The notes: generated by a model from the sequence alone, not told the origin. DNA of 64,000 nt from an uncultured bacterium (GCA_964596685.1 CAZQVA010000004.1:15004-79003); one strand, 5' to 3'; counted from the first letter of the stretch, positions 1-64,000 are shown. Made by a program: numbers and translations.

Positions 1-484
1 CGGGGCGCGAGTGACCTTCTGGGTGTTCATCGCGATGATGGGCGCAACGCTGGGCGTGGTCCATTTCCTTCAGGCCAAGGACTTCAGCGGCTTCCTGACC
101 ATGTTCATCGTGATGTTCGCGGTGACCGGCGTGGGCAATGCCTCGACCTTCCAGATGATCCCCAACATCATGCGCCTGGAAATGCCCCGCCTGATGCCGG
201 AGCTGTCGCCGCTGGAAGCGACCCGCAAGGCGGAAAAGGAAGCGGCGGCGATCGTCGGCTTTACTTCGGCCATTGCCGCCTACGGTGCCTTCTACATCCC
301 CAAGGCCTTTGGCAGTTCGATGACGCTGACCGGCTCGGCCCTGCCGGCGCTGTATGGCTTCCTCGTCTTCTACGTCAGCTGCGCCGGCCTGACCTGGTGG
401 GCCTACACCCGCCGTGGCGGCCTGCTCCACGACATTGAACGCGGCTCGACCGCTGCACCCGTTTCCCAAGGAGTACCCGCATGA
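1..484 (+). CDS. narK: Nitrate/nitrite MFS transporter NarK, C-terminal part (5' end outside window)
   Basis: Frame is open from the window start. Hydrophobic MFS-like sequence with GNASTFQMIP and GFTSAIAAYGAFYIPKAFG, which resemble NarK. Its stop overlaps the narG ATG (ATGA at 481-484). Confidence 0.85.
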   Translation, partial: GARVTFWVFIAMMGATLGVVHFLQAKDFSGFLTMFIVMFAVTGVGNASTFQMIPNIMRLEMPRLMPELSPLEATRKAEKEAAAIVGFTSAIAAYGAFYIPKAFGSSMTLTGSALPALYGFLVFYVSCAGLTWWAYTRRGGLLHDIERGSTAAPVSQGVPA

Positions 485-3400
485 GCCACCTGCTCGACCG
501 CCTGACTTTCTTCCGCCAGAAGAAAGAGACCTTTTCCGATGGCCATGGCCTGACCACCGGCGAGGACCGCCACTGGGAAGACGGCTATCGCAAGCGCTGG
601 CAGCACGACAAGATCGTGCGCAGCACCCACGGGGTGAACTGCACCGGATCATGCAGCTGGAAGATCTACGTCAAGGGCGGGATCATCACCTGGGAAACCC
701 AGCAGACCGACTATCCGCGCACTCGTCCGGAACTGCCCAACCACGAGCCGCGCGGTTGTCCGCGCGGGGCGAGCTATAGCTGGTACATCTATTCGGCCCA
801 GCGCCTGAAGTATCCGCTGATCCGCAAGCGTCTGGTAAAGCTGTGGCGCGAAGCGCGCAAGTTCCTGCCACCGGTTGCCGCCTGGGCCTCGATCCAGGCC
901 GATCCCGACAAGCGCAAGAGCTATACCGCAATCCGCGGTCACGGCGGCTTCGTCCGCTCGACTTGGGACGAGGTGAACGAGATCATCGCCGCGGCTAATG
1001 CCTATACGGCCAAGAACTACGGTCCGGATCGCGTGATCGGTTTCTCTCCGATCCCGGCCATGTCGATGGTCAGCTATGCCGCCGGTTCGCGCTATCTCTC
1101 GCTGCTCGGCGGGACCTGCATGAGCTTCTACGACTGGTACTGCGACTTGCCGCCCGCCAGCCCGATGACCTGGGGCGAGCAGACCGACGTTCCTGAAAGC
1201 GCCGACTGGTACAATGCCGGCTTCCTGATGATGTGGGGCTCCAACGTGCCGCAGACCCGCACGCCGGACGCCCACTTCATGACCGAGGCGCGCTATCGCG
1301 GCACCAAGGTGGCCGTGGTCAGCCCGGACTATGCCGAAGCGACCAAGTTCGCTGACCTCTGGCTCAATCCCAAGCAGGGCACCGACGCGGCGCTGGCGCT
1401 GGCGATGGGCCATGTCATCCTGCGCGAATTCCACCTCGACCGACAGGTCCCCTATTTCGAGGACTATTGCCGCCGCTATTCCGACATGCCGATGCTGGTC
1501 CGCCTGGTCGAGCAGGATGGGCGGCTGGTGCCCGAACGCTTGCTCCGCGCCTCCGACGTCAAGGGCTGCCTGGGCGAGGACAACAATCCCGAATGGAAAT
1601 GCGTCGCCATCGACGAGGCGACCGACGAACTGGTCGCCCCCTCGGGTTCGGCGGGCTTCCGCTGGGGTGAGAAGGGCAAGTGGAACCTTGAGGAGAAGGA
1701 CGGCAAGGGCCGTGACGTCAAGCTGCGCATGACCGCGATCCTCGACAAGGATCACGACGAAGTGGTGGAAGTCGCCTTCCCCTATTTCGGCAACCGCGAA
1801 CATGACCACTTCGAAGGCACCGACCATCCCGACGTGCTGATGAAGCGCGTGCCGGTGCGGCAGCTCGACCTGACCGAGGGGCGCGCCTTTGTCGCCACGG
1901 TCTTTGACCTGCTCTGCGCCAATTACGGCCTCGATCGCGGGCTGGGCGGCGAACATGTCGCGCGCGACTATGCGGCCATGTCGCCCTACACCCCGGCCTG
2001 GGGCGAGAAGATCACCGGCGTTCCGGCCGATGCGATCATCACCGCCGCGCGCGAATTTGCCGCTAATGCCGAGGCTACCAACGGCAAGTCGATGGTGATC
2101 CTGGGGGCCGGTCTGAACCACTGGTATCACATGGACATGAACTATCGCGGCATCATCAACCTACTGGTGATGTGCGGCTGCATCGGCCAGTCGGGTGGCG
2201 GCTGGTCGCACTATGTCGGCCAGGAAAAGCTGCGCCCGCAGACCGGCTGGACCGCGCTGGCCTTCGCGCTTGATTGGAGTCGTCCGCCCCGGCAGATGAA
2301 TTCCACCAGCTTCTTCTACGCCCATACCGATCAGTGGCGCTACGAAACGCTGGGGGTCAGCGAAATCCTTTCGCCCACTGCGCCCAAGGGCGATTGGGAC
2401 GCCAGCCTGATCGACTACAACGTTCGAGCCGAACGCATGGGCTGGCTACCCAGCGCGCCGCAACTCAAAACCAATCCGTTGGTCGTGGGCAAGGACGCCT
2501 TGGATTCGGGGATGGAGCCGAAGGACTTTGTCGCCCAGGCGCTCAAAAATGGCGAACTGGAGCTGTCCTGCCTCGATCCGGACGATCCGGCCAACTGGCC
2601 GCGCAACATGTTCGTCTGGCGTTCAAACCTGCTCGGCTCGTCGGGCAAAGGGCATGAGTATTTTCTTAAGCATCTGCTTGGCACGGCGCACGGCGTCCAG
2701 GGCAAGGACCTGGGCGAAATGGGGGAGCAAAAGCCGCGCGAGGTGAAGTGGCATGACGAAGCGCCGCAAGGAAAGCTGGACCTGCTGGTCTCGCTGGACT
2801 TCCGCATGTCGACCACCTGCGTCTATTCCGACATCGTCCTGCCCACGGCCAGCTGGTACGAAAAGGACGACCTCAACACCTCGGACATGCACCCGTTCAT
2901 CCACCCGCTCAGCGCGGCGGTCGATCCGGTGTGGGAGTCCAAGAGCGACTGGGAAATCTACAAGGGGATTGCCAAGACCTTCTCGGAAATCGCGCCCGAA
3001 GTGCTGGGGGTTGAACAGGATCTGGTCCTGACCCCGATCCAGCACGATACGGCGAACGAGATCGCCCAGCCGTTTGACGTGGCAGACTGGGGTCACGGCG
3101 AGGTCGAAGCGATCCCTGGCAAGACCATGGCGACGGTTGCCTTGGTCGAGCGGGACTATCCGAACCTCTACAACCGCTTCACCGCGCTGGGTCCGCTGAT
3201 GGACAAGCTGGGCAACGGCGGCAAGGGCATCGGCTGGAACACCGCTGTCGAGGTGGAGAACCTGCGCAAGCTGAACGGCACGGTGGACAGCGACGGCCCG
3301 ACCAAGGGCATGGCCCGGATCGACACGGCCATTGACGCGGCTGAAGTGCTGCTGATGCTGGCGCCCGAAACCAACGGCGAAGTCGCGGTGAAGGCCTGGG

Positions 3401-4218
3401 ATGCCCTGTCCCAGTTCACCGGGATCGACCACAAGCACCTGGCGCTGCCCAAGGAAGAGGAAAAGATTCGCTTCCGCGACATCCAGGCTCAGCCGAGGAA
3501 GATCATCTCCTCGCCCACGTGGTCTGGCCTGGAAAGCGAGCACGTGTGCTACAACGCGGGCTATACCAACGTTCACGAACTGATCCCCTGGCGCACCCTG
3601 ACCGGGCGGCAGCAGCTTTATCAGGATCACAAGTGGATGCGCGCCTTTGGCGAGGCGCTGTGCGTCTATCGCCCGCCGATCGATACCAAGGCGGTCAAGC
3701 CGATGCTGGATCAGGCCGAAGGGCGTCCGCACGTGGTGCTGAACTTCATCACGCCGCACCAGAAATGGGGCATCCACTCCACCTATACCGACAACCTGCT
3801 GATGCTGACCCTGTCACGCGGCGGCCCGATCGTGTGGATGAGCGAAGTCGATGCCGCCAAGGCCGGTCTGGTCGACAACGACTGGGTCGAAACCTTCAAC
3901 TCGAACGGTGCCCTGGTTGCCCGCGTGGTCGTTTCCCAGCGGATGAAGGAAGGCACTCTGTTCATGTACCATGCCCAGGAGAAAATCGTGAACGTTCCCG
4001 GTTCACCGCTGACCGGACAGCGCGGGGGGATTCACAACTCCGTGACCCGCGCCATCCTGAAGCCCACCCACATGATCGGCGGCTATGTCCAGCAGGCCTA
4101 TGGCTTCAACTACTATGGCACCGTCGGTTCCAACCGCGACGAATACGTGATCGTCCGCAAGCTCGAAAAGGTCGACTGGCTCGAAGAGGCGCTCGGCGAA
4201 GGGGAGAACGCAGCATGA
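481..4218 (+). CDS. narG: Respiratory nitrate reductase alpha subunit
   Basis: 1245 aa. The N-terminus (LDRLTFFRQKKETFSDGHG...WEDGYRKRWQHDKIVRSTHGVNCTGSCSWKIYVKGGIITWETQQTDYP) is near-identical in pattern to E. coli NarG, a molybdopterin oxidoreductase. Confidence 0.97.
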   Translation: MSHLLDRLTFFRQKKETFSDGHGLTTGEDRHWEDGYRKRWQHDKIVRSTHGVNCTGSCSWKIYVKGGIITWETQQTDYPRTRPELPNHEPRGCPRGASYSWYIYSAQRLKYPLIRKRLVKLWREARKFLPPVAAWASIQADPDKRKSYTAIRGHGGFVRSTWDEVNEIIAAANAYTAKNYGPDRVIGFSPIPAMSMVSYAAGSRYLSLLGGTCMSFYDWYCDLPPASPMTWGEQTDVPESADWYNAGFLMMWGSNVPQTRTPDAHFMTEARYRGTKVAVVSPDYAEATKFADLWLNPKQGTDAALALAMGHVILREFHLDRQVPYFEDYCRRYSDMPMLVRLVEQDGRLVPERLLRASDVKGCLGEDNNPEWKCVAIDEATDELVAPSGSAGFRWGEKGKWNLEEKDGKGRDVKLRMTAILDKDHDEVVEVAFPYFGNREHDHFEGTDHPDVLMKRVPVRQLDLTEGRAFVATVFDLLCANYGLDRGLGGEHVARDYAAMSPYTPAWGEKITGVPADAIITAAREFAANAEATNGKSMVILGAGLNHWYHMDMNYRGIINLLVMCGCIGQSGGGWSHYVGQEKLRPQTGWTALAFALDWSRPPRQMNSTSFFYAHTDQWRYETLGVSEILSPTAPKGDWDASLIDYNVRAERMGWLPSAPQLKTNPLVVGKDALDSGMEPKDFVAQALKNGELELSCLDPDDPANWPRNMFVWRSNLLGSSGKGHEYFLKHLLGTAHGVQGKDLGEMGEQKPREVKWHDEAPQGKLDLLVSLDFRMSTTCVYSDIVLPTASWYEKDDLNTSDMHPFIHPLSAAVDPVWESKSDWEIYKGIAKTFSEIAPEVLGVEQDLVLTPIQHDTANEIAQPFDVADWGHGEVEAIPGKTMATVALVERDYPNLYNRFTALGPLMDKLGNGGKGIGWNTAVEVENLRKLNGTVDSDGPTKGMARIDTAIDAAEVLLMLAPETNGEVAVKAWDALSQFTGIDHKHLALPKEEEKIRFRDIQAQPRKIISSPTWSGLESEHVCYNAGYTNVHELIPWRTLTGRQQLYQDHKWMRAFGEALCVYRPPIDTKAVKPMLDQAEGRPHVVLNFITPHQKWGIHSTYTDNLLMLTLSRGGPIVWMSEVDAAKAGLVDNDWVETFNSNGALVARVVVSQRMKEGTLFMYHAQEKIVNVPGSPLTGQRGGIHNSVTRAILKPTHMIGGYVQQAYGFNYYGTVGSNRDEYVIVRKLEKVDWLEEALGEGENAA

Positions 4219-5741
4219 AGGTCCGCGCCCAGATCGGCAAGGTGCTGAACCTTGACAAGTGCATTGGCTGCCACACCTGTTCAGTCACTTGCAAGAACGT
4301 GTGGACCAGCCGCGACGGCATGGAATACGCGTGGTTCAACAACGTCGAGACCAAGCCCGGCATCGGCTATCCCAAGGACTGGGAAAACCAGGAGCGGTGG
4401 AACGGCGGCTGGGTGCGCACGCCCAGCGGCTCGATTCGCCCGCGCATGGGCGGCAAGTGGCGGCTTTTGGCAAAGATCTTTGCCAACCCCGACCTGCCCG
4501 AAATCGACGACTACTACGAACCGTTCACCTTCGACTATTCGCACCTTCAGCAGGCGGACGAAAGCAAGGCATTTCCCACCGCGCGCCCGCGCAGCCTGAT
4601 TTCGGGCGAGCGGATGGAGAAGATCGAAGGGGGCCCCAACTGGGAGGAAATCCTGGGCGGCGAGTTTTCCAAGCGCTCTGCCGATTACAACTTCGAAGGG
4701 GTGCAGAAGGAAATCTACGGCCAGTTCGAAAACACCTTCATGATGTACTTGCCGCGGCTGTGCGAGCACTGCCTCAACCCGACTTGCGTCGCGGCTTGCC
4801 CGTCCGGTTCGATCTACAAGCGCGAGGAAGACGGCATCGTCCTGATCGACCAGGAGAAGTGCCGCGGCTGGCGAATGTGTGTGTCGGGCTGCCCCTACAA
4901 GAAGATTTACTTCAACTGGAAGACCGGCAAGAGCGAGAAGTGCATCTTCTGCTATCCCCGGATCGAGGCCGGCCAGCCGACCGTCTGCAGCGAAACCTGC
5001 GTCGGGCGCATCCGCTACCTCGGCGTCATGCTCTATGACGCGGACCGGATCGAGGAAGCCGCCAGCGCCGAGGATGTCGAGGACCTGTACCAGGCCCAGC
5101 TCGACATCTTCCTTGATCCGAACGATCCCGAAGTGATCGCTCAGGCCCGCAAGGACGGTGTGCCCGAAGCATGGCTCGAAGCCGCGCGGCATTCGCCGGT
5201 GTGGAAGATGGCGATGGAATGGAAGGTCGCCTTCCCGCTCCATCCCGAATACCGCACCCTGCCAATGGTCTGGTATGTCCCGCCGCTTTCGCCGATCAGC
5301 GCGGCGGCCAGCGCTGGCAAGATTGCCGCACATAACGGCATGCCTGACGTCCGTAGCTTGCGCATTCCGGTCAAGTACCTCGCCAACCTGCTGACCGCGG
5401 GCAAGGAAGCCCCGGTGGTCGAGGCACTGGAACGGATGTTGGCGATGCGCGGCTACATGCGCTCCAAGACCGTCAACGGCGTCGTGGCCGAGGAAATGGC
5501 CCGCGAAGTCGGCCTGACCGGCGCGCAGATCGAGGAAATGTACCATGTGATGGCGATTGCCAATTACGAGGACCGCTTCGTGATCCCGACCGGGCACCGC
5601 GAGGATGCCGAGGACATGTACGACGAACGCGGCGGCTGCGGCTTCTCGTTCGGCAATGGCTGCTCTGGCGGCAGCAGCGATGCCAACCTGTTTGGCGCGC
5701 CCGCCCGCAAGAAGCTGCAAACCCCGTCGGAGGTGTTCTGA
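4215..5741 (+). CDS. narH: Respiratory nitrate reductase beta (Fe-S) subunit
   Basis: Internal ATG at 4215 of track ORF 3519..5741 gives MKVRAQIGKVLNLDKCIGCHTCSVTCKNVWTSRDGMEYAWFNNVETKPG, the canonical NarH start. It has multiple Cys ferredoxin motifs and an ATGA overlap with the narG stop. Confidence 0.97.
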   Translation: MKVRAQIGKVLNLDKCIGCHTCSVTCKNVWTSRDGMEYAWFNNVETKPGIGYPKDWENQERWNGGWVRTPSGSIRPRMGGKWRLLAKIFANPDLPEIDDYYEPFTFDYSHLQQADESKAFPTARPRSLISGERMEKIEGGPNWEEILGGEFSKRSADYNFEGVQKEIYGQFENTFMMYLPRLCEHCLNPTCVAACPSGSIYKREEDGIVLIDQEKCRGWRMCVSGCPYKKIYFNWKTGKSEKCIFCYPRIEAGQPTVCSETCVGRIRYLGVMLYDADRIEEAASAEDVEDLYQAQLDIFLDPNDPEVIAQARKDGVPEAWLEAARHSPVWKMAMEWKVAFPLHPEYRTLPMVWYVPPLSPISAAASAGKIAAHNGMPDVRSLRIPVKYLANLLTAGKEAPVVEALERMLAMRGYMRSKTVNGVVAEEMAREVGLTGAQIEEMYHVMAIANYEDRFVIPTGHREDAEDMYDERGGCGFSFGNGCSGGSSDANLFGAPARKKLQTPSEVF

Positions 5742-6439
5742 TGCGCCTGACCCTTCGCGTCCTCTCCGCCCTGCTGCGCTACCCGGACGAGGTGGTGCAG
5801 GCCGGGGCCGGTGAACTCTCCGCCGCGCTCACCGAGGAAGGCCTGCTTTGCGCCGAGCAGCGCGCCGCGCTGGCACCTTTGCTGGACAAGCTGGCCAACG
5901 ATGACCTGCTCGACCTGCAGGAAGCCTATGTCGCGCTGTTCGACCGGGGGCGGGCGGTATCGCTCCACCTGTTCGAACACGTCCACGGCGAAAGCCGCGA
6001 TCGCGGTCAGGCCATGGTTGACCTGCGCGAGCGCTATCTGGCGCAGGGGCTGGAAATCGCGGCCAACGAACTGCCGGACTATCTGCCGCTGTTCCTGGAA
6101 TACCTCTCGGTCCTTCCGCCCGCGCAGGCGGCGGAGGAACTGGCACAGCCCGGCGTGATCCTGTCTGCCCTGGCCGAACGGCTGGAAGAGCGGGGCACGC
6201 CCTATGCCGCGCCGCTGCGCATCCTGGCCGATCTGGCGGGAGCAGGCGGCGAGGCATTCGAGATCGCCCCTGCCGACGATCCCGACAACCTCGCCGAACT
6301 CGACGCCGCCTGGGAAGAGGAACAGGTCCGGTTCGACACGCCGCTGGCACCGGGCAGCGACAACTGCCCCAAGGTCGGCGCGATGCTTGACCGGATGCTC
6401 GATCCCGCCCTTTCCGCCCGTCCTTCACGGAGCCTGTGA
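5741..6439 (+). CDS. narJ: Nitrate reductase assembly chaperone (delta subunit)
   Basis: 232 aa acidic protein at the conserved position between narH and narI. TGATG overlap with the narH stop. Confidence 0.9.
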   Translation: MRLTLRVLSALLRYPDEVVQAGAGELSAALTEEGLLCAEQRAALAPLLDKLANDDLLDLQEAYVALFDRGRAVSLHLFEHVHGESRDRGQAMVDLRERYLAQGLEIAANELPDYLPLFLEYLSVLPPAQAAEELAQPGVILSALAERLEERGTPYAAPLRILADLAGAGGEAFEIAPADDPDNLAELDAAWEEEQVRFDTPLAPGSDNCPKVGAMLDRMLDPALSARPSRSL

Positions 6440-6440
6440 C

Positions 6441-7136
6441 ATGGCCGACTACATCAATCACCTGCTGTTCGGAATCTATCCTTACATCGCACTCTCAGTC
6501 CTGGCGCTTGGCTCGATCGTCCGGTTTGATCGGGAACCCTATTCATGGCGCGCGAGTTCCAGCCAGCTCTTGCGTCGCAAGCAGCTGATCTGGGGATCGG
6601 TGCTGTTCCATGTGGGGGTGCTGATCGTCTTCTTCGGCCACCTGGTGGGCCTGCTCTTGCCGATCTGGCTGTTCGACAGTCTGCACATCAAGCATGAGTG
6701 GAAGCAGGTCCTGGCCGTCGTGGTTGGCGGCATCGCCGGAGCCTTCTCCTTCGTCGGCGCCACCATGCTGCTGCACCGCCGCCTGTTCGATGCCCGCATT
6801 CGCGAAAATTCCAGCTTTGCCGATACCGGCATCATCGCTCTGCTCTGGGCGCAGCTGGCGCTGGGCCTGATGACCATCCCGGTCTCGCTGGGTCATCTCG
6901 ACGGCAAGGAAATGGTCAAGTTCATGGCGTGGGCCAATGGCATCTTCACCTTTGACCAGCAGGCCTCGTCCTATCTGGTCGGCTCCAGCCCGATCTTCCG
7001 GGTCCATATCTTCATGGGCCTGACGATCTTCCTGCTGTTCCCCTTTACCCGGCTGGTTCACATGCTCTCGGCCCCGGTGCGCTACCTGTGGCGGCCCGGC
7101 TATCAGGTGGTCCGTTCCAGAAAGCTCGCATCATGA
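6441..7136 (+). CDS. narI: Respiratory nitrate reductase gamma (cytochrome b) subunit
   Basis: Internal ATG at 6441 gives MADYINHLLFGIYPYIALSV... It encodes about 5 TM helices with conserved His, is about 231 aa like NarI, and follows narJ. Confidence 0.9.
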   Translation: MADYINHLLFGIYPYIALSVLALGSIVRFDREPYSWRASSSQLLRRKQLIWGSVLFHVGVLIVFFGHLVGLLLPIWLFDSLHIKHEWKQVLAVVVGGIAGAFSFVGATMLLHRRLFDARIRENSSFADTGIIALLWAQLALGLMTIPVSLGHLDGKEMVKFMAWANGIFTFDQQASSYLVGSSPIFRVHIFMGLTIFLLFPFTRLVHMLSAPVRYLWRPGYQVVRSRKLAS

Positions 7137-7933
7137 TCGAAGAACCCGTCTTCATCGGCGAGCGCGAGATCAGCGTTGCCGCCATCGCCGCCGAGGCGCA
7201 GCATCACCCCGCACCCGATGCCGAAGCGGCCTGGACCGCTGCGGCCCGGGCGCTGGCGGTTCGGCAACTCTTGCTGGACGAGGCCCAGCGGCTGGAAATC
7301 GCCGGGGAAGGCCTGACTGACGAGGAAGGGCGGCAACTGACCGACGACGACGCCCGGATCGAAGCACTGATCGCCCGTGAAGTGCAGACGCCGGACGCGG
7401 ACGAGGCCACCTGTCGCCGCTTCTATGACTTGCACACGCAGCGCTTTTGCACCCCGCCGCTGGTCGAGGCCGCGCATATCCTGATCGAAGCCGATCCGGC
7501 CGACGATCTCGCCATGGGCCTGGCAACGGGCGATGCCCGCACCCTGATCCGCCAGTTGCAGGCCGATCCAGGTCGCTTTGCCGAACTCGCCCGCGCCAAG
7601 TCGGCCTGTCCCTCGCGCGAGCAGGGCGGCAATCTGGGGCAGGTCCAGCCCGGCCAGATGGTCAAGCCGTTCGAGGAAGCGCTGTTTGCCATGGAGCCGG
7701 AAAGCCTATGCCCCAATCCGGTGCGCACCCGCTTTGGCGTTCACGTGATCCGTGCCGGTCGCCGTGCGGAAGGGCGGCAATTGCCGTTCGAGGCGGTCCA
7801 TCAGGCGATTGCCGATTACCTGGAAGAAGCCAGCTATCGCCGCGCCCTGTCGCAATACATTGCGATCCTGGCGGGCCGTGCCAAAGTGACCGGAGTTGAT
7901 CTGGGCGGGGTCGACGGACAACTGGTGCAATAG
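7133..7933 (+). CDS. Parvulin-type peptidyl-prolyl cis-trans isomerase (PpiC/NifM-like) embedded in the nar operon
   Basis: ATG at 7133 overlaps the narI stop (ATGA). The C-terminal half (AHILIE...SACPSREQGGNLGQVQPGQMVKPFEEALFAM...TRFGVHVI) matches the rotamase/parvulin pattern. Confidence 0.75.
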   Translation: MIEEPVFIGEREISVAAIAAEAQHHPAPDAEAAWTAAARALAVRQLLLDEAQRLEIAGEGLTDEEGRQLTDDDARIEALIAREVQTPDADEATCRRFYDLHTQRFCTPPLVEAAHILIEADPADDLAMGLATGDARTLIRQLQADPGRFAELARAKSACPSREQGGNLGQVQPGQMVKPFEEALFAMEPESLCPNPVRTRFGVHVIRAGRRAEGRQLPFEAVHQAIADYLEEASYRRALSQYIAILAGRAKVTGVDLGGVDGQLVQ

Positions 7934-7934
7934 G

Positions 7935-8921
7935 ATGGAACCGATGCTCCACGATGGACATGGCCGCAGGTTCGAATACCTGCGCCTGTCGCTTACCGAT
8001 GTCTGCAACTTCCGCTGCAGCTATTGCCTGCCGGATGGCTATCGCAAGCAGGCCGGGATGCCAGCGAACCTGTCTGTCGAGGAGATCCGCCGGCTGGTCG
8101 CCGCCTTTTCCCGCCTTGGCCTGTGGAAGGTGCGGTTGACCGGTGGGGAGCCGGCCCTGCGCCGCGAATTGCTGGATATCGCCCGGACCGTTTCTGCAGT
8201 CCCCGGCATCCATCGCCTGGCGATGACGACCAACGGCTATCGCCTGGCCGAGCGGGCGCAGGACTATGCCGATGCAGGGATCAATGCGTTGAACGTCAGC
8301 GTGGACTCCCTCGATCCCGCACGCTTTGCCAGCATTACCGGGCATGACCGGCTGGGCGAAGTGCTCGGCGGGATCGACGCTGCCCGCCGCGCCGGGATCA
8401 CCGCAATTAAGTTGAACAGCGTGCTGATGCGCGGGGTCAACGATGACGAGCTGGAGGCCTTCATCGCCTTCGTTCAGGAACACGACCTGTCGCTGCGCTT
8501 CATTGAAGTGATGCGCACCAACGATAACACCGCTTTCTTCGAACGGCACCACCTGGCCGGGGCCGAGATTTCGGAGCGGTTGGAAGCGATGGGCTGGAAC
8601 CGCTTGCCGCGCGAGGCTGGCGCTGGCCCCGCAGTGGAATTTGCGCAAGGCAATCGTCCCGGCAAGATCGGGATCATCGCGCCCTATTCCAAGGATTTCT
8701 GCACTACCTGCAACCGTCTGCGGGTTTCGGCCAAGGGCAAGCTGCACCTCTGCCTGTTCGGCGATCACGGCATTGACCTGCGTTCGTTGCTGCAAGAGGA
8801 TGGCCAGCACGAAATGCTCGTCCAGCGCATCCTGAAGCTGACCGCGACCAAGGCTCCGTCGCATCGCCTGCACGAAGGCAACAGCGGCGGCACTCCTCAT
8901 CTGGCCTCGATCGGAGGATAG
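7935..8921 (+). CDS. moaA: GTP 3',8-cyclase (radical SAM)
   Basis: FEYLRLSLTDVCNFRCSYCLP is the CxxxCxxC radical-SAM motif. The C-terminal CTTCNRLRVSAKGKLHLCLF cluster is typical of MoaA. Confidence 0.92.
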   Translation: MEPMLHDGHGRRFEYLRLSLTDVCNFRCSYCLPDGYRKQAGMPANLSVEEIRRLVAAFSRLGLWKVRLTGGEPALRRELLDIARTVSAVPGIHRLAMTTNGYRLAERAQDYADAGINALNVSVDSLDPARFASITGHDRLGEVLGGIDAARRAGITAIKLNSVLMRGVNDDELEAFIAFVQEHDLSLRFIEVMRTNDNTAFFERHHLAGAEISERLEAMGWNRLPREAGAGPAVEFAQGNRPGKIGIIAPYSKDFCTTCNRLRVSAKGKLHLCLFGDHGIDLRSLLQEDGQHEMLVQRILKLTATKAPSHRLHEGNSGGTPHLASIGG

Positions 8922-8923
8922 CG

Positions 8924-9181
8924 ATGGCTGTGCAATTGAACGTCGAACTATGCGGTCGTCTCGCCGATGCTTGTGGCCGCATGGTTTCTGTCGAACTGCC
9001 GCAGGATGAAGTGCCGGTGCGGGAACTGTTCGCCGCCTTGGGCAAGGCCTATCCGCAACTGGAACTGGCGATTGCCAGCGGACGGGTGCGGGCATGTGTC
9101 AACGAGGCGCTGGTCACAGCGGACGCGTTGGTTAGACCCGGCGACGAGGTGGCGCTGTTTCCCCCGGTGTCCGGCGGATGA
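8924..9181 (+). CDS. moaD: Molybdopterin synthase sulfur-carrier subunit
   Basis: 85 aa ubiquitin-like protein ending in the Gly-Gly terminus (FPPVSGG). It lies between moaA and moaE. Confidence 0.85.
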   Translation: MAVQLNVELCGRLADACGRMVSVELPQDEVPVRELFAALGKAYPQLELAIASGRVRACVNEALVTADALVRPGDEVALFPPVSGG

Positions 9182-9642
9182 GCATGACGGTGGAACTGGC
9201 GGCGGCTGCGTTCGATCCTGCCGCGCTGCTGGCCGGGTTCAACGCGGCGCTGGACGGGGAAGGGGCGGTGGTCAGCTTCACCGGCTATGCCCGCGACAAG
9301 ACGAAGGATGGCAGCACCATCGACGCACTGGTGCTGGAAACCTATCGCGACGTGACGCTGGCCTCGATGGAGGAGATTGCTGCTGAAGCGCACCGCCGCT
9401 TTGCCATCACCCGCAGCCAGGTCATTCATCGCAGCGGCACGATCTTGCCGGGCGAAGCAATCGTCTTTGTTGCCGCTGCATCGGCCCACCGCCGTGCCGC
9501 ATTCGAAGCGGCGGATTACCTGATGGACCGGCTCAAGACCGAAGCCGTGTTCTGGAAATATGAAGTGAAAGACGGGATCAAAAGCTGGATCGAACCGACC
9601 ACTGCCGATGTCGACGATGCCAGCCGCTGGACCGCGCAATAG
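9178..9642 (+). CDS. moaE: Molybdopterin synthase catalytic subunit
   Basis: 154 aa, overlaps the moaD stop. It contains the MoaE-like segment FVAAASAHRRAAFEAADYLMDRLKTEAVFWK. Confidence 0.88.
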   Translation: MSMTVELAAAAFDPAALLAGFNAALDGEGAVVSFTGYARDKTKDGSTIDALVLETYRDVTLASMEEIAAEAHRRFAITRSQVIHRSGTILPGEAIVFVAAASAHRRAAFEAADYLMDRLKTEAVFWKYEVKDGIKSWIEPTTADVDDASRWTAQ

Positions 9643-9651
9643 GACTGAACA

Positions 9652-10188
9652 ATGCCCGGAATCGATCCGAACCTGACCTTCCACCCGCTCAACATCGCGG
9701 TCCTGACCGTGTCCGACACGCGGACCGAAGAAACCGACACATCGGGCGCGCTGCTGGCCGAGCGGCTGACCACAGCAGGGCACAAGCTGGCCGGAAAGGC
9801 GATCGTCACCGACGATGTCGAGGCGATCCGCGCGCAGATGCGGGCATGGATCGCCGATCCGGAAGTGGACATCGTGATCAGCACGGGCGGTACCGGTTTC
9901 ACTCCGCGTGATGTGACGCCTGAAGCGGTCATGCCCTTGCTGCGCCGGGTGATGGACGGTTTCAGCGTGGTGTTCCACCAAGCAAGCCTCGGCACCATCG
10001 GTATTTCCACCCTGCAATCGCGCGCCTTTGCCGGGCAGGCCGAGGATACCTTCATCTTCTGCGTGCCCGGATCGACCGGGGCCTGCCGCGATGCCTGGGA
10101 TCTGGTCCTCGGGCTGGAGTTCGACAGCCGCCATCGCCCCTGCTCGATTGCGGGGCAGGTCCCGCGCCTGCGGGGGGTCTGCGCATGA
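9652..10188 (+). CDS. moaB: Molybdenum cofactor biosynthesis protein B (MoaB/Mog family)
   Basis: VLTVSDTR...[20 protein letters not shown] is the MoCF_biosynth domain signature. ATGA overlap with moaC. Confidence 0.8.
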
Positions 10189-10661
10189 CCGGCCTCACCC
10201 ATCTCGACGCCGAAGGCCGCGCCCGCATGGTCGATGTTGGCGACAAGGCCGTAACCACCCGCCAGGCCGAAGCGCGCGGCAAACTGCGCTGCTTGCCTGA
10301 AACGCTGGCTGCCGTCCGCGCCGGAACCACGCCCAAGGGCAGTGTCATTGCCACGGCGGAACTGGCCGGAGTCATGGCGGCCAAGCGCACGTCGGACCTG
10401 ATCCCGCTGTGCCATCCGTTGGCCTTGACCAAGGCGCTGGTCGAAGTGGCTATCGACGATAACCTGCCCGGCTTCACGATCCGGTCTGAAGTGCGGACCA
10501 GCGGGCAGACCGGGGTCGAAATGGAGGCGCTGACGGCGGTTTCCGTCGCCGGGCTCACCCTGTTCGACATGCTCAAGGCGATCGACAAGACCATGGTGAT
10601 CGGCGCGATCCGGGTGACGGCGAAGTCCGGTGGCCGCTCCGGAGACTGGAGCGCGGAATGA
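10185..10661 (+). CDS. moaC: Cyclic pyranopterin monophosphate synthase
   Basis: [18 protein letters not shown]...[13 protein letters not shown]...[23 protein letters not shown] are canonical MoaC motifs. Confidence 0.92.
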
Positions 10662-11842
10662 TTTCCTTTGACGAGGCTCTCGGCCTGATCGCGGCGCAGG
10701 TCGGTCCGCGCGGCACGGAGGAGGTACCTCTGGCCCAGGCTGCTGGCCGCATCCTTGCCGCGCCGCTTCACGCCCGCAGCGCCTCGCCCCGCGTGGCTGT
10801 CGCGGCGATGGATGGCTATGCGGTAATTGACGCGGCGACGCGTCCCGGCGAGGTGCTGAACGTGATCGGCGAAAGCCGTGCCGGCTGTGGTTATACCGGC
10901 GTGGTCAAGTCGGGCGAAGCCGTGCGCATCTTCACTGGCGCGCCCATGCCGAAGGGTGCGGATCGTTGCGTCATGCAGGAATATGCGACCCGTGATGGCG
11001 ATGTGGTCCGCTTTGCGGAAGGCTATGGCCCGGGCTGGCACGTCCGCGCCGCTGGCAGCGACTTTGCGGCTGAAGACCTGCTGCTCGATTCCGGAACCCG
11101 GCTCACCCCGCGCGCGATGATCGCCGCTGCCGCCGCCGATGTGGCGCACCTGACCCTTGCCCGGCAGCCCCGCATAGCGATTATCGGCACCGGCGATGAA
11201 CTGGCCCCTCCCGGCGAGGCCTACCGCCGCGAAGATGCCATCCCCGAAAGCGTAACCTTCGGCGTCTCCGCCATGGCCGAGCAGGCCGGGGCCAAGGTCG
11301 TCACCAAGACCATCGGGCTGGATGACCTATCCTCGCTGGAGGCGGCGGCTGGAAAGGCTCTCGAACTGGCGGACTTGGTGATCGTCACTGGGGGCGCCTC
11401 GGTGGGGGAGCGCGATTTTGCCAAACCGATGTTCGCCGCCCACGGTCTGGACCTGGTCTTTGCCAAGGTCGGGATCAAACCGGGCAAGCCGGTCTGGCTG
11501 GGCCGCGCTGCGGGCAAATGGGTGCTGGGCCTGCCCGGCAATCCGACTTCGGCCATGGTCACGGCACGGCTATTCCTGCGTCCTGCGTTGGCGCGGCTGC
11601 AAGGCCAGCCGATCAGCGATGTGATGCAGTGGCGCAAGCTTCCGCTTGCGGCGCCGCTGGGTGCGACCGGCAACCGCGAAACCTTCGTCCGGGCGCGCTG
11701 GGATGACGCGGGACTGGTTCCGCTCGGCAATCAGGATAGCGGTGCGCAGGGGCCCCTTGCCGCTGCCGACTGGTTGATCCGCTGTCCGGCTGGACAAGCT
11801 GCGCTGGAGCCGGGCCAGGCCGTCACTGCCCTGTCGTTCTGA
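10658..11842 (+). CDS. moeA: Molybdopterin molybdenumtransferase
   Basis: 394 aa with [25 protein letters not shown] and [10 protein letters not shown], which are MoeA/gephyrin E-domain motifs. Confidence 0.9.
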
Positions 11843-12434
11843 TCCGTTGCTCTGCAGCGGTCAGTGCGGCAGGATCGTTGACGTTGGCAAAGGGATCGGG
11901 CGTTTCGGCCCATTCGACCTGCACCAGCCCGATTGCTTCGGCATAGCGCCACAGCGATTGTCCGCCCTCCGCGATCCAGCGTTCCAGTGGTTCCACTTTG
12001 TTACGCCACAGTGCGGCCATGGGGTGCAGCCTCCCGCCGCTGACCGGCATGGCAACGCCGTGGCCGGGCAGGGCTGCGCTTAGCCGAAGGACCAGATCAT
12101 CCGGTAGGAATGGCAGGTCGCAGCCGATCAGCAATGTCGCCGCGCGTCCCTGCCTTGCCCCTTCGCAAACCGCGCTGCGCAAGGCGCTGATCGGGCCGAT
12201 CCCCTCCATGCTGTCGAACAGCAGGGGCAAGCCGGTGCCCCAGTCGTCATCGCCGGGCCGCACAGCCAAGGCGAGGGCATCGCTGTGCTGCCCGGCCCAG
12301 TTGCAGGCGCGGTCGATCAGGCGGGTGCCGCCCAGCAGACGCTCTGGCTTGTTGCCGCCGATCCGGCTGCCGCTGCCACCCGCAGCGATCACAATAAGGG
12401 GCGGTTCAGGTGCCAAGCAGCTTGGCTCCGGCAA
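11823..12434 (-). CDS. mobA: Molybdenum cofactor guanylyltransferase
   Basis: IAAGGSGSRIGGNKPE and GCDLPFLP motifs. Convergent with moeA (20-nt 3' overlap). The start is uncertain, as the annotated ATG overlaps the upstream permease gene by 29 nt. Confidence 0.85.
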   Translation of the reverse strand: MPEPSCLAPEPPLIVIAAGGSGSRIGGNKPERLLGGTRLIDRACNWAGQHSDALALAVRPGDDDWGTGLPLLFDSMEGIGPISALRSAVCEGARQGRAATLLIGCDLPFLPDDLVLRLSAALPGHGVAMPVSGGRLHPMAALWRNKVEPLERWIAEGGQSLWRYAEAIGLVQVEWAETPDPFANVNDPAALTAAEQRIRTTGQ

Positions 12435-13137
12435 TGACCAGCACCAGCGCGAGCAGGCGGATCAGCGCGGTGCGCGGCAGGCGGGTTGCGCTGACACCGC
12501 TGCCCAGCAATCCGCCGACAATGACCGCGCCAACATACCACGGCGTTTCCGTGGGCAGGGCGTCGAGTTTCGCGCCCTGGCCCAGCAGTCCCGCCGCGCT
12601 GTTGCAGAAGATGAAGGCGGCGCTGATCCCGGCGACGGTCCGCGCTTCCGCCCAGCGCATCAGGATCAGCAGCGGGCTGAGGAAAATGCCGCCTCCTGTT
12701 CCTGTAAGTCCGGCAATCAGGCCCAGTGCACCGCCGGTGGGCAGGGCGACCAGTGGGCGGGGCGGTTGTGTTTCCGCCCGGGCAAGCTGCGGGCGAAACA
12801 CCAGCGTGGCCGCCGAAGCGATCAGGACGATCCCCAGCAGCACGCGGTGCCAGTTCCCGCCCAGATCGACCGATCCGCCCAGGAAGGCCATCGGGATCGC
12901 CGCTCCGCCGAACAGCAGGAACAGGCGCAGATCGAAGGCTCCGGCGCGGCGGAACTGGATGAAGGCAATGGCCGAAACGAACAGGTTCAGCACCAGCGCC
13001 AGCGGGCGCATCTGTTCCGGCGCAAACCCGGTCAGCGCCATCAGCGCCAAATAGGCGGAAGCGCCGCCATGGCCCACCGCCGCATAAAGCGCGGCAGCGG
13101 CCAGTAGCATCACGGAAAATGGAACGGGATCAAGCAT
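12406..13137 (-). CDS. TauE/SafE (DUF81) family anion exporter/permease
   Basis: 243 aa polytopic membrane protein with Gly-rich repeats (GHGGASAY, GLTGTGGGIF) typical of TauE/SafE. Confidence 0.8.
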   Translation of the reverse strand: MLDPVPFSVMLLAAAALYAAVGHGGASAYLALMALTGFAPEQMRPLALVLNLFVSAIAFIQFRRAGAFDLRLFLLFGGAAIPMAFLGGSVDLGGNWHRVLLGIVLIASAATLVFRPQLARAETQPPRPLVALPTGGALGLIAGLTGTGGGIFLSPLLILMRWAEARTVAGISAAFIFCNSAAGLLGQGAKLDALPTETPWYVGAVIVGGLLGSGVSATRLPRTALIRLLALVLVIAGAKLLGT

Positions 13138-13303
13138 GGGTAATAACTTTGAGTGCCGCCTACATCGGGGTCAAGTAAGGATCTGCTGACATATCGCACA
13201 GCCGATTTGTAATCATGGCACGGCTGGTGCGGAAGAATGGGCACCACCCGGGTGCAAAAGAAATTTTCGGCCGTTCACTGCGCCTGGTTTGCCCGGGTGT
13301 TCG

Positions 13304-13333
13304 GATCGTGTCCCACGGGGTGGTGTAGCTGGG
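13304..13333. repeat. IS256-family left terminal inverted repeat
   Basis: Exact reverse complement of 14645-14674. Confidence 0.9.
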
Positions 13334-13404
13334 TGCTGAGGTGGTCACCGTGATTTTCGGATAGGTTTGGGTTGCGACACTCGAACCTGACGGAAGGAAC
13401 CACG

Positions 13405-14607
13405 ATGACCGATCCGATGATGCACTTGCGTTCGCTGGTGGAGAAGGCCCCGGACGCGGATATTTTACGCGACATGATCTCGTTTGCTGCCGAGCGGCTG
13501 ATGGAGATGGAAGTCGGCAACCTGACCGGCGCGGGCTATGGGGAGAAGTCGTCAGCGCGGCTTGTCCAGCGCAATGGTCACCGCGAGCGTGACTGGCAGA
13601 CGCGGGCCGGCACGGTCGAACTGCGCATCCCCAAGCTGCGCAAGGGCAGCTACTTCCCCGGCTTTCTCGAACCACGCCGGATGGCCGAGCGGGCGCTGAC
13701 GGCGGTGATCCAGGAAGCCTACATCCAGGGTATCTCGACCCGCTCGGTCGACGATCTGGTCAAGGCGCTGGGCATGGATGGCATCTCGAAGAGCCAGGTC
13801 AGCCGACTGTGCGAGGAGTTGGACGAGCGCGTCCACACCTTCCTTGATCGCCCGATCGAAGGCGACTGGCCATACCTGTGGATCGACGCCACCTACGTGA
13901 AGGTGCGCCAGAACGGGCGGATCGTCTCGGTCGCGGTGATCGTCGCCGTCGGCGTCAACAGCGACGGCCGCCGCGAAGTGCTGGGCATGGACATCGGCCC
14001 CTCGGAGGCAGAGCCCTTCTGGATGGCCTTCCTGCGCAAGCTGACGCGCAGGGGCCTGCGCGGCGTGAAGCTGGTCATCTCGGACGCTCACGAAGGCATC
14101 AAGGCGGCCGTATCCAAATTGCTGTGCGCGAGTTGGCAACGCTGCCGCGTCCACTTCATGCGCAATGCCCTGGCTCATGCCGGCAAGAGCGGCAGGCGCG
14201 TCGTCTCCGCGTTCATCGCCACCGCGTTCGCCCAGGAAACACCCGAAGCCGCGAGCCAACAATGGCGTTCCGTGGCGGATCAGGTGCGACCCAAACTGCC
14301 CAAGCTGGCGACCCTGATGGACGACGCCGAACCCGATGTGCTGGCATACATGACGTTCCCCAAGGAACACCGTGCCAAGCTGCACAGCACGAATCCCATC
14401 GAGCGGCTCAACGGCGAGATCAAACGCAGGACTGAGGTCGTCGGTATCTTCCCGAACGAGGCCGCCATCACCCGCCTCGTCGGTGCTATCCTCATGGAAC
14501 AGTCCGACGAATGGGCTGTCCAGCGCGCCCGCTACATGACACTTGAAACGATGGCGCCCCTCAGCGACAATCCCATCGTCATGCTGTCGGCTGTACCTGG
14601 CGCATGA
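13405..14607 (+). CDS. IS256-family (Mutator-type) transposase
   Basis: [22 protein letters not shown]...[12 protein letters not shown]...[12 protein letters not shown]...[11 protein letters not shown]...[15 protein letters not shown] is the IS256 DDE signature. A GGAAGGA RBS lies upstream of the ATG at 13405. Confidence 0.93.
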
Positions 14608-14644
14608 TCGGCTCAAACTGACGCCGAAATGAGCGGGGGCCTCC

Positions 14645-14674
14645 CCCAGCTACACCACCCCGTGGGACACGATC
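14645..14674. repeat. IS256-family right terminal inverted repeat
   Basis: Exact reverse complement of 13304-13333. Confidence 0.9.
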
Positions 14675-14911
14675 GCAGATCAGCGGCGTAATGGCTTACA
14701 TCTCGATGGTGCGGTTAATAGGTCCTGACCCTAACTTTGCGCAAAATCAAAGAGCGCATATCTCATAAATTAATGATATTAATTTCTTATACAAATCTGA
14801 CCCCCGGTCGTTAATTCGCGGGCGCGTGTATTTTGGATCGGACACGGTGTCCCATCCGAGACCTGTAGACTATGCAATCCCCCCCCCACCCCCGCACAAT
14901 TTTCGCGCTGA

Positions 14912-17900
14912 TCAGGCGGTCAGATCCGCGGGTTTAACGATCTCATACCTGGTAAGCTCACCCAGCCGCGCGGACAGCCACTCGCGAGGGTCAGGTATCA
15001 AGTTTAGGTCAAACATCGCAGCCCGGATCTTCTGTCCTGCGCCCGCGGGCTGGTAGGTCACCATAGCGGAGGAGGGGGACATTTCGCTATTATAGAACAT
15101 CTCATAATAGCCATTTGTCCCCCTCCTCTTGGCATCCTTCTTGGCAATCTCGCGGGTCGGCCACAGCTCCGGGAAGCACTTGGCCCGGTCGGCGGCGTTG
15201 TCGAGAACCACTCCGCGCGAGGCCATCATGTCGATGCGGCTGGGAACGAGCGCGGCCCAGTCGATCACCTCGTCAGCGGTGACGGGCAGCACAATGTCGG
15301 TGAGCAGGTCGATCTGCAGGGGATTGTCAGCTGTACGATTGACGCCCCGGCCGCGTCCCATTGCCTGAATCAACTCGCCCTCGCAGATATTCCAGCGAAT
15401 TGCTTCCGCGATTGGATCGGGATGATGTTCGCCCATGACCAAGCGGGATCGTCCATTGGGCCGACGGATCACCCGTTCGGTCAGCGGGTACCACCAGCTT
15501 TGGTTGTCATTGTCTTTTTGGGGCGGACGCCCGGTCAGCGCGATCTGCAGCTTGGCGATCAAAGAAGGTGCCGGCAGCGTACGACCCATGATGACCATGC
15601 CGGTGACATTGCCCCAACGATCCATCCCGCTCAGCGCATTGAAATGCGCGGTCTCCAGATTGGCCGGCAGGTCAGACTGGCTCAGGGCTGCCACCGCCCG
15701 CATTTGCCCGATGGCGAGTACCGCGGCTGTTCCGCCACCCATCTGCATTGACCGCGCGGTAAGGTAGGTACGCAGGGCTCGCAGGTTGTTGGCCGCTGTC
15801 GTACGCTCCCGGTCCTTCGCCTGCGGCCCCGGCACCAGCGCCTTGCTGCTTACCGGCGCCCCCAGGACCTGTCGGATCCGCACATGCGGTGTCCTGGCGC
15901 TTACGGCCGGGGCCACGGAAATGCCGGGCAGAAAGGGCGTCACCAGTTCCTGCCGCATCGTCGCGTCGATGTGCAGGACCGGTATATTCTCGATCCACCC
16001 AGTCCGGATCGATGACCGCCACAGGAGGTCCAGCGACCTGACCGTGCCGCCCGGCGTATGCATTCGGCCAACCTGAACACCCCAGGCATCATGACCTTCT
16101 TCCAGCGCCTGAGCCAGGATTGACCACATGGCTGCAGCACGACCCGGCGGAGCCCAGGCGTTCTTGCGCCGCGGCATCACTGCACCCAGCCGTTTGGCGC
16201 GTTCTTCAACTGACATGCCCGGCAAAATACCCGGATCCGGTAGTCTGCCTCGTTCGAGCTTTGCTGCGTCCCGGCAGATGCTCGGGGTCAGTCTGGCGGC
16301 CCGCAAGTCAGCAAGGCGAAGGGGGCCTTCCCGGGTCCGCTCCAGCACCTTCCAGAGCTTCAACCGATGCTCGATCAGGAACTGGGTCTCGGGATAGTCA
16401 TAGGCATTCTTGTGGTCGTAGCAGCGCAGGTCCGCGTCATAAGGATCGAGGCTATCGACGGTGATCTGGACCGGACTGTCCGTGCCGCGCAGACCCGACT
16501 GCCAGAACCCCTCGTCGATCACCAAAAGTGCCGGCCGCCCGATGACCTTGGGCATCGCATGGAACAGGCTGTCATGCGCACAGATGATGACCTGCGCCGA
16601 CTTGGCGATGAGCTTCTGCCGCTGGTATCCGCAGACCTCGTAATGCGGGCAGTAGAAGGTCTTGGTGTCACCCTTGACCTTGCACACGGCCTGTTCAACG
16701 GAGAGTTCGGCTGCCAGTGCATCGGCCTGTGCGTCGGGATCAAGACACATGCGTTGGTCCGGGTTCTCCGGCACGGGATCCGGCGCGGTGCGGCCTTTCC
16801 AGAGAACTGCTGCTACGCCGGCCCTGGCAAAAGCATCAACCTGTTCTTCCCCCAGATCGTGGCGCGGTACTGCAAAGACAACCTTGCCACCGCCAAGCCG
16901 TTTAGCTGCCAATGCCGCGATGATCTGGCCACGGACCTGACTGGTTTTGCCAAGACCAACGTCGACCGGTAATCCGAGCAGCGGCGGCTTTGGGGCATTT
17001 GCTGCCTCGCCCCCGTTCAGGTCCTGCGCTGCCGCTTCGTGGAAGGCAGTAACCTCGTCCATGAAAGTAGCAATGCGGCTGGCAAGTTGGGCGCGTGCAC
17101 CAGCAACATCATGCTCGGGCTCTGGATAAGTTGGCTCCTTTCCACCAACCCAGTCTGCAGCTGCAATGGCCGAACGCAAGGCCTCGATCCCTTCGGCCCT
17201 GACCAGATCATTGGCATCGCCCGAGATCGGCGGAATGACCAACCGCGCATCATTTTCACGCGCCGCTTCGGTTGCCGCAGTTACGCCTGGATTATCGGCT
17301 CGACCGGACTTGGCATCGTTGTCAGCCACGATGACCAGCTCAAGGTCGGGATAGCGCCCGCGCAGCACCCGGGTGACGCGAATTAAGCTTCCAGCATCAA
17401 ATGCCGCCACGACCGGCTTACCCGTCGCCTCATAGATGCTTGCCGCAGTGGCCCAGCCTTCGCAGACCAGCAGATGAGAGGCGTCCTTGGTCCACTCACC
17501 GAGCACGGCAAAATGGTTGGTCTTGATACCGCCGGTCAGAAACCGCTTGTTACCTTCTGCATCGATGCGCTGGAGCGTGTGGATGGCACCATCGATATCT
17601 CGTAGGCCAATGACGAGCCGCCCTTGCGTGTCGACGAAGATGCCGTTGGGCTGGATCCCCTTGCCGACGAGATAGGGATGATCCGCAAGAGCCGGCTGAG
17701 CTTCAGCGAGGATTTGCTGCGCCACCTTCTGAGCCTTGGCAGCCATCTCATCCCGGTACGGATCGTCAGCGCTGCGTGTGGTTTCAACCGATGGCCTGAC
17801 ACCCGTGCGATCGGCAATCCAGTCGCAAGCTTGGACATAGCTGCAACCCAATACAGATGTGACGAGCGCGACAAGCCCGCCGCCACGCCCGGCTTCGTGG

Positions 17901-18718
17901 TCGTACCACTGGCCTGGCTTGGCACCGTCCACCCGAACCGAGAGACTGCCTCTGCCCCGGTAGCGCCATTCCCGGTCTGTCTTGGCTGATGGTTGGCCCA
18001 GCAGCTCGATAAGAAGCCGCGGCAGCCCTTTCTCCATGTCGGAGAAGATCGCTGGCTCACCCCTGCCAGGTTTAATCAGCTGGTAGTCTGTATTGCGGGC
18101 CGGCAACCGCAGCGGAGATGTTAGCTTGGTTGTCTCTGCAGGCAGCGCGGGAGCCCGCAAGACCTCGGCCAGCCACTCGGGCATATCGGCGAGCTGTGAC
18201 TGACCGGGAGCACTCTCCCAAGCGTACAAAGCGCCGCTGGGATGGAGGCTGCCGGGGCCAACCACGTAACCGCCGTCCCCGCGTATATCCATGCCGGGCA
18301 GAAAGCCTGCGCGATTGGCAATCTTGTAGCCGGGATGACGGAAGTAGACATGCTGGCCCTTACCGGTCCGGACTATCAGAGTGTCTGGAAGACCCCGTCG
18401 CTGCGCCTCGGCAATCGCCTCGTAGTTATCGAGATCAAGGACGACCAGTCCGCTGACCTCGCCAGTGACAATCCCGATGTTGCCGCTCGGCAAGGCTTTG
18501 AACCATGCCTCGATGTCGCTACGCGAAGCGCGCGCCTTTTGATAAGCTTGCCAGGCGATGCGCGGACGCTTGTCGGCAGGTTTGAGGGGGATCAGGCTGA
18601 ATCCCAGATCGTGCAGGGCCAACCAGTTTTGGAAGTCCGCAGCCGCTGTGCCTAGTAGTGCTTGCTGGGCGGCAGTCATGCCGTGTCGCGTCCTCTTGAA
18701 GGAAAGGGGACACGACAA
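14912..18718 (-). CDS. Multidomain replication protein: N-terminal AEP PrimPol, DnaG-like Toprim primase module, C-terminal P-loop helicase-like ATPase
   Basis: N-terminus has VVLDLD, GKGQHVYF and DIRGDGGYVVGPGS (bifunctional primase/polymerase). The middle has SLSV...GQWYDHEAGRGGGLVALV followed by LLVCEGWATAASI...VIVADNDAKSG (Toprim E and DxD). The C-terminal part has GLGKTS (Walker A) and LLVIDEGFWQ (Walker B). An alternative start is M14 at 18679. Confidence 0.8.
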   Translation of the reverse strand: MSCPLSFKRTRHGMTAAQQALLGTAAADFQNWLALHDLGFSLIPLKPADKRPRIAWQAYQKARASRSDIEAWFKALPSGNIGIVTGEVSGLVVLDLDNYEAIAEAQRRGLPDTLIVRTGKGQHVYFRHPGYKIANRAGFLPGMDIRGDGGYVVGPGSLHPSGALYAWESAPGQSQLADMPEWLAEVLRAPALPAETTKLTSPLRLPARNTDYQLIKPGRGEPAIFSDMEKGLPRLLIELLGQPSAKTDREWRYRGRGSLSVRVDGAKPGQWYDHEAGRGGGLVALVTSVLGCSYVQACDWIADRTGVRPSVETTRSADDPYRDEMAAKAQKVAQQILAEAQPALADHPYLVGKGIQPNGIFVDTQGRLVIGLRDIDGAIHTLQRIDAEGNKRFLTGGIKTNHFAVLGEWTKDASHLLVCEGWATAASIYEATGKPVVAAFDAGSLIRVTRVLRGRYPDLELVIVADNDAKSGRADNPGVTAATEAARENDARLVIPPISGDANDLVRAEGIEALRSAIAAADWVGGKEPTYPEPEHDVAGARAQLASRIATFMDEVTAFHEAAAQDLNGGEAANAPKPPLLGLPVDVGLGKTSQVRGQIIAALAAKRLGGGKVVFAVPRHDLGEEQVDAFARAGVAAVLWKGRTAPDPVPENPDQRMCLDPDAQADALAAELSVEQAVCKVKGDTKTFYCPHYEVCGYQRQKLIAKSAQVIICAHDSLFHAMPKVIGRPALLVIDEGFWQSGLRGTDSPVQITVDSLDPYDADLRCYDHKNAYDYPETQFLIEHRLKLWKVLERTREGPLRLADLRAARLTPSICRDAAKLERGRLPDPGILPGMSVEERAKRLGAVMPRRKNAWAPPGRAAAMWSILAQALEEGHDAWGVQVGRMHTPGGTVRSLDLLWRSSIRTGWIENIPVLHIDATMRQELVTPFLPGISVAPAVSARTPHVRIRQVLGAPVSSKALVPGPQAKDRERTTAANNLRALRTYLTARSMQMGGGTAAVLAIGQMRAVAALSQSDLPANLETAHFNALSGMDRWGNVTGMVIMGRTLPAPSLIAKLQIALTGRPPQKDNDNQSWWYPLTERVIRRPNGRSRLVMGEHHPDPIAEAIRWNICEGELIQAMGRGRGVNRTADNPLQIDLLTDIVLPVTADEVIDWAALVPSRIDMMASRGVVLDNAADRAKCFPELWPTREIAKKDAKRRGTNGYYEMFYNSEMSPSSAMVTYQPAGAGQKIRAAMFDLNLIPDPREWLSARLGELTRYEIVKPADLTA

Positions 18719-18788
18719 AAGTCATCATTTTTGGACCGCTGAAACGTTCGAAGCGGTCAGCGGTCGAAACTGTATTCGAGACCTCGCA

Positions 18789-18808
18789 GGGTTGAAGGGT
18801 TGAACCCT
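18789..18808. repeat. 20-bp repeat copy 1 (GGGTTGAAGGGTTGAACCCT) containing the palindrome AGGGTTGAACCCT
   Basis: 19/20 identical to 19601-19620. It lies between the 230-aa gene and the PrimPol gene start. Confidence 0.8.
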
Positions 18809-18829
18809 AGTGGCAGTTCCGCGATGCGA

Positions 18830-19522
18830 TCATCGCCAGCTCCGCTTGCTGCCTCCGCGCTGAGATGACGGCAGACGAATGATCGTCGCCATCGCTTTGG
18901 CGAGGTTGCCAGACACCGGCTCGCCCTCAATGTCCTGGTCCTTGAACCAGTCAACCAGCACCTCCTTCTTGGACTGGTCCAAATCGTCGATGCCATTCTC
19001 AGCAATCGCGCGATCGATCAGGTCGAGGTAGGGTGTGGTGTAATCGGTGGGCTCGATCGGCTTGGGCGGCGGAAGTGTCCAGATTGCCTCGACCATGAAC
19101 CGCGGGATCTGGATGTTGATATATTCGCCGTCCTGCAGTTCTAGCCGTTCGGGCAGGCTGCCATCGTCAACATGCAACACCCCGCTGATCCAATGCTCTG
19201 GCTGTATCCAGACAAGCTGGCTGGAGTGGAAAATCCATTCCCGCGCGTCGCGGTCCGGGAAGACCGGATTGCGGCTGTTGGAATGGCGGCCTTGCGCATG
19301 CACGCTGCCCTGGCGCAAGGCCTGCCAAAGCTGGCGGGAGGCATCGAGGTTGATGTTCTGCCAGCGAGATGATCCTGACGCGGTCGGTGAGAGCAGCTTG
19401 CCGATATCGAGCACGACCTTTTCACCGGTCGCCGCCTCATGCCGCGCTCGGCAAATCCGGCAGATGTACCGGTAGGTTTGATCAAGGGACCAGAGGGTGC
19501 GGTCGAGTGTGTCGATGGGCAT
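18830..19522 (-). CDS. Hypothetical protein (230 aa), first gene of the PrimPol transcription unit
   Basis: Long ORF with codon usage consistent with its neighbours. No motif recognised. Confidence 0.6.
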   Translation of the reverse strand: MPIDTLDRTLWSLDQTYRYICRICRARHEAATGEKVVLDIGKLLSPTASGSSRWQNINLDASRQLWQALRQGSVHAQGRHSNSRNPVFPDRDAREWIFHSSQLVWIQPEHWISGVLHVDDGSLPERLELQDGEYINIQIPRFMVEAIWTLPPPKPIEPTDYTTPYLDLIDRAIAENGIDDLDQSKKEVLVDWFKDQDIEGEPVSGNLAKAMATIIRLPSSQRGGSKRSWR

Positions 19523-19600
19523 TTGTGTTCCGAATCATGAGCGGACGAGGCTGGAACATAAAATGAACATAAGTGCCCTGCAAGGCCATCACCACGCAAT

Positions 19601-19620
19601 GGGTTGAAGGGTTCAACCCT
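19601..19620. repeat. 20-bp repeat copy 2 (GGGTTGAAGGGTTCAACCCT)
   Basis: 19/20 identical to 18789-18808. It lies in the divergent intergenic region about 80 bp upstream of the 230-aa gene. Confidence 0.8.
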
Positions 19621-19795
19621 TCTGGGGGTAAAGCTGTGAAGCACTGGCGAACCCCTTCGAACGTAGCGGGATATTGCCGGATTCGGCGATCCTGCGGCCA
19701 TGATCAAAGTCGACTTATCTTCCATCGCCAGCGCCAACGACGACATGCCCAGATATGGGGCCATGAAGCGTCCCAATGCGCTCCATCCCAGCCTG

Positions 19796-19966
19796 ATGAC
19801 GCCTGCCGAGCGGCGCTCTGAACTCTGCGCAATTCTGGGTCTGGGCATCGTCCGCCTGCACCTGCGCAATAGGGGGCAACTGTCCCCTCAAAGCGGAGAC
19901 TTTCCGCTACACTTCACGCCCGAACAGAGCGGTAGTGCGGCTCCAACTCGAAGGAGAGCTGCATGA
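19796..19966 (+). CDS. Small hypothetical protein preceding DUF2924 (start uncertain; track ORF begins at 19700)
   Basis: Its stop overlaps the DUF2924 ATG (ATGA at 19963-19966), which suggests translational coupling. It contains MTPAERRSELCAILGLGIVRLHLR. Confidence 0.4.
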   Translation: MTPAERRSELCAILGLGIVRLHLRNRGQLSPQSGDFPLHFTPEQSGSAAPTRRRAA

Positions 19967-20415
19967 CCAATACCAACCCGATCCCGGCGCGCCTGGCAGC
20001 GCTGAAGACCATGTCTGGCGCTGAACTGAAGAAACAATGGCGGGCCCTGTTCAACACTGAGCCGCCCCTGTTCAATCGGCGCTACATTGAAACCAGACTG
20101 GGCTACCGGATCCAGGAGCTCACCCATGGCGGACTGAAGCCTGAGACAATCCGGCGCCTGCAGGACCTGGGCGAGCAGCTCGATGGCGGGAACATTGCCA
20201 CCCGCCGCATCCGCACGGACCTGAAACCCATCATCGGCACGCGCCTGATCCGCGAATGGCAGGGCACCGAACACTGCGTGACCGTCACGCGCGACGGGTT
20301 CGAATGGCAGGGCCGACCCTACAAATCACTGTCGGCCATCGCGCGGACCATCACCGGCACGCGCTGGAACGGCTGGGTCTTCTTCGGTCTCAAGCATCAC
20401 AGGAGGGCGGCATGA
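19963..20415 (+). CDS. DUF2924-like protein (recombinase-associated)
   Basis: 150 aa with L..MSGAELKKQWRALF..EPP.FNRRYIETRLGYRIQEL, the pattern I associate with DUF2924. It sits immediately upstream of a serine recombinase with an ATGA overlap. Confidence 0.75.
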   Translation: MTNTNPIPARLAALKTMSGAELKKQWRALFNTEPPLFNRRYIETRLGYRIQELTHGGLKPETIRRLQDLGEQLDGGNIATRRIRTDLKPIIGTRLIREWQGTEHCVTVTRDGFEWQGRPYKSLSAIARTITGTRWNGWVFFGLKHHRRAA

Positions 20416-21707
20416 ACACGCCAATTACGCGCAAGCTGCGCTGTGCGGTCTATACGCGCAAATCATCGGAAGAAGGGCTCGAACAGGAGTTCAACAGCCT
20501 GCACGCCCAGCGTGAGGCCTGCGAAGCCTTTATCGCCAGCCAGCGCAACGAAGGCTGGGTGCTGGTTCGCGACCAGTATGACGATGGCGGAGTATCGGGC
20601 GGCACGTTGGAGCGGTCAGGGCTGCAACGCCTTCTCTCAGATATCGAAGACGGACTGGTCGACGTGGTGGTAGTCTACAAGATCGACCGCCTGTCGCGCT
20701 CGCTGATGGACTTCGCCAAGCTGGTCGAGGTGTTCGACCGTAATGAGGTGACGTTCGTGTCGGTCACCCAGTCGTTCAATACGACCACATCCATGGGCCG
20801 GCTGACCCTCAATGTCCTGTTGTCATTCGCGCAGTTCGAGCGCGAAGTGACCGGCGAACGCATCCGCGACAAGATTGCGGCGTCGCGCGCCAAGGGCATG
20901 TGGATGGGCGGCTGCCCGCCGCTGGGTTATGACGTTGAGGCCCGCAAGCTGGTGATCAACGACGTCGAGGCCGACCATGTCCGCTACATCTTCGACCAGT
21001 TTGCCCAGTGCGGATCGGCAACGGTCATGCTGCGCGATCTCAGGAACCGCGGGATCACCACCAAGCAGGGTGGGATCATTACCAAGGGGTTCCTGCACCG
21101 CCTCATGAACAACCGGGTTTATCTAGGCGAAGCGGTCCACAAGGGCACCAGTTATCCCGGTGAGCACAAGGCGATCATCACGCAGGATGCCTGGGACAAG
21201 GCCCACGCAATCCTGACCGAGAGCCCTCGCAAGCGGGCAGCACATACGCGCTGCAACACCCCTGCATTGCTCAAGGGCCTGCTGTGGGGTCCGGATGGCG
21301 CGGCGTTCTCACCAACCCACACCCGGAAGGGTGGCAAGCTCTACCGCTACTATGTCAGCCAGTCGGTGCTGCGCCATGGCGCTGGTGTCTGCCCCGTTGG
21401 CCGTGTCCCAGCCGCCGAGATCGAGAGCGCGGTCATCGAGCAGCTGCGGGCCATATTCCGGCAGCCGGAAATCCTGGCCGGATCAACAAAGGCAGCCCGA
21501 GGTCATCTGCCAGTCATTACCGAGGAGGAAGCCCGAATGGCGCTGACCACGCTCGATCCCATGTGGGATGAACTGTTCCCGGCCGAGCAGACCCGCATCG
21601 TGCAAATGCTCGTCGAGCGGGTTGATGTCGGCACCGATGGTTTTGACGTCCAGCTGCGGCTCGACGGCATGGCCACATTTGCACAAGAGATGAGGGAGGC
21701 AGCATGA
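20412..21707 (+). CDS. Large serine recombinase (resolvase/invertase N-domain plus recombinase domain)
   Basis: RCAVYTRKSSEEGLEQEFNSLHAQREAC (catalytic Ser region), VVVYKIDRLSRS, and LSFAQFEREVTGERIRDKI followed by the recombinase/zinc-ribbon region. Confidence 0.92.
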   Translation: MNTPITRKLRCAVYTRKSSEEGLEQEFNSLHAQREACEAFIASQRNEGWVLVRDQYDDGGVSGGTLERSGLQRLLSDIEDGLVDVVVVYKIDRLSRSLMDFAKLVEVFDRNEVTFVSVTQSFNTTTSMGRLTLNVLLSFAQFEREVTGERIRDKIAASRAKGMWMGGCPPLGYDVEARKLVINDVEADHVRYIFDQFAQCGSATVMLRDLRNRGITTKQGGIITKGFLHRLMNNRVYLGEAVHKGTSYPGEHKAIITQDAWDKAHAILTESPRKRAAHTRCNTPALLKGLLWGPDGAAFSPTHTRKGGKLYRYYVSQSVLRHGAGVCPVGRVPAAEIESAVIEQLRAIFRQPEILAGSTKAARGHLPVITEEEARMALTTLDPMWDELFPAEQTRIVQMLVERVDVGTDGFDVQLRLDGMATFAQEMREAA

Positions 21708-22084
21708 CCGACACCGAGATCGTAACCGTCCATGTCCCGTTCCACATTCGCAAGCGTGGTGGCCGCAAGGAGATGATCCTGCCCGATGCGGCGCTGACCA
21801 AGCACCGGCATGTCGACAATACCCTGATCAAGGGACTTGCCCGCGCTTTCCGGTGGAAGTGGATGCTGGATACCGGCGCATGTCCGACCCTTGGCGACCT
21901 TGCCGCCCAGGAGAAGATATCGCCGTCCTACCTTACGCGCGTACTGCGGCTGACCTTGCTGGCGCCAGACATCATCGATGCGATCCTGGATGGGCAGCTG
22001 GGGCCTGACACCACACTGGCGACCCTAATGGACCCGTTTCCGATCGATTGGGACGAGCAACGCCGGCATTTTTCGGAGGTTTAG
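21704..22084 (+). CDS. Recombinase-associated small protein with HTH-like segment
   Basis: 126 aa, overlaps the recombinase stop. It contains ISPSYLTRVLRLTLLAPDIIDAILDG and ends ...FPIDWDEQRRHFSEV. Confidence 0.65.
   Translation: MTDTEIVTVHVPFHIRKRGGRKEMILPDAALTKHRHVDNTLIKGLARAFRWKWMLDTGACPTLGDLAAQEKISPSYLTRVLRLTLLAPDIIDAILDGQLGPDTTLATLMDPFPIDWDEQRRHFSEV
22031..22062 (+). repeat. Left copy of a ~32-bp imperfect direct repeat (core GTTTCCGATCGATTGGG at 22036-22052)
   Basis: The 17-nt core is identical to 26963-26979, and similarity extends on both sides (about 27/32). It lies inside the 3' end of CDS 21704-22084. Confidence 0.85.
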
Positions 22085-22294
22085 TTTAGCGCTGGTCATG
22101 GCGACCAAGCGGACGGAAGGGATGATCAGTTTGCGTTCCGGAAGATCGGCTCTAGCAGGTAAGATTGGGAATGCGGACGTCCGCTAGCCGGTGCGTGGCG
22201 TCGATAGACGAGACCTCCCTGGCCGAACATTACGGCATAGCAGACACTGCGAACGTGTAATGTTCGCACAAGCGCGGACCTACTTCGAATGCCG

Positions 22295-22957
22295 TCAAAG
22301 CGCGTACGCCAGTGGGTCAGTTGATGCGCTCTGGAGCGAATTTGTTATGAAGTGAAGGTCAGCGATCAGCCCCCAAAGCGCCCAAGGACCTTGGGCTACG
22401 AGCCCGCTCCTTGAAGCATACAGTCCGGCGTCTATGACCAAAGCGCCCATAATATTCGGGCACGCGTTCAAGTTATTCTGCAAGGTCGAGATGTTTTTCC
22501 AGCCAGTATAGCCAACAGCAAACAACGGGATCTGTGATGCAGGGCCGTTTCCAAAGCTCATGCTCGCACCGAAGGAGCGGTGAAGTGTAGCAAGAGCATT
22601 CGCAGTATTTACAGCATCGGTCCATTGATTCGCGAGGTTCGATTTGACCTCAACAACTGCCGCCGCAGCCTCGGCCAGATAGAGACGCGTTTGTCCTGCA
22701 CCTACGGTTGGTAAAGACGGCGCAAACGGATATTCAACTACTACGTCAAGTTGACCGCTTTTGGCGCCTGATGCGTCCGTGGCATCTCCAGTCCCAAACC
22801 TATAGATCGGAGGCAGAACTTTGGCGAGAAACTCATCTATAAACGCAGCCCGTTCTTGACCAATTGTGGCAGATGAAAGCCCAACGCTGCTCTGGTAGAT
22901 GCCGTTAAGAATTGCCTGAAGGCCCGTTAGTCTTTGCAGTACATGTGGGTTGGGCAT
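22295..22957 (-). CDS. PD-(D/E)xK-fold nuclease-like protein (DUF6602-like)
   Basis: 220 aa with GQERAAFIDEFLAKVLP...GDATDASGAKSGQLDVVVEY...AVVEVKSNL, a D...(D/E)xK arrangement. A GGAGGA RBS lies 8 nt upstream. GC is visibly lower than in the core genes. Confidence 0.7.
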   Translation of the reverse strand: MPNPHVLQRLTGLQAILNGIYQSSVGLSSATIGQERAAFIDEFLAKVLPPIYRFGTGDATDASGAKSGQLDVVVEYPFAPSLPTVGAGQTRLYLAEAAAAVVEVKSNLANQWTDAVNTANALATLHRSFGASMSFGNGPASQIPLFAVGYTGWKNISTLQNNLNACPNIMGALVIDAGLYASRSGLVAQGPWALWGLIADLHFITNSLQSASTDPLAYAL

Positions 22958-23166
22958 CTAGGCTTTCCTCCGAAGCTGTCCACGAACGCATACGCAACTG
23001 TATTATGTAACTGGACAAGATTGTCTTCAGGGCGACCTGCGCCACCCTGACGGGCCCGCTCCCGACAGATTGGGATGCGTACACCGGTATTTCCTATGAA
23101 GGCCGGAGGCGCCTCGAATGCAACCAGACGTGAAAAGAAATCCGATATGGGCTACGGTCGCCTGCG

Positions 23167-26100
23167 ATGCGCTTTCTCGCCAACGGCCCCTCGATCCCTG
23201 ATGAACTGCTCGTCGCACGCGATGCGGGCGACGTGGTCTTCTTCTGCGGCGCCGGCGTGTCGCGCCATCTGGCTAAATTGCCGGACTTTCTCAAACTCGG
23301 CGGCGACGTCATCACCCTGCTCGGTGCCAGCGAAAAGAGCCTGGCACGCAAGCTCTTTCGGCGCGTCCAGTCGATGGCAGAAGACCCTATCAAGGGTGTC
23401 GGCAGCCTGATCGCCACCGACCGGATTTTCAGCCTGCTCGAGCGCGAATTCGAGCGCGAAGAGATCTGCAATCGGATCGCAATTGCCATCAAACCGGCCG
23501 CAGATGTCGACCTCAGCGCCCACCGAACGTTGCTCGACTTGTCCCGTGGTCCCCATGGCCAGATCCGACTGGTCACGACCAATTTCGATCTGTTGTTCGA
23601 GGCCTGCGTTGATGACACAGTGCCACGCTGGGGGCCGCCGGCTCTTCCCAACGCACAAAGCGAGCGGTTTAGTGGCATCGTTCACCTCCACGGTCGTGTC
23701 GATACCAATTATGCAGCGGCCGGGGACGATGAGTTTATCGTCTCGAGCGGTGATTTCGGGCGCGCCTATCTCTCGGACGGTTGGGCCACCCGCTTCATGC
23801 AAGGGCTGCTTGCACGGTTCCAAATCGTCTTCGTCGGCTACGCGGCCGACGACCCCCCGGTCAGCTATTTGCTTGAGGCCTTAAACCTGCGAGCGGGAAG
23901 CCAACGTGGCCTATATGCCTTCCAGTCTGGCATCAACGACGACGAGAAGGCCCTGTGGTGGCATCGCGGTGTCCACGCAATCGAGTATGAGGCCGAGGAT
24001 TTCACGCCGCTTTGGGGCAGTCTCGCACTTTGGGCAGATCGGGCACGGGATAGTGATGTATGGCATGATCGGCTACTCGCGGAGGCAGCTGAGGGCCCAG
24101 CGGCCCTCGAACCCCACCGCCGCGGACAGATCGCGCATATGCTGCGTACCCGAGAGGGGACGCGGCGTATCAGCATCGCGGAGGTGCCTCTCCCTGCCTC
24201 CTGGTTGCTGGCGCTGGATCCCAGTTTGCGGTTCGAGAAAGCGGGTGCAGTGGATCCTTATGATGAATCGAGTGAGCGGATCGACCCATACGAGAGCCTG
24301 AGCTTCGACTTCGACATCCCCCCACAACCGGCTGATGACGACTTGCGCGGCGAGCGAAAAATTCCGGAGGGCAGCTGGGACGCTTTCCTGCCGCACAGCG
24401 TCGATAGCGACGATAGCAAAGACGGCGATCTAGTCGCGTTCTGCGGCCGTCATGCCGGCGTGCCCGGACCGCTTAACAATCGGCTTCACAATCTCGCGAT
24501 TTGGTTCGCGCGAATCGCGCACGACCCGATCGCCTTATGGTGGGCAGCAGGGCGCGGTCCGTTGCACCCCCAGATGATCGAATCGATCCGCATGAGGATG
24601 AGGCAAGAACCGGATCACTGGACGGACGAAATCAGACGCGGCTGGCAGACCTTGTTCAGAGGTTGGTCCGATCGGCGCGAGGACACCAATAGTGCCTATT
24701 TTCTGCTCAGCGACCGTGTTGCTCGCGAGGGATGGTCAGATTCAATCGTGCGCGACTATGCGGACATCTTCAAGCCGCAACTTATAGTAAAACGCCGCTT
24801 CGGCATCCGCCATCCGCTTACCTGGACTGAGACCGACCGTCCCAATCCGGTTCTGGCCTATGGTGTCGACTATCCCCATCCCTATGACCAGCTGCCGATC
24901 CCCGATACCAAGCTCAGCTATGCGATCACAAGGTTTCGTGAAAACCTTGATCTCGCTCGGTCTCTAGAAGCCGAAATTTCCGGTGGACCCAACGTCTATC
25001 TGACCACGACACGCGCCGACGATGGCGCTCCCCCGATCTCCTTCGACGCCTTCGGACTTACCGGGCCGGTCGCACTATTCCAGCAGCTCATGGATAGTCT
25101 GGCTGAGCATTCGCCTGAGCAGGCCAGAACCGAGATCGCGCGGTGGCCAGCCGATGACGATCATATTTACGCACGGTTACGGATCTGGGCGGCCAGCAAG
25201 GCTTTGCTTACCCCTAGTGAGGCTGCCGACATGATCCTCGGACTGTCCGATCGCGCATTTTGGGACTCGGAGCATCAACGGGATCTGCTTTTTGCGATCC
25301 GCGACCGTTGGGAGGGCTTTACCCACGCTGACCGGGTGCGGATTGAAGACCGCATCCTCACCACGACCTATCCTTGGACCTCGGATACACGCGGTGATGC
25401 AGAAGCCCATTACCGATTGGATCGCCTTTTCTGGCTAGATAAAGTGGGTGTCCGCTTTTCCTTCGACCTCGCCGCGGAGATGGTGAAGTTGCGCACTATT
25501 GCCAATCGATGGACCCCACGATCGGGCGATGAAGCTGCGAACTCGACTGCTCCCGAGGTACATAGCGTCGAGACCGATGCCAATCCGCGCGTGTTGGAGG
25601 GTGTACCGCTCGCCGAGGTGCTTGATCGGGCGCGCGAAGCTGGACAAAGTGATTTTTTCGATTTCGTCGAGCATCGACCTTTCAGCGGTCTTGCCGACAC
25701 GCGTCCAAAACGGGCGCTGGCCGTACTGAGCCACGCCGCGCGCCGCGGCGAAGTTCCAGCCAATTTCTGGGCGGCCTTCCTCTATGCGGAGAGCCGCGAG
25801 GCGGACGATGATCGGCTCGTGCGCGTCATCGCAGGCCGGCTCGCGTCGCTGCCGGTCGAGGGGCTCAGCCAAATCGCTTACCCCGTGTCCGAATGGTTGC
25901 GCGAACGGGGGGCACAAGCCTTTGCTCACGAGACCAAAGCAGTAGACCTTCTGTGGCCGAGACTGATGATTGCGCTCCGACAGCGCGATGACGGTCGCAA
26001 GCGACGGGTCGACAGCAGCTGGGCGAACGACGCTCTGAATGCGCCTGTCGGTAAGCTTGTCGATCTTTTGATGAAGGATCCCGCCCTGAAAGGGCTTGGC

Positions 26101-26955
26101 GCGGGAAGCATTTTGCCAGCGCTTTGGCGCGCTCGTGCAGAGGCCCTGCTCGAGTTGCCCGGCGACATGCGACGCCACGCGCTTGTAATGCTAGGCCACC
26201 GGACGACATGGCTCTTTTATGTCGATCCTGCGTGGACCAAGGCGAAGCTGCTGACGAGCGCCAATCTCCTCGATGATGACGGTGACGCCTTTTGGGATGG
26301 CCTGCTCTGGGCGGCGCGCGCGCCGTCCCCGACTTTGTTCGAGCGGTTGAAGCCGTCCCTCACGATCCGCGCAACTTCACCGACGCGACGCCGGGCCGAA
26401 GCCAATGTAATCGGCGCCTTCCTTCTGATCGGCTGGGGTGAGGCCGGCGGCGGAGCGCCCAAGCCGTTGATCAGCGATGCGGAACTTAGGACGATCCTAG
26501 TGGAGTGCGACGACGATCTGCGGGGACAGGTCCTCTGGCATATGGAGCATTGGTCGGTTGATCCGGACCAACCCTGGCGGGCGAGGCTCTTACCGTTCCT
26601 AGTCGACGTCTGGCCCTATCATCGCGCGGTGCGGACAGCCGAGATGTCAGTTCGTTTGGCCGATCTTGCGCTCTCGAGCGGGGATCTATTTCCGCAGGTG
26701 GTTACGGCTATCCTGACGCGCCTGGTGCCAATCCGAAATGGCCTGTTGCGCGGCTTCATGATGCAAGAGGGGACACAGGATCATCCAGCCATCCACTATC
26801 CGGCCGCAATGCTCGATCTGCTCTGGGCGATCTTAGCCGAGGATGTTGCCCAGTGGCCCTATAAGGTCGAGGAAGTCTTCGATTTTCTGACACAAGCTGA
26901 GGAGACGCGGGCTGATCCGCGCCTATCTGAGTTGCGGCGGCGGCGACTGAGCTGA
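23167..26955 (+). CDS. SIR2-domain protein with ~1000-aa C-terminal region of unknown function (defence-associated-sirtuin-like architecture)
   Basis: The first ~240 aa carry VVFFCGAGVS, LVTTNFDLLFE, IVHLHGRV and IVFVGYAADDPP (SIR2_2-type NADase motifs). The rest is Trp/Arg/Leu-rich, with no Walker or other motif recognised. Confidence 0.85.
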   Translation: MRFLANGPSIPDELLVARDAGDVVFFCGAGVSRHLAKLPDFLKLGGDVITLLGASEKSLARKLFRRVQSMAEDPIKGVGSLIATDRIFSLLEREFEREEICNRIAIAIKPAADVDLSAHRTLLDLSRGPHGQIRLVTTNFDLLFEACVDDTVPRWGPPALPNAQSERFSGIVHLHGRVDTNYAAAGDDEFIVSSGDFGRAYLSDGWATRFMQGLLARFQIVFVGYAADDPPVSYLLEALNLRAGSQRGLYAFQSGINDDEKALWWHRGVHAIEYEAEDFTPLWGSLALWADRARDSDVWHDRLLAEAAEGPAALEPHRRGQIAHMLRTREGTRRISIAEVPLPASWLLALDPSLRFEKAGAVDPYDESSERIDPYESLSFDFDIPPQPADDDLRGERKIPEGSWDAFLPHSVDSDDSKDGDLVAFCGRHAGVPGPLNNRLHNLAIWFARIAHDPIALWWAAGRGPLHPQMIESIRMRMRQEPDHWTDEIRRGWQTLFRGWSDRREDTNSAYFLLSDRVAREGWSDSIVRDYADIFKPQLIVKRRFGIRHPLTWTETDRPNPVLAYGVDYPHPYDQLPIPDTKLSYAITRFRENLDLARSLEAEISGGPNVYLTTTRADDGAPPISFDAFGLTGPVALFQQLMDSLAEHSPEQARTEIARWPADDDHIYARLRIWAASKALLTPSEAADMILGLSDRAFWDSEHQRDLLFAIRDRWEGFTHADRVRIEDRILTTTYPWTSDTRGDAEAHYRLDRLFWLDKVGVRFSFDLAAEMVKLRTIANRWTPRSGDEAANSTAPEVHSVETDANPRVLEGVPLAEVLDRAREAGQSDFFDFVEHRPFSGLADTRPKRALAVLSHAARRGEVPANFWAAFLYAESREADDDRLVRVIAGRLASLPVEGLSQIAYPVSEWLRERGAQAFAHETKAVDLLWPRLMIALRQRDDGRKRRVDSSWANDALNAPVGKLVDLLMKDPALKGLGAGSILPALWRARAEALLELPGDMRRHALVMLGHRTTWLFYVDPAWTKAKLLTSANLLDDDGDAFWDGLLWAARAPSPTLFERLKPSLTIRATSPTRRRAEANVIGAFLLIGWGEAGGGAPKPLISDAELRTILVECDDDLRGQVLWHMEHWSVDPDQPWRARLLPFLVDVWPYHRAVRTAEMSVRLADLALSSGDLFPQVVTAILTRLVPIRNGLLRGFMMQEGTQDHPAIHYPAAMLDLLWAILAEDVAQWPYKVEEVFDFLTQAEETRADPRLSELRRRRLS

Positions 26956-26957
26956 CA

Positions 26958-26989
26958 GCCCGGTTTCCGATCGATTGGGCCGGGCAAAG
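26958..26989 (+). repeat. Right copy of the ~32-bp imperfect direct repeat (core 26963-26979)
   Basis: It starts 3 nt after the SIR2 stop. Read in the frame of the left copy it encodes FPIDWAGQRFDDRFSWS-stop, resembling the FPIDWDEQRRHF end of CDS 21704-22084. Confidence 0.85.
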
Positions 26990-27447
26990 ATTTGATGACA
27001 GATTCTCCTGGTCATGATCAGACCGCGTTCCAACCCGAAGCTGCTTGCTCTCAAAAACGTCTGAAATTCAGGCAATTATCTGCTCTTCACCGGACCTTGT
27101 TTAGGTAACAGCTTTGGAGAAAATGCGACTTAGGAGAACACTCTTGAGCCATCGCCACAGAGGCTAGGTGAATAGCCCACCGCCATAACCCTTGAATATA
27201 ACAGGATTTTTGAGGGAGTCCCCAGAAAGAGAATACTTTCATAGGGTTAAATGGCGGAGGGCAGTCGACCGGCGTCGAACCTTCTCTGCAAACTAACCCA
27301 TTGATTATTATATAATCGAGGTGAGTTCGAATCCCGCTCAAAGCGGTTGGCAAAAGTTGGATTCGTACGGGTCCTCAACACTGGAGAAAATCAGCCTTCT
27401 TGAAATGTCCGGCGTTATACCGTACAAGGACCGCAAGGAGATTGCCC

Positions 27448-27756
27448 ATGTTTGCCCTAGAAACCGTTACCCCGACCCCGGGCAAAATGGAGGCCCGCAA
27501 AGAGGTGCGCATGCACCGTGCCGACGAGGAGCGGATCAAGGCCGCAGCTGCCGCCACTGGCTTGCAGGAGGCGGACTTTATTCGTCAGGCCGCTCTTCTC
27601 CGTGCGCAGGAGGTTGAGCAGCGCATGTCTCTGTCGATTTTGCCGATTGAGGCATTCGAAGCCTTTAAAGCCGCTGTCGATGCACCGGGCAAGAAGATGC
27701 CCGGCCTCGCCCGAGCAGCCAAGGCAACGAAGGGCCTGCTCAAGGATGCCGGCTGA
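27448..27756 (+). CDS. DUF1778-family (TacA-like) type II antitoxin
   Basis: ATG at 27448 with an AAGGAG RBS at 27435-27440. A RHH-like segment (VRMHRADEERIKAAAAATGLQEADFIRQAAL) is present. It overlaps the downstream GNAT gene by 11 nt. Confidence 0.8.
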   Translation: MFALETVTPTPGKMEARKEVRMHRADEERIKAAAAATGLQEADFIRQAALLRAQEVEQRMSLSILPIEAFEAFKAAVDAPGKKMPGLARAAKATKGLLKDAG

Positions 27757-28291
27757 ACCCGGGGCTGAACTCCCAGCCCTGACAATCGCCAAATTCGACA
27801 AGGCGCTGCATGATCGCAGCGCTTTTTCATGTGGCTTTGCGCCGATCGACAATTTCCTGAAATCGTCCCTTTCCGACCAGGTCAAGGACGGCATGGTCAC
27901 TGCTTGGATCGCAACGGCCAACGGGGATAGCGCGGTACTCGGGTTCTACACGCTTGGTGCCATGGCCGTGAGAGCGGAATTCGGCCCGAAGAAATGGCAG
28001 CGAGCCCGGGTTCCAGATGTCCCGGTCATCTACATTCGAGCAGTAGCCGTCCGCGAGGACATGCAGGGCAAAAGCCTTGGCACCGCGCTCGTCATTGATG
28101 CGATGAAGCGATGCGCTGGCATCGCCGACCAAATAGGCGCGGCCGCCATCGTGCTTGACGTGCTGGACGGCGATCAATTCGACCGGCGATGGAAATTCTA
28201 CGTTGATCTCGGCTTCCTCCCGCTGGGTGATACGGACAACCCTCGCCGGGTGTTCATTCCAATGGCTGATGTCAGGGCCACACTGGCATGA
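27746..28291 (+). CDS. GNAT-family acetyltransferase toxin (TacT-like)
   Basis: FSCGFAPIDNFLK..., GFYTLGAMAV..., and VIYIRAVAVREDMQGKSLGTALVIDAM...FYVDLGFLPLG (acetyl-CoA binding Q/RxxGxG/A pattern). It is paired with a DUF1778 gene. Confidence 0.85.
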   Translation: MPAEPGAELPALTIAKFDKALHDRSAFSCGFAPIDNFLKSSLSDQVKDGMVTAWIATANGDSAVLGFYTLGAMAVRAEFGPKKWQRARVPDVPVIYIRAVAVREDMQGKSLGTALVIDAMKRCAGIADQIGAAAIVLDVLDGDQFDRRWKFYVDLGFLPLGDTDNPRRVFIPMADVRATLA

Positions 28292-28468
28292 AAGTCATGT
28301 CTGCGCTCCAATCTGCCCTGCTCAACAACTTTGCAAAACTTTACCAATGATTTGGATTTCATGACGTTGCTACTCGCCAGCATCCGACCGGAAAAAGGCA
28401 TCACTCCCATCGTTATAGACACTGCGCCGCAGTCTTACCTCACACATAGCATTTAGAAGAGGAAGCAG

Positions 28469-28666
28469 ATGTCCAATCTCAGACTATCCGAGCGTGTTGC
28501 GGCGGAGATAGCGGGCCACCGCCGGATTCTTATCGATTTGGGCATGCGTGCCAAAGGCGGCCTTTTGGCTCCGCACGATGAGGTGCTCATATCGAATATA
28601 CTGGTCGGGTGCCGACTAATTCTCGACAGGGCAATGAACGCAGTCTGGGCGGAGCTGTCAGTCTAA
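28469..28666 (+). pseudogene. 5' fragment of an unknown gene truncated by the IS6-family element
   Basis: Good RBS (GAGGAAGCAG before the ATG). The reading frame runs into the IS left end (about 28656) and its stop codon lies inside the IS. Confidence 0.45.
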
Positions 28667-29448
28667 TGCGAAACGCTCTCCGTTGGTAAGGGGAGGGTGA
28701 TGCAACAGATATCCTTCAGGCGGCACCGGTTTTCCCCGGATGTGATCCGATATGCGGTTTGGCTCTATTATCGTTTCACGATGAGCCTGCGCGATGTCGA
28801 AGACTTGCTGGCGGAGCGCGGGATCGATGTGAGCTACGAGACCGTAAGATGCTGGGCGAACAAGTTCGGCCCGGCCATCGCGGCCAACATCCGCAAGGCG
28901 CGCGGGCGTGCCGACAGTGTCTGGCACCTCGATGAAATGGTGGTCCGCATCAACGGCAAGAGGATGTACATGTGGCGGGCCGTCGACAAAGAGGGCGAGG
29001 TCCTCGACATGCTGGTGCAAAAGCGTCGGAATAAGGCTGCTGCACTGAAATTACTCAGGAAACTGCTCAAGAACCAGGGCGCGGCACCGGAGCAGATCGT
29101 GACCGATTGTCTGGCTTCGTATAGGGCCGCGATGAAGGCTCTGGGTTGCCGCAGCAAGCACTACCCTGGGCGATTACGGGACAACAACAGGGTGGAGAAC
29201 TCGCACCTGCCAGTCCGACGAAGAGAGCGAAAGATGCAGCGTTTCAAGTCCCAGGGCCAGGCGCAGCGCTTCGTTTCCATCCACTCCGCAATCTACAACA
29301 CCTTCGCCATCCAGCGTCACCTCGTTTCCCGCAAGACCATGCGCATCTTTCGCGCGGCAGCATTTGCCGAATGGAGCGCTGCGTCCGGGACGTGCGCCTA
29401 AATCCTGCCTGATGGGGCGTATCTGGTGCGGTGAGATTTAACCTGACA
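28656..29448 (+). mobile_element. IS6-family insertion sequence (about 0.79 kb; ends approximate)
   Basis: Single IS6/IS26-type transposase gene flanked by imperfect inverted ends sharing TGTCAG (28656-28661; CTGACA at 29443-29448), about 14/21 matches. The flanks are unrelated and no 8-bp duplication is present. Confidence 0.8.
28697..29401 (+). CDS. IS6-family transposase
   Basis: FRRHRFSPDVIRYAVWLYYRFTMSLRDVEDLLAERGIDVSYETV..WHLDEMVVRINGKRMYMWRAVD...TDCLASY...NRVENSH is characteristic of IS6 DDE transposases. The GTG at 28697 is followed immediately by an ATG at 28700. Confidence 0.92.
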   Translation: MMQQISFRRHRFSPDVIRYAVWLYYRFTMSLRDVEDLLAERGIDVSYETVRCWANKFGPAIAANIRKARGRADSVWHLDEMVVRINGKRMYMWRAVDKEGEVLDMLVQKRRNKAAALKLLRKLLKNQGAAPEQIVTDCLASYRAAMKALGCRSKHYPGRLRDNNRVENSHLPVRRRERKMQRFKSQGQAQRFVSIHSAIYNTFAIQRHLVSRKTMRIFRAAAFAEWSAASGTCA

Positions 29449-30041
29449 AGACCGGCCTCTTCCACCACGGGATGCATTTCCTGCGGGCCGGCGCCCCCCG
29501 GAGGTGCGCTCTGCGGCAGAACCAGCGACAGAAACGTGCGTTCGCCGGTGCCGGGATCAGTGCGCAGATTTTTCCTTGAGATGCCAAGATGGGCAAGGCG
29601 CGGATCATTGAGCGTCATGTCCCACGGCATCGTGGCGGTGTCGAGGAATCCCACGCTCCTTGGCGAGCGTTCCGCCGCACCATTTCCCGGTCCGCTCAGC
29701 CAGACAGGCTCACGGCTATAAAAAGCCAGCATGACGCAACCTTCAGGCGACTGGATCGACCGACGGGTAAATCCGGCGGGACGAAACGCATAGCTGTCTG
29801 CCCCGAAAATCTGGGAATCGATCTCGATTCGCCCTTCGAGCACATAGAACTCCTCGTCGGCCGGGCTGTACTCCGTCAGGTCGCGTTGCCATCCAGGGGG
29901 ATAGCGCAGCAGCAAGGAGCAGGCGCCGCCGCGGTCGGCTCGGCTCAGAATCTTGCACTCGGCACCTGGGATTCCGCGGGGGGCGGGGGACCAGGGCAGG
30001 CATTGGGACTGGATGAATTCGATATGAGGGCGTGAAAACAT
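29449..30041 (-). pseudogene. Cupin-domain protein, 3' end truncated by the IS6 element
   Basis: Track ORF 29244-30041 reads a cupin-like sequence (EEFYVLEGRIEI..., HPVVEEAG) and then continues into the IS right end, so the native C-terminus is missing. Confidence 0.65.
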
Positions 30042-30131
30042 GAACCACTTCCCACTACGAACGGTAAAATTTGTCGTTGATGGACATCAAGTTCGCAGTC
30101 GGGATCAGTCTTGCATGGCCATTCATACAAA

Positions 30132-30163
30132 CAAAAAGGGGGGGCAGTTGGCCCCCCCTTTCA
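30132..30163 (-). terminator. Rho-independent terminator (usable in both directions)
   Basis: GGGGGGGC (30138-30145) pairs with GCCCCCCC (30151-30158) around a 5-nt loop. The stem is flanked by an A-run/T-run, giving TTTTTG on the minus strand just after the stop of CDS 30185-30877. Confidence 0.65.
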
Positions 30164-30184
30164 TTTCGTGCCTCGCGGCAAGTA

Positions 30185-30877
30185 TCAGAACGGCTTGACC
30201 GAACCAAGGAAGCAGACCGACGAGATTGTGATCCAGTAGATGTAGGCCGCAATCCGCGCCTGACCGATTTCACGTTCAAGGGCGGCTTCCTGCGCTGGAT
30301 CATCCCGTTCCGCCAGGATGCGGAACCGCACGGTCCAGCGACGCATCACGACGCGCAGGAACAGGCCGATGATCAGGGCGAACGCATAAAGCCCCATCTT
30401 GGTCGGATACCAGAACGTTCCTTCACCAGAAACGATCGGGCCAGAGCCGCCGTAAGCCATCGCCACGACCGCGAACAGGCCAATGATCAGCGGGTAGCGC
30501 AGGAATTCCTCGACCTTCGTTACCGCGATTCCCAGATCGGTCTCACGTTTGATGAAGGCGGTCCAGGTCATCGCCAGCCAGGTGAGGAAGAACAGCCACA
30601 TCCACCAGATACCCATACCCTCAAGCACGGGCACGAAGCCGTAGAGTTTGCCCATGTGCAGACCCAGCGGGAGCAGCAGAACGATGCCCGTGCGCGCCAG
30701 AATGTCGATTCGATAGGCGGTTTCCATGTGCCGCTTGCGCTCGGTGAGCGGCAAATTCCGATTGGTGACGTGGTAGCTCGTCTGGAACACACCCCACTCG
30801 CCGCCGAGCCAGTAAACCATTGCAATGATGTGAACCCACCGCAGGATGGCGAGTTCGTTTGTGATAAGGAATTCCAT
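30185..30877 (-). CDS. Integral membrane protein of unknown function (paralog family, copy 1)
   Basis: The start MEFLITNELAILRWVHIIAMVYWLGGEWGVFQTSY... and the end ...YWITISSVCFLGSVKPF are clearly homologous to CDS 49136-49828 and more distantly to 43738-44397. Confidence 0.75.
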   Translation of the reverse strand: MEFLITNELAILRWVHIIAMVYWLGGEWGVFQTSYHVTNRNLPLTERKRHMETAYRIDILARTGIVLLLPLGLHMGKLYGFVPVLEGMGIWWMWLFFLTWLAMTWTAFIKRETDLGIAVTKVEEFLRYPLIIGLFAVVAMAYGGSGPIVSGEGTFWYPTKMGLYAFALIIGLFLRVVMRRWTVRFRILAERDDPAQEAALEREIGQARIAAYIYWITISSVCFLGSVKPF

Positions 30878-30916
30878 GCCCTGTCCCCTCTGAAAGGCGA
30901 TCCCCGGATCTGCCGA

Positions 30917-30936
30917 CAATTTGTCTGGACAAATTG
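30917..30936. promoter_or_regulatory. Operator-like 20-bp palindrome CAATTTGTC-TG-GACAAATTG (motif site 1)
   Basis: Perfect 9-bp arms in the divergent intergenic region between CDS 30185-30877 and CDS 30985-31698. Related sites lie at 36717-36734, 49928-49945 and 62917-62934. Confidence 0.5.
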
Positions 30937-30984
30937 GTCTTTTGCAGAAAATATCGCGTCTCGCAACACTAAGGAAAAGAGTTG

Positions 30985-31698
30985 ATGAAACATCGCCTGA
31001 TAGAAGGACGCCTCGCATATACCTCGCGCAAGCCGGGGATCGAAGGGCAATCGCGCGGTTTTGAAACTTTCATGTTCACGCGCCACACTGACGGCAAGGT
31101 GACATTGCGCGCGCACTGCGAGATTGATGAGCCCGAACCGACGGTCATGCGCGACATCATCTATTCCATCGACGAACATGGGCAGCCGATGGACTTGCAC
31201 GTGCGGTTGACCGTTGGCGATGCCTTCATGGGCAGCGGCTGGCTGCGTTTTGATGGCGAAACGATCGAATGCGAAAGCTATGGCCCCTCAATCGGCCGAT
31301 TGTCGCAGCGGGTAAAAGCGCAGTTGCCGGTCGATGGCTTTGGAACGCATCCGATTGTGGCGGACGGTTACCTCTTGTCCACCAAGCAGTGGGAAGTCGG
31401 TCAGAAGCAGACATTCAACGTCTATCTGCCGTCACCCGACCATCGCGGTGCTACTCCCCCGCAGATCGCCCATGTGCGGATCGATGGCCTGTTTGTCGGG
31501 CGTGAGGAAGTCACGGTGGAAGCGGGCACCTTCGCCGCCCGCCATTTTCAGTTCATTGACGACGGCACCAGCGGGCTGGCTGGCGAGCATCCGCCCTACG
31601 ACCTGTGGATCACCGACGACGAGGACGGAATCTTCCTCAAAGGCGGCGTGGGCGGTTACATGATGACTTGGTATGAACTCGTCGAACTGAAGCGCTGA
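30985..31698 (+). CDS. Hypothetical protein (237 aa)
   Basis: Long ORF with a GGAAAAGAG purine-rich stretch upstream. No motif recognised. Confidence 0.6.
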   Translation: MKHRLIEGRLAYTSRKPGIEGQSRGFETFMFTRHTDGKVTLRAHCEIDEPEPTVMRDIIYSIDEHGQPMDLHVRLTVGDAFMGSGWLRFDGETIECESYGPSIGRLSQRVKAQLPVDGFGTHPIVADGYLLSTKQWEVGQKQTFNVYLPSPDHRGATPPQIAHVRIDGLFVGREEVTVEAGTFAARHFQFIDDGTSGLAGEHPPYDLWITDDEDGIFLKGGVGGYMMTWYELVELKR

Positions 31699-31717
31699 CC
31701 GGTGGATCCGGGCCAGA

Positions 31718-32731
31718 TCAGGCCCGGATCAGCACTTTACCCATATGCCCACCTCGGTCGAGGTGGGCATATGCTTGCAGCGTCTCGTCAAATGGGAACT
31801 GACAATCGATCACAGGTTGCAGGCCAGTGACGGCGACGTGCTCCAGCAAATCCGCCAACATGGCCAGGCTGCCAGATGTAATCCCTTTCAGCGTCAGGTT
31901 TCGGGCGATAAGGCCGAACATGTGGGGCGCACTTCCGGATTTTGCGGCCAGCCCCCCGATCAAGGCAATCCGGCCATTGGGCGCGGTCGCTGCCAGAGTC
32001 CGTTCGATTTCCCCCAGTCCGATCGTATCGACGACAATATCTGCGCCGCGCCCGCCGGTTTCTTCCAGCAAGGCCGCGGCCCAGTCCGGACGGCTGCGAT
32101 AGTTGATGAGATACCGCGCGCCCAGTGTGCGGCAATGCTCCAGCTTTTCATCGCTTGACGACGTAATCGCGACTTCAGCGCCGAGCGTGCGCGCGATCTG
32201 TAGCGCCATGATGGCGACACCGCCGGTGCCGGGTACCAGCACCAAGTCGCCCGGTCGTACGCCAGCGAAGGCAACCAGCGCGTGCCAGGCAGTCGTACCG
32301 GCTGCAGCAAGGGTAGCGGCCGATTCGTCGCTCACGCTGTCGGGTACAGCGATCAGGGCTGCGGTTGGCAAACAGATATATTCGGCAAGCCAGCCGTCGC
32401 ACGAAACGCCAAGATCCTGAGCGAATGATGCCGGGCTGAACGGCCCGACACGCCACGAGACGAAATGGGGGGCGATCACGCGGCAGCCTGCGGACAGGCC
32501 GAAATCGTCGCCCGCGATCTTCAAGATCGTACCCACGCCATCCGACAAAGGAATACGGTCATGTGGCTTCGGCGGGCCATAGTTCCCGCGCAGCATGAGC
32601 AGGTCGCGGTGGTTGAGGCAGGCCGCATGAACGCGAATCAGCGCTTCGCCCGGTTTCGGTTCCGGAACCGGGCGTTCAACGCAGCGCAGACCTTCAATGC
32701 CCGTTTGTGGGCCAAGTTCCCATGCCCTCAT
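31718..32731 (-). CDS. Zinc-type alcohol dehydrogenase/NAD(P)H:quinone oxidoreductase family (MDR)
   Basis: LIRVHAACLNHRDL..., the GTGGVAIMALQIA Rossmann motif, and GKVLIRA at the C-terminus. Confidence 0.85.
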   Translation of the reverse strand: MRAWELGPQTGIEGLRCVERPVPEPKPGEALIRVHAACLNHRDLLMLRGNYGPPKPHDRIPLSDGVGTILKIAGDDFGLSAGCRVIAPHFVSWRVGPFSPASFAQDLGVSCDGWLAEYICLPTAALIAVPDSVSDESAATLAAAGTTAWHALVAFAGVRPGDLVLVPGTGGVAIMALQIARTLGAEVAITSSSDEKLEHCRTLGARYLINYRSRPDWAAALLEETGGRGADIVVDTIGLGEIERTLAATAPNGRIALIGGLAAKSGSAPHMFGLIARNLTLKGITSGSLAMLADLLEHVAVTGLQPVIDCQFPFDETLQAYAHLDRGGHMGKVLIRA

Positions 32732-34164
32732 GCCGTCCCACCTTCTCCATAGGCCGCCAGCGGCAATGGCGTTCCGCGTTGCCGGATGATTGCCTGACGC
32801 CGGAAGAAGCGAAGCAGTCCACTGTCACCCATGCGGCTTGGACCCATGCCTGAAAGTCCGAAACTGGATTTTTCGGTTTCCCAGACGATCGCGGTGAGCG
32901 AGCCGTCGTTCAGTGAAACACCACCGACATTCAGGCGACGCCCGACCGCCTCCGCCTCCTCAAGCGATCCGGCAAAGACGGCGCCTGAAAGGCCAAACTC
33001 GCTATCGTTGGCAAGGGCCACGGCTTCGTCGACCGATCCAAAGACCGTGACCGGCAGAACCGGGCCAAAGCTTTCCTGCGCCATGACCGCCATGTCTGGC
33101 GTAACATCTACCAACACGGTCGGACGGAGGTACTTGCCGCCGCCCAGCGTTTCCACTTGGCCGCCGGTCATCACCTGTGCACCGGCTGCCACGGCCTGAT
33201 CGATGTGCGCTTGCACGATTTCGGCCTGACGGGCGAAGATGAACGGGCCGATATCGCCCCGATTGATATCGGGATAGTTCAATTGCACGGCCGCCGCTTC
33301 GCGAACGAGGGTGGCGATGAACGGCTCCGCGATTTCCCGCGCAACATAAATCCGCTCGATCGACTGGCACGCCTGCCCCGTGTTGACCACCGATGCGCGC
33401 AGCGCGGTCCGGGCGGCGGCTTCGGGATCGGCGCTGGCCAGAACGATGAACGGATCCTTACCGCCCAGTTCAAGGCTGGCCGGGATAAAGGCGCGCGCCG
33501 CAGCTTCACCGACCTTCCGGCCGGTCGCGACCGATCCGGTGAAGGCAATGTAATCGACCAACGGCACCAGCGCGGCGCCGGTGGCGCCATCACCTTCGAC
33601 CAGCGTCAGAACATCGGCCAGTTCGGGCACGTCGGCCAGAGCCGCCATGAATGGCCGGATAAAGCGCGGGGTAACTTCCGATGGCTTTACCAGCACAGCG
33701 CAGCCGGCCATCAGGGCCGGGATCGCGTCGATCAGCGCCAGAATGAGCGGAAAGTTCCACGGCGAGATCACGCCGACCAACTGATATGGTACCAGCCGCA
33801 GGTCGGTTTCGATGGTAGGGTGGCCGGTCTGGAAGCCGCGGGTGCTATGCCGGTTGACCAGTTCGGGGGCATTGTCTGCCCAGCGGTTCAGCATCGCGGG
33901 AATCGAATCGACTTCGGTTCGGGAGATGCCGGCGCGCCCGGTGTCCGCAGTCAGGGCATCGATCAGGGCACCACGGTGGCGGGCGATCGATGCCCCCAGC
34001 TGCTTCAGGATCGCGCCGCGCTGTTCGATCGGGCGAGCCGTCCAGACGGACTGTGCGGCCCGCATCCGTGTGGCAAGTTCGGCCAGGTCATCGGGGGAAA
34101 GCGGGCTGATGGCATAATCCGCCTGCCCCGTGCGAGGGTTGATTACTGCGATTTCGGCCGTCAT
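32728..34164 (-). CDS. NAD(P)-dependent aldehyde dehydrogenase
   Basis: 478 aa with SPWNFPL, FTGSVATGRKV, ELGGKDP and NTGQACQSIERIYV (catalytic Cys), which are ALDH hallmarks. Confidence 0.92.
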   Translation of the reverse strand: MTAEIAVINPRTGQADYAISPLSPDDLAELATRMRAAQSVWTARPIEQRGAILKQLGASIARHRGALIDALTADTGRAGISRTEVDSIPAMLNRWADNAPELVNRHSTRGFQTGHPTIETDLRLVPYQLVGVISPWNFPLILALIDAIPALMAGCAVLVKPSEVTPRFIRPFMAALADVPELADVLTLVEGDGATGAALVPLVDYIAFTGSVATGRKVGEAAARAFIPASLELGGKDPFIVLASADPEAAARTALRASVVNTGQACQSIERIYVAREIAEPFIATLVREAAAVQLNYPDINRGDIGPFIFARQAEIVQAHIDQAVAAGAQVMTGGQVETLGGGKYLRPTVLVDVTPDMAVMAQESFGPVLPVTVFGSVDEAVALANDSEFGLSGAVFAGSLEEAEAVGRRLNVGGVSLNDGSLTAIVWETEKSSFGLSGMGPSRMGDSGLLRFFRRQAIIRQRGTPLPLAAYGEGGTA

Positions 34165-35084
34165 TGCTGTGCCTTCCAGGCGTCAAGGATATCCGAACCG
34201 GTAGCGAAGCCCGCAGCGGGAAGCGCCGCCAGACGCTCAACCAGGCGGTCGAAAGCGTCGATGCGATAGGGCAGGCCCATGATGTAGGGTGTAAGATGCA
34301 TCGGCAGCATCCGCCCTCCACCAGTTGCCGCTTCGGCCAGCAACCAGGCTGCTGCGTCTTCGATCTGCAAGGCGTAACTGTCGACCGATTGCTGTTGGAC
34401 GTTGATGATTTGCCGATCGGAAAGTTCGTGATTGAGTGGGATGTTGACGATGCTGCCCGCCGGGGTGGCGAACGTATAAGGCAGTTCGTCGTTCACCCAG
34501 TCGCACATGTACTCAATGCCTGCCTCGGCCAGCAGCTGCGGGGTTTCAAAGCTTTGCGAGCGGGCAATCGACAGCCAGCCGCGCGGGCGCTGCCCGGTCA
34601 GGCTGTGCAGGGTCTCGATGGCCTCGCCAATGATGGCTGCTTCGGCGCCGGCGGGCATGTTGCTGGCGATGGCGGCGTTCATGTCTGTGGCGTGCGCGAT
34701 GATTTCATGGCCGCCAGCAAGGATATCCTCGATCAGTGCCGGATAACGTTGCGCGATGGCGGCGTTACAGGCGACAGAGATCCGCGCGCCAACGGCCTCG
34801 AACGCGTCGAGCAGGCGATATATCCCGATCCGCGTGCCATATTCGCGAGCGGTATAGTGGCGGTAATCGGGATATGCGGTCTGCATGTGACCCGGCGCAC
34901 GGAATGGCATGTCCGACGGAACCATCGGGAAATATTCCAGGCTGATGACCGGCCAGATCAGCAGCAGGCGTTCGCCCGGCCAGCGCAGCGGGGGGCGCGT
35001 GGGCAGAGCGGAATAGGGATAGCTGTCATGGTCCATGCCCCGGCGGCGCATGGAATATTCCAGATAGCTCGGATCGAGCGTCAT
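34161..35084 (-). CDS. Polysaccharide deacetylase/PuuE-like family hydrolase
   Basis: The ATG at 35084 overlaps the upstream stop (ATGA). It is similar to the neighbouring 35081-35974 product (W.....LEYF, GHEIIAH, RGWLS, EAGIEY..DW.NDELPY). Confidence 0.75.
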   Translation of the reverse strand: MTLDPSYLEYSMRRRGMDHDSYPYSALPTRPPLRWPGERLLLIWPVISLEYFPMVPSDMPFRAPGHMQTAYPDYRHYTAREYGTRIGIYRLLDAFEAVGARISVACNAAIAQRYPALIEDILAGGHEIIAHATDMNAAIASNMPAGAEAAIIGEAIETLHSLTGQRPRGWLSIARSQSFETPQLLAEAGIEYMCDWVNDELPYTFATPAGSIVNIPLNHELSDRQIINVQQQSVDSYALQIEDAAAWLLAEAATGGGRMLPMHLTPYIMGLPYRIDAFDRLVERLAALPAAGFATGSDILDAWKAQQ

Positions 35085-35974
35085 GCTGCTTCTCCGGTTT
35101 GTGCGCGGTAGCTGTCGACGATTTCTCCGGCACGGGCGATCCAGGCCCGGCCATCGGCCGCGATGTGGCGCAGCACTTCCTCGAACGGGCCGATGCGATG
35201 AGGCTGGCCAATCAGGTAGCTGTGCAGCGGGATACACATCACCGTGCCCGACTTTTCGCCTTCGCTGGCCAATCGCTCGAACTGCCGAATCAGGGTGTCG
35301 GCATATTCGCGCGGGCTCATATTGTAGACGAAGAAGCCGTAGTGATCGTTGACCTCAAGGCTATAGGGGATTGCCGTCAACCGGCCCGACGCGACGCGAA
35401 TGTCTGTCGGCTGGTCATCGTGGTAGAGGTCACAGGTGTAGTCCAGCCCGTATTCCGCGATCAGGTCCAGCGTGCGCGGGGTGTGGGTAAGCGCGGGCGC
35501 AAGCCAGCCGCGGATCGTCTGGCCCGTGGCGCGCTTCACCGTGGCAATGCTGTCCTCGATGATCGCGCGCTCCTGGGCTTCGTCCATCCCATAGCTGTAG
35601 CGGGTGTTGTAGATGCCATGGCTGAAGAATTCCCAGCCGCGCTGCGCGGCGTCGTCCACCACTTCGGGAATATGGTCGCACAGCGCGACCGACAGGCTGA
35701 CGGATCCGGGGAAGCCGTGTTTGCTCATCACGTCTGCCATGCGCCAGTGGGACACCCGGTTGGCATGATCGCGGTGGCTGTAACCCACGACGTCAGGATG
35801 CGGGCGCCCCCAGCTTTTGCGATGGGGATTGGCCGGGGGATCCAGTTCGTAAAATTCCAGATTGGGGGCAACCCATACGGCACAGGACTTGCCACCCGGC
35901 CATTCAAGCCGGGGTCGTTCGCGCCAAGGGGCGTAATCATAGAGGCCGGGATCGGAAACCTGCGTGTCGGTCAT
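35081..35974 (-). CDS. Polysaccharide deacetylase/PuuE-like family hydrolase
   Basis: WPGGKSCAVWVAPNLEFYE..., GWEFFSHGIYN, IRGWLAPAL and EYGLDYTCDLYHDDQP resemble the divergent deacetylase (allantoinase PuuE-like) fold family. Confidence 0.8.
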   Translation of the reverse strand: MTDTQVSDPGLYDYAPWRERPRLEWPGGKSCAVWVAPNLEFYELDPPANPHRKSWGRPHPDVVGYSHRDHANRVSHWRMADVMSKHGFPGSVSLSVALCDHIPEVVDDAAQRGWEFFSHGIYNTRYSYGMDEAQERAIIEDSIATVKRATGQTIRGWLAPALTHTPRTLDLIAEYGLDYTCDLYHDDQPTDIRVASGRLTAIPYSLEVNDHYGFFVYNMSPREYADTLIRQFERLASEGEKSGTVMCIPLHSYLIGQPHRIGPFEEVLRHIAADGRAWIARAGEIVDSYRAQTGEAA

Positions 35975-36633
35975 CAGTAGGCCTCCAGCCAGTCGATCAC
36001 CGCCTGCACTGGTTCGACGTCTGCATATTTCAATTGCAGATCGGTCAGGTTGGCGAAGTGGTAGCTTTCATGCTTGTCGGCAGTCGTCTCGATCGGAACG
36101 ATCGTGCGATAACCGTGACTTAGTGCGTCGACCGCGGTTGCCCGTACACAGCCCGATGTGGATCCACCGGTCACCACAACCGTATCGACCTTGTGCCACA
36201 CAAGGTAGCTGGCCAGCGGCGTTTCGAAAAAGGCGCTGGGCATGCGCTTGGTGTATTGCAGATCGTCCGGCCCCACTTCGCAGCGCGGATCGAGCAGGTG
36301 GCGGTCTGAGCCATACTTGATGTTCTGCAGCGAATCTTCGGTATCGGTGCGGGTGCCCCAGACACCGGCATCCGCGCTGTCCGCCTTGTACGCGACCTGG
36401 CTCCAGATAACCGGCATGCCCTTGGTGCGCGCCAGCGCGGAGATCCGGTTGATATAGGCAATCTGATCGGGGTCCGTTTCGTAAGCGGTGCGGAACAGAT
36501 CAGTGCGGGTATAAGCCTGCTGCACGTCCACGTTCACGATCGCAAGCTTCTGCCCGAAGCCGAACTTGCGACGCGCGGGGTTGCCGATCACTTCCTCGAA
36601 GATTTCGCGGGCGGTGCGGTTATCGCGGACCAT
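35974..36633 (-). CDS. Isochorismatase-family cysteine hydrolase (N-carbamoylsarcosine amidase-like)
   Basis: LAIVNVDVQQAY..., KRMPSAFF.TPL..YL and VDTVVVTGGSTSGCVRATAVDA (catalytic Cys motif). Start taken at MVRDN (36633). Confidence 0.8.
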   Translation of the reverse strand: MVRDNRTAREIFEEVIGNPARRKFGFGQKLAIVNVDVQQAYTRTDLFRTAYETDPDQIAYINRISALARTKGMPVIWSQVAYKADSADAGVWGTRTDTEDSLQNIKYGSDRHLLDPRCEVGPDDLQYTKRMPSAFFETPLASYLVWHKVDTVVVTGGSTSGCVRATAVDALSHGYRTIVPIETTADKHESYHFANLTDLQLKYADVEPVQAVIDWLEAY

Positions 36634-36716
36634 CTTGGTGCCTATCAGGGTCAATGGGAGTCCTCCAAACTCGTGCTTGCATCCATTCTGGCCAAGCGTT
36701 ACCGGGATGTCGAGCA

Positions 36717-36734
36717 AAAATGTCCGGACAACTT
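36717..36734. promoter_or_regulatory. Operator-like palindrome, motif site 2 (core TGTCCGGACA at 36721-36730)
   Basis: Perfect 10-bp palindrome, 14/18 identical to site 1. It lies in the divergent region between the isochorismatase operon and the alpha/beta hydrolase gene and abuts the ATG at 36735. Confidence 0.4.
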
Positions 36735-38126
36735 ATGACCAGCACGATCACACGCCATTACGTCGATATCGATACGGATTCGAGGCGTCGCAGAGTTCAT
36801 TATCGCAAGTGCGGCAATGGCGGGCCCACGCTGCTGATGATCCACCAAAGTCCGCGATCTTCAGCGGAATATGAGCCGTTGATGCGCGAATGGTCGCGCC
36901 AGTTCACTTGCATCGCGCCTGATACGCCCGGCTTTGGGCAATCTGATCGGTTGGCCAAACCCGGCCCGGACATCGATGATTATGCCGATGCGCTGGTCGA
37001 ATTCGTCGACACGATGGGAATCGCGGGAACGCTGGCCTATGGCTTTCATTCTGGCGGCATTATTCTGGTGACCGCGCTGCGGCGGCACCCGGATCGGTTT
37101 CGGGCGCTCGCCATTGGTGGCTATGCGATCTGGACGCCAGAGGAAGTTGCCCTGTTCGGCCAGAACTATCTGCCCCATTTCCTGCCGTCGGCCTATGGGG
37201 AGCACCTCACCTGGCTGTGGAATCGGATGCTGGAGCAGACCTGGTTTTTCCCGTGGTTCGATACGCGGCCCCAGACGCGCATGTCCGTTGCCCATGACGA
37301 TCCGGTCCGGGTCCACGGGGGGGTGATCGACATGCTTGATGCGGGCAATGCTTACCGCGACGGATATGGCGCGGTCATCAACGCGCCGCGCGACATTCCG
37401 GCAGCGGATGCCGTGGTGCCGCCGTGCCTGATTACGGCATACAATGGAGATCCGCTTCAGGCGCATATCGACCGGCTGGGGGCGCTGCCGGCCAACTGGG
37501 AGGCCCGCAAGGTGGTGACACCGGCCGACCATCAGATCGCCAGCGCGGAATTTCTGCTGAGCCAGGGCGGCATCACCGCTGCGGAATTTCCGGAAGTCGA
37601 TGATGCAGGTTTCGTGGCGGTGAAGACGGATGCGTTTGACGGTCTGATCCACTGGTCTGGCAAGACTGGTTCAGGGCGGTTGACGATCCACGCCCCCGCG
37701 CGTTCGGTGGCGCAGGTCGACACTTCTGCCTCGCTGGCGATCGACCTGCCGGGGCATGGCCTGTCACACGGGTGGATCGGGGATGCGCCGACCGATTGGT
37801 CCCCCTGGCAGGAAGTGATCGACGTTGCGGCAACCCGACTTAGCGCTACGTCCCTCTCGTTCGAGCCGTTGCCGGTTGGTGAAGGCGATCAGCTGTATCC
37901 CGACCTTTCGCCTGATCGCCACGGCGCATACCTTACGCGGGCATGGAACATCGTTCGGGCCGAACGCTTCTTCGCCCCCTGGTATGTCGCCAGTTCCGAC
38001 ACCGCGATTCCCTTTGAGGTCGATGCCGTGTCTCCAGGGGCGCTGGCATCTGCCCATCTTGCCCGCCTTCGGGGCGTATCGGCACGTGCGTGCCATCAGG
38101 CTCGGCAGGCTGCCGACATTCTGTAA
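36735..38126 (+). CDS. Alpha/beta-hydrolase fold protein with a ~200-aa C-terminal extension
   Basis: PTLLMIHQSPRSS...PDTPGFGQSD...AYGFHSGG is the alpha/beta hydrolase pattern. An alternative ATG exists at 36720. The C-terminal part contains a second DLPGHGLS motif. Confidence 0.75.
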   Translation: MTSTITRHYVDIDTDSRRRRVHYRKCGNGGPTLLMIHQSPRSSAEYEPLMREWSRQFTCIAPDTPGFGQSDRLAKPGPDIDDYADALVEFVDTMGIAGTLAYGFHSGGIILVTALRRHPDRFRALAIGGYAIWTPEEVALFGQNYLPHFLPSAYGEHLTWLWNRMLEQTWFFPWFDTRPQTRMSVAHDDPVRVHGGVIDMLDAGNAYRDGYGAVINAPRDIPAADAVVPPCLITAYNGDPLQAHIDRLGALPANWEARKVVTPADHQIASAEFLLSQGGITAAEFPEVDDAGFVAVKTDAFDGLIHWSGKTGSGRLTIHAPARSVAQVDTSASLAIDLPGHGLSHGWIGDAPTDWSPWQEVIDVAATRLSATSLSFEPLPVGEGDQLYPDLSPDRHGAYLTRAWNIVRAERFFAPWYVASSDTAIPFEVDAVSPGALASAHLARLRGVSARACHQARQAADIL

Positions 38127-38144
38127 CCAAGGAGTTCCTCTGTC

Positions 38145-38660
38145 ATGACCGACACACTCGTCGACATTCGTTCGGCCATGCCGCTGCTGGCGCGCCATGA
38201 AGGCGTCTGGGACGGCGTTTACAGCTACTTCAATGCCCGCAACGAAAAAGTGGACGAACACGCCAGCCGCCTGATCTGCCGTTTCCCCGATGGCGGCCCG
38301 TTTCCCTATCATCAGACCAATCATTACACCTGGGCCGACGGACGCCGTGAATCGCGGGATTTCCCGGCGCTTTACCGCGATGGCCGCGTCTGGTGGGACA
38401 ACGACCTGATCAAGGGCTGGGCAGCGGAAGTCCCGCTCGACGAATACAACCGCACCGTCATGCTGTACTGGCAGCGCACGGGCGACCCTTCGCTGTACCT
38501 CTATGAGCAGATCCAGATTTCCGACGACGGTCAGCACCGTTGCCGCACCTGGCACTGGATTCGCAATGGCCAGCTCGAAACGCGCACTGCGATCAACGAA
38601 ACGTTCGTGACTCGCGATTGGCGTGCGATCGACGCCGAGATGGAGGCCGCCGCTGTCTGA
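38145..38660 (+). CDS. Hypothetical protein (171 aa)
   Basis: ORF in an operon context, Trp/Tyr-rich. No motif recognised. Confidence 0.6.
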   Translation: MTDTLVDIRSAMPLLARHEGVWDGVYSYFNARNEKVDEHASRLICRFPDGGPFPYHQTNHYTWADGRRESRDFPALYRDGRVWWDNDLIKGWAAEVPLDEYNRTVMLYWQRTGDPSLYLYEQIQISDDGQHRCRTWHWIRNGQLETRTAINETFVTRDWRAIDAEMEAAAV

Positions 38661-40032
38661 ACCGCTGCCCCTGTTCGACAGGATCTGGCGATCCCATGTC
38701 GTCGCCTCGCTTGAGGGCGGAGCCGACCTGGTAGCCATCGACCGGATTTTCCTGCACGAACGCACCGGGGCCGCCGCGCTCAACGCGCTGGCCGCCGCCG
38801 GGCGCAAGGTGGCCGATCCGGCGCGCGTCTTCGCTGTGACGGACCACATCGTTGATACTCGTCCGGGGCGCACCGACCAAACGCTGATGCCCGGCGGTCA
38901 GGCGTTCATTGCAGAAACACGAGCTGCCACGCAGGCTGCCAGAATCCGTCTGTTCGACGTCAATGATCCGGATCAGGGCATCGTTCACGTCATTTCCCCC
39001 GAACTGGGCATTGTCCTGCCCGGGGCCACCCTGATCGCCCCCGATAGCCACACCTGCACGCAGGGGGCATTCGGTGCGCTGGCATGGGGGATTGGTTCTT
39101 CGGAAGCGGAACACGCGATGGCCACCGGCACGCTCCGCCTCAAAAAACCCGGCACGATGCGCGTCACCTTTTCCGGAACGCTGCCCGCCCTGGTGACACC
39201 CAAGGACATGGCACTGGCGTTGATCGCCCGTTACGGCGCGGGTGGCGGTGCAGGTCATGCAGTGGAATTCGCCGGCGATGCGGTGCGCGCTCTTGGCATG
39301 GAAGGGCGCATGACGCTTTGCAACATGGCCACAGAGTTTTCGGCCATGACAGGCATGATCGTGCCGGATGAAAAGACCTTTGCATGGCTGGAAGGGCGCC
39401 GGTACGCGCCTGCGGGCCCGGCCTGGGATGCAGCGCTGGCCCATTGGCGCACACTGATCAGCGACGCAGGGGCGAGGTTCGATCGGGAAATCGAAATCGA
39501 CGCGGGCACCCTTGCACCAATGATCAGTTGGGGAACCAGCCCTGAGCACGCGGTCGGGATTGACCAGTGCGTCCCCGAAGACGCGCCGCAGCGGGCGCTG
39601 GACTATATCGGACTGGAAAAAGGGACCTCTCTGAGGGGTATCCGGATCGACGCGGCTTTTATCGGCAGTTGCACCAACAGCCGGCTCTCCGATCTGCGCC
39701 AGGCTGCTGCGCTGCTGCGCGGGAAGCGCGTGGCTGATGGGGTAAAAGCGATCTGCGTGCCCGGTTCGTCGCGCGTCAAGCGCGAGGCCGAGGCAGAAGG
39801 GCTGGACCGGGTATTCGTTGAAGCCGGGTTCGAATGGCGCGAAAGCGGCTGTTCGATGTGCTTTTATGCCGGTGGCGAAAGCTTTGGGCATGGTGCGCGG
39901 GTGGCTTCCACCACCAACCGGAATTTCGAAAGCCGGCAAGGGCCGAATGTCAAAACCCACATCGCCAGTCCAGCAACGGTGGCGGCCAGTGCGCTGGCAG
40001 GGTGCCTGGCCGACCCGCGGGAGATTACCTGA
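38623..40032 (+). CDS. Aconitase-family dehydratase large subunit (LeuC-like)
   Basis: LFDRIWRSHVV..., IAPDSHTCTQGAFGALAWGIGSSE, GSCTNSRLSDL and CSMC are LeuC/aconitase Fe-S ligand motifs. The start is uncertain, as the ATG at 38623 overlaps the previous gene by 38 nt. Confidence 0.88.
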   Translation: MRSTPRWRPPLSEPLPLFDRIWRSHVVASLEGGADLVAIDRIFLHERTGAAALNALAAAGRKVADPARVFAVTDHIVDTRPGRTDQTLMPGGQAFIAETRAATQAARIRLFDVNDPDQGIVHVISPELGIVLPGATLIAPDSHTCTQGAFGALAWGIGSSEAEHAMATGTLRLKKPGTMRVTFSGTLPALVTPKDMALALIARYGAGGGAGHAVEFAGDAVRALGMEGRMTLCNMATEFSAMTGMIVPDEKTFAWLEGRRYAPAGPAWDAALAHWRTLISDAGARFDREIEIDAGTLAPMISWGTSPEHAVGIDQCVPEDAPQRALDYIGLEKGTSLRGIRIDAAFIGSCTNSRLSDLRQAAALLRGKRVADGVKAICVPGSSRVKREAEAEGLDRVFVEAGFEWRESGCSMCFYAGGESFGHGARVASTTNRNFESRQGPNVKTHIASPATVAASALAGCLADPREIT

Positions 40033-40649
40033 TGGCACAGCCGCTTTCACAAATCACCTCGCTGCCGCTGCCACTGCTGCGCGATAACGTCGATACCGAC
40101 CAGATCATCCCATCGCGCGAAATGAAGAGTACCGGCAAGACCGGTCTGGCAGGCGGCCTGTTTGCGGGCTGGCGCTATATCGGCACGTCGGGCCGCGAGC
40201 CCGATCCGGCCTTTGTGCTCAACAATCCCCGTTACGCGCAAAGTGAAGTCATCCTGGCCGGGCGTAATTTTGGTTGCGGATCAAGCCGTGAGCATGCGGT
40301 CTGGGCCCTCGCGGAATTTGGTTTTCGGGCCATTCTGGCGGAGAGTTTCGCCCCGATCTTTGCCGGCAACTGCGTGCGTAACGGAATCGTTCCGATCGTG
40401 CTGGAAGCAGACGCCATAGCCGCCATTTCGGTCAGGGATGCTCCCGTGACCATCCGGCTTGACGAGCAGGACGTTACGTCGGCCGATGGACAGCGCTGGA
40501 CTTTCGCCATCGATGCGGAAGCGAAGGCCATGCTGCGTCATGGTCTGGATGCCATCGACCTGACCTTGCAGCAGGCGCAACGAATTGCCGAATGGCAGGG
40601 CTGTGACCGCGCAGCACGCCCCTGGATTTACCTGGAGGAAACCGCATGA
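40032..40649 (+). CDS. Aconitase-family dehydratase small subunit (LeuD-like)
   Basis: DNVDTDQIIP..., ILAGRNFGCGSSREHAVWAL and FAPIFAGNCVRNG are LeuD swivel-domain motifs. TGATG overlap with the large subunit. Confidence 0.88.
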   Translation: MAQPLSQITSLPLPLLRDNVDTDQIIPSREMKSTGKTGLAGGLFAGWRYIGTSGREPDPAFVLNNPRYAQSEVILAGRNFGCGSSREHAVWALAEFGFRAILAESFAPIFAGNCVRNGIVPIVLEADAIAAISVRDAPVTIRLDEQDVTSADGQRWTFAIDAEAKAMLRHGLDAIDLTLQQAQRIAEWQGCDRAARPWIYLEETA

Positions 40650-41578
40650 CTCAGCATATCCGGATTAGCGAAGTCGGACTGCGCGACGGGTTGCAAAGCA
40701 TCGATCGCGTCATGCCGACCGAGGCCAAGAAGGCCTGGATCCTGGCCGAGGTCGCCGCTGGCGTGACCGAGATGGAAGTGGGCAGTTTCGTGCCGCCCAG
40801 CCTGCTGCCACAGATGGCGGATACGGCTGAAATCATCGCGTTCGCCAAGACGGTGCCGGGGCTGGAGGTGGTTGCGCTGGTTCCCAACCTCAAAGGCGCG
40901 GAACGGGCTATCGCGGCCGGGGTGGACAAGATGTCCATCCCGTTCTCGATGTCGGAATCGCACAGTCTCAAAAATGTGCGCAAGACTCACGCGGAAATGC
41001 TGGACCAGATCGCTGCTATCGCGGCGCTGGTTGCTGCCCAGCCTGAGGGCCGCCGCCCGCACTTCGAGGTAGGGCTGTCCACGGCATTCGGTTGCACGAT
41101 CGAAGGCCCGGTGCCGGAAAACCAGGTCGTTCATCTGGCAGAACAGTCGATCGCGGCGGGCGTGGCCGAAGTCTGCCTTTCGGACACCACGGGCTATGCC
41201 AACCCGACGCAGGTCCGGCGGCTGGTGCGCGCGGTGAAGGGTGCAATCGGCGCGGACCGGTTGAATACGCTGCATCTCCACAACACCCGCGGACTTGGCT
41301 TGGCCAACGTGCTGGCAGGGCTGGAGGAAGGGATCACGACGTTCGATTCGTCGATGGGCGGGATCGGCGGTTGCCCATTTGCGCCAGGCGCATCGGGCAA
41401 CATCGTGACCGAAGATCTGGTGTTCATGCTGGAAGCGATGGGGCTGCACACCGGGATCGATATCGCAGGTCTGGCCGCCGTGCGCCGGATCATCGCGGAC
41501 GCCCTGCCGGGTGAGCCGCTTTATGGGTTCATTCCCGACGCTGGGGTGCCTTTGGGTTTTGAAAGGATCGCTGAATGA
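40646..41578 (+). CDS. HMG-CoA lyase-like (HMGL family) carbon-carbon lyase
   Basis: ISEVGLRDGLQS..., LHLHNTRGLGLANVLAGLEEG and FDSSMGGIGGCPFAPGASGN are DRE-TIM lyase motifs. Confidence 0.88.
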   Translation: MTQHIRISEVGLRDGLQSIDRVMPTEAKKAWILAEVAAGVTEMEVGSFVPPSLLPQMADTAEIIAFAKTVPGLEVVALVPNLKGAERAIAAGVDKMSIPFSMSESHSLKNVRKTHAEMLDQIAAIAALVAAQPEGRRPHFEVGLSTAFGCTIEGPVPENQVVHLAEQSIAAGVAEVCLSDTTGYANPTQVRRLVRAVKGAIGADRLNTLHLHNTRGLGLANVLAGLEEGITTFDSSMGGIGGCPFAPGASGNIVTEDLVFMLEAMGLHTGIDIAGLAAVRRIIADALPGEPLYGFIPDAGVPLGFERIAE

Positions 41579-42762
41579 CGTCCACCGCTGATGTCCCCAT
41601 GCCGCTCAAGGGCATCCGGGTTATCGAGTTTACCCATATGGTCATGGGGCCGGCCGTCGGCGCGATGCTGGCGTCGCTTGGTGCGGATGTGGTCCGCGTG
41701 GAACCGGTCGGCGGCGACAACACGCGCCGTCTTCTTGGGTCTGGCGCAGGTTATTTCCCGATGTACAACCGGCACAAGCAGTCGATCTGCCTCGATCTCA
41801 AAAGCGAAGCAGGCCTGGGCGTGGCCCGCGACCTCGCCGCCGACGCCGACGTCTTGATCGAAAATTTCAGGCCTGGCGCACTCGACCGCCTTGGCCTGGG
41901 ATATGAAGCCCTGTCCAAGGTCAATCCGCGGCTGATCTATTGTTCGGAAAAAGGCTTTCTGCCGGGACCGTACGAAAATCGTACCGCGTTGGACGAAGTG
42001 GCGCAGATGATGGGCGGTCTGGCCTATATGACCGGACCTCCGGGCCGTCCGCTGCGCGCTGGGGCCAGCGTGATCGATGTCACCGGCGGCATGTTCGGGG
42101 TAATCGCGATTCTTGCAGCGATCAACGAGCGCCACACAACCGGACACGGGCAGTTTGTACAAAGTGCTCTGTTCGAAACCACGATCTACCTGATCGGTCA
42201 GCACATGGCCCAGAAGGCCGTGACCGGGAAAGCCGCGGACCCGATGCCGGCGCGCATTTCGGCCTGGGCAATCTATGACGTGTTCGAAACGCGCGACGAC
42301 CCGATCTTCATCGGGGTCGTGACCGATGGCTTGTGGGAAAAGTTCTGCAAGCTGTTCGGTTTGAACGATCTGTGGTCGGATGAAAGCATCCGCATCAACA
42401 ATGCCCGCGTCCAGGCGCGTGACCGGATACTGCCGCGTATTCGTGAACTGATCGCCGGTTTTACCCGCGCCGAGCTGATCGACCGGCTGGAAGGCACGGG
42501 GCTGCCTTTTGCTCCTATCGGGCGCCCGCAGGACATGTTTGACGATCCGCACCTGCTGGCTAGCGGCGGGCTTGAACCAGTCAGGCTGCCCGACGGCACC
42601 CAGACCGCGCTTCCGGCCTTGCCGATCATGATGAACGGACGCCGGCCCAGCACCGCATCGACACTGTCCGAACCCGGCGCCGATAGCCGCATGGTGCTGG
42701 CGGGACTGGGGTACGCGCCGGAACGGATCGAAGCGTTACTGGCTGCAGGGTCGGTGGGCTGA
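41575..42762 (+). CDS. Family III CoA-transferase (CaiB/BaiF)
   Basis: LKGIRVIEFTHMVMGPAVGAMLASLGADVVRVEP..., ENFRPGALDRLGLGYE and the D in VIDVTGG are typical of CaiB/BaiF. Confidence 0.9.
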   Translation: MTSTADVPMPLKGIRVIEFTHMVMGPAVGAMLASLGADVVRVEPVGGDNTRRLLGSGAGYFPMYNRHKQSICLDLKSEAGLGVARDLAADADVLIENFRPGALDRLGLGYEALSKVNPRLIYCSEKGFLPGPYENRTALDEVAQMMGGLAYMTGPPGRPLRAGASVIDVTGGMFGVIAILAAINERHTTGHGQFVQSALFETTIYLIGQHMAQKAVTGKAADPMPARISAWAIYDVFETRDDPIFIGVVTDGLWEKFCKLFGLNDLWSDESIRINNARVQARDRILPRIRELIAGFTRAELIDRLEGTGLPFAPIGRPQDMFDDPHLLASGGLEPVRLPDGTQTALPALPIMMNGRRPSTASTLSEPGADSRMVLAGLGYAPERIEALLAAGSVG

Positions 42763-42848
42763 TTCAGGGGCGTCGATACGTCATGAACTGATCCTGCGGT
42801 GCCCCCTTCGGCAGTAGGCTTCGCGGATTCCATAAGGGAGAATAGGCT

Positions 42849-43688
42849 ATGTTCTGGAAATCTACTCAAGCGGCGCTGGCGCTTTTCGCCTTGCTGCCGA
42901 TGACGCCCGCGCTGGCCGCCGACAAGCCGGCTTCCGCTTCACGGGATGCGGCGACTCCGGAATTCCGGGCTTGGGTTGATGCGCGGGCCGGAACGGGGCA
43001 GCCTGTGCACTGGGTTGCCGAGGGTGGGGTCTATGAATACCCATCCGGTCGCAAGCTGTTTGGGATGGTGGGGTTTGACAGCAGTCGCGTGATCTGGCCC
43101 GCCAAGGCTGGCGAGCCTGTTTTTCACCTTACGCGCAAGACATTCGCCTATACGGATCCCCAGACCGGAGAGATTCTGCGCGAATTCAACGGGCAGCCGG
43201 TTACGCCGATCGCGTATCCTTATCAGATGATCTCCTATCGCCAGGAAGGCGATCAAATCTTTGCCGATGTCGAACAGGGGGCCGGCAAGGATGTGCGTAC
43301 CATCAGGGCCCGCGATGGCATCCGCTATCGTTGGCTGGGCAAGGATACGCTGGCGGTCACCGCTCCCATCTTTCTTGATTTTCCGCTGCCCGGTGGCGCG
43401 CTGTACGAAGCTTGGGAAAACTACGATTTCTTCCTCCACCGTGCCGGAAAGCTGGATGAACCCTATCAGATGAGCTGGCAGCGCTTTGGCGCATTGCCTG
43501 CGTGGGCTGGCAAGGGCAAGGCAATCTACCATCTGGTTTCGTGGCGGGTTGAGAGCGAGAAGGAATTTCCGGCGCCGTTGCTGGCGTGGGCCAGGGAAAG
43601 CATGTCGCTGTGGCTGAAGCCGCCAGCCGATGTCGCGGAAGTGCGTCGTTTGCAGAAGGGCGACGCGGGCGAAGCTTGGGCGAAGTGA
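42849..43688 (+). CDS. Secreted hypothetical protein (possibly DUF1838-like)
   Basis: N-terminal Sec signal MFWKSTQAALALFALLPMTPALAADKP. About 250-aa mature part with no motif recognised. Confidence 0.65.
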   Translation: MFWKSTQAALALFALLPMTPALAADKPASASRDAATPEFRAWVDARAGTGQPVHWVAEGGVYEYPSGRKLFGMVGFDSSRVIWPAKAGEPVFHLTRKTFAYTDPQTGEILREFNGQPVTPIAYPYQMISYRQEGDQIFADVEQGAGKDVRTIRARDGIRYRWLGKDTLAVTAPIFLDFPLPGGALYEAWENYDFFLHRAGKLDEPYQMSWQRFGALPAWAGKGKAIYHLVSWRVESEKEFPAPLLAWARESMSLWLKPPADVAEVRRLQKGDAGEAWAK

Positions 43689-43737
43689 TCTTTGCTACGG
43701 CCCAGGTTCAATCCCTTTGCATGCGGGAGCTGCTTTC

Positions 43738-44397
43738 ATGACTGTCTGGATTCTTGTCTTACACATCGCGGTTCTGGGCTACTGGCTTGGCTCCGAACTG
43801 GTGATCAATTCGACTTATCGTTACGTCAGCTATGCCGGATCCATGCCCTTTAATGAGCGGCAGCGGTTGATGGACCATGTCATGATCGTTGATCAGCATG
43901 TGCGTTATGCACTCGTCCTGCAGGCAATGCTGGGGACGATGCTGGCCGCCTCCTATGGACTTGTGCCGGGCGGGGAAACGGTGGCGAATATCGCTCTGGC
44001 CATCGGCATCGCCTGGTTGGCCTTCGTCGAGGCGGTGCATCGACTGCACCACAGTGCGATCGGCCAGGTCCTGGCCGCAATCGACCGGGCATCGCGATAC
44101 GTGCTGATCATCATTCTGCTGGCGTTGGCGACCGGTATTGTCGGCAGTGAGTGGAGTATGCCGCTCTGGCTGCGGTTGAAGCTGGGCCTGTTCGCAGGGG
44201 TGATCTCTTGCGGGGTTGGCATCCGCTTTGCGCTGATCGCGCATTTCCGCACCTGGGCCGTAATGGCCCGCGATGGCGTCACGCCTGAACGCAACGCGGT
44301 GATCGAACGGACTTATGTTCGGGCAACTTCGGTGCTGGTTCTGCTATGGGTGTTCATCGCGGCGATCGTCGTGGTGAGCGTGGTCAAGCCTGTATGA
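43738..44397 (+). CDS. Integral membrane protein of unknown function (paralog family, copy 2, divergent)
   Basis: MTVWILVLHIAVLGYWLGSELV... at the start and ...IAAIVVVSVVKPV at the end. Same length, topology and termini as copies 1 and 3. ATG at 43738 preceded by GGGAGC. Confidence 0.7.
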   Translation: MTVWILVLHIAVLGYWLGSELVINSTYRYVSYAGSMPFNERQRLMDHVMIVDQHVRYALVLQAMLGTMLAASYGLVPGGETVANIALAIGIAWLAFVEAVHRLHHSAIGQVLAAIDRASRYVLIIILLALATGIVGSEWSMPLWLRLKLGLFAGVISCGVGIRFALIAHFRTWAVMARDGVTPERNAVIERTYVRATSVLVLLWVFIAAIVVVSVVKPV

Positions 44398-45983
44398 CCC
44401 AGCCGGACCGGGTCTTGCTGATCGCCAGCCTGCGTCAGCGGTACGGTAACGAGGCCGTGCTGACTGATCCGGTCCGGCTGGCAGCGGCCAGCCATGATGT
44501 CTATGCATCGGGCGTCGCGCCAATTGCCATTCTGGTTCCGAAAGATGCGGCCGATTTGGGGGTGGCGATTGCCGAGATCACAGCGCATGGGCTGGCCGTG
44601 GTCCCACGTGGCGGCGGGCTGAGCTATACCGCAGGTTATGTCAGGCAAGCGGGTGAGGCCGTGCTTGTCGACTTGTCCAGGCTGGACCGGATTCTGGTGA
44701 TCGACCCAGTCAACATGACCGTGACGGTAGAGGCAGGCGCGACGTGGAAAGCGATCCACGCCGCTCTTGCTGAGTATGACCTTCGACTTCCCTTCTTCGG
44801 CACTTTCTCAGGCGCCGGCGCGACCGTCGGTGGTGGATTGTCGCATGGTGCCCTGTTCTTCGGGTCGGCACGGTATGGAACGGTTGCCGATATTGTTCTG
44901 TCGATGGACGTCGTGCTGGCCGATGGCAGTACCATGCGCACCGGGCAGGCCGCACTTCAGGCACCTTGCCATCCGGTGTTTCGTGGTCTTGGCCCTGATC
45001 TGACTGGGCTGTTCCTGCACGATGGAGGCGCCTTCGGGATCAAGACGAAAGCTCACCTTCGCGTGATACGCCGTCCGGCCCATACGGGGTATGCCAGTTT
45101 TGCCTTTAGGCGGATTGTCGATGCCGTGGATGCGCTTTGTGCCATCCAGCGCGAAGGGCTGATCGAAGACGGATACATCATGGATCCGGGCGCGACCGAT
45201 CATCTCGATGTGGATGCGGCGGCCGTGGCCCGGTCCGTGCGGGCCGTGTCGCGCAATTCGGGCGGCGTGCTGGGGGCGGCGAAATCTTTGCTGGCCATGT
45301 CGCGCGGTGGACTGGATGTGATCCCGCAAGGGCACTTTTCACTGCATCTGGTTTGCGCTGAGCGCACCCGGTCCGGGCTGAACGAAGCCTTGGCCAATTG
45401 CGCCAGAATCGCGCATTCGCATGACGGACGCCGAGTTGCTCCGACAATCCCGATGGTTGCGCGAGCAGACCCCTTCCCCGGCCTGAACGGCGTGTTGGGG
45501 CCGGGCGGCGGGCGCTGGGCCGCTCTCAACGCGAAAGTGGCGCTTGGCGAAGCACATCGGGTCGTTGCGGCTTTTGACCAGATGATTGCGGCAATGACCA
45601 GTGAAATGAAGCGTCACGGTGTGCGTGTAACGCGTCTGGCGTCAGCACTCTCCACTCCGTGTTTCAGTTTCGAAGGCGTATTCCACTGGAGCGACAGTTG
45701 GCTGCCGCTGCATCGAAGTGCCCCGGACGCTGCGGCTCTAGCACGTTTGGACGAACCCGCGCCAAATCCTGCGGCAAGGGAACTCGTCGCGCGGTTGCGG
45801 GCGATGACGGTGGACCTGTTTCGCGCGCACGGTGCGGCATCGAACCAGATTGGACGAACCTATCCGTTCATGCCTGTGTTGCGGGATGAGCCGGCTGACT
45901 TGTTGCGGGCGATCAAGCTGGCAGTCGATCCGCACAACCTGATGAACCCAGGCGTTCTGGGTTTTCCCTGTTCGTCCCGATGA
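44394..45983 (+). CDS. FAD-binding (FAD_binding_4/GlcD-like) oxidoreductase
   Basis: The ATG overlaps the upstream stop (ATGA). VVPRGGGLSYTAG and the following PCMH-type FAD-binding domain pattern are present. Confidence 0.82.
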   Translation: MTQPDRVLLIASLRQRYGNEAVLTDPVRLAAASHDVYASGVAPIAILVPKDAADLGVAIAEITAHGLAVVPRGGGLSYTAGYVRQAGEAVLVDLSRLDRILVIDPVNMTVTVEAGATWKAIHAALAEYDLRLPFFGTFSGAGATVGGGLSHGALFFGSARYGTVADIVLSMDVVLADGSTMRTGQAALQAPCHPVFRGLGPDLTGLFLHDGGAFGIKTKAHLRVIRRPAHTGYASFAFRRIVDAVDALCAIQREGLIEDGYIMDPGATDHLDVDAAAVARSVRAVSRNSGGVLGAAKSLLAMSRGGLDVIPQGHFSLHLVCAERTRSGLNEALANCARIAHSHDGRRVAPTIPMVARADPFPGLNGVLGPGGGRWAALNAKVALGEAHRVVAAFDQMIAAMTSEMKRHGVRVTRLASALSTPCFSFEGVFHWSDSWLPLHRSAPDAAALARLDEPAPNPAARELVARLRAMTVDLFRAHGAASNQIGRTYPFMPVLRDEPADLLRAIKLAVDPHNLMNPGVLGFPCSSR

Positions 45984-46019
45984 AGCGGTCGTCCTCGATT
46001 TCAACCACCAGGAGTTATC

Positions 46020-46325
46020 ATGTCTGAATTCTTTGCGATCGTTTGCCGTGACAAGGCCGACACGAAGCCGACCCGCATGGCCGGGTTGAAGGAGCATCTG
46101 GCTCACCTTGACGAAGTGTTCGACCGGGTTGCGCTGGCTTGCCCGCTCCACGGCGAGGATGGCGGTTTCGTCGGTTCGCTGGTAATTGTCAGCGCGTCCG
46201 ACCGGGCCGATGCACAGGCCTTCATCGAAGCAGACCCCTATTACAAAGCGGGTATCTGGGACACGGTGGAGATCAGCCGGATCGGCGTCAAAGCTGGCAG
46301 TTGGGTGGGCGGCAAGCCCTGGTAA
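46020..46325 (+). CDS. YciI-like protein
   Basis: 101 aa with H...FD...G.L.I...SDRADAQAFIEADPYYKAGIWDTVEI, typical of YciI/dimeric alpha-beta barrel proteins. Confidence 0.75.
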   Translation: MSEFFAIVCRDKADTKPTRMAGLKEHLAHLDEVFDRVALACPLHGEDGGFVGSLVIVSASDRADAQAFIEADPYYKAGIWDTVEISRIGVKAGSWVGGKPW

Positions 46326-46351
46326 GGAATTGATCTGGGCAGCAGCCGGGC

Positions 46352-47230
46352 TCAGGCCGTCTGGCTGCCCAGTTCAATCAATAGCGCCTTGATCAGGTCG
46401 TCGATCAAGGCGCGTTTGCGCCGCATCAGAAATATCGGCGTTGTCCAGGCACCATTACCCATGTCGCGCCACAGCAGGTCCGGCAGGTCTTCGCACAGCG
46501 AATGCGGCAGAATGGCGAGGCATCGGGACCGGCGCAGCGCCTGCAGCGTGAACAAGACCGATGTTGTCATGATACCGGGACGCGGAGGGGCCATCCCCGC
46601 GTTGACGAACGCTTCTCCGATCTGCGCATCCAATAACGCCGTGTTGCGGCCTATGATCCATTGAGCCTCTGCGAGATCGGCCAGGCCGCTGGCGTTCGAG
46701 AGCAGGGTATTGTCCGCAGCGCTGGTAACGCCCCATCGCTCAACTGCGAGCTGTTCAAGCAGTACGCTGTCCGTCTGCTCCGCAGTTTGCGATGAAATGG
46801 CTACATCGATCTCTCCGCGATGAAGCTTGGCGACAAATTCCCGATCGATCCCGCTTTCGACATCGATGCGCACGCGCGGATAACGCTCGGCAAAGCGCAT
46901 GACCCGGCTGCCCAGGTGGCTGGATGCGGCAATCGGGCTTAGCCCCACAACCAATCGACCGCGCTGCAAGCCTAGTTCCGCACTGGCTGCATGTCTGAGG
47001 CGGCCAGCATCTGCCAGAACCTGCCGGGCGTGTTCGGCAATGGCATCGCCTAGCCGGGACAGGACCATGCCGCGCGCTGCACGCTCGAACAGTTTTCCGC
47101 CCAGTTCCAGTTCCAGCCTGGCAAGGCTTTTGGACAGGGCCTGCTGAGTTAACCCCACGCGATCTGCGGCAAGTGTCAGGCTGCCGGCATCGACGACGGC
47201 AAGGAAGTGGGAAAGTTGGCGCAGTTCCAT
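46352..47230 (-). CDS. LysR-family transcriptional regulator
   Basis: MELRQLSHFLAVVDAGSLTLAADRVGLTQQALSKSLARLE is a canonical LysR wHTH. It is divergent from the FAD oxidoreductase gene, with a TTGT-N8-ACAA box in the intergenic region. Confidence 0.9.
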   Translation of the reverse strand: MELRQLSHFLAVVDAGSLTLAADRVGLTQQALSKSLARLELELGGKLFERAARGMVLSRLGDAIAEHARQVLADAGRLRHAASAELGLQRGRLVVGLSPIAASSHLGSRVMRFAERYPRVRIDVESGIDREFVAKLHRGEIDVAISSQTAEQTDSVLLEQLAVERWGVTSAADNTLLSNASGLADLAEAQWIIGRNTALLDAQIGEAFVNAGMAPPRPGIMTTSVLFTLQALRRSRCLAILPHSLCEDLPDLLWRDMGNGAWTTPIFLMRRKRALIDDLIKALLIELGSQTA

Positions 47231-47337
47231 AGCCAAACCATCAACCATAAGTTGTACAAAATGACAACCGGTTGCTGGTTCGATCGAAGTGTACCGCACA
47301 AGCTTGGGTCAAATGCCTTTCTTGGGAGTATTGAACC

Positions 47338-48867
47338 ATGGCTAGTCTGAACAGCGTTTCCCAGTGGGACGAAGTCGTCGATGTGTTGATCTGCGGTTAC
47401 GGTTGCGCGGGTGCGTCTGCCGCCATCGAGGCTCGTGACACTGCTCCCGATGCGCGCATCCTGATCGTGGAAAAGGCGCCGCAGGAATTTGCCGGCGGTA
47501 ATTGCCGCGTTTCCGGGCAGTCGCTGCTGATTTCAAAGAACAAGGACGCCCTGAAGGATTATCAGCGAAAGATGAGCGCTGCCAATCCCGTCAGCGAGGA
47601 ACTGCTCGACGACTGGGCCGACCGGATGGTCAACCTTGAGCCTTGGATTCAGCAGATTGCAGCCGGCGCTGGTCAGGAATTCCTGCGCGGCACGGGTTTC
47701 ACCGAGCGCGACGCTGTACTGGAATTCCCGGAACTGGGCGCGCGCGATGCCGTGGCCTACACCTCCACGATCCTGCCGATCCCGTCAGGCGTCTGGTTGG
47801 CCCTGAAGGCTAACGTGGAAAAGCGGAACGTGCCCGTCTGGTTTGATAGCCGACTTGTGGACCTCATCCAGGACCCGGACACGTTGGAAGTTTTCGGCGC
47901 GTGGATCGAACAGAACGGTCAGCGCAAGGCGATCCGCGCCGAACGCGGCGTGATTGTGGCAATCGGGGGCTATGAAGCGTCGCCCCAGATGCAGCGCGAC
48001 TATTATGGCCTGTCGAACGTTGTGCCGCTGGGGACACCGTATAACACGGGGGATGGCCTGCGTATCATGCAGAAGGCTGGCGCGGGCATGTGGCATCTGC
48101 GCAATCAGGGGCAGTCGGGCGGTATCTGGCCGGGTATCCGCCAGCCGCATCAGCAGACCTGCTACTTGCGCAATTTCATGCTGCCGGCGTTCAGCTGGTT
48201 CGACGTCGACAGCGAAGGGCGTCGTTTCTACAACGAGGCGAACGAGCTGCAGTTGACCCACTACAAGGAAAAGAAGCACGGTCGTTTCGTTGATGTGCCG
48301 CTCAACGTGGCCCACCCGGTCCACATGATCTTTGACGAAACCACCCGGCAGGCAGGCAAGCTGGTGCTGGAGGTCATGACCTGGAGCGCGGTTGTCGTTG
48401 CAGAAGAATGGAGCGAGGACAACAGCGCCGAGATTGCTTCCGGCCTCATCCACAAAGCCGACACGATTGCTGAATTGGCTGCCAAGATTGGCGTCGAAGT
48501 GGCCGTTCTTGAGGAACAGGTCGCGCGTTACAACGCAAGTTGCGCCGCCGGCAACGACGAGGTTTTCGGCCGGAATGCGGAAACTCTGCTGCCGGTAGCC
48601 AACGGCCCGTTCTATGCCTTGCCGATCACGCCCGCCATTGTCTGCACCGGCGGCGGTGCACGCCGGAACATGGACGGTGTGGTTTTCGGTCATGACGACA
48701 AGCCGATTGCGCGGCTCTACGAAGCGGGTGAACTCGGCTCGTTCATTTCCGACCTCTACCAGAACGGGTCGTACCTGACCGAAGCGATGATCACCGGCCG
48801 CGGCGCGGCGCGCAGCGTGCTGGCGCTGGCACCGTCGGTGTTGCCGGCCCCGGCAGGGCAGGCCTGA
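47338..48867 (+). CDS. FAD-dependent oxidoreductase (FAD_binding_2; fumarate reductase/ketosteroid dehydrogenase-like)
   Basis: VDVLICGYGCAGASAAIEA is a dinucleotide-binding motif. The C-terminal LYEAGELGS motif is typical of this family. Confidence 0.85.
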   Translation: MASLNSVSQWDEVVDVLICGYGCAGASAAIEARDTAPDARILIVEKAPQEFAGGNCRVSGQSLLISKNKDALKDYQRKMSAANPVSEELLDDWADRMVNLEPWIQQIAAGAGQEFLRGTGFTERDAVLEFPELGARDAVAYTSTILPIPSGVWLALKANVEKRNVPVWFDSRLVDLIQDPDTLEVFGAWIEQNGQRKAIRAERGVIVAIGGYEASPQMQRDYYGLSNVVPLGTPYNTGDGLRIMQKAGAGMWHLRNQGQSGGIWPGIRQPHQQTCYLRNFMLPAFSWFDVDSEGRRFYNEANELQLTHYKEKKHGRFVDVPLNVAHPVHMIFDETTRQAGKLVLEVMTWSAVVVAEEWSEDNSAEIASGLIHKADTIAELAAKIGVEVAVLEEQVARYNASCAAGNDEVFGRNAETLLPVANGPFYALPITPAIVCTGGGARRNMDGVVFGHDDKPIARLYEAGELGSFISDLYQNGSYLTEAMITGRGAARSVLALAPSVLPAPAGQA

Positions 48868-48868
48868 G

Positions 48869-49078
48869 ATGCTGGTCAAGACTCCCGCAATCAAGCTGGG
48901 CGTCGAAGTGCGCGAAAGCCGGGTGGAGGATGGGCGCCTCATCCTCACCGGTGTCGCCAACGCGATGCCTTGTACGGTCGAGATCGGAGGAAAGGAGCTG
49001 ATGCGACTTGCGGGCAAGCTGATGCGCCCTGCGGTGGTGGCTCTGGCGCTGCGTTCGATGTTCTCAAAATCCCAATAA
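48869..49078 (+). CDS. Small hypothetical protein (69 aa)
   Basis: The ATG lies 2 nt after the oxidoreductase stop. No motif recognised and coding status is uncertain. Confidence 0.35.
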   Translation: MLVKTPAIKLGVEVRESRVEDGRLILTGVANAMPCTVEIGGKELMRLAGKLMRPAVVALALRSMFSKSQ

Positions 49079-49135
49079 CGGCGATAAGGCGCGCTTCGGC
49101 CCGGCATTCAAAGCTCGAAGTTAAGGAGAAGTTCC

Positions 49136-49828
49136 TTGAGCGATTTTCTGGCAGTCCACGAGCTGGCCATGCTGCGGTTCGCGCACATTCTGGCGATGGT
49201 CTATTGGCTGGGCGGTGAATGGGCTGTCTTCCAGACATCCTACAAGGTCGTTGATCCGGCGCTGCCCGTGGCAGAGCGCGTACGCCATCTCGACACCGTG
49301 TTCCGCATTGACGTTGTCTCGCGGATCGGGATCGTCTCGCTGTTGCCGCTGGGCCTGCACATGGGGCACCTGTGGGGTGTGCAACCCTATGGCGGCAATT
49401 TCCTCGTCGCGGTCTGGTTGGGTTGGGTGGCCTGGGTGATCGTCACGCTGCTGGCCTTCCGCGACAAGATGCGGCGCAAGGATACCGTGTTCGGCAAATT
49501 GGAGGACTGGTCGCGCTATCTGGCTATCCCCGCCGTCGTCGGCACCGGCATCACATCTTTGCTGGGCATGGGGCCGTTTGAAGCAAGCGATGGACAGCAA
49601 TGGTATTCGGCAAAGCTGATCGTCTTCGGGCTAAGCCTGATCGTCGGGCTTGTACTTCGATATTATCTGCACGAGTGGCCGGGGATTTTCGCCCGGCTTG
49701 CCAAAGGACCAGACGCCGCTGCCGAGGCACGTCTGGCCGATCTCATCCGCTCAGCCCGGATCGTGGCCGTGATCTACTGGATCACCATTGGTGCCGCTGG
49801 CTTCCTGGGGGCGGTGAAGCCGATCTGA
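49136..49828 (+). CDS. Integral membrane protein of unknown function (paralog family, copy 3)
   Basis: TTG start with an AAGGAG RBS at 49123-49128. LAMLRFAHILAMVYWLGGEWAVFQTSY...LLPLGLHMG...YWITIGAAGFLGAVKPI aligns along its length with copy 1. Confidence 0.75.
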   Translation: MSDFLAVHELAMLRFAHILAMVYWLGGEWAVFQTSYKVVDPALPVAERVRHLDTVFRIDVVSRIGIVSLLPLGLHMGHLWGVQPYGGNFLVAVWLGWVAWVIVTLLAFRDKMRRKDTVFGKLEDWSRYLAIPAVVGTGITSLLGMGPFEASDGQQWYSAKLIVFGLSLIVGLVLRYYLHEWPGIFARLAKGPDAAAEARLADLIRSARIVAVIYWITIGAAGFLGAVKPI

Positions 49829-49851
49829 CGCTGGTCAGGCGGATGAAGGAA

Positions 49852-49888
49852 GGGGGCGGTCGTGATCCACGGCCGCCCCCTTTTGTTG
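49852..49888 (+). terminator. Rho-independent terminator
   Basis: The GC-rich hairpin GGGGGCGGTCGTG-ATC-CACGGCCGCCCCC is followed by TTTTGTTG, 24 nt after the stop of CDS 49136-49828. Confidence 0.75.
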
Positions 49889-49927
49889 TGAAATTAACAT
49901 TTGACGGTGAACCCTCCCCGATGAATA

Positions 49928-49945
49928 TATTTGTCCGTACAAATT
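49928..49945. promoter_or_regulatory. Operator-like palindrome, motif site 3 (ATTTGTCCGTACAAAT)
   Basis: 15/18 identical to site 1, about 55 nt upstream of the CN-hydrolase start at 50000. Confidence 0.5.
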
Positions 49946-49999
49946 GACCGCTCCGGGCCACAGCCGGTTCCAGCGGCAAGCAAGCGCAAGGGGTAGGAT

Positions 50000-51142
50000 A
50001 TGAGCATTTCGCGACGTGGCATGATGGGAGCCTGCGCGGCCCTGACAACGGCAGCTGCTGCAGGAGTTGGTTCCAGTGCGAAGGCTGCGACAGCCGCAGG
50101 TGCACCTGCGCCGTTGTCGATGCGTCCAGATGGCAGCTATGAAACCGTTGCGCTGGCCAAGGATGCCATCATGCTCGGCGTGGTCCAGTCGCGGGTAGTG
50201 CCGGTCGAGCTGGCGAACCTCAAGCAGTCGCGTTTTGCCAACGTCCAGCACATGGCGGACCTTATCGATCGTGCCAACGGGCTCGTCGGGCACGATATCC
50301 TGTTCTTCCATGAATTCCCGGTCACCGGCTACTATCATGGCTGGAACCTTGACGATGCGCGAAAGGTGGCGATTGAGCTGCCCGGCCCGGAAACGGAACT
50401 GCTGGCGCGCAAGGCCCGCGAATATGGGTGCTGGCTGGTGTTCGGCTCGTACGTTCGCGATCCGGCCTGGCCGAAGTCACTACTGTCGATCACGGTCATC
50501 ATGAACGACAAGGGAGAAATCGTCGACCGGCACTGGAAGGCGCGGAACCTGAAGGGCTTCTTCGGGGGACGCAAAGAGCTGTTCACCACCACCATATACG
50601 ATGTGCTGGACCGCTATGTGGAAATGTACGGTCCGGATGCGGTCCTGCCTGTCACCCGGACGCCGCTGGGCAACATCGCGACGAGTTCCACACAGAAAGA
50701 ACCGGAGCTGTTTCGCGCCTTTGCGATGAAGGGAGCGGAACTGATCCTCCGGACGGCAACGGGTGGTTTCACGCCGCTCGATATCCAGGCAACATCGCTG
50801 TACAACGGCGTGTATACTGCGGTGGCCAACAATGCCGCCTCACCCGAAAATACCCGCTATTTTGCCGATACTGGCGGCGGTGGCAGTGCGATCTATGGGC
50901 CTGACGGGGGTGAACTGGCGAGTGCGAAGCTGGCGTTCGAAACTCTGGTCAGCCAACGGATTCCGATCGGAGCCTTCCGTGCGCGCCATCGTCAGCCGGT
51001 GGTTCATACCGAACTGTTTCTGCCGGTATTTGAGCAATATCGTTCGCAGTATGGCCCGAACTTGTTCGACGCCTATCAGCCTACCGACGCGCTTGATGCG
51101 GGAAGGCACCTTCAGGACAAGGCCCGCTGGCCGCGCACGTAA
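50000..51142 (+). CDS. Carbon-nitrogen hydrolase (nitrilase superfamily) homolog with a Tat-type signal peptide
   Basis: MSISRRGMMGACAALTTAAAAGVGSSAKA carries a twin-arginine motif. ILFFHEFP supplies the Glu and DRHWKARN the Lys. The expected Cys motif reads LGNIATSSTQKEPE, with Ser or Thr at the Cys position. Confidence 0.8.
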   Translation: MSISRRGMMGACAALTTAAAAGVGSSAKAATAAGAPAPLSMRPDGSYETVALAKDAIMLGVVQSRVVPVELANLKQSRFANVQHMADLIDRANGLVGHDILFFHEFPVTGYYHGWNLDDARKVAIELPGPETELLARKAREYGCWLVFGSYVRDPAWPKSLLSITVIMNDKGEIVDRHWKARNLKGFFGGRKELFTTTIYDVLDRYVEMYGPDAVLPVTRTPLGNIATSSTQKEPELFRAFAMKGAELILRTATGGFTPLDIQATSLYNGVYTAVANNAASPENTRYFADTGGGGSAIYGPDGGELASAKLAFETLVSQRIPIGAFRARHRQPVVHTELFLPVFEQYRSQYGPNLFDAYQPTDALDAGRHLQDKARWPRT

Positions 51143-51613
51143 TCCGCATGCCATCCTCAAACTGTCCAGTTGATCGTTCTTAGGAGCAAGCTGCGTGGCT
51201 GCTTATCTCGTTGTCATTGCCCACGTTGATGATCGTGAGGCTTTCATGGGCGGCTATGCAAGGTTAGCCGCCGCGTTGGTGACCCGGATGGGCGGTCGAT
51301 ACCTGCTGCGCGCGCCGGGCGCACTTGGGCTGGAAGGCGATGGTCTGGAGGGCGCTTCGGTCGTCGTCTCCCAGTGGACTGACATGGCCGGGCTGCGGGC
51401 GTTCTGGGAAAGTGAGGAATACGCCCGCATCCGCCCCCTGCGCGAGGGTATTGCCCGCTGCAAGGTTCTGGCATTGGAAAGCCCGGACGCTCCGGCTGTA
51501 GGCGGAGATGCGACAGGGCATGACCGCGCGGCCGCCATCGCAGGAATCGTGGAGGCAGGCGAGCGGTGGAAGTCGAGTTATGCCTCTTGACGTGCTCCCC
51601 TGATTGTTACCAG

Positions 51614-52510
51614 TCAGAGGTAGAGTCTGGCCCCTTCATGATGGTTGTTTGATGGGATGGCAACGTGTCTGGGGGCATGCCCCCAGACACGTTGGCCGGC
51701 GATCTCGGCGGGGGTCTTCCCGCCCAGTTTCGAGTGTGGCCTCACCGTGTTGTAATCGTGCCGCCAGGCGGCCAGCACGAACCGGGCATGAGCCAGCGAG
51801 GTGAACAGGGTCTCGTTGAGGCATTCGTCCCGCAGGCGGCCATTGAAGCTCTCCACGAAGCCATTCTGCATTGGCTTTCCCGGTGCGATGTAGTGCCACT
51901 CGATCCGTCGCTCCTGCGACCAACGCAGGATGGCCGACGAGGTCAGTTCGGTGCCATTGTCGCTGACCACCGTATGCGGCTTGCCGCGCGTGCCGATAAG
52001 GCTTGTCAGTTCCCGCGCTACCCGTGCTCCCGACAGTGACGTATCGGCCACCAGCGCCAGGCACTCCCGCGTGTAGTCATCAACCACGCACAGGATGCGG
52101 AAGCGCCTACCGCAGATCAGGCTGTCAGAGACGAAGTCGAGCGACCACCGCTGGTTCGGACCATCCGGCAGCACCATCGGTCTGCGCGTGCCCAACGCCC
52201 TCTTGCGCCCGCCACGGCGACGCACGCGCAGGCCCTCCTCGCGGTAGATGCGCAGCAGCTTCTTGTGGTTGGGTGTGATGCCCTCCCGCGCCAGCAGGTA
52301 ACCCAGGCGGCGATAGCCGAACCGGCGACGCTCCGCCGCCAACTCGCGCAGCCTTTGCCGCAGAGCCCCGTCATCCGGCCGTGTCGGCTCGTAACGGATC
52401 ACCCTGCGGCTCACACCAACCAGTGCACACGCCCGACGCTCGCTCACCCCGTGATGCTCCCGGGCATGGGCGACGGCTTCCCGCTTGGCGCCGGGCGTTA
52501 CCATTTTTTT
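51614..52510 (-). CDS. IS3-family transposase OrfB (DDE integrase domain), expressed as OrfAB by -1 frameshift
   Basis: [12 protein letters not shown]..., [11 protein letters not shown] and the rve-domain motif [17 protein letters not shown]. The 5' limit is set at the slippery site. Confidence 0.9.
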
Positions 52511-52764
52511 GATGCCAGATCCTTCAACACGGCATTGTCCAACATGGCCTCGGCCAGCAGCTTCTTCAGCCGCGAGTTCTCCTCCTCGAGCGACCGCAGC
52601 CGCCGGGCCTCGGACACATCCAGACCGCCGAACTTCGACTTCCACTTGTAGAATGTCGCCGAGCTGATCCCGTGGCGGCGGCAGACCTCCACCGTCGCCA
52701 TCCCAGCTTCCTGCTCCTTCAAGATCGCAATGATCTGCTCTTCGTTGAACCTGCTTCGCTTCAT
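52498..52764 (-). CDS. IS3-family transposase OrfA (HTH)
   Basis: [47 protein letters not shown]... followed by a leucine zipper. Typical of IS3/IS407 OrfA. Confidence 0.9.
52504..52510 (-). promoter_or_regulatory. Programmed -1 ribosomal frameshift slippery heptamer (A7)
   Basis: TTTTTTT on the plus strand is AAAAAAA on the coding strand, located at the orfA/orfB overlap. Confidence 0.7.
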
Positions 52765-53380
52765 ATCCGTCCGACTCCTTGCGTCAGACTCTACCAAAAA
52801 GCGGTCACAATTCAGGGGAGCACGTCACTCTGGCGACCTGGTGGCGATGCGCGATCTTTATGCGCCGGACTGCCTGGTCAGCCCCAACGCCGCGCCGTTG
52901 TTGAAAGGGGCCGATGCGGTGATCGATCACTTTGCCCGTCATGCCCGGTCCGGAAACCGGGTCGAGGTGGAATCAGCGATCGAGTCAATCGAGGTTGAAG
53001 GCGCGTTTGGCTATCAGGTGCTGCGCTTTGTGATGTCCATTGTCCCACCGGACCGTGACGCCTACCAGATCGCGGGGCGGACCCTGTTGGTCTACAAGCG
53101 GGGCGACGATGGCAACTGGCGTGTCTGGCGGGACATGGACAACAGCCTGGCCTCGGGCGAGGCCGTTATCTGAACCAGTTGGCTCTGTGATGGAGCCGGG
53201 CGCAGCGCCATGCTCCGCCCGGTTGCCATTCCTGCCCGCAAACGCACAAATGCCATTATCGAGGCGCCTGAATGACTAATCGCCGCGTCAGGAAGCATCG
53301 AAATATCGGCTATTTCCGCGCCTCCTTGCACTGAACGATTTTGCTTCAGATCCCGATGGTGCCGTTCATGCGTTTTCGGC

Positions 53381-54154
53381 CTAACCCATGTAAGCCCCGC
53401 CGCTGACGTGCAGCACATTTCCGGTCATATAACTTGATCCTGGGCCAAGTAGGAACAGGATCGGGCCTGTGACATCGCTGGCCGTCGCCATCCGCGCCAG
53501 CGGGATCTGCGCGAGATATGCGTCCATGTCGAACCGTAGCGGTGCAGCCGGGTCCAGCGCCCGCCCTCGGCCACCTCGCAGGAAGGGGGTGTCCACCGCG
53601 CCGGGCGACACGAAGTTGATCCGCACTCCGGGGGCCAATTCACGCGCGACGGATTGGCCCATCGCGACCATCCCGGCTTTGGCTGCCACATAAGGGGCAT
53701 AACCTGCCTGCGGGATGTAGGCCATGTCGCTTGTCAGCATCACTACGCTTGCTGTGCTGTCATGCTTCAGCAGCGGCACGGCGGCGCGAAGGCACAGCGT
53801 CATCAGCCGCAGGTTGCCATCCAGCACGTCGTCGATCTGCGCGATTTCCCATTGATCGATCGGCTGGCGTGGGCCAGCAAAACCTGAAGCGATGACAAGG
53901 CCGTCGAGCCGTGGGGTGATCTGCGCCACTTGGGCGAACGCCGTAGAGATCGACTCCGGGTCACGCCCATCAAAGGCGATGGCATGGTGTGCAGGGCCGG
54001 GCGCTTCGGCCAGCGAACCGGGCAAGTCCATGGTAATCACCGTACAGCCACCATCGACCAGCGCCCGAACGACGTCTGCGCCGATCCCGCCGCAGGCTCC
54101 CAGCACGGCAATATGGGATCCGGCAGGCGGCATGAACTTTGTTGTGTCAGCCAT
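53381..54154 (-). CDS. Short-chain dehydrogenase/reductase (SDR)
   Basis: Start at MADTTKF (54154). VLGACGGIGADV is a Gly-rich NAD site and YVAAKAG is the YxxxK motif. Confidence 0.85.
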   Translation of the reverse strand: MADTTKFMPPAGSHIAVLGACGGIGADVVRALVDGGCTVITMDLPGSLAEAPGPAHHAIAFDGRDPESISTAFAQVAQITPRLDGLVIASGFAGPRQPIDQWEIAQIDDVLDGNLRLMTLCLRAAVPLLKHDSTASVVMLTSDMAYIPQAGYAPYVAAKAGMVAMGQSVARELAPGVRINFVSPGAVDTPFLRGGRGRALDPAAPLRFDMDAYLAQIPLARMATASDVTGPILFLLGPGSSYMTGNVLHVSGGAYMG

Positions 54155-55061
54155 ATTCAATACATTCCAGTAGTTCGCCGCTGGGCCCCCGCAGGGTTGC
54201 GGCGCGGCGACCATTGTAGGGGAAACCGGCATGGGCAGCCGGCGGTGCGAGCCATTCTACGTCCAGTGCATCTAGATTGGCGACGCCAATGCTGACCAAT
54301 GCGTTGCCAGGAGGCAGCATAGCATCGTGCTGTGGGCGGGCCTTGGCCTGAGGAGGGTATCCATCCACCTCGAAGATCGTCATCCGCCCGTTCTGTATCA
54401 TCGTCAGATCGGTGCGGTAACTGTCCGGCAGGTCGAAGGCCTGATTGATCATCCTGTAGGTCAGGTTGAACGTGTCGGCAGCCTGCAAGCCCAGATGCCG
54501 CTCATACCAATTGACCGATGCCACCCGATCGGGCGTGGCCAGGATAGCGATGAACAGATGATCCACCGATGACTGTGCGCGGGGCAGATCACAGTTCGGC
54601 ATGTCCGCGCGCACTTCGTTCAGATAGACCATTTCCCGGCCGCGGCCCAATATCTGCATCGGAATGAAATAGGCCATTCCCTCCAGCTCGCGCGGCAAGC
54701 CCTGGATCGTAAAGCCCGACTCGTCCAGCCGGTCCGGCCACCCGAACACGTCCTGGACGGTAAGTTCGAAGGCGGCCCAGCCGTGGCTCGTGGTCGGGAC
54801 GAAAGCTGGGCAATCCGGCTGTTCGACCAGACGAAGTGCACAGGGTGACCCGCTTTGCGGTCGAAGAACGGCCATGCGCGAGCCGGCGCTGGCGGGCGCG
54901 CCCCAGGCAGCGGCAAGCCTGTCGTCAATCCGCGAGGCTTCGACCAGTTCCAGACCAAGGACATCGCGGTAGTCCAGGATCGCCGCGTCAAGATCAGGGG
55001 CCACGGACAGGCCGCCCACGATCTGGCCGTGGCGCGGCGGATCTGTAAAGGGCGCGCTCAT
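54147..55061 (-). CDS. VOC-family (glyoxalase/dioxygenase-like) two-domain protein
   Basis: 304 aa with two repeated beta-alpha-beta-beta-beta-like modules (DYRDVLGLELVE..., WYERHLGLQ...). Assignment is tentative. Confidence 0.6.
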   Translation of the reverse strand: MSAPFTDPPRHGQIVGGLSVAPDLDAAILDYRDVLGLELVEASRIDDRLAAAWGAPASAGSRMAVLRPQSGSPCALRLVEQPDCPAFVPTTSHGWAAFELTVQDVFGWPDRLDESGFTIQGLPRELEGMAYFIPMQILGRGREMVYLNEVRADMPNCDLPRAQSSVDHLFIAILATPDRVASVNWYERHLGLQAADTFNLTYRMINQAFDLPDSYRTDLTMIQNGRMTIFEVDGYPPQAKARPQHDAMLPPGNALVSIGVANLDALDVEWLAPPAAHAGFPYNGRRAATLRGPSGELLECIEYG

Positions 55062-55825
55062 CGGAAGGCTGGCGGCCGCTTTGCCAGAAACGCACTGACG
55101 CCTTCTGCAAAGTCATCACCGTCGAAAGCGGCGGCGAATTCAGCGCGGGTGGTATCGTCGTCAGCGACCTGTCCATCCAGAATGCGCTGGACCATCACCT
55201 TGGACATGCGCTGGCTGTGACCCGAAACCGCCACAAGTTCACTTGTGATGCGGTCAAGTGCGGCGGCAGGATCGGTGTCGAGGAGCGTTACCATGCCGAT
55301 CGCGAGCGCCTCTGCCGCGGTCAGCAATGTACCGGTGAACAGGATGCGCTTGGCCTGGGCCGGACCGACCAGGTCGACCAGCAGCTTGGTGTCGTGCAAG
55401 GGATAGACCAGCCCCAATTTGGCCGGGGTGATGCCAAAGCGCGCCTTTGGACCAGCGACGCGGAAATCGCAGGCCAGTGCAATGCCGCAGCCGCCGCCCA
55501 CGCAATCGCCCTCGATGAAGGCAATGGTCGGCTTTGCCGCGCGGGCCAGTTCATGCTGTACGCGATTGATCGCGGCCTGATTGGCGGCGCGCCATTCCCG
55601 ATCGCGTGCGCCGGTGGCAAATTCACCAATGTCCGCACCTGCGCAGAATGCGCTGTCCGGTTTGGCCGCGCGCACCACCAGCACATTGACTGCCGGATCG
55701 GCCATCGCCTGGGCCAGAAGTTGCGGGAACAAGTCCCACATTTCCTGGTTGAAGGCATTGCGCTTGTCTGCGCGGTCGATCAGCAGGTGAGCCACCGCAC
55801 CCTGCCGTTCCAGTCGCAGGGTCAT
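55058..55825 (-). CDS. Enoyl-CoA hydratase/isomerase (crotonase) family
   Basis: Start at MTLRLERQGAVAHLLIDRADKRNAF. FCAGADI and IAFIEGDCVGGGCGIALACD are crotonase oxyanion-hole motifs. Confidence 0.88.
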   Translation of the reverse strand: MTLRLERQGAVAHLLIDRADKRNAFNQEMWDLFPQLLAQAMADPAVNVLVVRAAKPDSAFCAGADIGEFATGARDREWRAANQAAINRVQHELARAAKPTIAFIEGDCVGGGCGIALACDFRVAGPKARFGITPAKLGLVYPLHDTKLLVDLVGPAQAKRILFTGTLLTAAEALAIGMVTLLDTDPAAALDRITSELVAVSGHSQRMSKVMVQRILDGQVADDDTTRAEFAAAFDGDDFAEGVSAFLAKRPPAFR

Positions 55826-56688
55826 GCCGGATCGACCGTGGCAAGGTGCTGCGCAATCTGGTGGCGGCTTGCCACCCACACGCCTTCATGGGCGCGGACA
55901 TGGCGGAAGAATTCTTCCAGCGCCCAGATGCGGCCCGGACGGCCGATGATGCGCAAGTGCAGGCCCAGCGACATCATGCGGCCAAGGCCCTGCTGCCCTT
56001 CGCGGTAGATCTGGTCGAAGTTGGCCTTGGCATAGTCCAGCCATTGGTGCGGGGTCAGCGCCGGATCGGTCCACATCTTCATGTCGTTGCTGTCGAGTTG
56101 ATAAGGCACGATCGCCAGCGGCTTGCCCGGAACGGTCGTGCGATCCCAGAACGGCACGTCGCCCGAATAATCGTCCATGTGGTAGGCAAAGCCTTCCTCG
56201 ATCAGCAGGCGGCGCGTGGCATCGGTGTGAAAATAGCGCGAGAGCCAGCCATAGGGGCGCACACCGACGGTGCGTTCGATCGATTCCACCGCCTTGCGGA
56301 TGAATTCGCGCTCCTGCTCCTCGTTCATCTTGAACTGGTGGACCCAGCGCCAGCCGTGACTGACCGGCTCATGCCCCAGTTCCGCGATGGCGGCGGCGAT
56401 TTCGGGATAGTTTTCAAGGCTTAGTGCGGCAACCGTCCAACTGGCCATGATGTCATAGGCCTTGAGCAGGCGCACGATACGCGGCGCGCCGGCCTTGATG
56501 CCATACAGGTAGTTGCTTTCGTTGCCGTAGTTGCGGATCGGCGAACGGATGTGGATGCCCAGTTCGTCGACTGGCTCCATGCCGCGGTCCCCGCGGGCCA
56601 CGGTCATTTCGCTGCCTTCCTCGACGTTCACCACCACGGACAGGGCCATGATGTTGCCATCGGGCCAACGGATCGATTCTTCGTGCAT
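55822..56688 (-). CDS. Polysaccharide deacetylase/PuuE-like family hydrolase
   Basis: WPDGNIMALSVVVNVEEG..., GHEPVSHGWRW, PYGWLSR and EGFAYHMDDYSGDVPFW resemble CDS 35081-35974. Confidence 0.8.
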   Translation of the reverse strand: MHEESIRWPDGNIMALSVVVNVEEGSEMTVARGDRGMEPVDELGIHIRSPIRNYGNESNYLYGIKAGAPRIVRLLKAYDIMASWTVAALSLENYPEIAAAIAELGHEPVSHGWRWVHQFKMNEEQEREFIRKAVESIERTVGVRPYGWLSRYFHTDATRRLLIEEGFAYHMDDYSGDVPFWDRTTVPGKPLAIVPYQLDSNDMKMWTDPALTPHQWLDYAKANFDQIYREGQQGLGRMMSLGLHLRIIGRPGRIWALEEFFRHVRAHEGVWVASRHQIAQHLATVDPA

Positions 56689-57491
56689 CAGTGCATTTCC
56701 TCCCCGCCCGAGACGTTCAGCGCCTCGCCGGTAACATAAAAGGCATCATCGCTAGCAAGCCATGCGCAGGCCGCCGCCGTATCGCTGGCAAGACCGGGGC
56801 GACCCATCGGGTTCTTGCGGTGCATGTCAGCGATGTAATCCTCGACCGTGGCGAAACCCAGCAGCCGCGAGAAGTATTCGTTCTGCTGCGCGCCAAGGCC
56901 GGTGGTCACGTGGTTCGGGCAAACCGCGTTTACGGTGATCTTGTGCTTGCCCAGTTCCAGCGCCGCAGCGCGGGTCAGGCCGACCATACCATGCTTGGAG
57001 CTGACATAGGCCGGAAGATCCGGAAACGCGCTTTTCGCTGCTTGCGAGGCGATGTTGATGATACGCCCGCCCTTGCCGCCGGCGATCATCGCGCGGGCTG
57101 CCGCCTGCGAACAATAGAACGCGCCCGACAGGTTCACCCCGATCACCTTGGCCCAGTCGGCCGGATCGACATCCAGAAAGGGCTTCATCATGAAGCCGAT
57201 GCCGGCGTTGTTGACGTGGATGTCCACGCTGCCGAAACGGGCCACGGCCTGATCGATCAGGCCTTGGCATTGGTCGGCCTGGCTGACGTCGCAGGCGATC
57301 GTGGCAATCTGTGCGTTGCGGCTGCGCAGGTCTTCGGCAACGGCTTCCGCCTCGGCATCGATGACAAGATCGGACACGACGCAGTTGGCACCTTCGTTAG
57401 CGAAACGCTGGAGGATCGCCTGACCGAGCCCCTTCTGCTTGCCCGATCCGGTGACGACGACCGTTTTGCCCGAAAAGCGGCCCGGCATCAC
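56688..57491 (-). CDS. Short-chain dehydrogenase/reductase (SDR)
   Basis: VVVTGSGKQKGLGQAI, NNAGI and YVSSKHG (YxxxK). Confidence 0.9.
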   Translation of the reverse strand: MMPGRFSGKTVVVTGSGKQKGLGQAILQRFANEGANCVVSDLVIDAEAEAVAEDLRSRNAQIATIACDVSQADQCQGLIDQAVARFGSVDIHVNNAGIGFMMKPFLDVDPADWAKVIGVNLSGAFYCSQAAARAMIAGGKGGRIINIASQAAKSAFPDLPAYVSSKHGMVGLTRAAALELGKHKITVNAVCPNHVTTGLGAQQNEYFSRLLGFATVEDYIADMHRKNPMGRPGLASDTAAACAWLASDDAFYVTGEALNVSGGEEMH

Positions 57492-57793
57492 AAGTTTTCC
57501 GTGAGAATGAACTGCGGATTGTCGGCAAAGTCCTGGAACGGCTTGGCCATTTCCTGGAACGCGGCGGTCGAGATGTCGCCGACGAAGCCTTCCATGTCGG
57601 CAATGTCGATTACTTCGACATACTGATAAGGCGCGGCTTCGCCCGAACCGAACAGGCCGAGCGACTTGTGGACCGTGAAGCGGATCACCGAACCCAGCGC
57701 GTTGACGGCGGGGATGTCGGACCCGCGTGCCCAGGCCTCGTAAGCCGCCGGATCAACGCCATCCTTGAGATTGAAAAGCACTATGATGCGCAT
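57488..57793 (-). CDS. Small dimeric alpha/beta-barrel-like protein (EthD/HapK-like), function unknown
   Basis: 101 aa, MRIIVLFNLKDGVDPAAYEAWAR... Overlaps the downstream SDR start. Family assignment is tentative. Confidence 0.55.
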   Translation of the reverse strand: MRIIVLFNLKDGVDPAAYEAWARGSDIPAVNALGSVIRFTVHKSLGLFGSGEAAPYQYVEVIDIADMEGFVGDISTAAFQEMAKPFQDFADNPQFILTENL

Positions 57794-57805
57794 GGTGAAA
57801 ACCTT

Positions 57806-59008
57806 CTATCCTGCGTGAAAATGATCTGGCTGCCGATAGGCGCGAAGCTGCCCGTCGATCTGGCGGGCGAGGGCGAACAGGCCGGCTTCGGCCCCGCGCG
57901 GGCCCACGATCTGGACGCCGATCGGCATGCCGTTGGCGGCAGTGCCGGCCGGGATGGTCACGGCGGGCAGGTTGCCGACATTGGCGAGACAGGTGAAATC
58001 GGCCTGGTTGGCGGGGGCCGGTTCGGCATGGTCGAAGGCCGGCTGCGGTGCGGTCGGCAGAACCAGCGGCCCGGTTTGCGTGACGATTTCATTGAGGCGC
58101 TCGGCGGTGCGGGCCAGAACTTCGCGGTCGGCCTGCCGGTCCTCGTCCTTGCGGTGCGAGCCATAGGAGATGAGCTTTGCCAGCGTCGGCGAAAGCAGAG
58201 CTGCGTCCGCGTCGGCCAGTTCCGCGTGGAGCGCGGCGGCGGTGGCGATGAACCCGGCATAGCGGATGCGCGATGGCGCATCGGCCAGGGCCAGCGGCGC
58301 AGCCATGTCGAGCAGGCTGCAGACCTGCTGGAAGCAAGCCAGAACGTCGCTCGTGCATTCCACTCCGCCCAGATCGGCCAGCGTTACCGGCTTGCCGGGC
58401 AGCGCTGCGTTGCCGAACGTGCTTGTAAGCTTGGCGGCCTGTTCCAGCAGGTCAAGTGATCGGGCCAGCGGGCCGATCACGTCCAGCGCGGGTTCCGCCA
58501 GTTCAAGGCCGTCGCGGCTGACGGCGGTTTGCGCCGGCTTGAAGCCATACACGCCGCAATAGCTGGCCGGGATACGCACCGACCCCATGGTGTCGGTTCC
58601 CAGCGCCAGATCACACAGCCCTGCCGCCACCGCCGCGCCGCTGCCGCCCGACGACCCGCCGGGCGTGAAGCCGATGCGGTGCGGGTTGTGGGTGGCGCCG
58701 AAGAACGGGTTGTCCGTCTTGGCCCCCAGCGCCGCCTCTTCCATGTTGAGCGTGCCGATGATTGCAGCGCCCGCATCGCGCAGCGCGGCTACCGTGGCGG
58801 CATCGCGCGCGGCGATCCGGCCACGGTGCAGCGCCATGCCTGCCGTCCACGGCAGGCCGCGCACCGCGATGTTGGACTTGACCCCGACCGTCACGCCGAC
58901 CAGCGGCCCTTCGCCGAACCGCGCCGCCCGGTCGAAATCGACAAAGGCGTTCAGCGGCTGGTTGGCCTCTGCCAGCGCGGCGAAATCAAGCGGGGTGCGA
59001 TCGGTCAC
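57806..59008 (-). CDS. Amidase-signature (AS) family amidase
   Basis: GVKSNIAV... and FTPGGSSGGSGAAVAAGLCDLALGTDTMGSVRIPASYCG are the canonical AS Ser-cisSer-Lys motifs. Confidence 0.9.
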   Translation of the reverse strand: MTDRTPLDFAALAEANQPLNAFVDFDRAARFGEGPLVGVTVGVKSNIAVRGLPWTAGMALHRGRIAARDAATVAALRDAGAAIIGTLNMEEAALGAKTDNPFFGATHNPHRIGFTPGGSSGGSGAAVAAGLCDLALGTDTMGSVRIPASYCGVYGFKPAQTAVSRDGLELAEPALDVIGPLARSLDLLEQAAKLTSTFGNAALPGKPVTLADLGGVECTSDVLACFQQVCSLLDMAAPLALADAPSRIRYAGFIATAAALHAELADADAALLSPTLAKLISYGSHRKDEDRQADREVLARTAERLNEIVTQTGPLVLPTAPQPAFDHAEPAPANQADFTCLANVGNLPAVTIPAGTAANGMPIGVQIVGPRGAEAGLFALARQIDGQLRAYRQPDHFHAG

Positions 59009-60366
59009 AGCGATCTCCGGTCGATCAGGCGGATCGGCTTCTGGCGGGAATCGATCTGGGTTTCAGCAGCGGTTTCACCCGGTGCCACCAGTTCAACTCC
59101 CACTTCGATGCCAATGCCCTTGCGCAGCAATGCGGCCACTTCGCCCATGTCGCTGCCACCGCGGCTTTCCAAGCGTACCAGCATCTCATCACGGCCGCTG
59201 GCGTCGCGGACAACATGGCAGATGAACTCGCCCGTCAGGTCCGGGCGGTTCTCGATGATCGCGCCGATGGCGTGGGGGAAAATGTTGATCCCGCGCAGCT
59301 TGACCATGTTGTCGCTGCGCCCTTTGAAGCCGGAAATCCGTTTGAACACCATGCCGGTCTGGTTGCTGCCGGTCAGCTCCTCGGTGATGTCATGGGTGTT
59401 GAACCGGATGCAGGGCGCGATGTCGTCCTTGAACAGGCAGGTTACCACCATGTCGCCTGTTTCGCCGGGTGCAACGGCGGCGCCGGTGTCCACGTTCAGC
59501 AGCTCGAGGAATTGCGCGTCCTCCCATACATAGAGACCGTCGCGCTCCGGGCCTTCGCCCGCGATCGTGCCGGTGTCGCCCACGCCGTACCAGTCGAATG
59601 CCTTAGCACCCCGCCAAGCTGCTTCGGTGGATGCGCGATCTTCCGTCCCCAGGTGGCCGATAATCATCTTGAGATTGATGCGGTCGAACAGCTTCTCCGC
59701 TTCGGCCACTTCGGCCAGCTTGCGGATGTAGTCGACGAAGCCGACCATGCAGGTCACGCCGAAGTCAGCCATCAGGTTGACTTGGTTGACCGACCGCGTC
59801 TCGATCCCGGTGCCAGCGCTCAGGAACAGGGAATTGGTATAATGGGTTACCGCTTCGCGGATGTAGTGTCCCCCGTTGATCATGCCGTGGCCATAGACTG
59901 ACTGAACCACGTCATCGCGGCCCAGCCCCATCCAGCGATACATGCGGCCGATCATCAGGTTGGTGATTTCACGCCCCTTGGGGCCAAACATCAGCGGTTG
60001 GGGGCGGCCTGTGGTGCCGCTGGTAGTGTGGAACACGACCGGCGTATCACCACGGCCATCGAAATCACCATAGGGCGGGTGCTCGTTGACCGAGGCCATG
60101 AGGTCTGACTTGTCGTAAACTGGCAGCTTGGTGATGTCGTCCAGCCCACGAATATCGCTCGGCTCAATGCCTTTGTTGCCCCACAGTCGCTGGTAGAAGG
60201 GAATTTCCCAGCCGCGTTTCATCAGCTTGATGAAGCGCTCGTTCTGCAAAGCGTGAAGTTCGTCCCGGCTCATCCGGGTATATCGGTCGACGAATGCCTG
60301 GCCCACGGGATAGTCGGCCAGCAATTGCTTTGGGTCGAAGGTTTCGAAGTAGGTGGGAAAGCTCAT
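59005..60366 (-). CDS. Phenylacetate-CoA ligase-like adenylate-forming enzyme (PaaK / F390 synthetase family)
   Basis: FHTTSGTTGRPQP (AMP-binding P-loop), the DTG...GE motifs, and KLRGINIFP at the C-terminus, as in the PaaK family. Confidence 0.85.
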   Translation of the reverse strand: MSFPTYFETFDPKQLLADYPVGQAFVDRYTRMSRDELHALQNERFIKLMKRGWEIPFYQRLWGNKGIEPSDIRGLDDITKLPVYDKSDLMASVNEHPPYGDFDGRGDTPVVFHTTSGTTGRPQPLMFGPKGREITNLMIGRMYRWMGLGRDDVVQSVYGHGMINGGHYIREAVTHYTNSLFLSAGTGIETRSVNQVNLMADFGVTCMVGFVDYIRKLAEVAEAEKLFDRINLKMIIGHLGTEDRASTEAAWRGAKAFDWYGVGDTGTIAGEGPERDGLYVWEDAQFLELLNVDTGAAVAPGETGDMVVTCLFKDDIAPCIRFNTHDITEELTGSNQTGMVFKRISGFKGRSDNMVKLRGINIFPHAIGAIIENRPDLTGEFICHVVRDASGRDEMLVRLESRGGSDMGEVAALLRKGIGIEVGVELVAPGETAAETQIDSRQKPIRLIDRRSL

Positions 60367-61643
60367 TTTGGCTCCGTGGCGAAGGCGATGGGGTCGGAAA
60401 AGATCTGGGCCGCGTTCGGTCCGGCGAGCAAGCGGCAGAGGTCAAGCTTGGATCGGGCGCGCCGCGGATCGAGCGGTGCCTGCGGGCTGCCAGGATTGGC
60501 TGCAACCGGCTTGCGCAACGTTCGACCATCGGTCAGTTGCACGACCAGTACTTGCGGCGACAGGGCATTGTGATCGGGGTTGCCATCCAGTGTCACCCGC
60601 ACCTGTTCGGCCAGTGCATCGATCGTGGTATCAAGGCGCGGGTCGATCGCACCATCACGAAGTATTAGCGGTGCCAGAAAGGCAAGGCACAAGCGGTTAT
60701 AGGACTGGGGCGCATCAGGCCGGAATGGTCGACCGACCAGCCGCTGGATCAAAGGCGGGGCCAGCAGTTCAATGGATTCGACGTTTTCGATCGAAACCAG
60801 CCCTTCGTCCCGCAAATCAGCCAGCGCGCCGAGCGCGCCATGACTCGCGCGGCCGGACGGGTAAGGCTTGATGCTGACCTCACTGATCCGCCAGACTTTC
60901 CCCAGCGAAGCGAGATAATCATCCAGCCGCACCGGTTCGATAAGCGCGTCATAGCCGAACGGTCCGGTTAGTACGTCGTACGGGCCATCGACTCCTGCCT
61001 TGGCCAAATCATTCGCCATGATTGCGCCTCGCGCTGCATTCGCAATCTGGATCGGCAGGGCGGTGGATGCTTCGACATGCGCCTGCATGGTGCCGGACAG
61101 GAAGCTGTAGGCCAGTCCCACTGAATCGGCCATCCGTGCGCGATCAAGTCCTTCAAGCCTTGCCACGGCCAGCGTAGCCCCGATGATGCCGGCCGTCGCG
61201 GGGCGGAAAAACCGCATGCCGCCTGCAGCGGAAAGGCCCAGGCCACTGGCGATGTCCACGCCGACGGCAAGGGCTGTAAGGAACGCATCGGGCGTGCTGC
61301 CGCCCAGGCGATCGGATGACGCCAGCAGCGCAGCCGTTACCACGGACAGGGCGTGTACCACTGCCGGCTCATGCACCGCATCCCATTCAAGGCAATGAAT
61401 GGAAAATGCGTTGAAGAATGCAGCCGAAGGGCAAGGCAGTGTGCCGCCCGCCAGAGAGCGGGCTTCGGTACCGGCTCCCCAGCCAGCGACAGCGCGTGCT
61501 ATCGGTTCTGCTTCTGTGGAAGCGGCGCCAGCCGCACCAACCGCCAGGGTATCCGCCAGCAACCGCAGGGCATCGGCTCTGACAGCGGGGGGCAATTCGA
61601 TCGGCCCGCTGGCAAAATCGATGATCCGCTGAATCGGGTTCAT
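60363..61643 (-). CDS. MmgE/PrpD-family protein (copy 2)
   Basis: 426 aa with an N-terminal ...LLADTLAVGAAG... segment and overall PrpD-like helical pattern. Tandem with, and overlapping, the upstream paralog. Confidence 0.85.
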   Translation of the reverse strand: MNPIQRIIDFASGPIELPPAVRADALRLLADTLAVGAAGAASTEAEPIARAVAGWGAGTEARSLAGGTLPCPSAAFFNAFSIHCLEWDAVHEPAVVHALSVVTAALLASSDRLGGSTPDAFLTALAVGVDIASGLGLSAAGGMRFFRPATAGIIGATLAVARLEGLDRARMADSVGLAYSFLSGTMQAHVEASTALPIQIANAARGAIMANDLAKAGVDGPYDVLTGPFGYDALIEPVRLDDYLASLGKVWRISEVSIKPYPSGRASHGALGALADLRDEGLVSIENVESIELLAPPLIQRLVGRPFRPDAPQSYNRLCLAFLAPLILRDGAIDPRLDTTIDALAEQVRVTLDGNPDHNALSPQVLVVQLTDGRTLRKPVAANPGSPQAPLDPRRARSKLDLCRLLAGPNAAQIFSDPIAFATEPK

Positions 61644-62908
61644 TGCAGCCAGTCCTTCAGGATGCCGATGAGTGGAGTGGTGGTACGACCGTACAATACC
61701 GCGTCGGCAGCGTATTCAAAATCAGCCGCGTGATCGGTCAGGGCAAACAGGGACTGGGCCTTGGCCAGGATATCGGCCTCGGTCATGGGGCGTTCCGGAT
61801 CGCCAAGCGTATCGACAATGGCCACTTCGTGACCACCACACCGCACCCGCGCCCCGAAATGGGCCGGATAGCGGCTGGTGAACTCGGTACTTTCCACAAC
61901 CGCGATGCGGGCACGCGTACTGGCGGTTGCTGCGATTGCCGACGGGGTGAAGTCCGCATGCTGCGGCATGCCGCGATCCGCGACCAGCGCGACTGAGTGC
62001 TGGATGGAGAATTTTGCCTCGATTTCACTGGTCGGATTTGCACGATTACAGAATGTCAGGGCGTCCGCATATGTCTCCACGGTGATCGGGCCATCGAGAC
62101 CGCCGAGCCGGTTTTTCAGTTCCAGCGCGGCGTCGATTGCGGGGTGCGCATGGCGGCAGGCCGCCCACGGCTTGAAGCTTACTTCTTCGATCCGCCAGTG
62201 ATCGGTCAGTTCAAGCGGCTTCGGGGCGGCGGTGGTCGCAGCATGAAGCCCTTGCGGCCCTTCGAGGACGAAGGCCGGGCCGCGTGCGCCAGCAAGGACA
62301 GACCGGGCCGCATGCAGTCCGGTCGCAACTGCATGGCTGACGTGCCACTGTTTTGCATCGCACTGTTCATGGCGCATTTGCCATAGACCGCCGGATATGG
62401 ACCCGGCCAGACCAAGAACATGCATCAGGCCATCGGTCGGTGCCGATCCAGCGCTGTTCTCGCCAGCGGCAGATGCCATGCCATCCAGAGCCGCAACTGC
62501 CGCACCGAATACGCCGGCCGTGGCCGTGTTGTGCCAGAACGCATAGTGTCGGGCATCGAAAGTGGCGCCCACGGCAATCATCGCCTCATAGCCGCGCACG
62601 GCAGAATCAAGCATCCGGTCCATATCCAGCCCGGCAGCAGCCAGCGCCACAGGCCAGACGATCGGGCCGGGATGGAGAATGGCCATCCGGTGGACGTCAT
62701 CCATTTCCAGCTTGTTCCCTATCCAGGCAGCCCGCTCGCTTGGGGAGCCGTGAATTTTTCGGGCGATCGAACCGGTTTCGGAAGACAAGCCGCCTGCAAC
62801 GCAAGCCAACCAGTCCAGCAAATGCAGCCTGGCCCGTGCGCTCACCTGCGGTTCCACCGGCCGGATCAGGCGGCTTGCCAACTGAAATGTCAGGCTATCT
62901 TGCGTCAC
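61640..62908 (-). CDS. MmgE/PrpD-family protein (copy 1)
   Basis: 422 aa, ...HLLDWLACVAGG... with a PrpD-like pattern. First gene of the minus-strand operon. Confidence 0.85.
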   Translation of the reverse strand: MTQDSLTFQLASRLIRPVEPQVSARARLHLLDWLACVAGGLSSETGSIARKIHGSPSERAAWIGNKLEMDDVHRMAILHPGPIVWPVALAAAGLDMDRMLDSAVRGYEAMIAVGATFDARHYAFWHNTATAGVFGAAVAALDGMASAAGENSAGSAPTDGLMHVLGLAGSISGGLWQMRHEQCDAKQWHVSHAVATGLHAARSVLAGARGPAFVLEGPQGLHAATTAAPKPLELTDHWRIEEVSFKPWAACRHAHPAIDAALELKNRLGGLDGPITVETYADALTFCNRANPTSEIEAKFSIQHSVALVADRGMPQHADFTPSAIAATASTRARIAVVESTEFTSRYPAHFGARVRCGGHEVAIVDTLGDPERPMTEADILAKAQSLFALTDHAADFEYAADAVLYGRTTTPLIGILKDWLQ

Positions 62909-62916
62909 GCAGACCG

Positions 62917-62934
62917 CACCGGTACGGACAGATT
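62917..62934. promoter_or_regulatory. Operator-like half-palindrome, motif site 4 (reverse complement AATCTGTCCGTACCGGTG)
   Basis: Shares TGTCCGTAC with site 3. It lies 9-26 nt upstream of the PrpD operon start and about 55 nt upstream of the divergent GntR gene. Only the left half-site is well conserved (11/18 versus site 1). Confidence 0.35.
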
Positions 62935-62988
62935 AAATGCACATCTGGTATGAATGTGCGCAGACGATGCGAGAGGCAGAATTCCTAA

Positions 62989-63726
62989 ATGCACGAAGCG
63001 AAGATCAAGCAGTCCCGTTACCTTGAACTTGCCGACGAACTGCGTGCTGCAGTTCTGCGCGGTGATTTCAGTGCGAAGCAGTCTTTTCCCACGGAGTCCG
63101 TGCTCTGCAAGCAGTATGGGGTCAGCCGGTTTACGGTTCGCGAGGCATTGCGCAAGTTGACCCAGGAAGGCCTGATCAAGCGCCGCCGCGGATCGGGTAC
63201 GGTGGTGAAGTCGCCTTCTGCGCGCGGCGGCACCCTGCATCAGCCGCTCTCCAACGTTGGCGAAATTCTTCAATACGCCAAGGGCACCACGATTTCGTTC
63301 GAGCAGCTTGAGAGCGAAGAGGTTGATCCGGACATCGCTGAAAAGACGGATATGCATCCGAGCGGCAAGTGGTTTGTCTTTCGCGGCGTACGCACCGCAG
63401 AAGGCCGGACCAAGCCGATTGCGCTCACGCTTGCCTGGATTCATCCCGATCTGGCCGATGCGGTGGCCAAGTTTGAAAATGGCAGCCCCACCTTGTTCGG
63501 CCAGATCGAGCAACATGCCGATCGTTCGGTCAATCGCGTTACGCAGGACATTCAGGCCGTCAAGGCAGCCAAAGAAACCGCTGACGTCCTTGGAATCAAG
63601 GAGGATGATCCGGTCCTGCTGATCCTGCGCTGCTACTTCGATCGGGATGACCAGTTGTTCGAAATTTCGGCAAGCTACCATCCGGGCGAACGGTTCACGT
63701 ACTCCATGCATATCGAAGTGGACTGA
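62989..63726 (+). CDS. GntR-family transcriptional regulator (HutC/UTRA-type)
   Basis: FPTESVLCKQYGVSRFTVREALRKLTQEGLIKRRRGSGTVV is a GntR wHTH. The C-terminal UTRA-like domain ends ...YHPGERFTYSMHIE. Confidence 0.9.
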   Translation: MHEAKIKQSRYLELADELRAAVLRGDFSAKQSFPTESVLCKQYGVSRFTVREALRKLTQEGLIKRRRGSGTVVKSPSARGGTLHQPLSNVGEILQYAKGTTISFEQLESEEVDPDIAEKTDMHPSGKWFVFRGVRTAEGRTKPIALTLAWIHPDLADAVAKFENGSPTLFGQIEQHADRSVNRVTQDIQAVKAAKETADVLGIKEDDPVLLILRCYFDRDDQLFEISASYHPGERFTYSMHIEVD

Positions 63727-63734
63727 CGTTTCCG

Positions 63735-64000
63735 TCATTGTTGTCCATCCTTGTTACGCCGCCAGTCCGGCGTGTCAGAAAGGCGGATGGCCGGAGCAAA
63801 CAGATGGACACCGCCAACCTGTTCGATCAGTTCCCGTTCGGTCACGAACGACTGGTCAAGCGCTTCGCGGAAATCCAGCACGGGAGCAAAGGCGACGTCC
63901 TTATCCGCGAACCAGGCTTCCCACTCCGCGCGGGTACGGGTCGCGAAGACGCCGGCAAGGAATGTGATCAGTTGATCCTGCTCCCCTGCCGGTTGGTCCG
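63735..64000 (-). CDS. Family III CoA-transferase/racemase-like protein, C-terminal part (5' end outside window)
   Basis: My manual translation of the minus strand is open from 64000 to the TGA at 63735-63737: ...FLAGVFATRTRAEWEAWFADKDVAFAPVLDFREALDQSFVTERELIEQVGGVHLFAPAIRLSDTP..., resembling a CaiB/BaiF C-terminus. It is absent from the ORF track because no start lies in the window. Confidence 0.65.
   Translation of the reverse strand, partial: DQPAGEQDQLITFLAGVFATRTRAEWEAWFADKDVAFAPVLDFREALDQSFVTERELIEQVGGVHLFAPAIRLSDTPDWRRNKDGQQ

What the first reader, a model, noticed from the sequence alone, without database searches (positions are those of the whole stretch)
22031..26989. The SIR2/nuclease cassette is bracketed by a ~32-bp imperfect direct repeat duplicating the 3' end of the upstream gene
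GTTTCCGATCGATTGGG occurs identically at 22036-22052 and 26963-26979, and similarity extends a few bases on each side (about 27/32 overall). The left copy is the end of the recombinase-associated gene and encodes ...DPFPIDWDEQRRHFSEV-stop. The right copy begins 3 nt after the SIR2 stop. In the same frame it reads ARFPIDWAGQRFDDRFSWS-stop, a plausible alternative or ancestral C-terminus that keeps FPIDW..QR. So the ~4.9-kb segment carrying exactly the two candidate defence genes looks like a discrete cassette. It seems to have been inserted or exchanged by recombination within the 3' end of a conserved element gene, as expected of a cargo hotspot.
Basis: seen in the sequence. Interest (0 to 1): 0.7.

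Follow-up and report, generated by a model that had tools for sequence, protein, structure and literature searches.

The report
Cargo slot marked by duplicated gene end
The repeat is real: it marks the two edges of a variable cargo slot in a small mobile element that inserts next to tRNA-Ser genes, and related elements carry nothing or other genes there, an ordinary kind of arrangement in an element family I found undescribed.

Summary
Observation confirmed. GTTTCCGATCGATTGGG is exact at 22036-22052 and 26963-26979, 27/32 over the stated span, with about 0.01 matches expected by chance.

- Nine related Sphingomonadales loci are "empty". Their 126-aa gene runs straight into the block that follows the right copy and ends ...FPIDWDEQRLDDRFSRS*, almost the right-copy reading.
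- Five other loci carry unrelated cargo at the same place. A sixth, L164, has the cargo-type gene end but its contig stops before any cargo.

Context: a ~12.5-kb integrative element (about 14,740-27,259) with PrimPol-Toprim, DUF2924, a large serine recombinase, a 126-aa ParB-like protein, the cargo slot, and a ~270-bp conserved end arm. Copies 100% identical over the stretch compared, cassette included, abut two different tRNA-Ser genes and other sites.

The right copy is the displaced, non-coding 3' end of an empty-type allele. In other loci this remnant starts at different positions, up to ~35 nt further upstream, and is decayed. I therefore favour homologous or illegitimate recombination between related elements over a precise integrase reaction. 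The mechanism is inferred, not shown. No otherwise identical empty copy and no circular form was found.

DSR1-like and DUF6602 travel separately elsewhere. New member of a known kind (cargo or defence hotspot); moderate interest.

The parts
14740..27259 (.). Integrative element, about 12.5 kb. The right end is exact; the left end is approximate.
   Evidence: Contigs 99.8-100% identical to the window over the stretch they share stop matching at 27257-27259 and continue into different DNA; one reaches 27359. Synteny with L003-L010 starts at window 14736-14798. An IS256-type transposase and nar/moa genes lie to the left.
14912..18718 (-). PrimPol-Toprim replication protein (1268 aa)
   Evidence: Pfam Prim-Pol 4.8e-35 and Toprim_3 3e-11. 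Matches PHROG DNA primase families.
18830..19522 (-). 230-aa conserved element protein of unknown function
   Evidence: Present in every related element and identical on 19 contigs. No significant Pfam, NCBIfam or PHROG hit.
19963..20415 (+). DUF2924 protein (150 aa)
   Evidence: Pfam DUF2924 1.1e-50; phrog_11806.
20412..21707 (+). Large serine recombinase (431 aa as called on identical contigs), probably the integrase of the element
   Evidence: Pfam Resolvase, Recombinase and Zn_ribbon_recom. phrog_95 integrase 4e-105. It is the only recombinase in the element. No long direct repeat at the element ends.
21704..22084 (+). 126-aa gene, weakly ParB/KorB-like helix-turn-helix protein; its 3' end is the left edge of the cargo slot
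   Evidence: At least 7978 homologues. phrog_14161. AF2 model pLDDT 71, with ParB, SopB, Spo0J, Noc and KorB as the top but weak fold matches.
22033..22060 (+). Left repeat copy: functional gene end encoding PFPIDWDEQ
22085..26959 (.). Variable cargo segment, absent from empty relatives and replaced by other genes in others
22295..22957 (-). DUF6602 / PD-(D/E)xK-type nuclease candidate (220 aa)
   Evidence: Pfam DUF6602 4.7e-13. PADLOC PD_DExK 4.4e-14 and NucC 7e-07.
23167..26955 (+). DSR1-like SIR2 protein (1262 aa), full length
   Evidence: Pfam SIR2_2. PADLOC Dsr1 2.4e-74. NCBIfam Dsr1 336.9 bits, below the 1400-bit cut-off. Homologues are 1262-1266 aa with 100% coverage.
26960..26987 (+). 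Right repeat copy: non-coding remnant of the gene end
   Evidence: 25/28 identical to the left copy.
26964..27017 (+). Remnant reading frame FPIDWAGQRFDDRFSWS*, the displaced tail of an empty-type allele
   Evidence: Compare the real C-termini of P0001 and P0002 and of L004-L007, L020 and L023.
26988..27259 (+). Conserved end arm of the element, presumably the attachment-site arm. It encodes the LDD-type tail in empty elements.
   Evidence: 72-89% identical in the close loci matched over window ~26952-27259 (L001-L007, L009, L010, L020, L023); L008, L173 and L175 match only from 27103 on. Motifs are conserved even in relatives 59-63% identical at protein level. In the six cargo-bearing loci aligned, sequence conservation begins directly after the Q codon.
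27252..27259 (+). TGGCGGAG: the end of the element, identical to the 3' end of tRNA-Ser read on the opposite strand

Best explanation
The two repeat copies are the two edges of a variable cargo slot in a small integrative element that inserts next to tRNA-Ser genes.

SHOWN:
- The element spans about 14,740-27,259. It consists of a PrimPol-Toprim gene, a 230-aa gene, DUF2924, a large serine recombinase, a 126-aa ParB-like gene, the slot, and a ~270-bp conserved end arm that stops at TGGCGGAG.
- Copies 100% identical over the shared stretch, cassette included, abut tRNA-Ser(cga), tRNA-Ser(gga) and other sequences. The whole element moved recently with its cargo on board.
- In cargo-free relatives the 126-aa gene runs directly into the arm, which then encodes its last 10 codons (the LDD-type tail).
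- In cargo-bearing relatives the gene has the family-wide RRHF-type tail. Cargo starts at its stop codon. A remnant of the LDD-type gene end precedes the arm.
- The right copy in the window is therefore the displaced, now non-coding 3' end of an empty-type allele.

INFERRED:
- An RRHF-type gene end plus cargo entered an empty-type element by recombination between related elements. These elements do sit in tandem at the same tRNA-Ser.
- The left junction formed by homology within the recombinase module. The right junction formed by an illegitimate or short-homology join, or a later deletion, within roughly the last 65 nt of the resident gene.
- Only such products persist. A longer remnant would recombine with the intact gene and delete the cargo. 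A join beyond the Q codon would damage the arm.
- Recombination between the two copies can regenerate the empty form.
- Cargo then turns over gene by gene. DSR1-like and DUF6602 are separate modules.

The serine recombinase most likely integrates the whole element. It is not shown to act at the repeat.
For: - Repeat real and non-random.
- Empty sites with a single common junction in nine loci.
- Their C-termini match the right-copy reading.
- Different cargo at the same slot: L002 (408 aa), L008 (553 aa, SEC-C motif), L009 (677 aa), L173 (998 aa, RelA_SpoT), L175 (lone 593-aa serine recombinase)..
- No shared sequence after the stop codons of cargo-bearing loci.
- Element end at 27259, with 99.8-100% identical copies over the shared stretch in different contexts.
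- tRNA-Ser next to the arm in 12 loci.
- Arm conserved family-wide, and relatives 59-63% identical carry 0.9-8.6 kb of cargo in the same slot without any remnant.
- The 5' edge of the remnant varies. In L173 and L175 it lies ~35 nt upstream of the core, in L008 about 13 nt upstream (possibly ~25, read by eye), in the window ~4 nt, and in L009 and L002 inside the core.
- The remnant decays, with 14-25 of 28 positions matching the locus's own left copy. The next 60 nt stay at 47-55/60.
- Empty and cargo states are interleaved on the backbone tree.
- Tandem islands at the tRNA-Ser site.
- DSR1 is full length. Its 80%-identical DNA homologue L170 shares only window 23120-26953.
Against: - The mechanism is inferred from end products only. 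No intermediate was seen: no tandem pair with a full second gene copy and no circular form.
- All six right junctions fall within about 65 nt. I explain this by survivorship, but it is also what a targeted process would give.
- L173 and L175 share the same remnant 5' edge while carrying different cargo. L009 keeps 12/17 of the core upstream of a sharp breakpoint. Both could hint at sequence-directed joining.
- The window's remnant core is a perfect 17/17, so the event is either recent or refreshed by gene conversion.
- The direction of change (gain here versus loss in relatives) cannot be read from the tree.
- The sample is small: six cargo-bearing and nine or ten empty loci.
Confidence: 0.6

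Rival explanations
1. Site-specific cassette capture. The core in the 3' end of the 126-aa gene is an attachment site at which the neighbouring large serine recombinase, or one acting in trans, integrates circular single-gene cassettes and excises them again. This would resemble an integron or SCC element but use a serine recombinase.
For: - The slot lies directly downstream of the recombinase module.
- The cargo fits tightly: it starts at the stop codon and ends 3-7 nt after the DSR1 stop.
- There are six different cargoes, one of which is itself a serine recombinase.
- A 17-nt exact core contains the palindrome ATCGAT.
- L009 keeps 12/17 of the core at a sharp breakpoint.
- The recombinase's best NCBIfam match is CcrB.
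Against: - The 5' edge of the remnant differs by about 35 nt or more between loci, and the remnant decays as unconstrained DNA.
- The recombinase's own junction (TGGCGG at the tRNA-Ser end) shows no clear similarity to the core (by eye only).
- Distant relatives hold cargo in the same slot with no second copy.
- Every contig 100% identical to the window's element over the shared stretch carries the cassette, and no otherwise identical empty form was seen.
- The CcrB score is 148.6 bits against a 900-bit cut-off.
- Close homologues of the L175 cargo recombinase sit in unrelated islands. Only the gene plus 58 nt is shared.
Confidence: 0.13
2. Loss only. The DSR1/DUF6602 segment and both repeat copies are ancestral in this lineage, nothing was inserted here, and the empty relatives arose repeatedly by deletion between the two copies.
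For: - The RRHF-type tail is the family-wide form.
- The outgroups and the basal L164 have it.
- Empty and cargo states are interleaved on the tree, and all empties share one junction, as repeat-mediated deletion would produce.
Against: - The remnant reads as a bona fide LDD-type gene end, and such ends exist only in empty-type elements, including a clade 74% identical. At least one entry of cargo into an empty-type element must therefore have happened.
- Six unrelated cargoes need repeated acquisition anyway.
- The perfect 17/17 core in the window argues for a young remnant.
Confidence: 0.2
3. The repeat is a transposon target-site duplication, or a chance match, and has no link to the cargo boundaries.
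For: IS elements are nearby: an IS256-type transposase at 13372-14607 and an IS6-type at 28697-29401.
Against: - Expected chance matches are 0.01.
- The cargo contains no transposase and no terminal inverted repeats.
- The repeat is long, imperfect and extends into a readable gene tail.
- Empty relatives break exactly at the repeat.
Confidence: 0.02

Closest known systems
Genomic islands in tRNA/tmRNA genes, where the island restores the split gene and a displaced fragment marks the far end (Islander database, PMC4383910)
   Same: The logic of the repeat is the same: an intact, regenerated gene end on one side of the inserted DNA and a displaced 3' fragment of the same gene on the other. The host element itself sits at a tRNA-Ser 3' end.
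   Different: Here the split gene is a protein gene inside a mobile element, not the chromosomal target. The inserted DNA has no integrase. The size of the displaced fragment varies between loci, unlike the fixed crossover of a tyrosine integrase.
Hotspots of defence genes in P2-like prophages and P4-like satellites (PMC9122126), and integrase-associated defence islands in E. coli (PMC10121019)
   Same: Conserved flanks lie within a small mobile element that carries a primase-type replication gene. Between the flanks sits unrelated, often single-gene cargo, including a SIR2-family defence gene.
   Different: The recombinase type (large serine), the host group (Sphingomonadales) and the integration site differ. 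The slot overlaps the 3' end of a backbone gene and leaves a remnant. A defence function is assigned only to the window's cargo.
Tycheposons (bioRxiv 10.1101/2020.12.28.424599)
   Same: Both are small tRNA-targeting elements with an integration module, a primase/replication module and plug-in cargo. Both form tandem arrays and leave partial tRNAs. The preprint notes that 27 of its 937 elements have a large serine recombinase.
   Different: Tycheposons are defined by a specific tyrosine-recombinase lineage in marine cyanobacteria. This element has DUF2924, a serine recombinase and a ParB-like protein. No shared hallmark genes were tested.
SCCmec and SCC-like cassettes at the 3' end of rlmH (orfX), moved by the large serine recombinases CcrAB/CcrC
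   Same: Both involve a large serine recombinase, direct repeats that duplicate the 3' end of a conserved gene, and recombinase-less cassettes between repeats. CcrB is the best NCBIfam match.
   Different: The score is far below the Ccr cut-off (148.6 versus 900 bits). The target gene is different. The repeat boundary is not fixed. The recombinase lies outside the cassette. No evidence was found that it acts on the repeat.
Integrons
   Same: A recombinase gene sits next to a slot that holds exchangeable, mostly single-gene cargo.
   Different: There is no tyrosine IntI, no attC-like inverted repeat at the cargo end and only one cargo unit per element. The junctions are imprecise.

Membership tests
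Cargo/defence hotspot of an integrative mobile element | The same conserved flanks in related elements | tested here: met
   The 126-aa gene on the left and the ~270-bp arm on the right are present in 15 close loci and, more diverged, in L011, L013, L015 and L018.
Cargo/defence hotspot of an integrative mobile element | Unrelated gene content between the flanks, and empty states | tested here: met
   Six unrelated cargoes (window, L002, L008, L009, L173, L175) and nine empty loci. No shared sequence after the stop codons.
Cargo/defence hotspot of an integrative mobile element | Cargo enriched in anti-phage defence genes | tested here: inconclusive
   The window holds a DSR1-like protein and a PD-(D/E)xK nuclease candidate. 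The other cargoes have no PADLOC or Pfam defence assignment. L173 has a RelA_SpoT domain.
Integrative element moved by a large serine recombinase | Recombinase with Resolvase, Recombinase and zinc-ribbon domains as the only recombinase of the element | tested here: met
.
Integrative element moved by a large serine recombinase | The same element at different genomic sites with a sharp common boundary and no long terminal direct repeat | tested here: met
   Copies 100% identical over the shared stretch end at 27257-27259 next to tRNA-Ser(cga), tRNA-Ser(gga) and other DNA. No repeat was found at the left boundary. The left end is only approximate.
Integrative element moved by a large serine recombinase | Recombinase-dependent integration and excision | not testable with these tools
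   Needs an experiment.
SCC / Ccr cassette system | Ccr-type recombinase above the family cut-off | tested here: not met
   CcrB 148.6 bits against a 900-bit cut-off.
SCC / Ccr cassette system | Direct repeats at a fixed position flanking each cassette | tested here: not met
   The remnant 5' edge varies by about 35 nt or more between loci.
Integron | IntI tyrosine recombinase, attI, and attC inverted repeats at cassette ends | tested here: not met
   No tyrosine recombinase in the element. No inverted repeat at the cargo end.
Transposon insertion with target-site duplication | Transposase, terminal inverted repeats and a short exact duplication | tested here: not met
   The repeat is 27-28 nt long and imperfect.
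DSR1 (defence-associated sirtuin 1) | Full-length match to the Dsr1 model above the curated cut-off | tested here: not met
   NCBIfam Dsr1 scores 336.9 bits against a 1400-bit cut-off, with the best-scoring stretch covering residues 1-307. PADLOC Dsr1 is 2.4e-74, also with its best stretch at the N-terminus (residues 1-298). The same overall length, about 1260 aa, is typical of the model. I therefore call it DSR1-like.
ParB/KorB-type DNA-binding proteins (for the 126-aa protein) | Fold match of the helix-turn-helix domain | tested here: inconclusive
   The top 18 Foldseek hits, and most of the top 27, are ParB, SopB, Spo0J, Noc or KorB, but E is 0.1-1.6 and TM 0.36-0.46, on a model with pLDDT 71. 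No Pfam hit.

The most novel reading that the evidence does not exclude
The 3' end of the 126-aa gene is a dedicated capture site. There the adjacent large serine recombinase, with DUF2924 and the ParB-like protein, inserts and excises promoter-carrying single-gene cassettes. That would be a serine-recombinase counterpart of an integron, riding on a mobile tRNA-Ser element. The variable remnant lengths would then reflect later erosion.
Probability: 0.1. Interest if true: 0.85.

Novelty: new member of a known kind. Interest (0 to 1): 0.4.

Why it matters
- It defines a family of small integrative elements that insert at tRNA-Ser and appears undescribed in the literature I could search. The module is DUF2924, a large serine recombinase and a ParB-like protein, with at least 7978 homologues of the small protein.
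- It locates the family's cargo slot to the nucleotide. That gives a practical handle for mining unknown accessory or defence genes in Alphaproteobacteria: take whatever lies between the stop codon of the 126-aa gene and the conserved arm.
- It shows a DSR1-like gene spreading on a recently mobile element.
- The overlap of a gene end with the attachment arm, and the remnant it leaves, show how cargo can be gained without breaking either function.
- It does not by itself reveal a new recombination mechanism.

Tried and rejected
- **Metagenome scan.** The pattern from the arm, AGATTCTCCNGRTCANNATC, was too degenerate.
- **Viral contigs.** Only relatives 59-63% identical were found, and the arm pattern was absent.
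- **Plasmid collection.** There was no close match to the locus or to the arm, only distant protein homologues, mostly in Ralstonia.
- **tRNA and Rfam searches of the window.** Nothing was found. The sequence after 27259 is not a tRNA.
- **Second gene-end copies in 20 loci.** Searches by DNA and by peptide pattern found recognisable remnants only in the window and L008 among the first set.
- **Attachment direct repeat at the left end of the element.** None was found.
- **Whether DSR1 was truncated by the junction.** It is full length.
- **Whether the lone recombinase that forms the L175 cargo marks an integrated island targeting this gene.** Its close homologues lie in unrelated islands and share only the gene plus 58 nt.
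- **The idea that the core is a functional site of the arm.** I rejected it because the remnant core decays in four of six loci while the arm next to it is conserved.
- **Literature.** DUF2924 appears only in three Wolbachia papers in the library.
Full report
**1. Observation**

The 17-mer GTTTCCGATCGATTGGG is present exactly twice in the window, at 22036-22052 and 26963-26979. No further site appears at up to 2 mismatches, and 0.01 matches are expected from shuffles. The similarity extends to 25/28 (22033-22060 versus 26960-26987).

The left copy is the 3' end of ORF 21704-22084, which reads ...DPFPIDWDEQRRHFSEV*. The right copy begins a few bases after the stop of the SIR2 ORF (26953-26955) and reads ...FPIDWAGQRFDDRFSWS* in one frame.

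**2. Genes**

| Coordinates | Strand | Assignment | Evidence |
|---|---|---|---|
| 19963-20415 | + | DUF2924 | Pfam 1.1e-50 |
| 20412-21707 | + | Large serine recombinase | Resolvase, Recombinase, Zn_ribbon_recom; phrog_95 integrase |
| 21704-22084 | + | 126-aa protein | No Pfam family |
| 22295-22957 | - | DUF6602 / PD-(D/E)xK nuclease candidate | |
| 23167-26955 | + | DSR1-like SIR2 protein | PADLOC Dsr1 2.4e-74; NCBIfam Dsr1 336.9 bits against a 1400-bit cut-off, best stretch residues 1-307 |
| 14912-18718 | - | PrimPol-Toprim protein | |

The 126-aa protein has at least 7978 homologues and matches phrog_14161. Its AlphaFold model (pLDDT 71) matches ParB, SopB, Spo0J, Noc and KorB DNA-binding domains best, but weakly (E 0.1-1.6). 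In 36 family members W116 is invariant, and P111, F112, P113 and Q119 are at least 90% conserved. The residues after Q119 are not conserved.

**3. The decisive comparison**

The closest homologues of the 126-aa protein (P0001 and P0002, 96% identical) end ...DPFPIDWDEQRLDDRFSRS. That is not the window's tail. It is almost the right-copy reading.

The contig of P0001 (L001) matches the window up to 22060 and then continues at 26952-27288. The same holds for L003-L007, L010, L020 and L023. All have the gene fused to the block that follows the right copy, at one common junction (...GAGCAA|AGATTGGATGAC...).

Five further loci hold other DNA between the same landmarks:

| Locus | Cargo |
|---|---|
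| L002 | 408-aa protein, no family |
| L008 | 553-aa protein with a SEC-C motif |
| L009 (Sphingorhabdus buctiana) | 677-aa protein |
| L173 | 998-aa RelA_SpoT-domain protein |
| L175 | Lone 593-aa large serine recombinase, 40% identical to the element's own |

A sixth locus, L164, has the cargo-type (RRHL) gene end, but its contig stops 213 nt past the stop codon, so no cargo or right junction was seen.

In all of these the 126-aa gene has an RRHF-type tail like the window's. Nothing is shared after the stop codon.

**4. What the slot belongs to**

The exact DSR1-like protein is on 19 contigs. L028-L033 are 99.8-100% identical to the window over the stretches they share. Their match stops at 27257-27259, or at 27359 in L029. 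Beyond that point lie:
- tRNA-Ser(cga) in L030;
- a sequence matching the 3' end of tRNA-Ser(gga) in L031 and L033, whose contigs stop 14-22 nt past the junction, so no tRNA is called there;
- other DNA in L028, L029 and the window.

The element end is therefore ...AAATGGCGGAG at 27259, and the whole element has moved recently with the cassette on board.

In relatives the same ~270-bp arm abuts a tRNA-Ser gene on the opposite strand. Synteny with relatives starts at about 14,740. To the left lie an IS256-type transposase and nar/moa genes. No direct repeat marks the left end, which fits a serine recombinase as the integrase.

The element is thus about 12.5 kb, or about 7.6 kb without cargo. 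It resembles tycheposons and P4-like satellites in lay-out: an integration module, a primase module and cargo (PMC9122126).

**5. The slot is family-wide; the repeat is not**

Relatives only 59-63% identical (L011, L015, L013, L018) keep the arm motifs AGCTTTGGAGAAnAT, ATAACCCTTGAA and TTAAATGGCGGA. They hold 0.9-8.6 kb of differing DNA between the stop codon and the arm. No second copy of the gene end is present.

RRHF-type tails are the general form of the family. The LDD-type tail occurs where the gene is fused to the arm, including a clade 74% identical (L176). The right copy is therefore a remnant of an empty-type allele. At least one entry of an RRHF-type end plus cargo into an empty-type element must have occurred.

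**6. Site-specific or not**

The 5' edge of the remnant is not fixed:
- L173 and L175: ~35 nt upstream of the core (TGGTCCYGARGC...);
- L008: about 13 nt upstream, possibly ~25 nt (read by eye);
- the window: ~4 nt upstream;
- L009 and L002: inside the core.

Over its last 28 nt the remnant matches the locus's own left copy at these levels:

| Locus | Matches out of 28 |
|---|---|
| Window | 25 |
| L173 | 22 |
| L008 | 20 |
| L009 | 18 |
| L175 | 17 |
| L002 | 14 |

The 60 nt that follow stay at 47-55/60 between elements. Sequence constraint therefore starts right after the Q codon, where the arm begins. The remnant itself is unconstrained, decaying DNA.

The junction that the recombinase does use (TGGCGG at the tRNA-Ser end) shows no clear resemblance to the core, judged by eye only. 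These points argue against a precise integrase reaction at the repeat.

All joins fall within about 65 nt. Survivorship can explain this. A longer remnant would recombine with the intact module and delete the cargo. A join beyond the Q codon would damage the arm. Tandem arrays at the tRNA-Ser site, the raw material for such rearrangements, are seen in the window, L010 and L176.

On a backbone tree, empty and cargo states are interleaved. Gains, losses by recombination between the two copies, and exchange between elements have therefore all probably happened. The direction in the window's own lineage cannot be fixed. No otherwise identical empty copy was found.

**7. The cargo is a mosaic**

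DSR1-like is full length, since its homologues are 1262-1266 aa. Its homologues about 80% identical at DNA level (L170, L171) lie in other contexts and share only window 23120-26953, that is 47 nt upstream through the stop codon. L171 and L172 have a neighbour with no Pfam family on record in place of DUF6602; L170's contig starts only 189 nt upstream of its gene, so its neighbour is unseen.

The recombinase cargo of L175 likewise shares only the gene plus 58 nt with its relatives elsewhere. Cargo therefore turns over as single-gene modules with tight edges.

**8. Verdict**

The most likely origin is recombination between related elements, not a dedicated cassette integrase (confidence 0.6). 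Site-specific capture remains possible (about 0.1-0.15).

In kind this is a cargo or defence hotspot of an integrative element, which is a known phenomenon. It sits in an element family I could not find described; in the library DUF2924 appears only in Wolbachia papers. Interest is moderate.

Noticed in passing
window 27260-27290; also L006:10634, L029:14098, L175:2918: The 25-mer GTCGACCGGCGTCGAACCTTCTCTG follows the element end (TGGCGG..GG.A) in four independent loci, then the sequences diverge. It is not a tRNA according to ARAGORN or Rfam. It could be a recurrent secondary attachment site or the end of another island family that mimics the tRNA-Ser 3' end.
   Followed up: partly
window 27448-28291: A TacA-like antitoxin (PF08681, 6.7e-09) is followed by a GNAT acetyltransferase. 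This is a TacAT-type toxin-antitoxin pair directly outside the element end. An IS6/IS240-type transposase lies at 28697-29401.
   Followed up: partly
window 13372-14607: An IS256/Mutator-family transposase (1.5e-123) abuts the left end of the element. The same arrangement, with the same moa/nar neighbours, is seen on contig L161. The true left end of the element may be disturbed here.
   Followed up: partly
window 1-13100: A respiratory nitrate reductase cluster (narG-like alpha subunit, delta and gamma subunits), a PpiC-type rotamase, and molybdenum cofactor genes (MoaA-like, MoeA). This is ordinary host DNA to the left of the element.
   Followed up: no
L175:754-2535 (minus strand): In one relative the only cargo in the slot is a second large serine recombinase, 593 aa and 40% identical to the element's own. 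Its 85-86% identical homologues act as end genes of unrelated islands that carry DUF6961, SNase or RadC neighbours.
   Followed up: yes
L173:1000-3996 (minus strand): The cargo in another relative is a 998-aa protein with a RelA_SpoT nucleotidyltransferase domain. It may be a defence or toxin-type gene.
   Followed up: no
L003:10001-10558: In this empty element the stop codon of the LDD-type tail is lost (TCATGA has become TCAAAA), and the 126-aa ORF reads through to 185 aa across the arm.
   Followed up: no
L172:2573-11798: A DSR1-like homologue 66% identical lies a few kb from a different DUF3489-DUF2924-serine recombinase module, on its other side. SIR2 genes thus associate with this module type more than once.
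   Followed up: no
window 21704-22084 and its family: The 126-aa protein family is very large: at least 7978 hits in Alphaproteobacteria, with relatives 33-36% identical in Ralstonia megaplasmids, where some are annotated 'LacI family transcriptional regulator'. It has no Pfam or NCBIfam model.
   Followed up: partly
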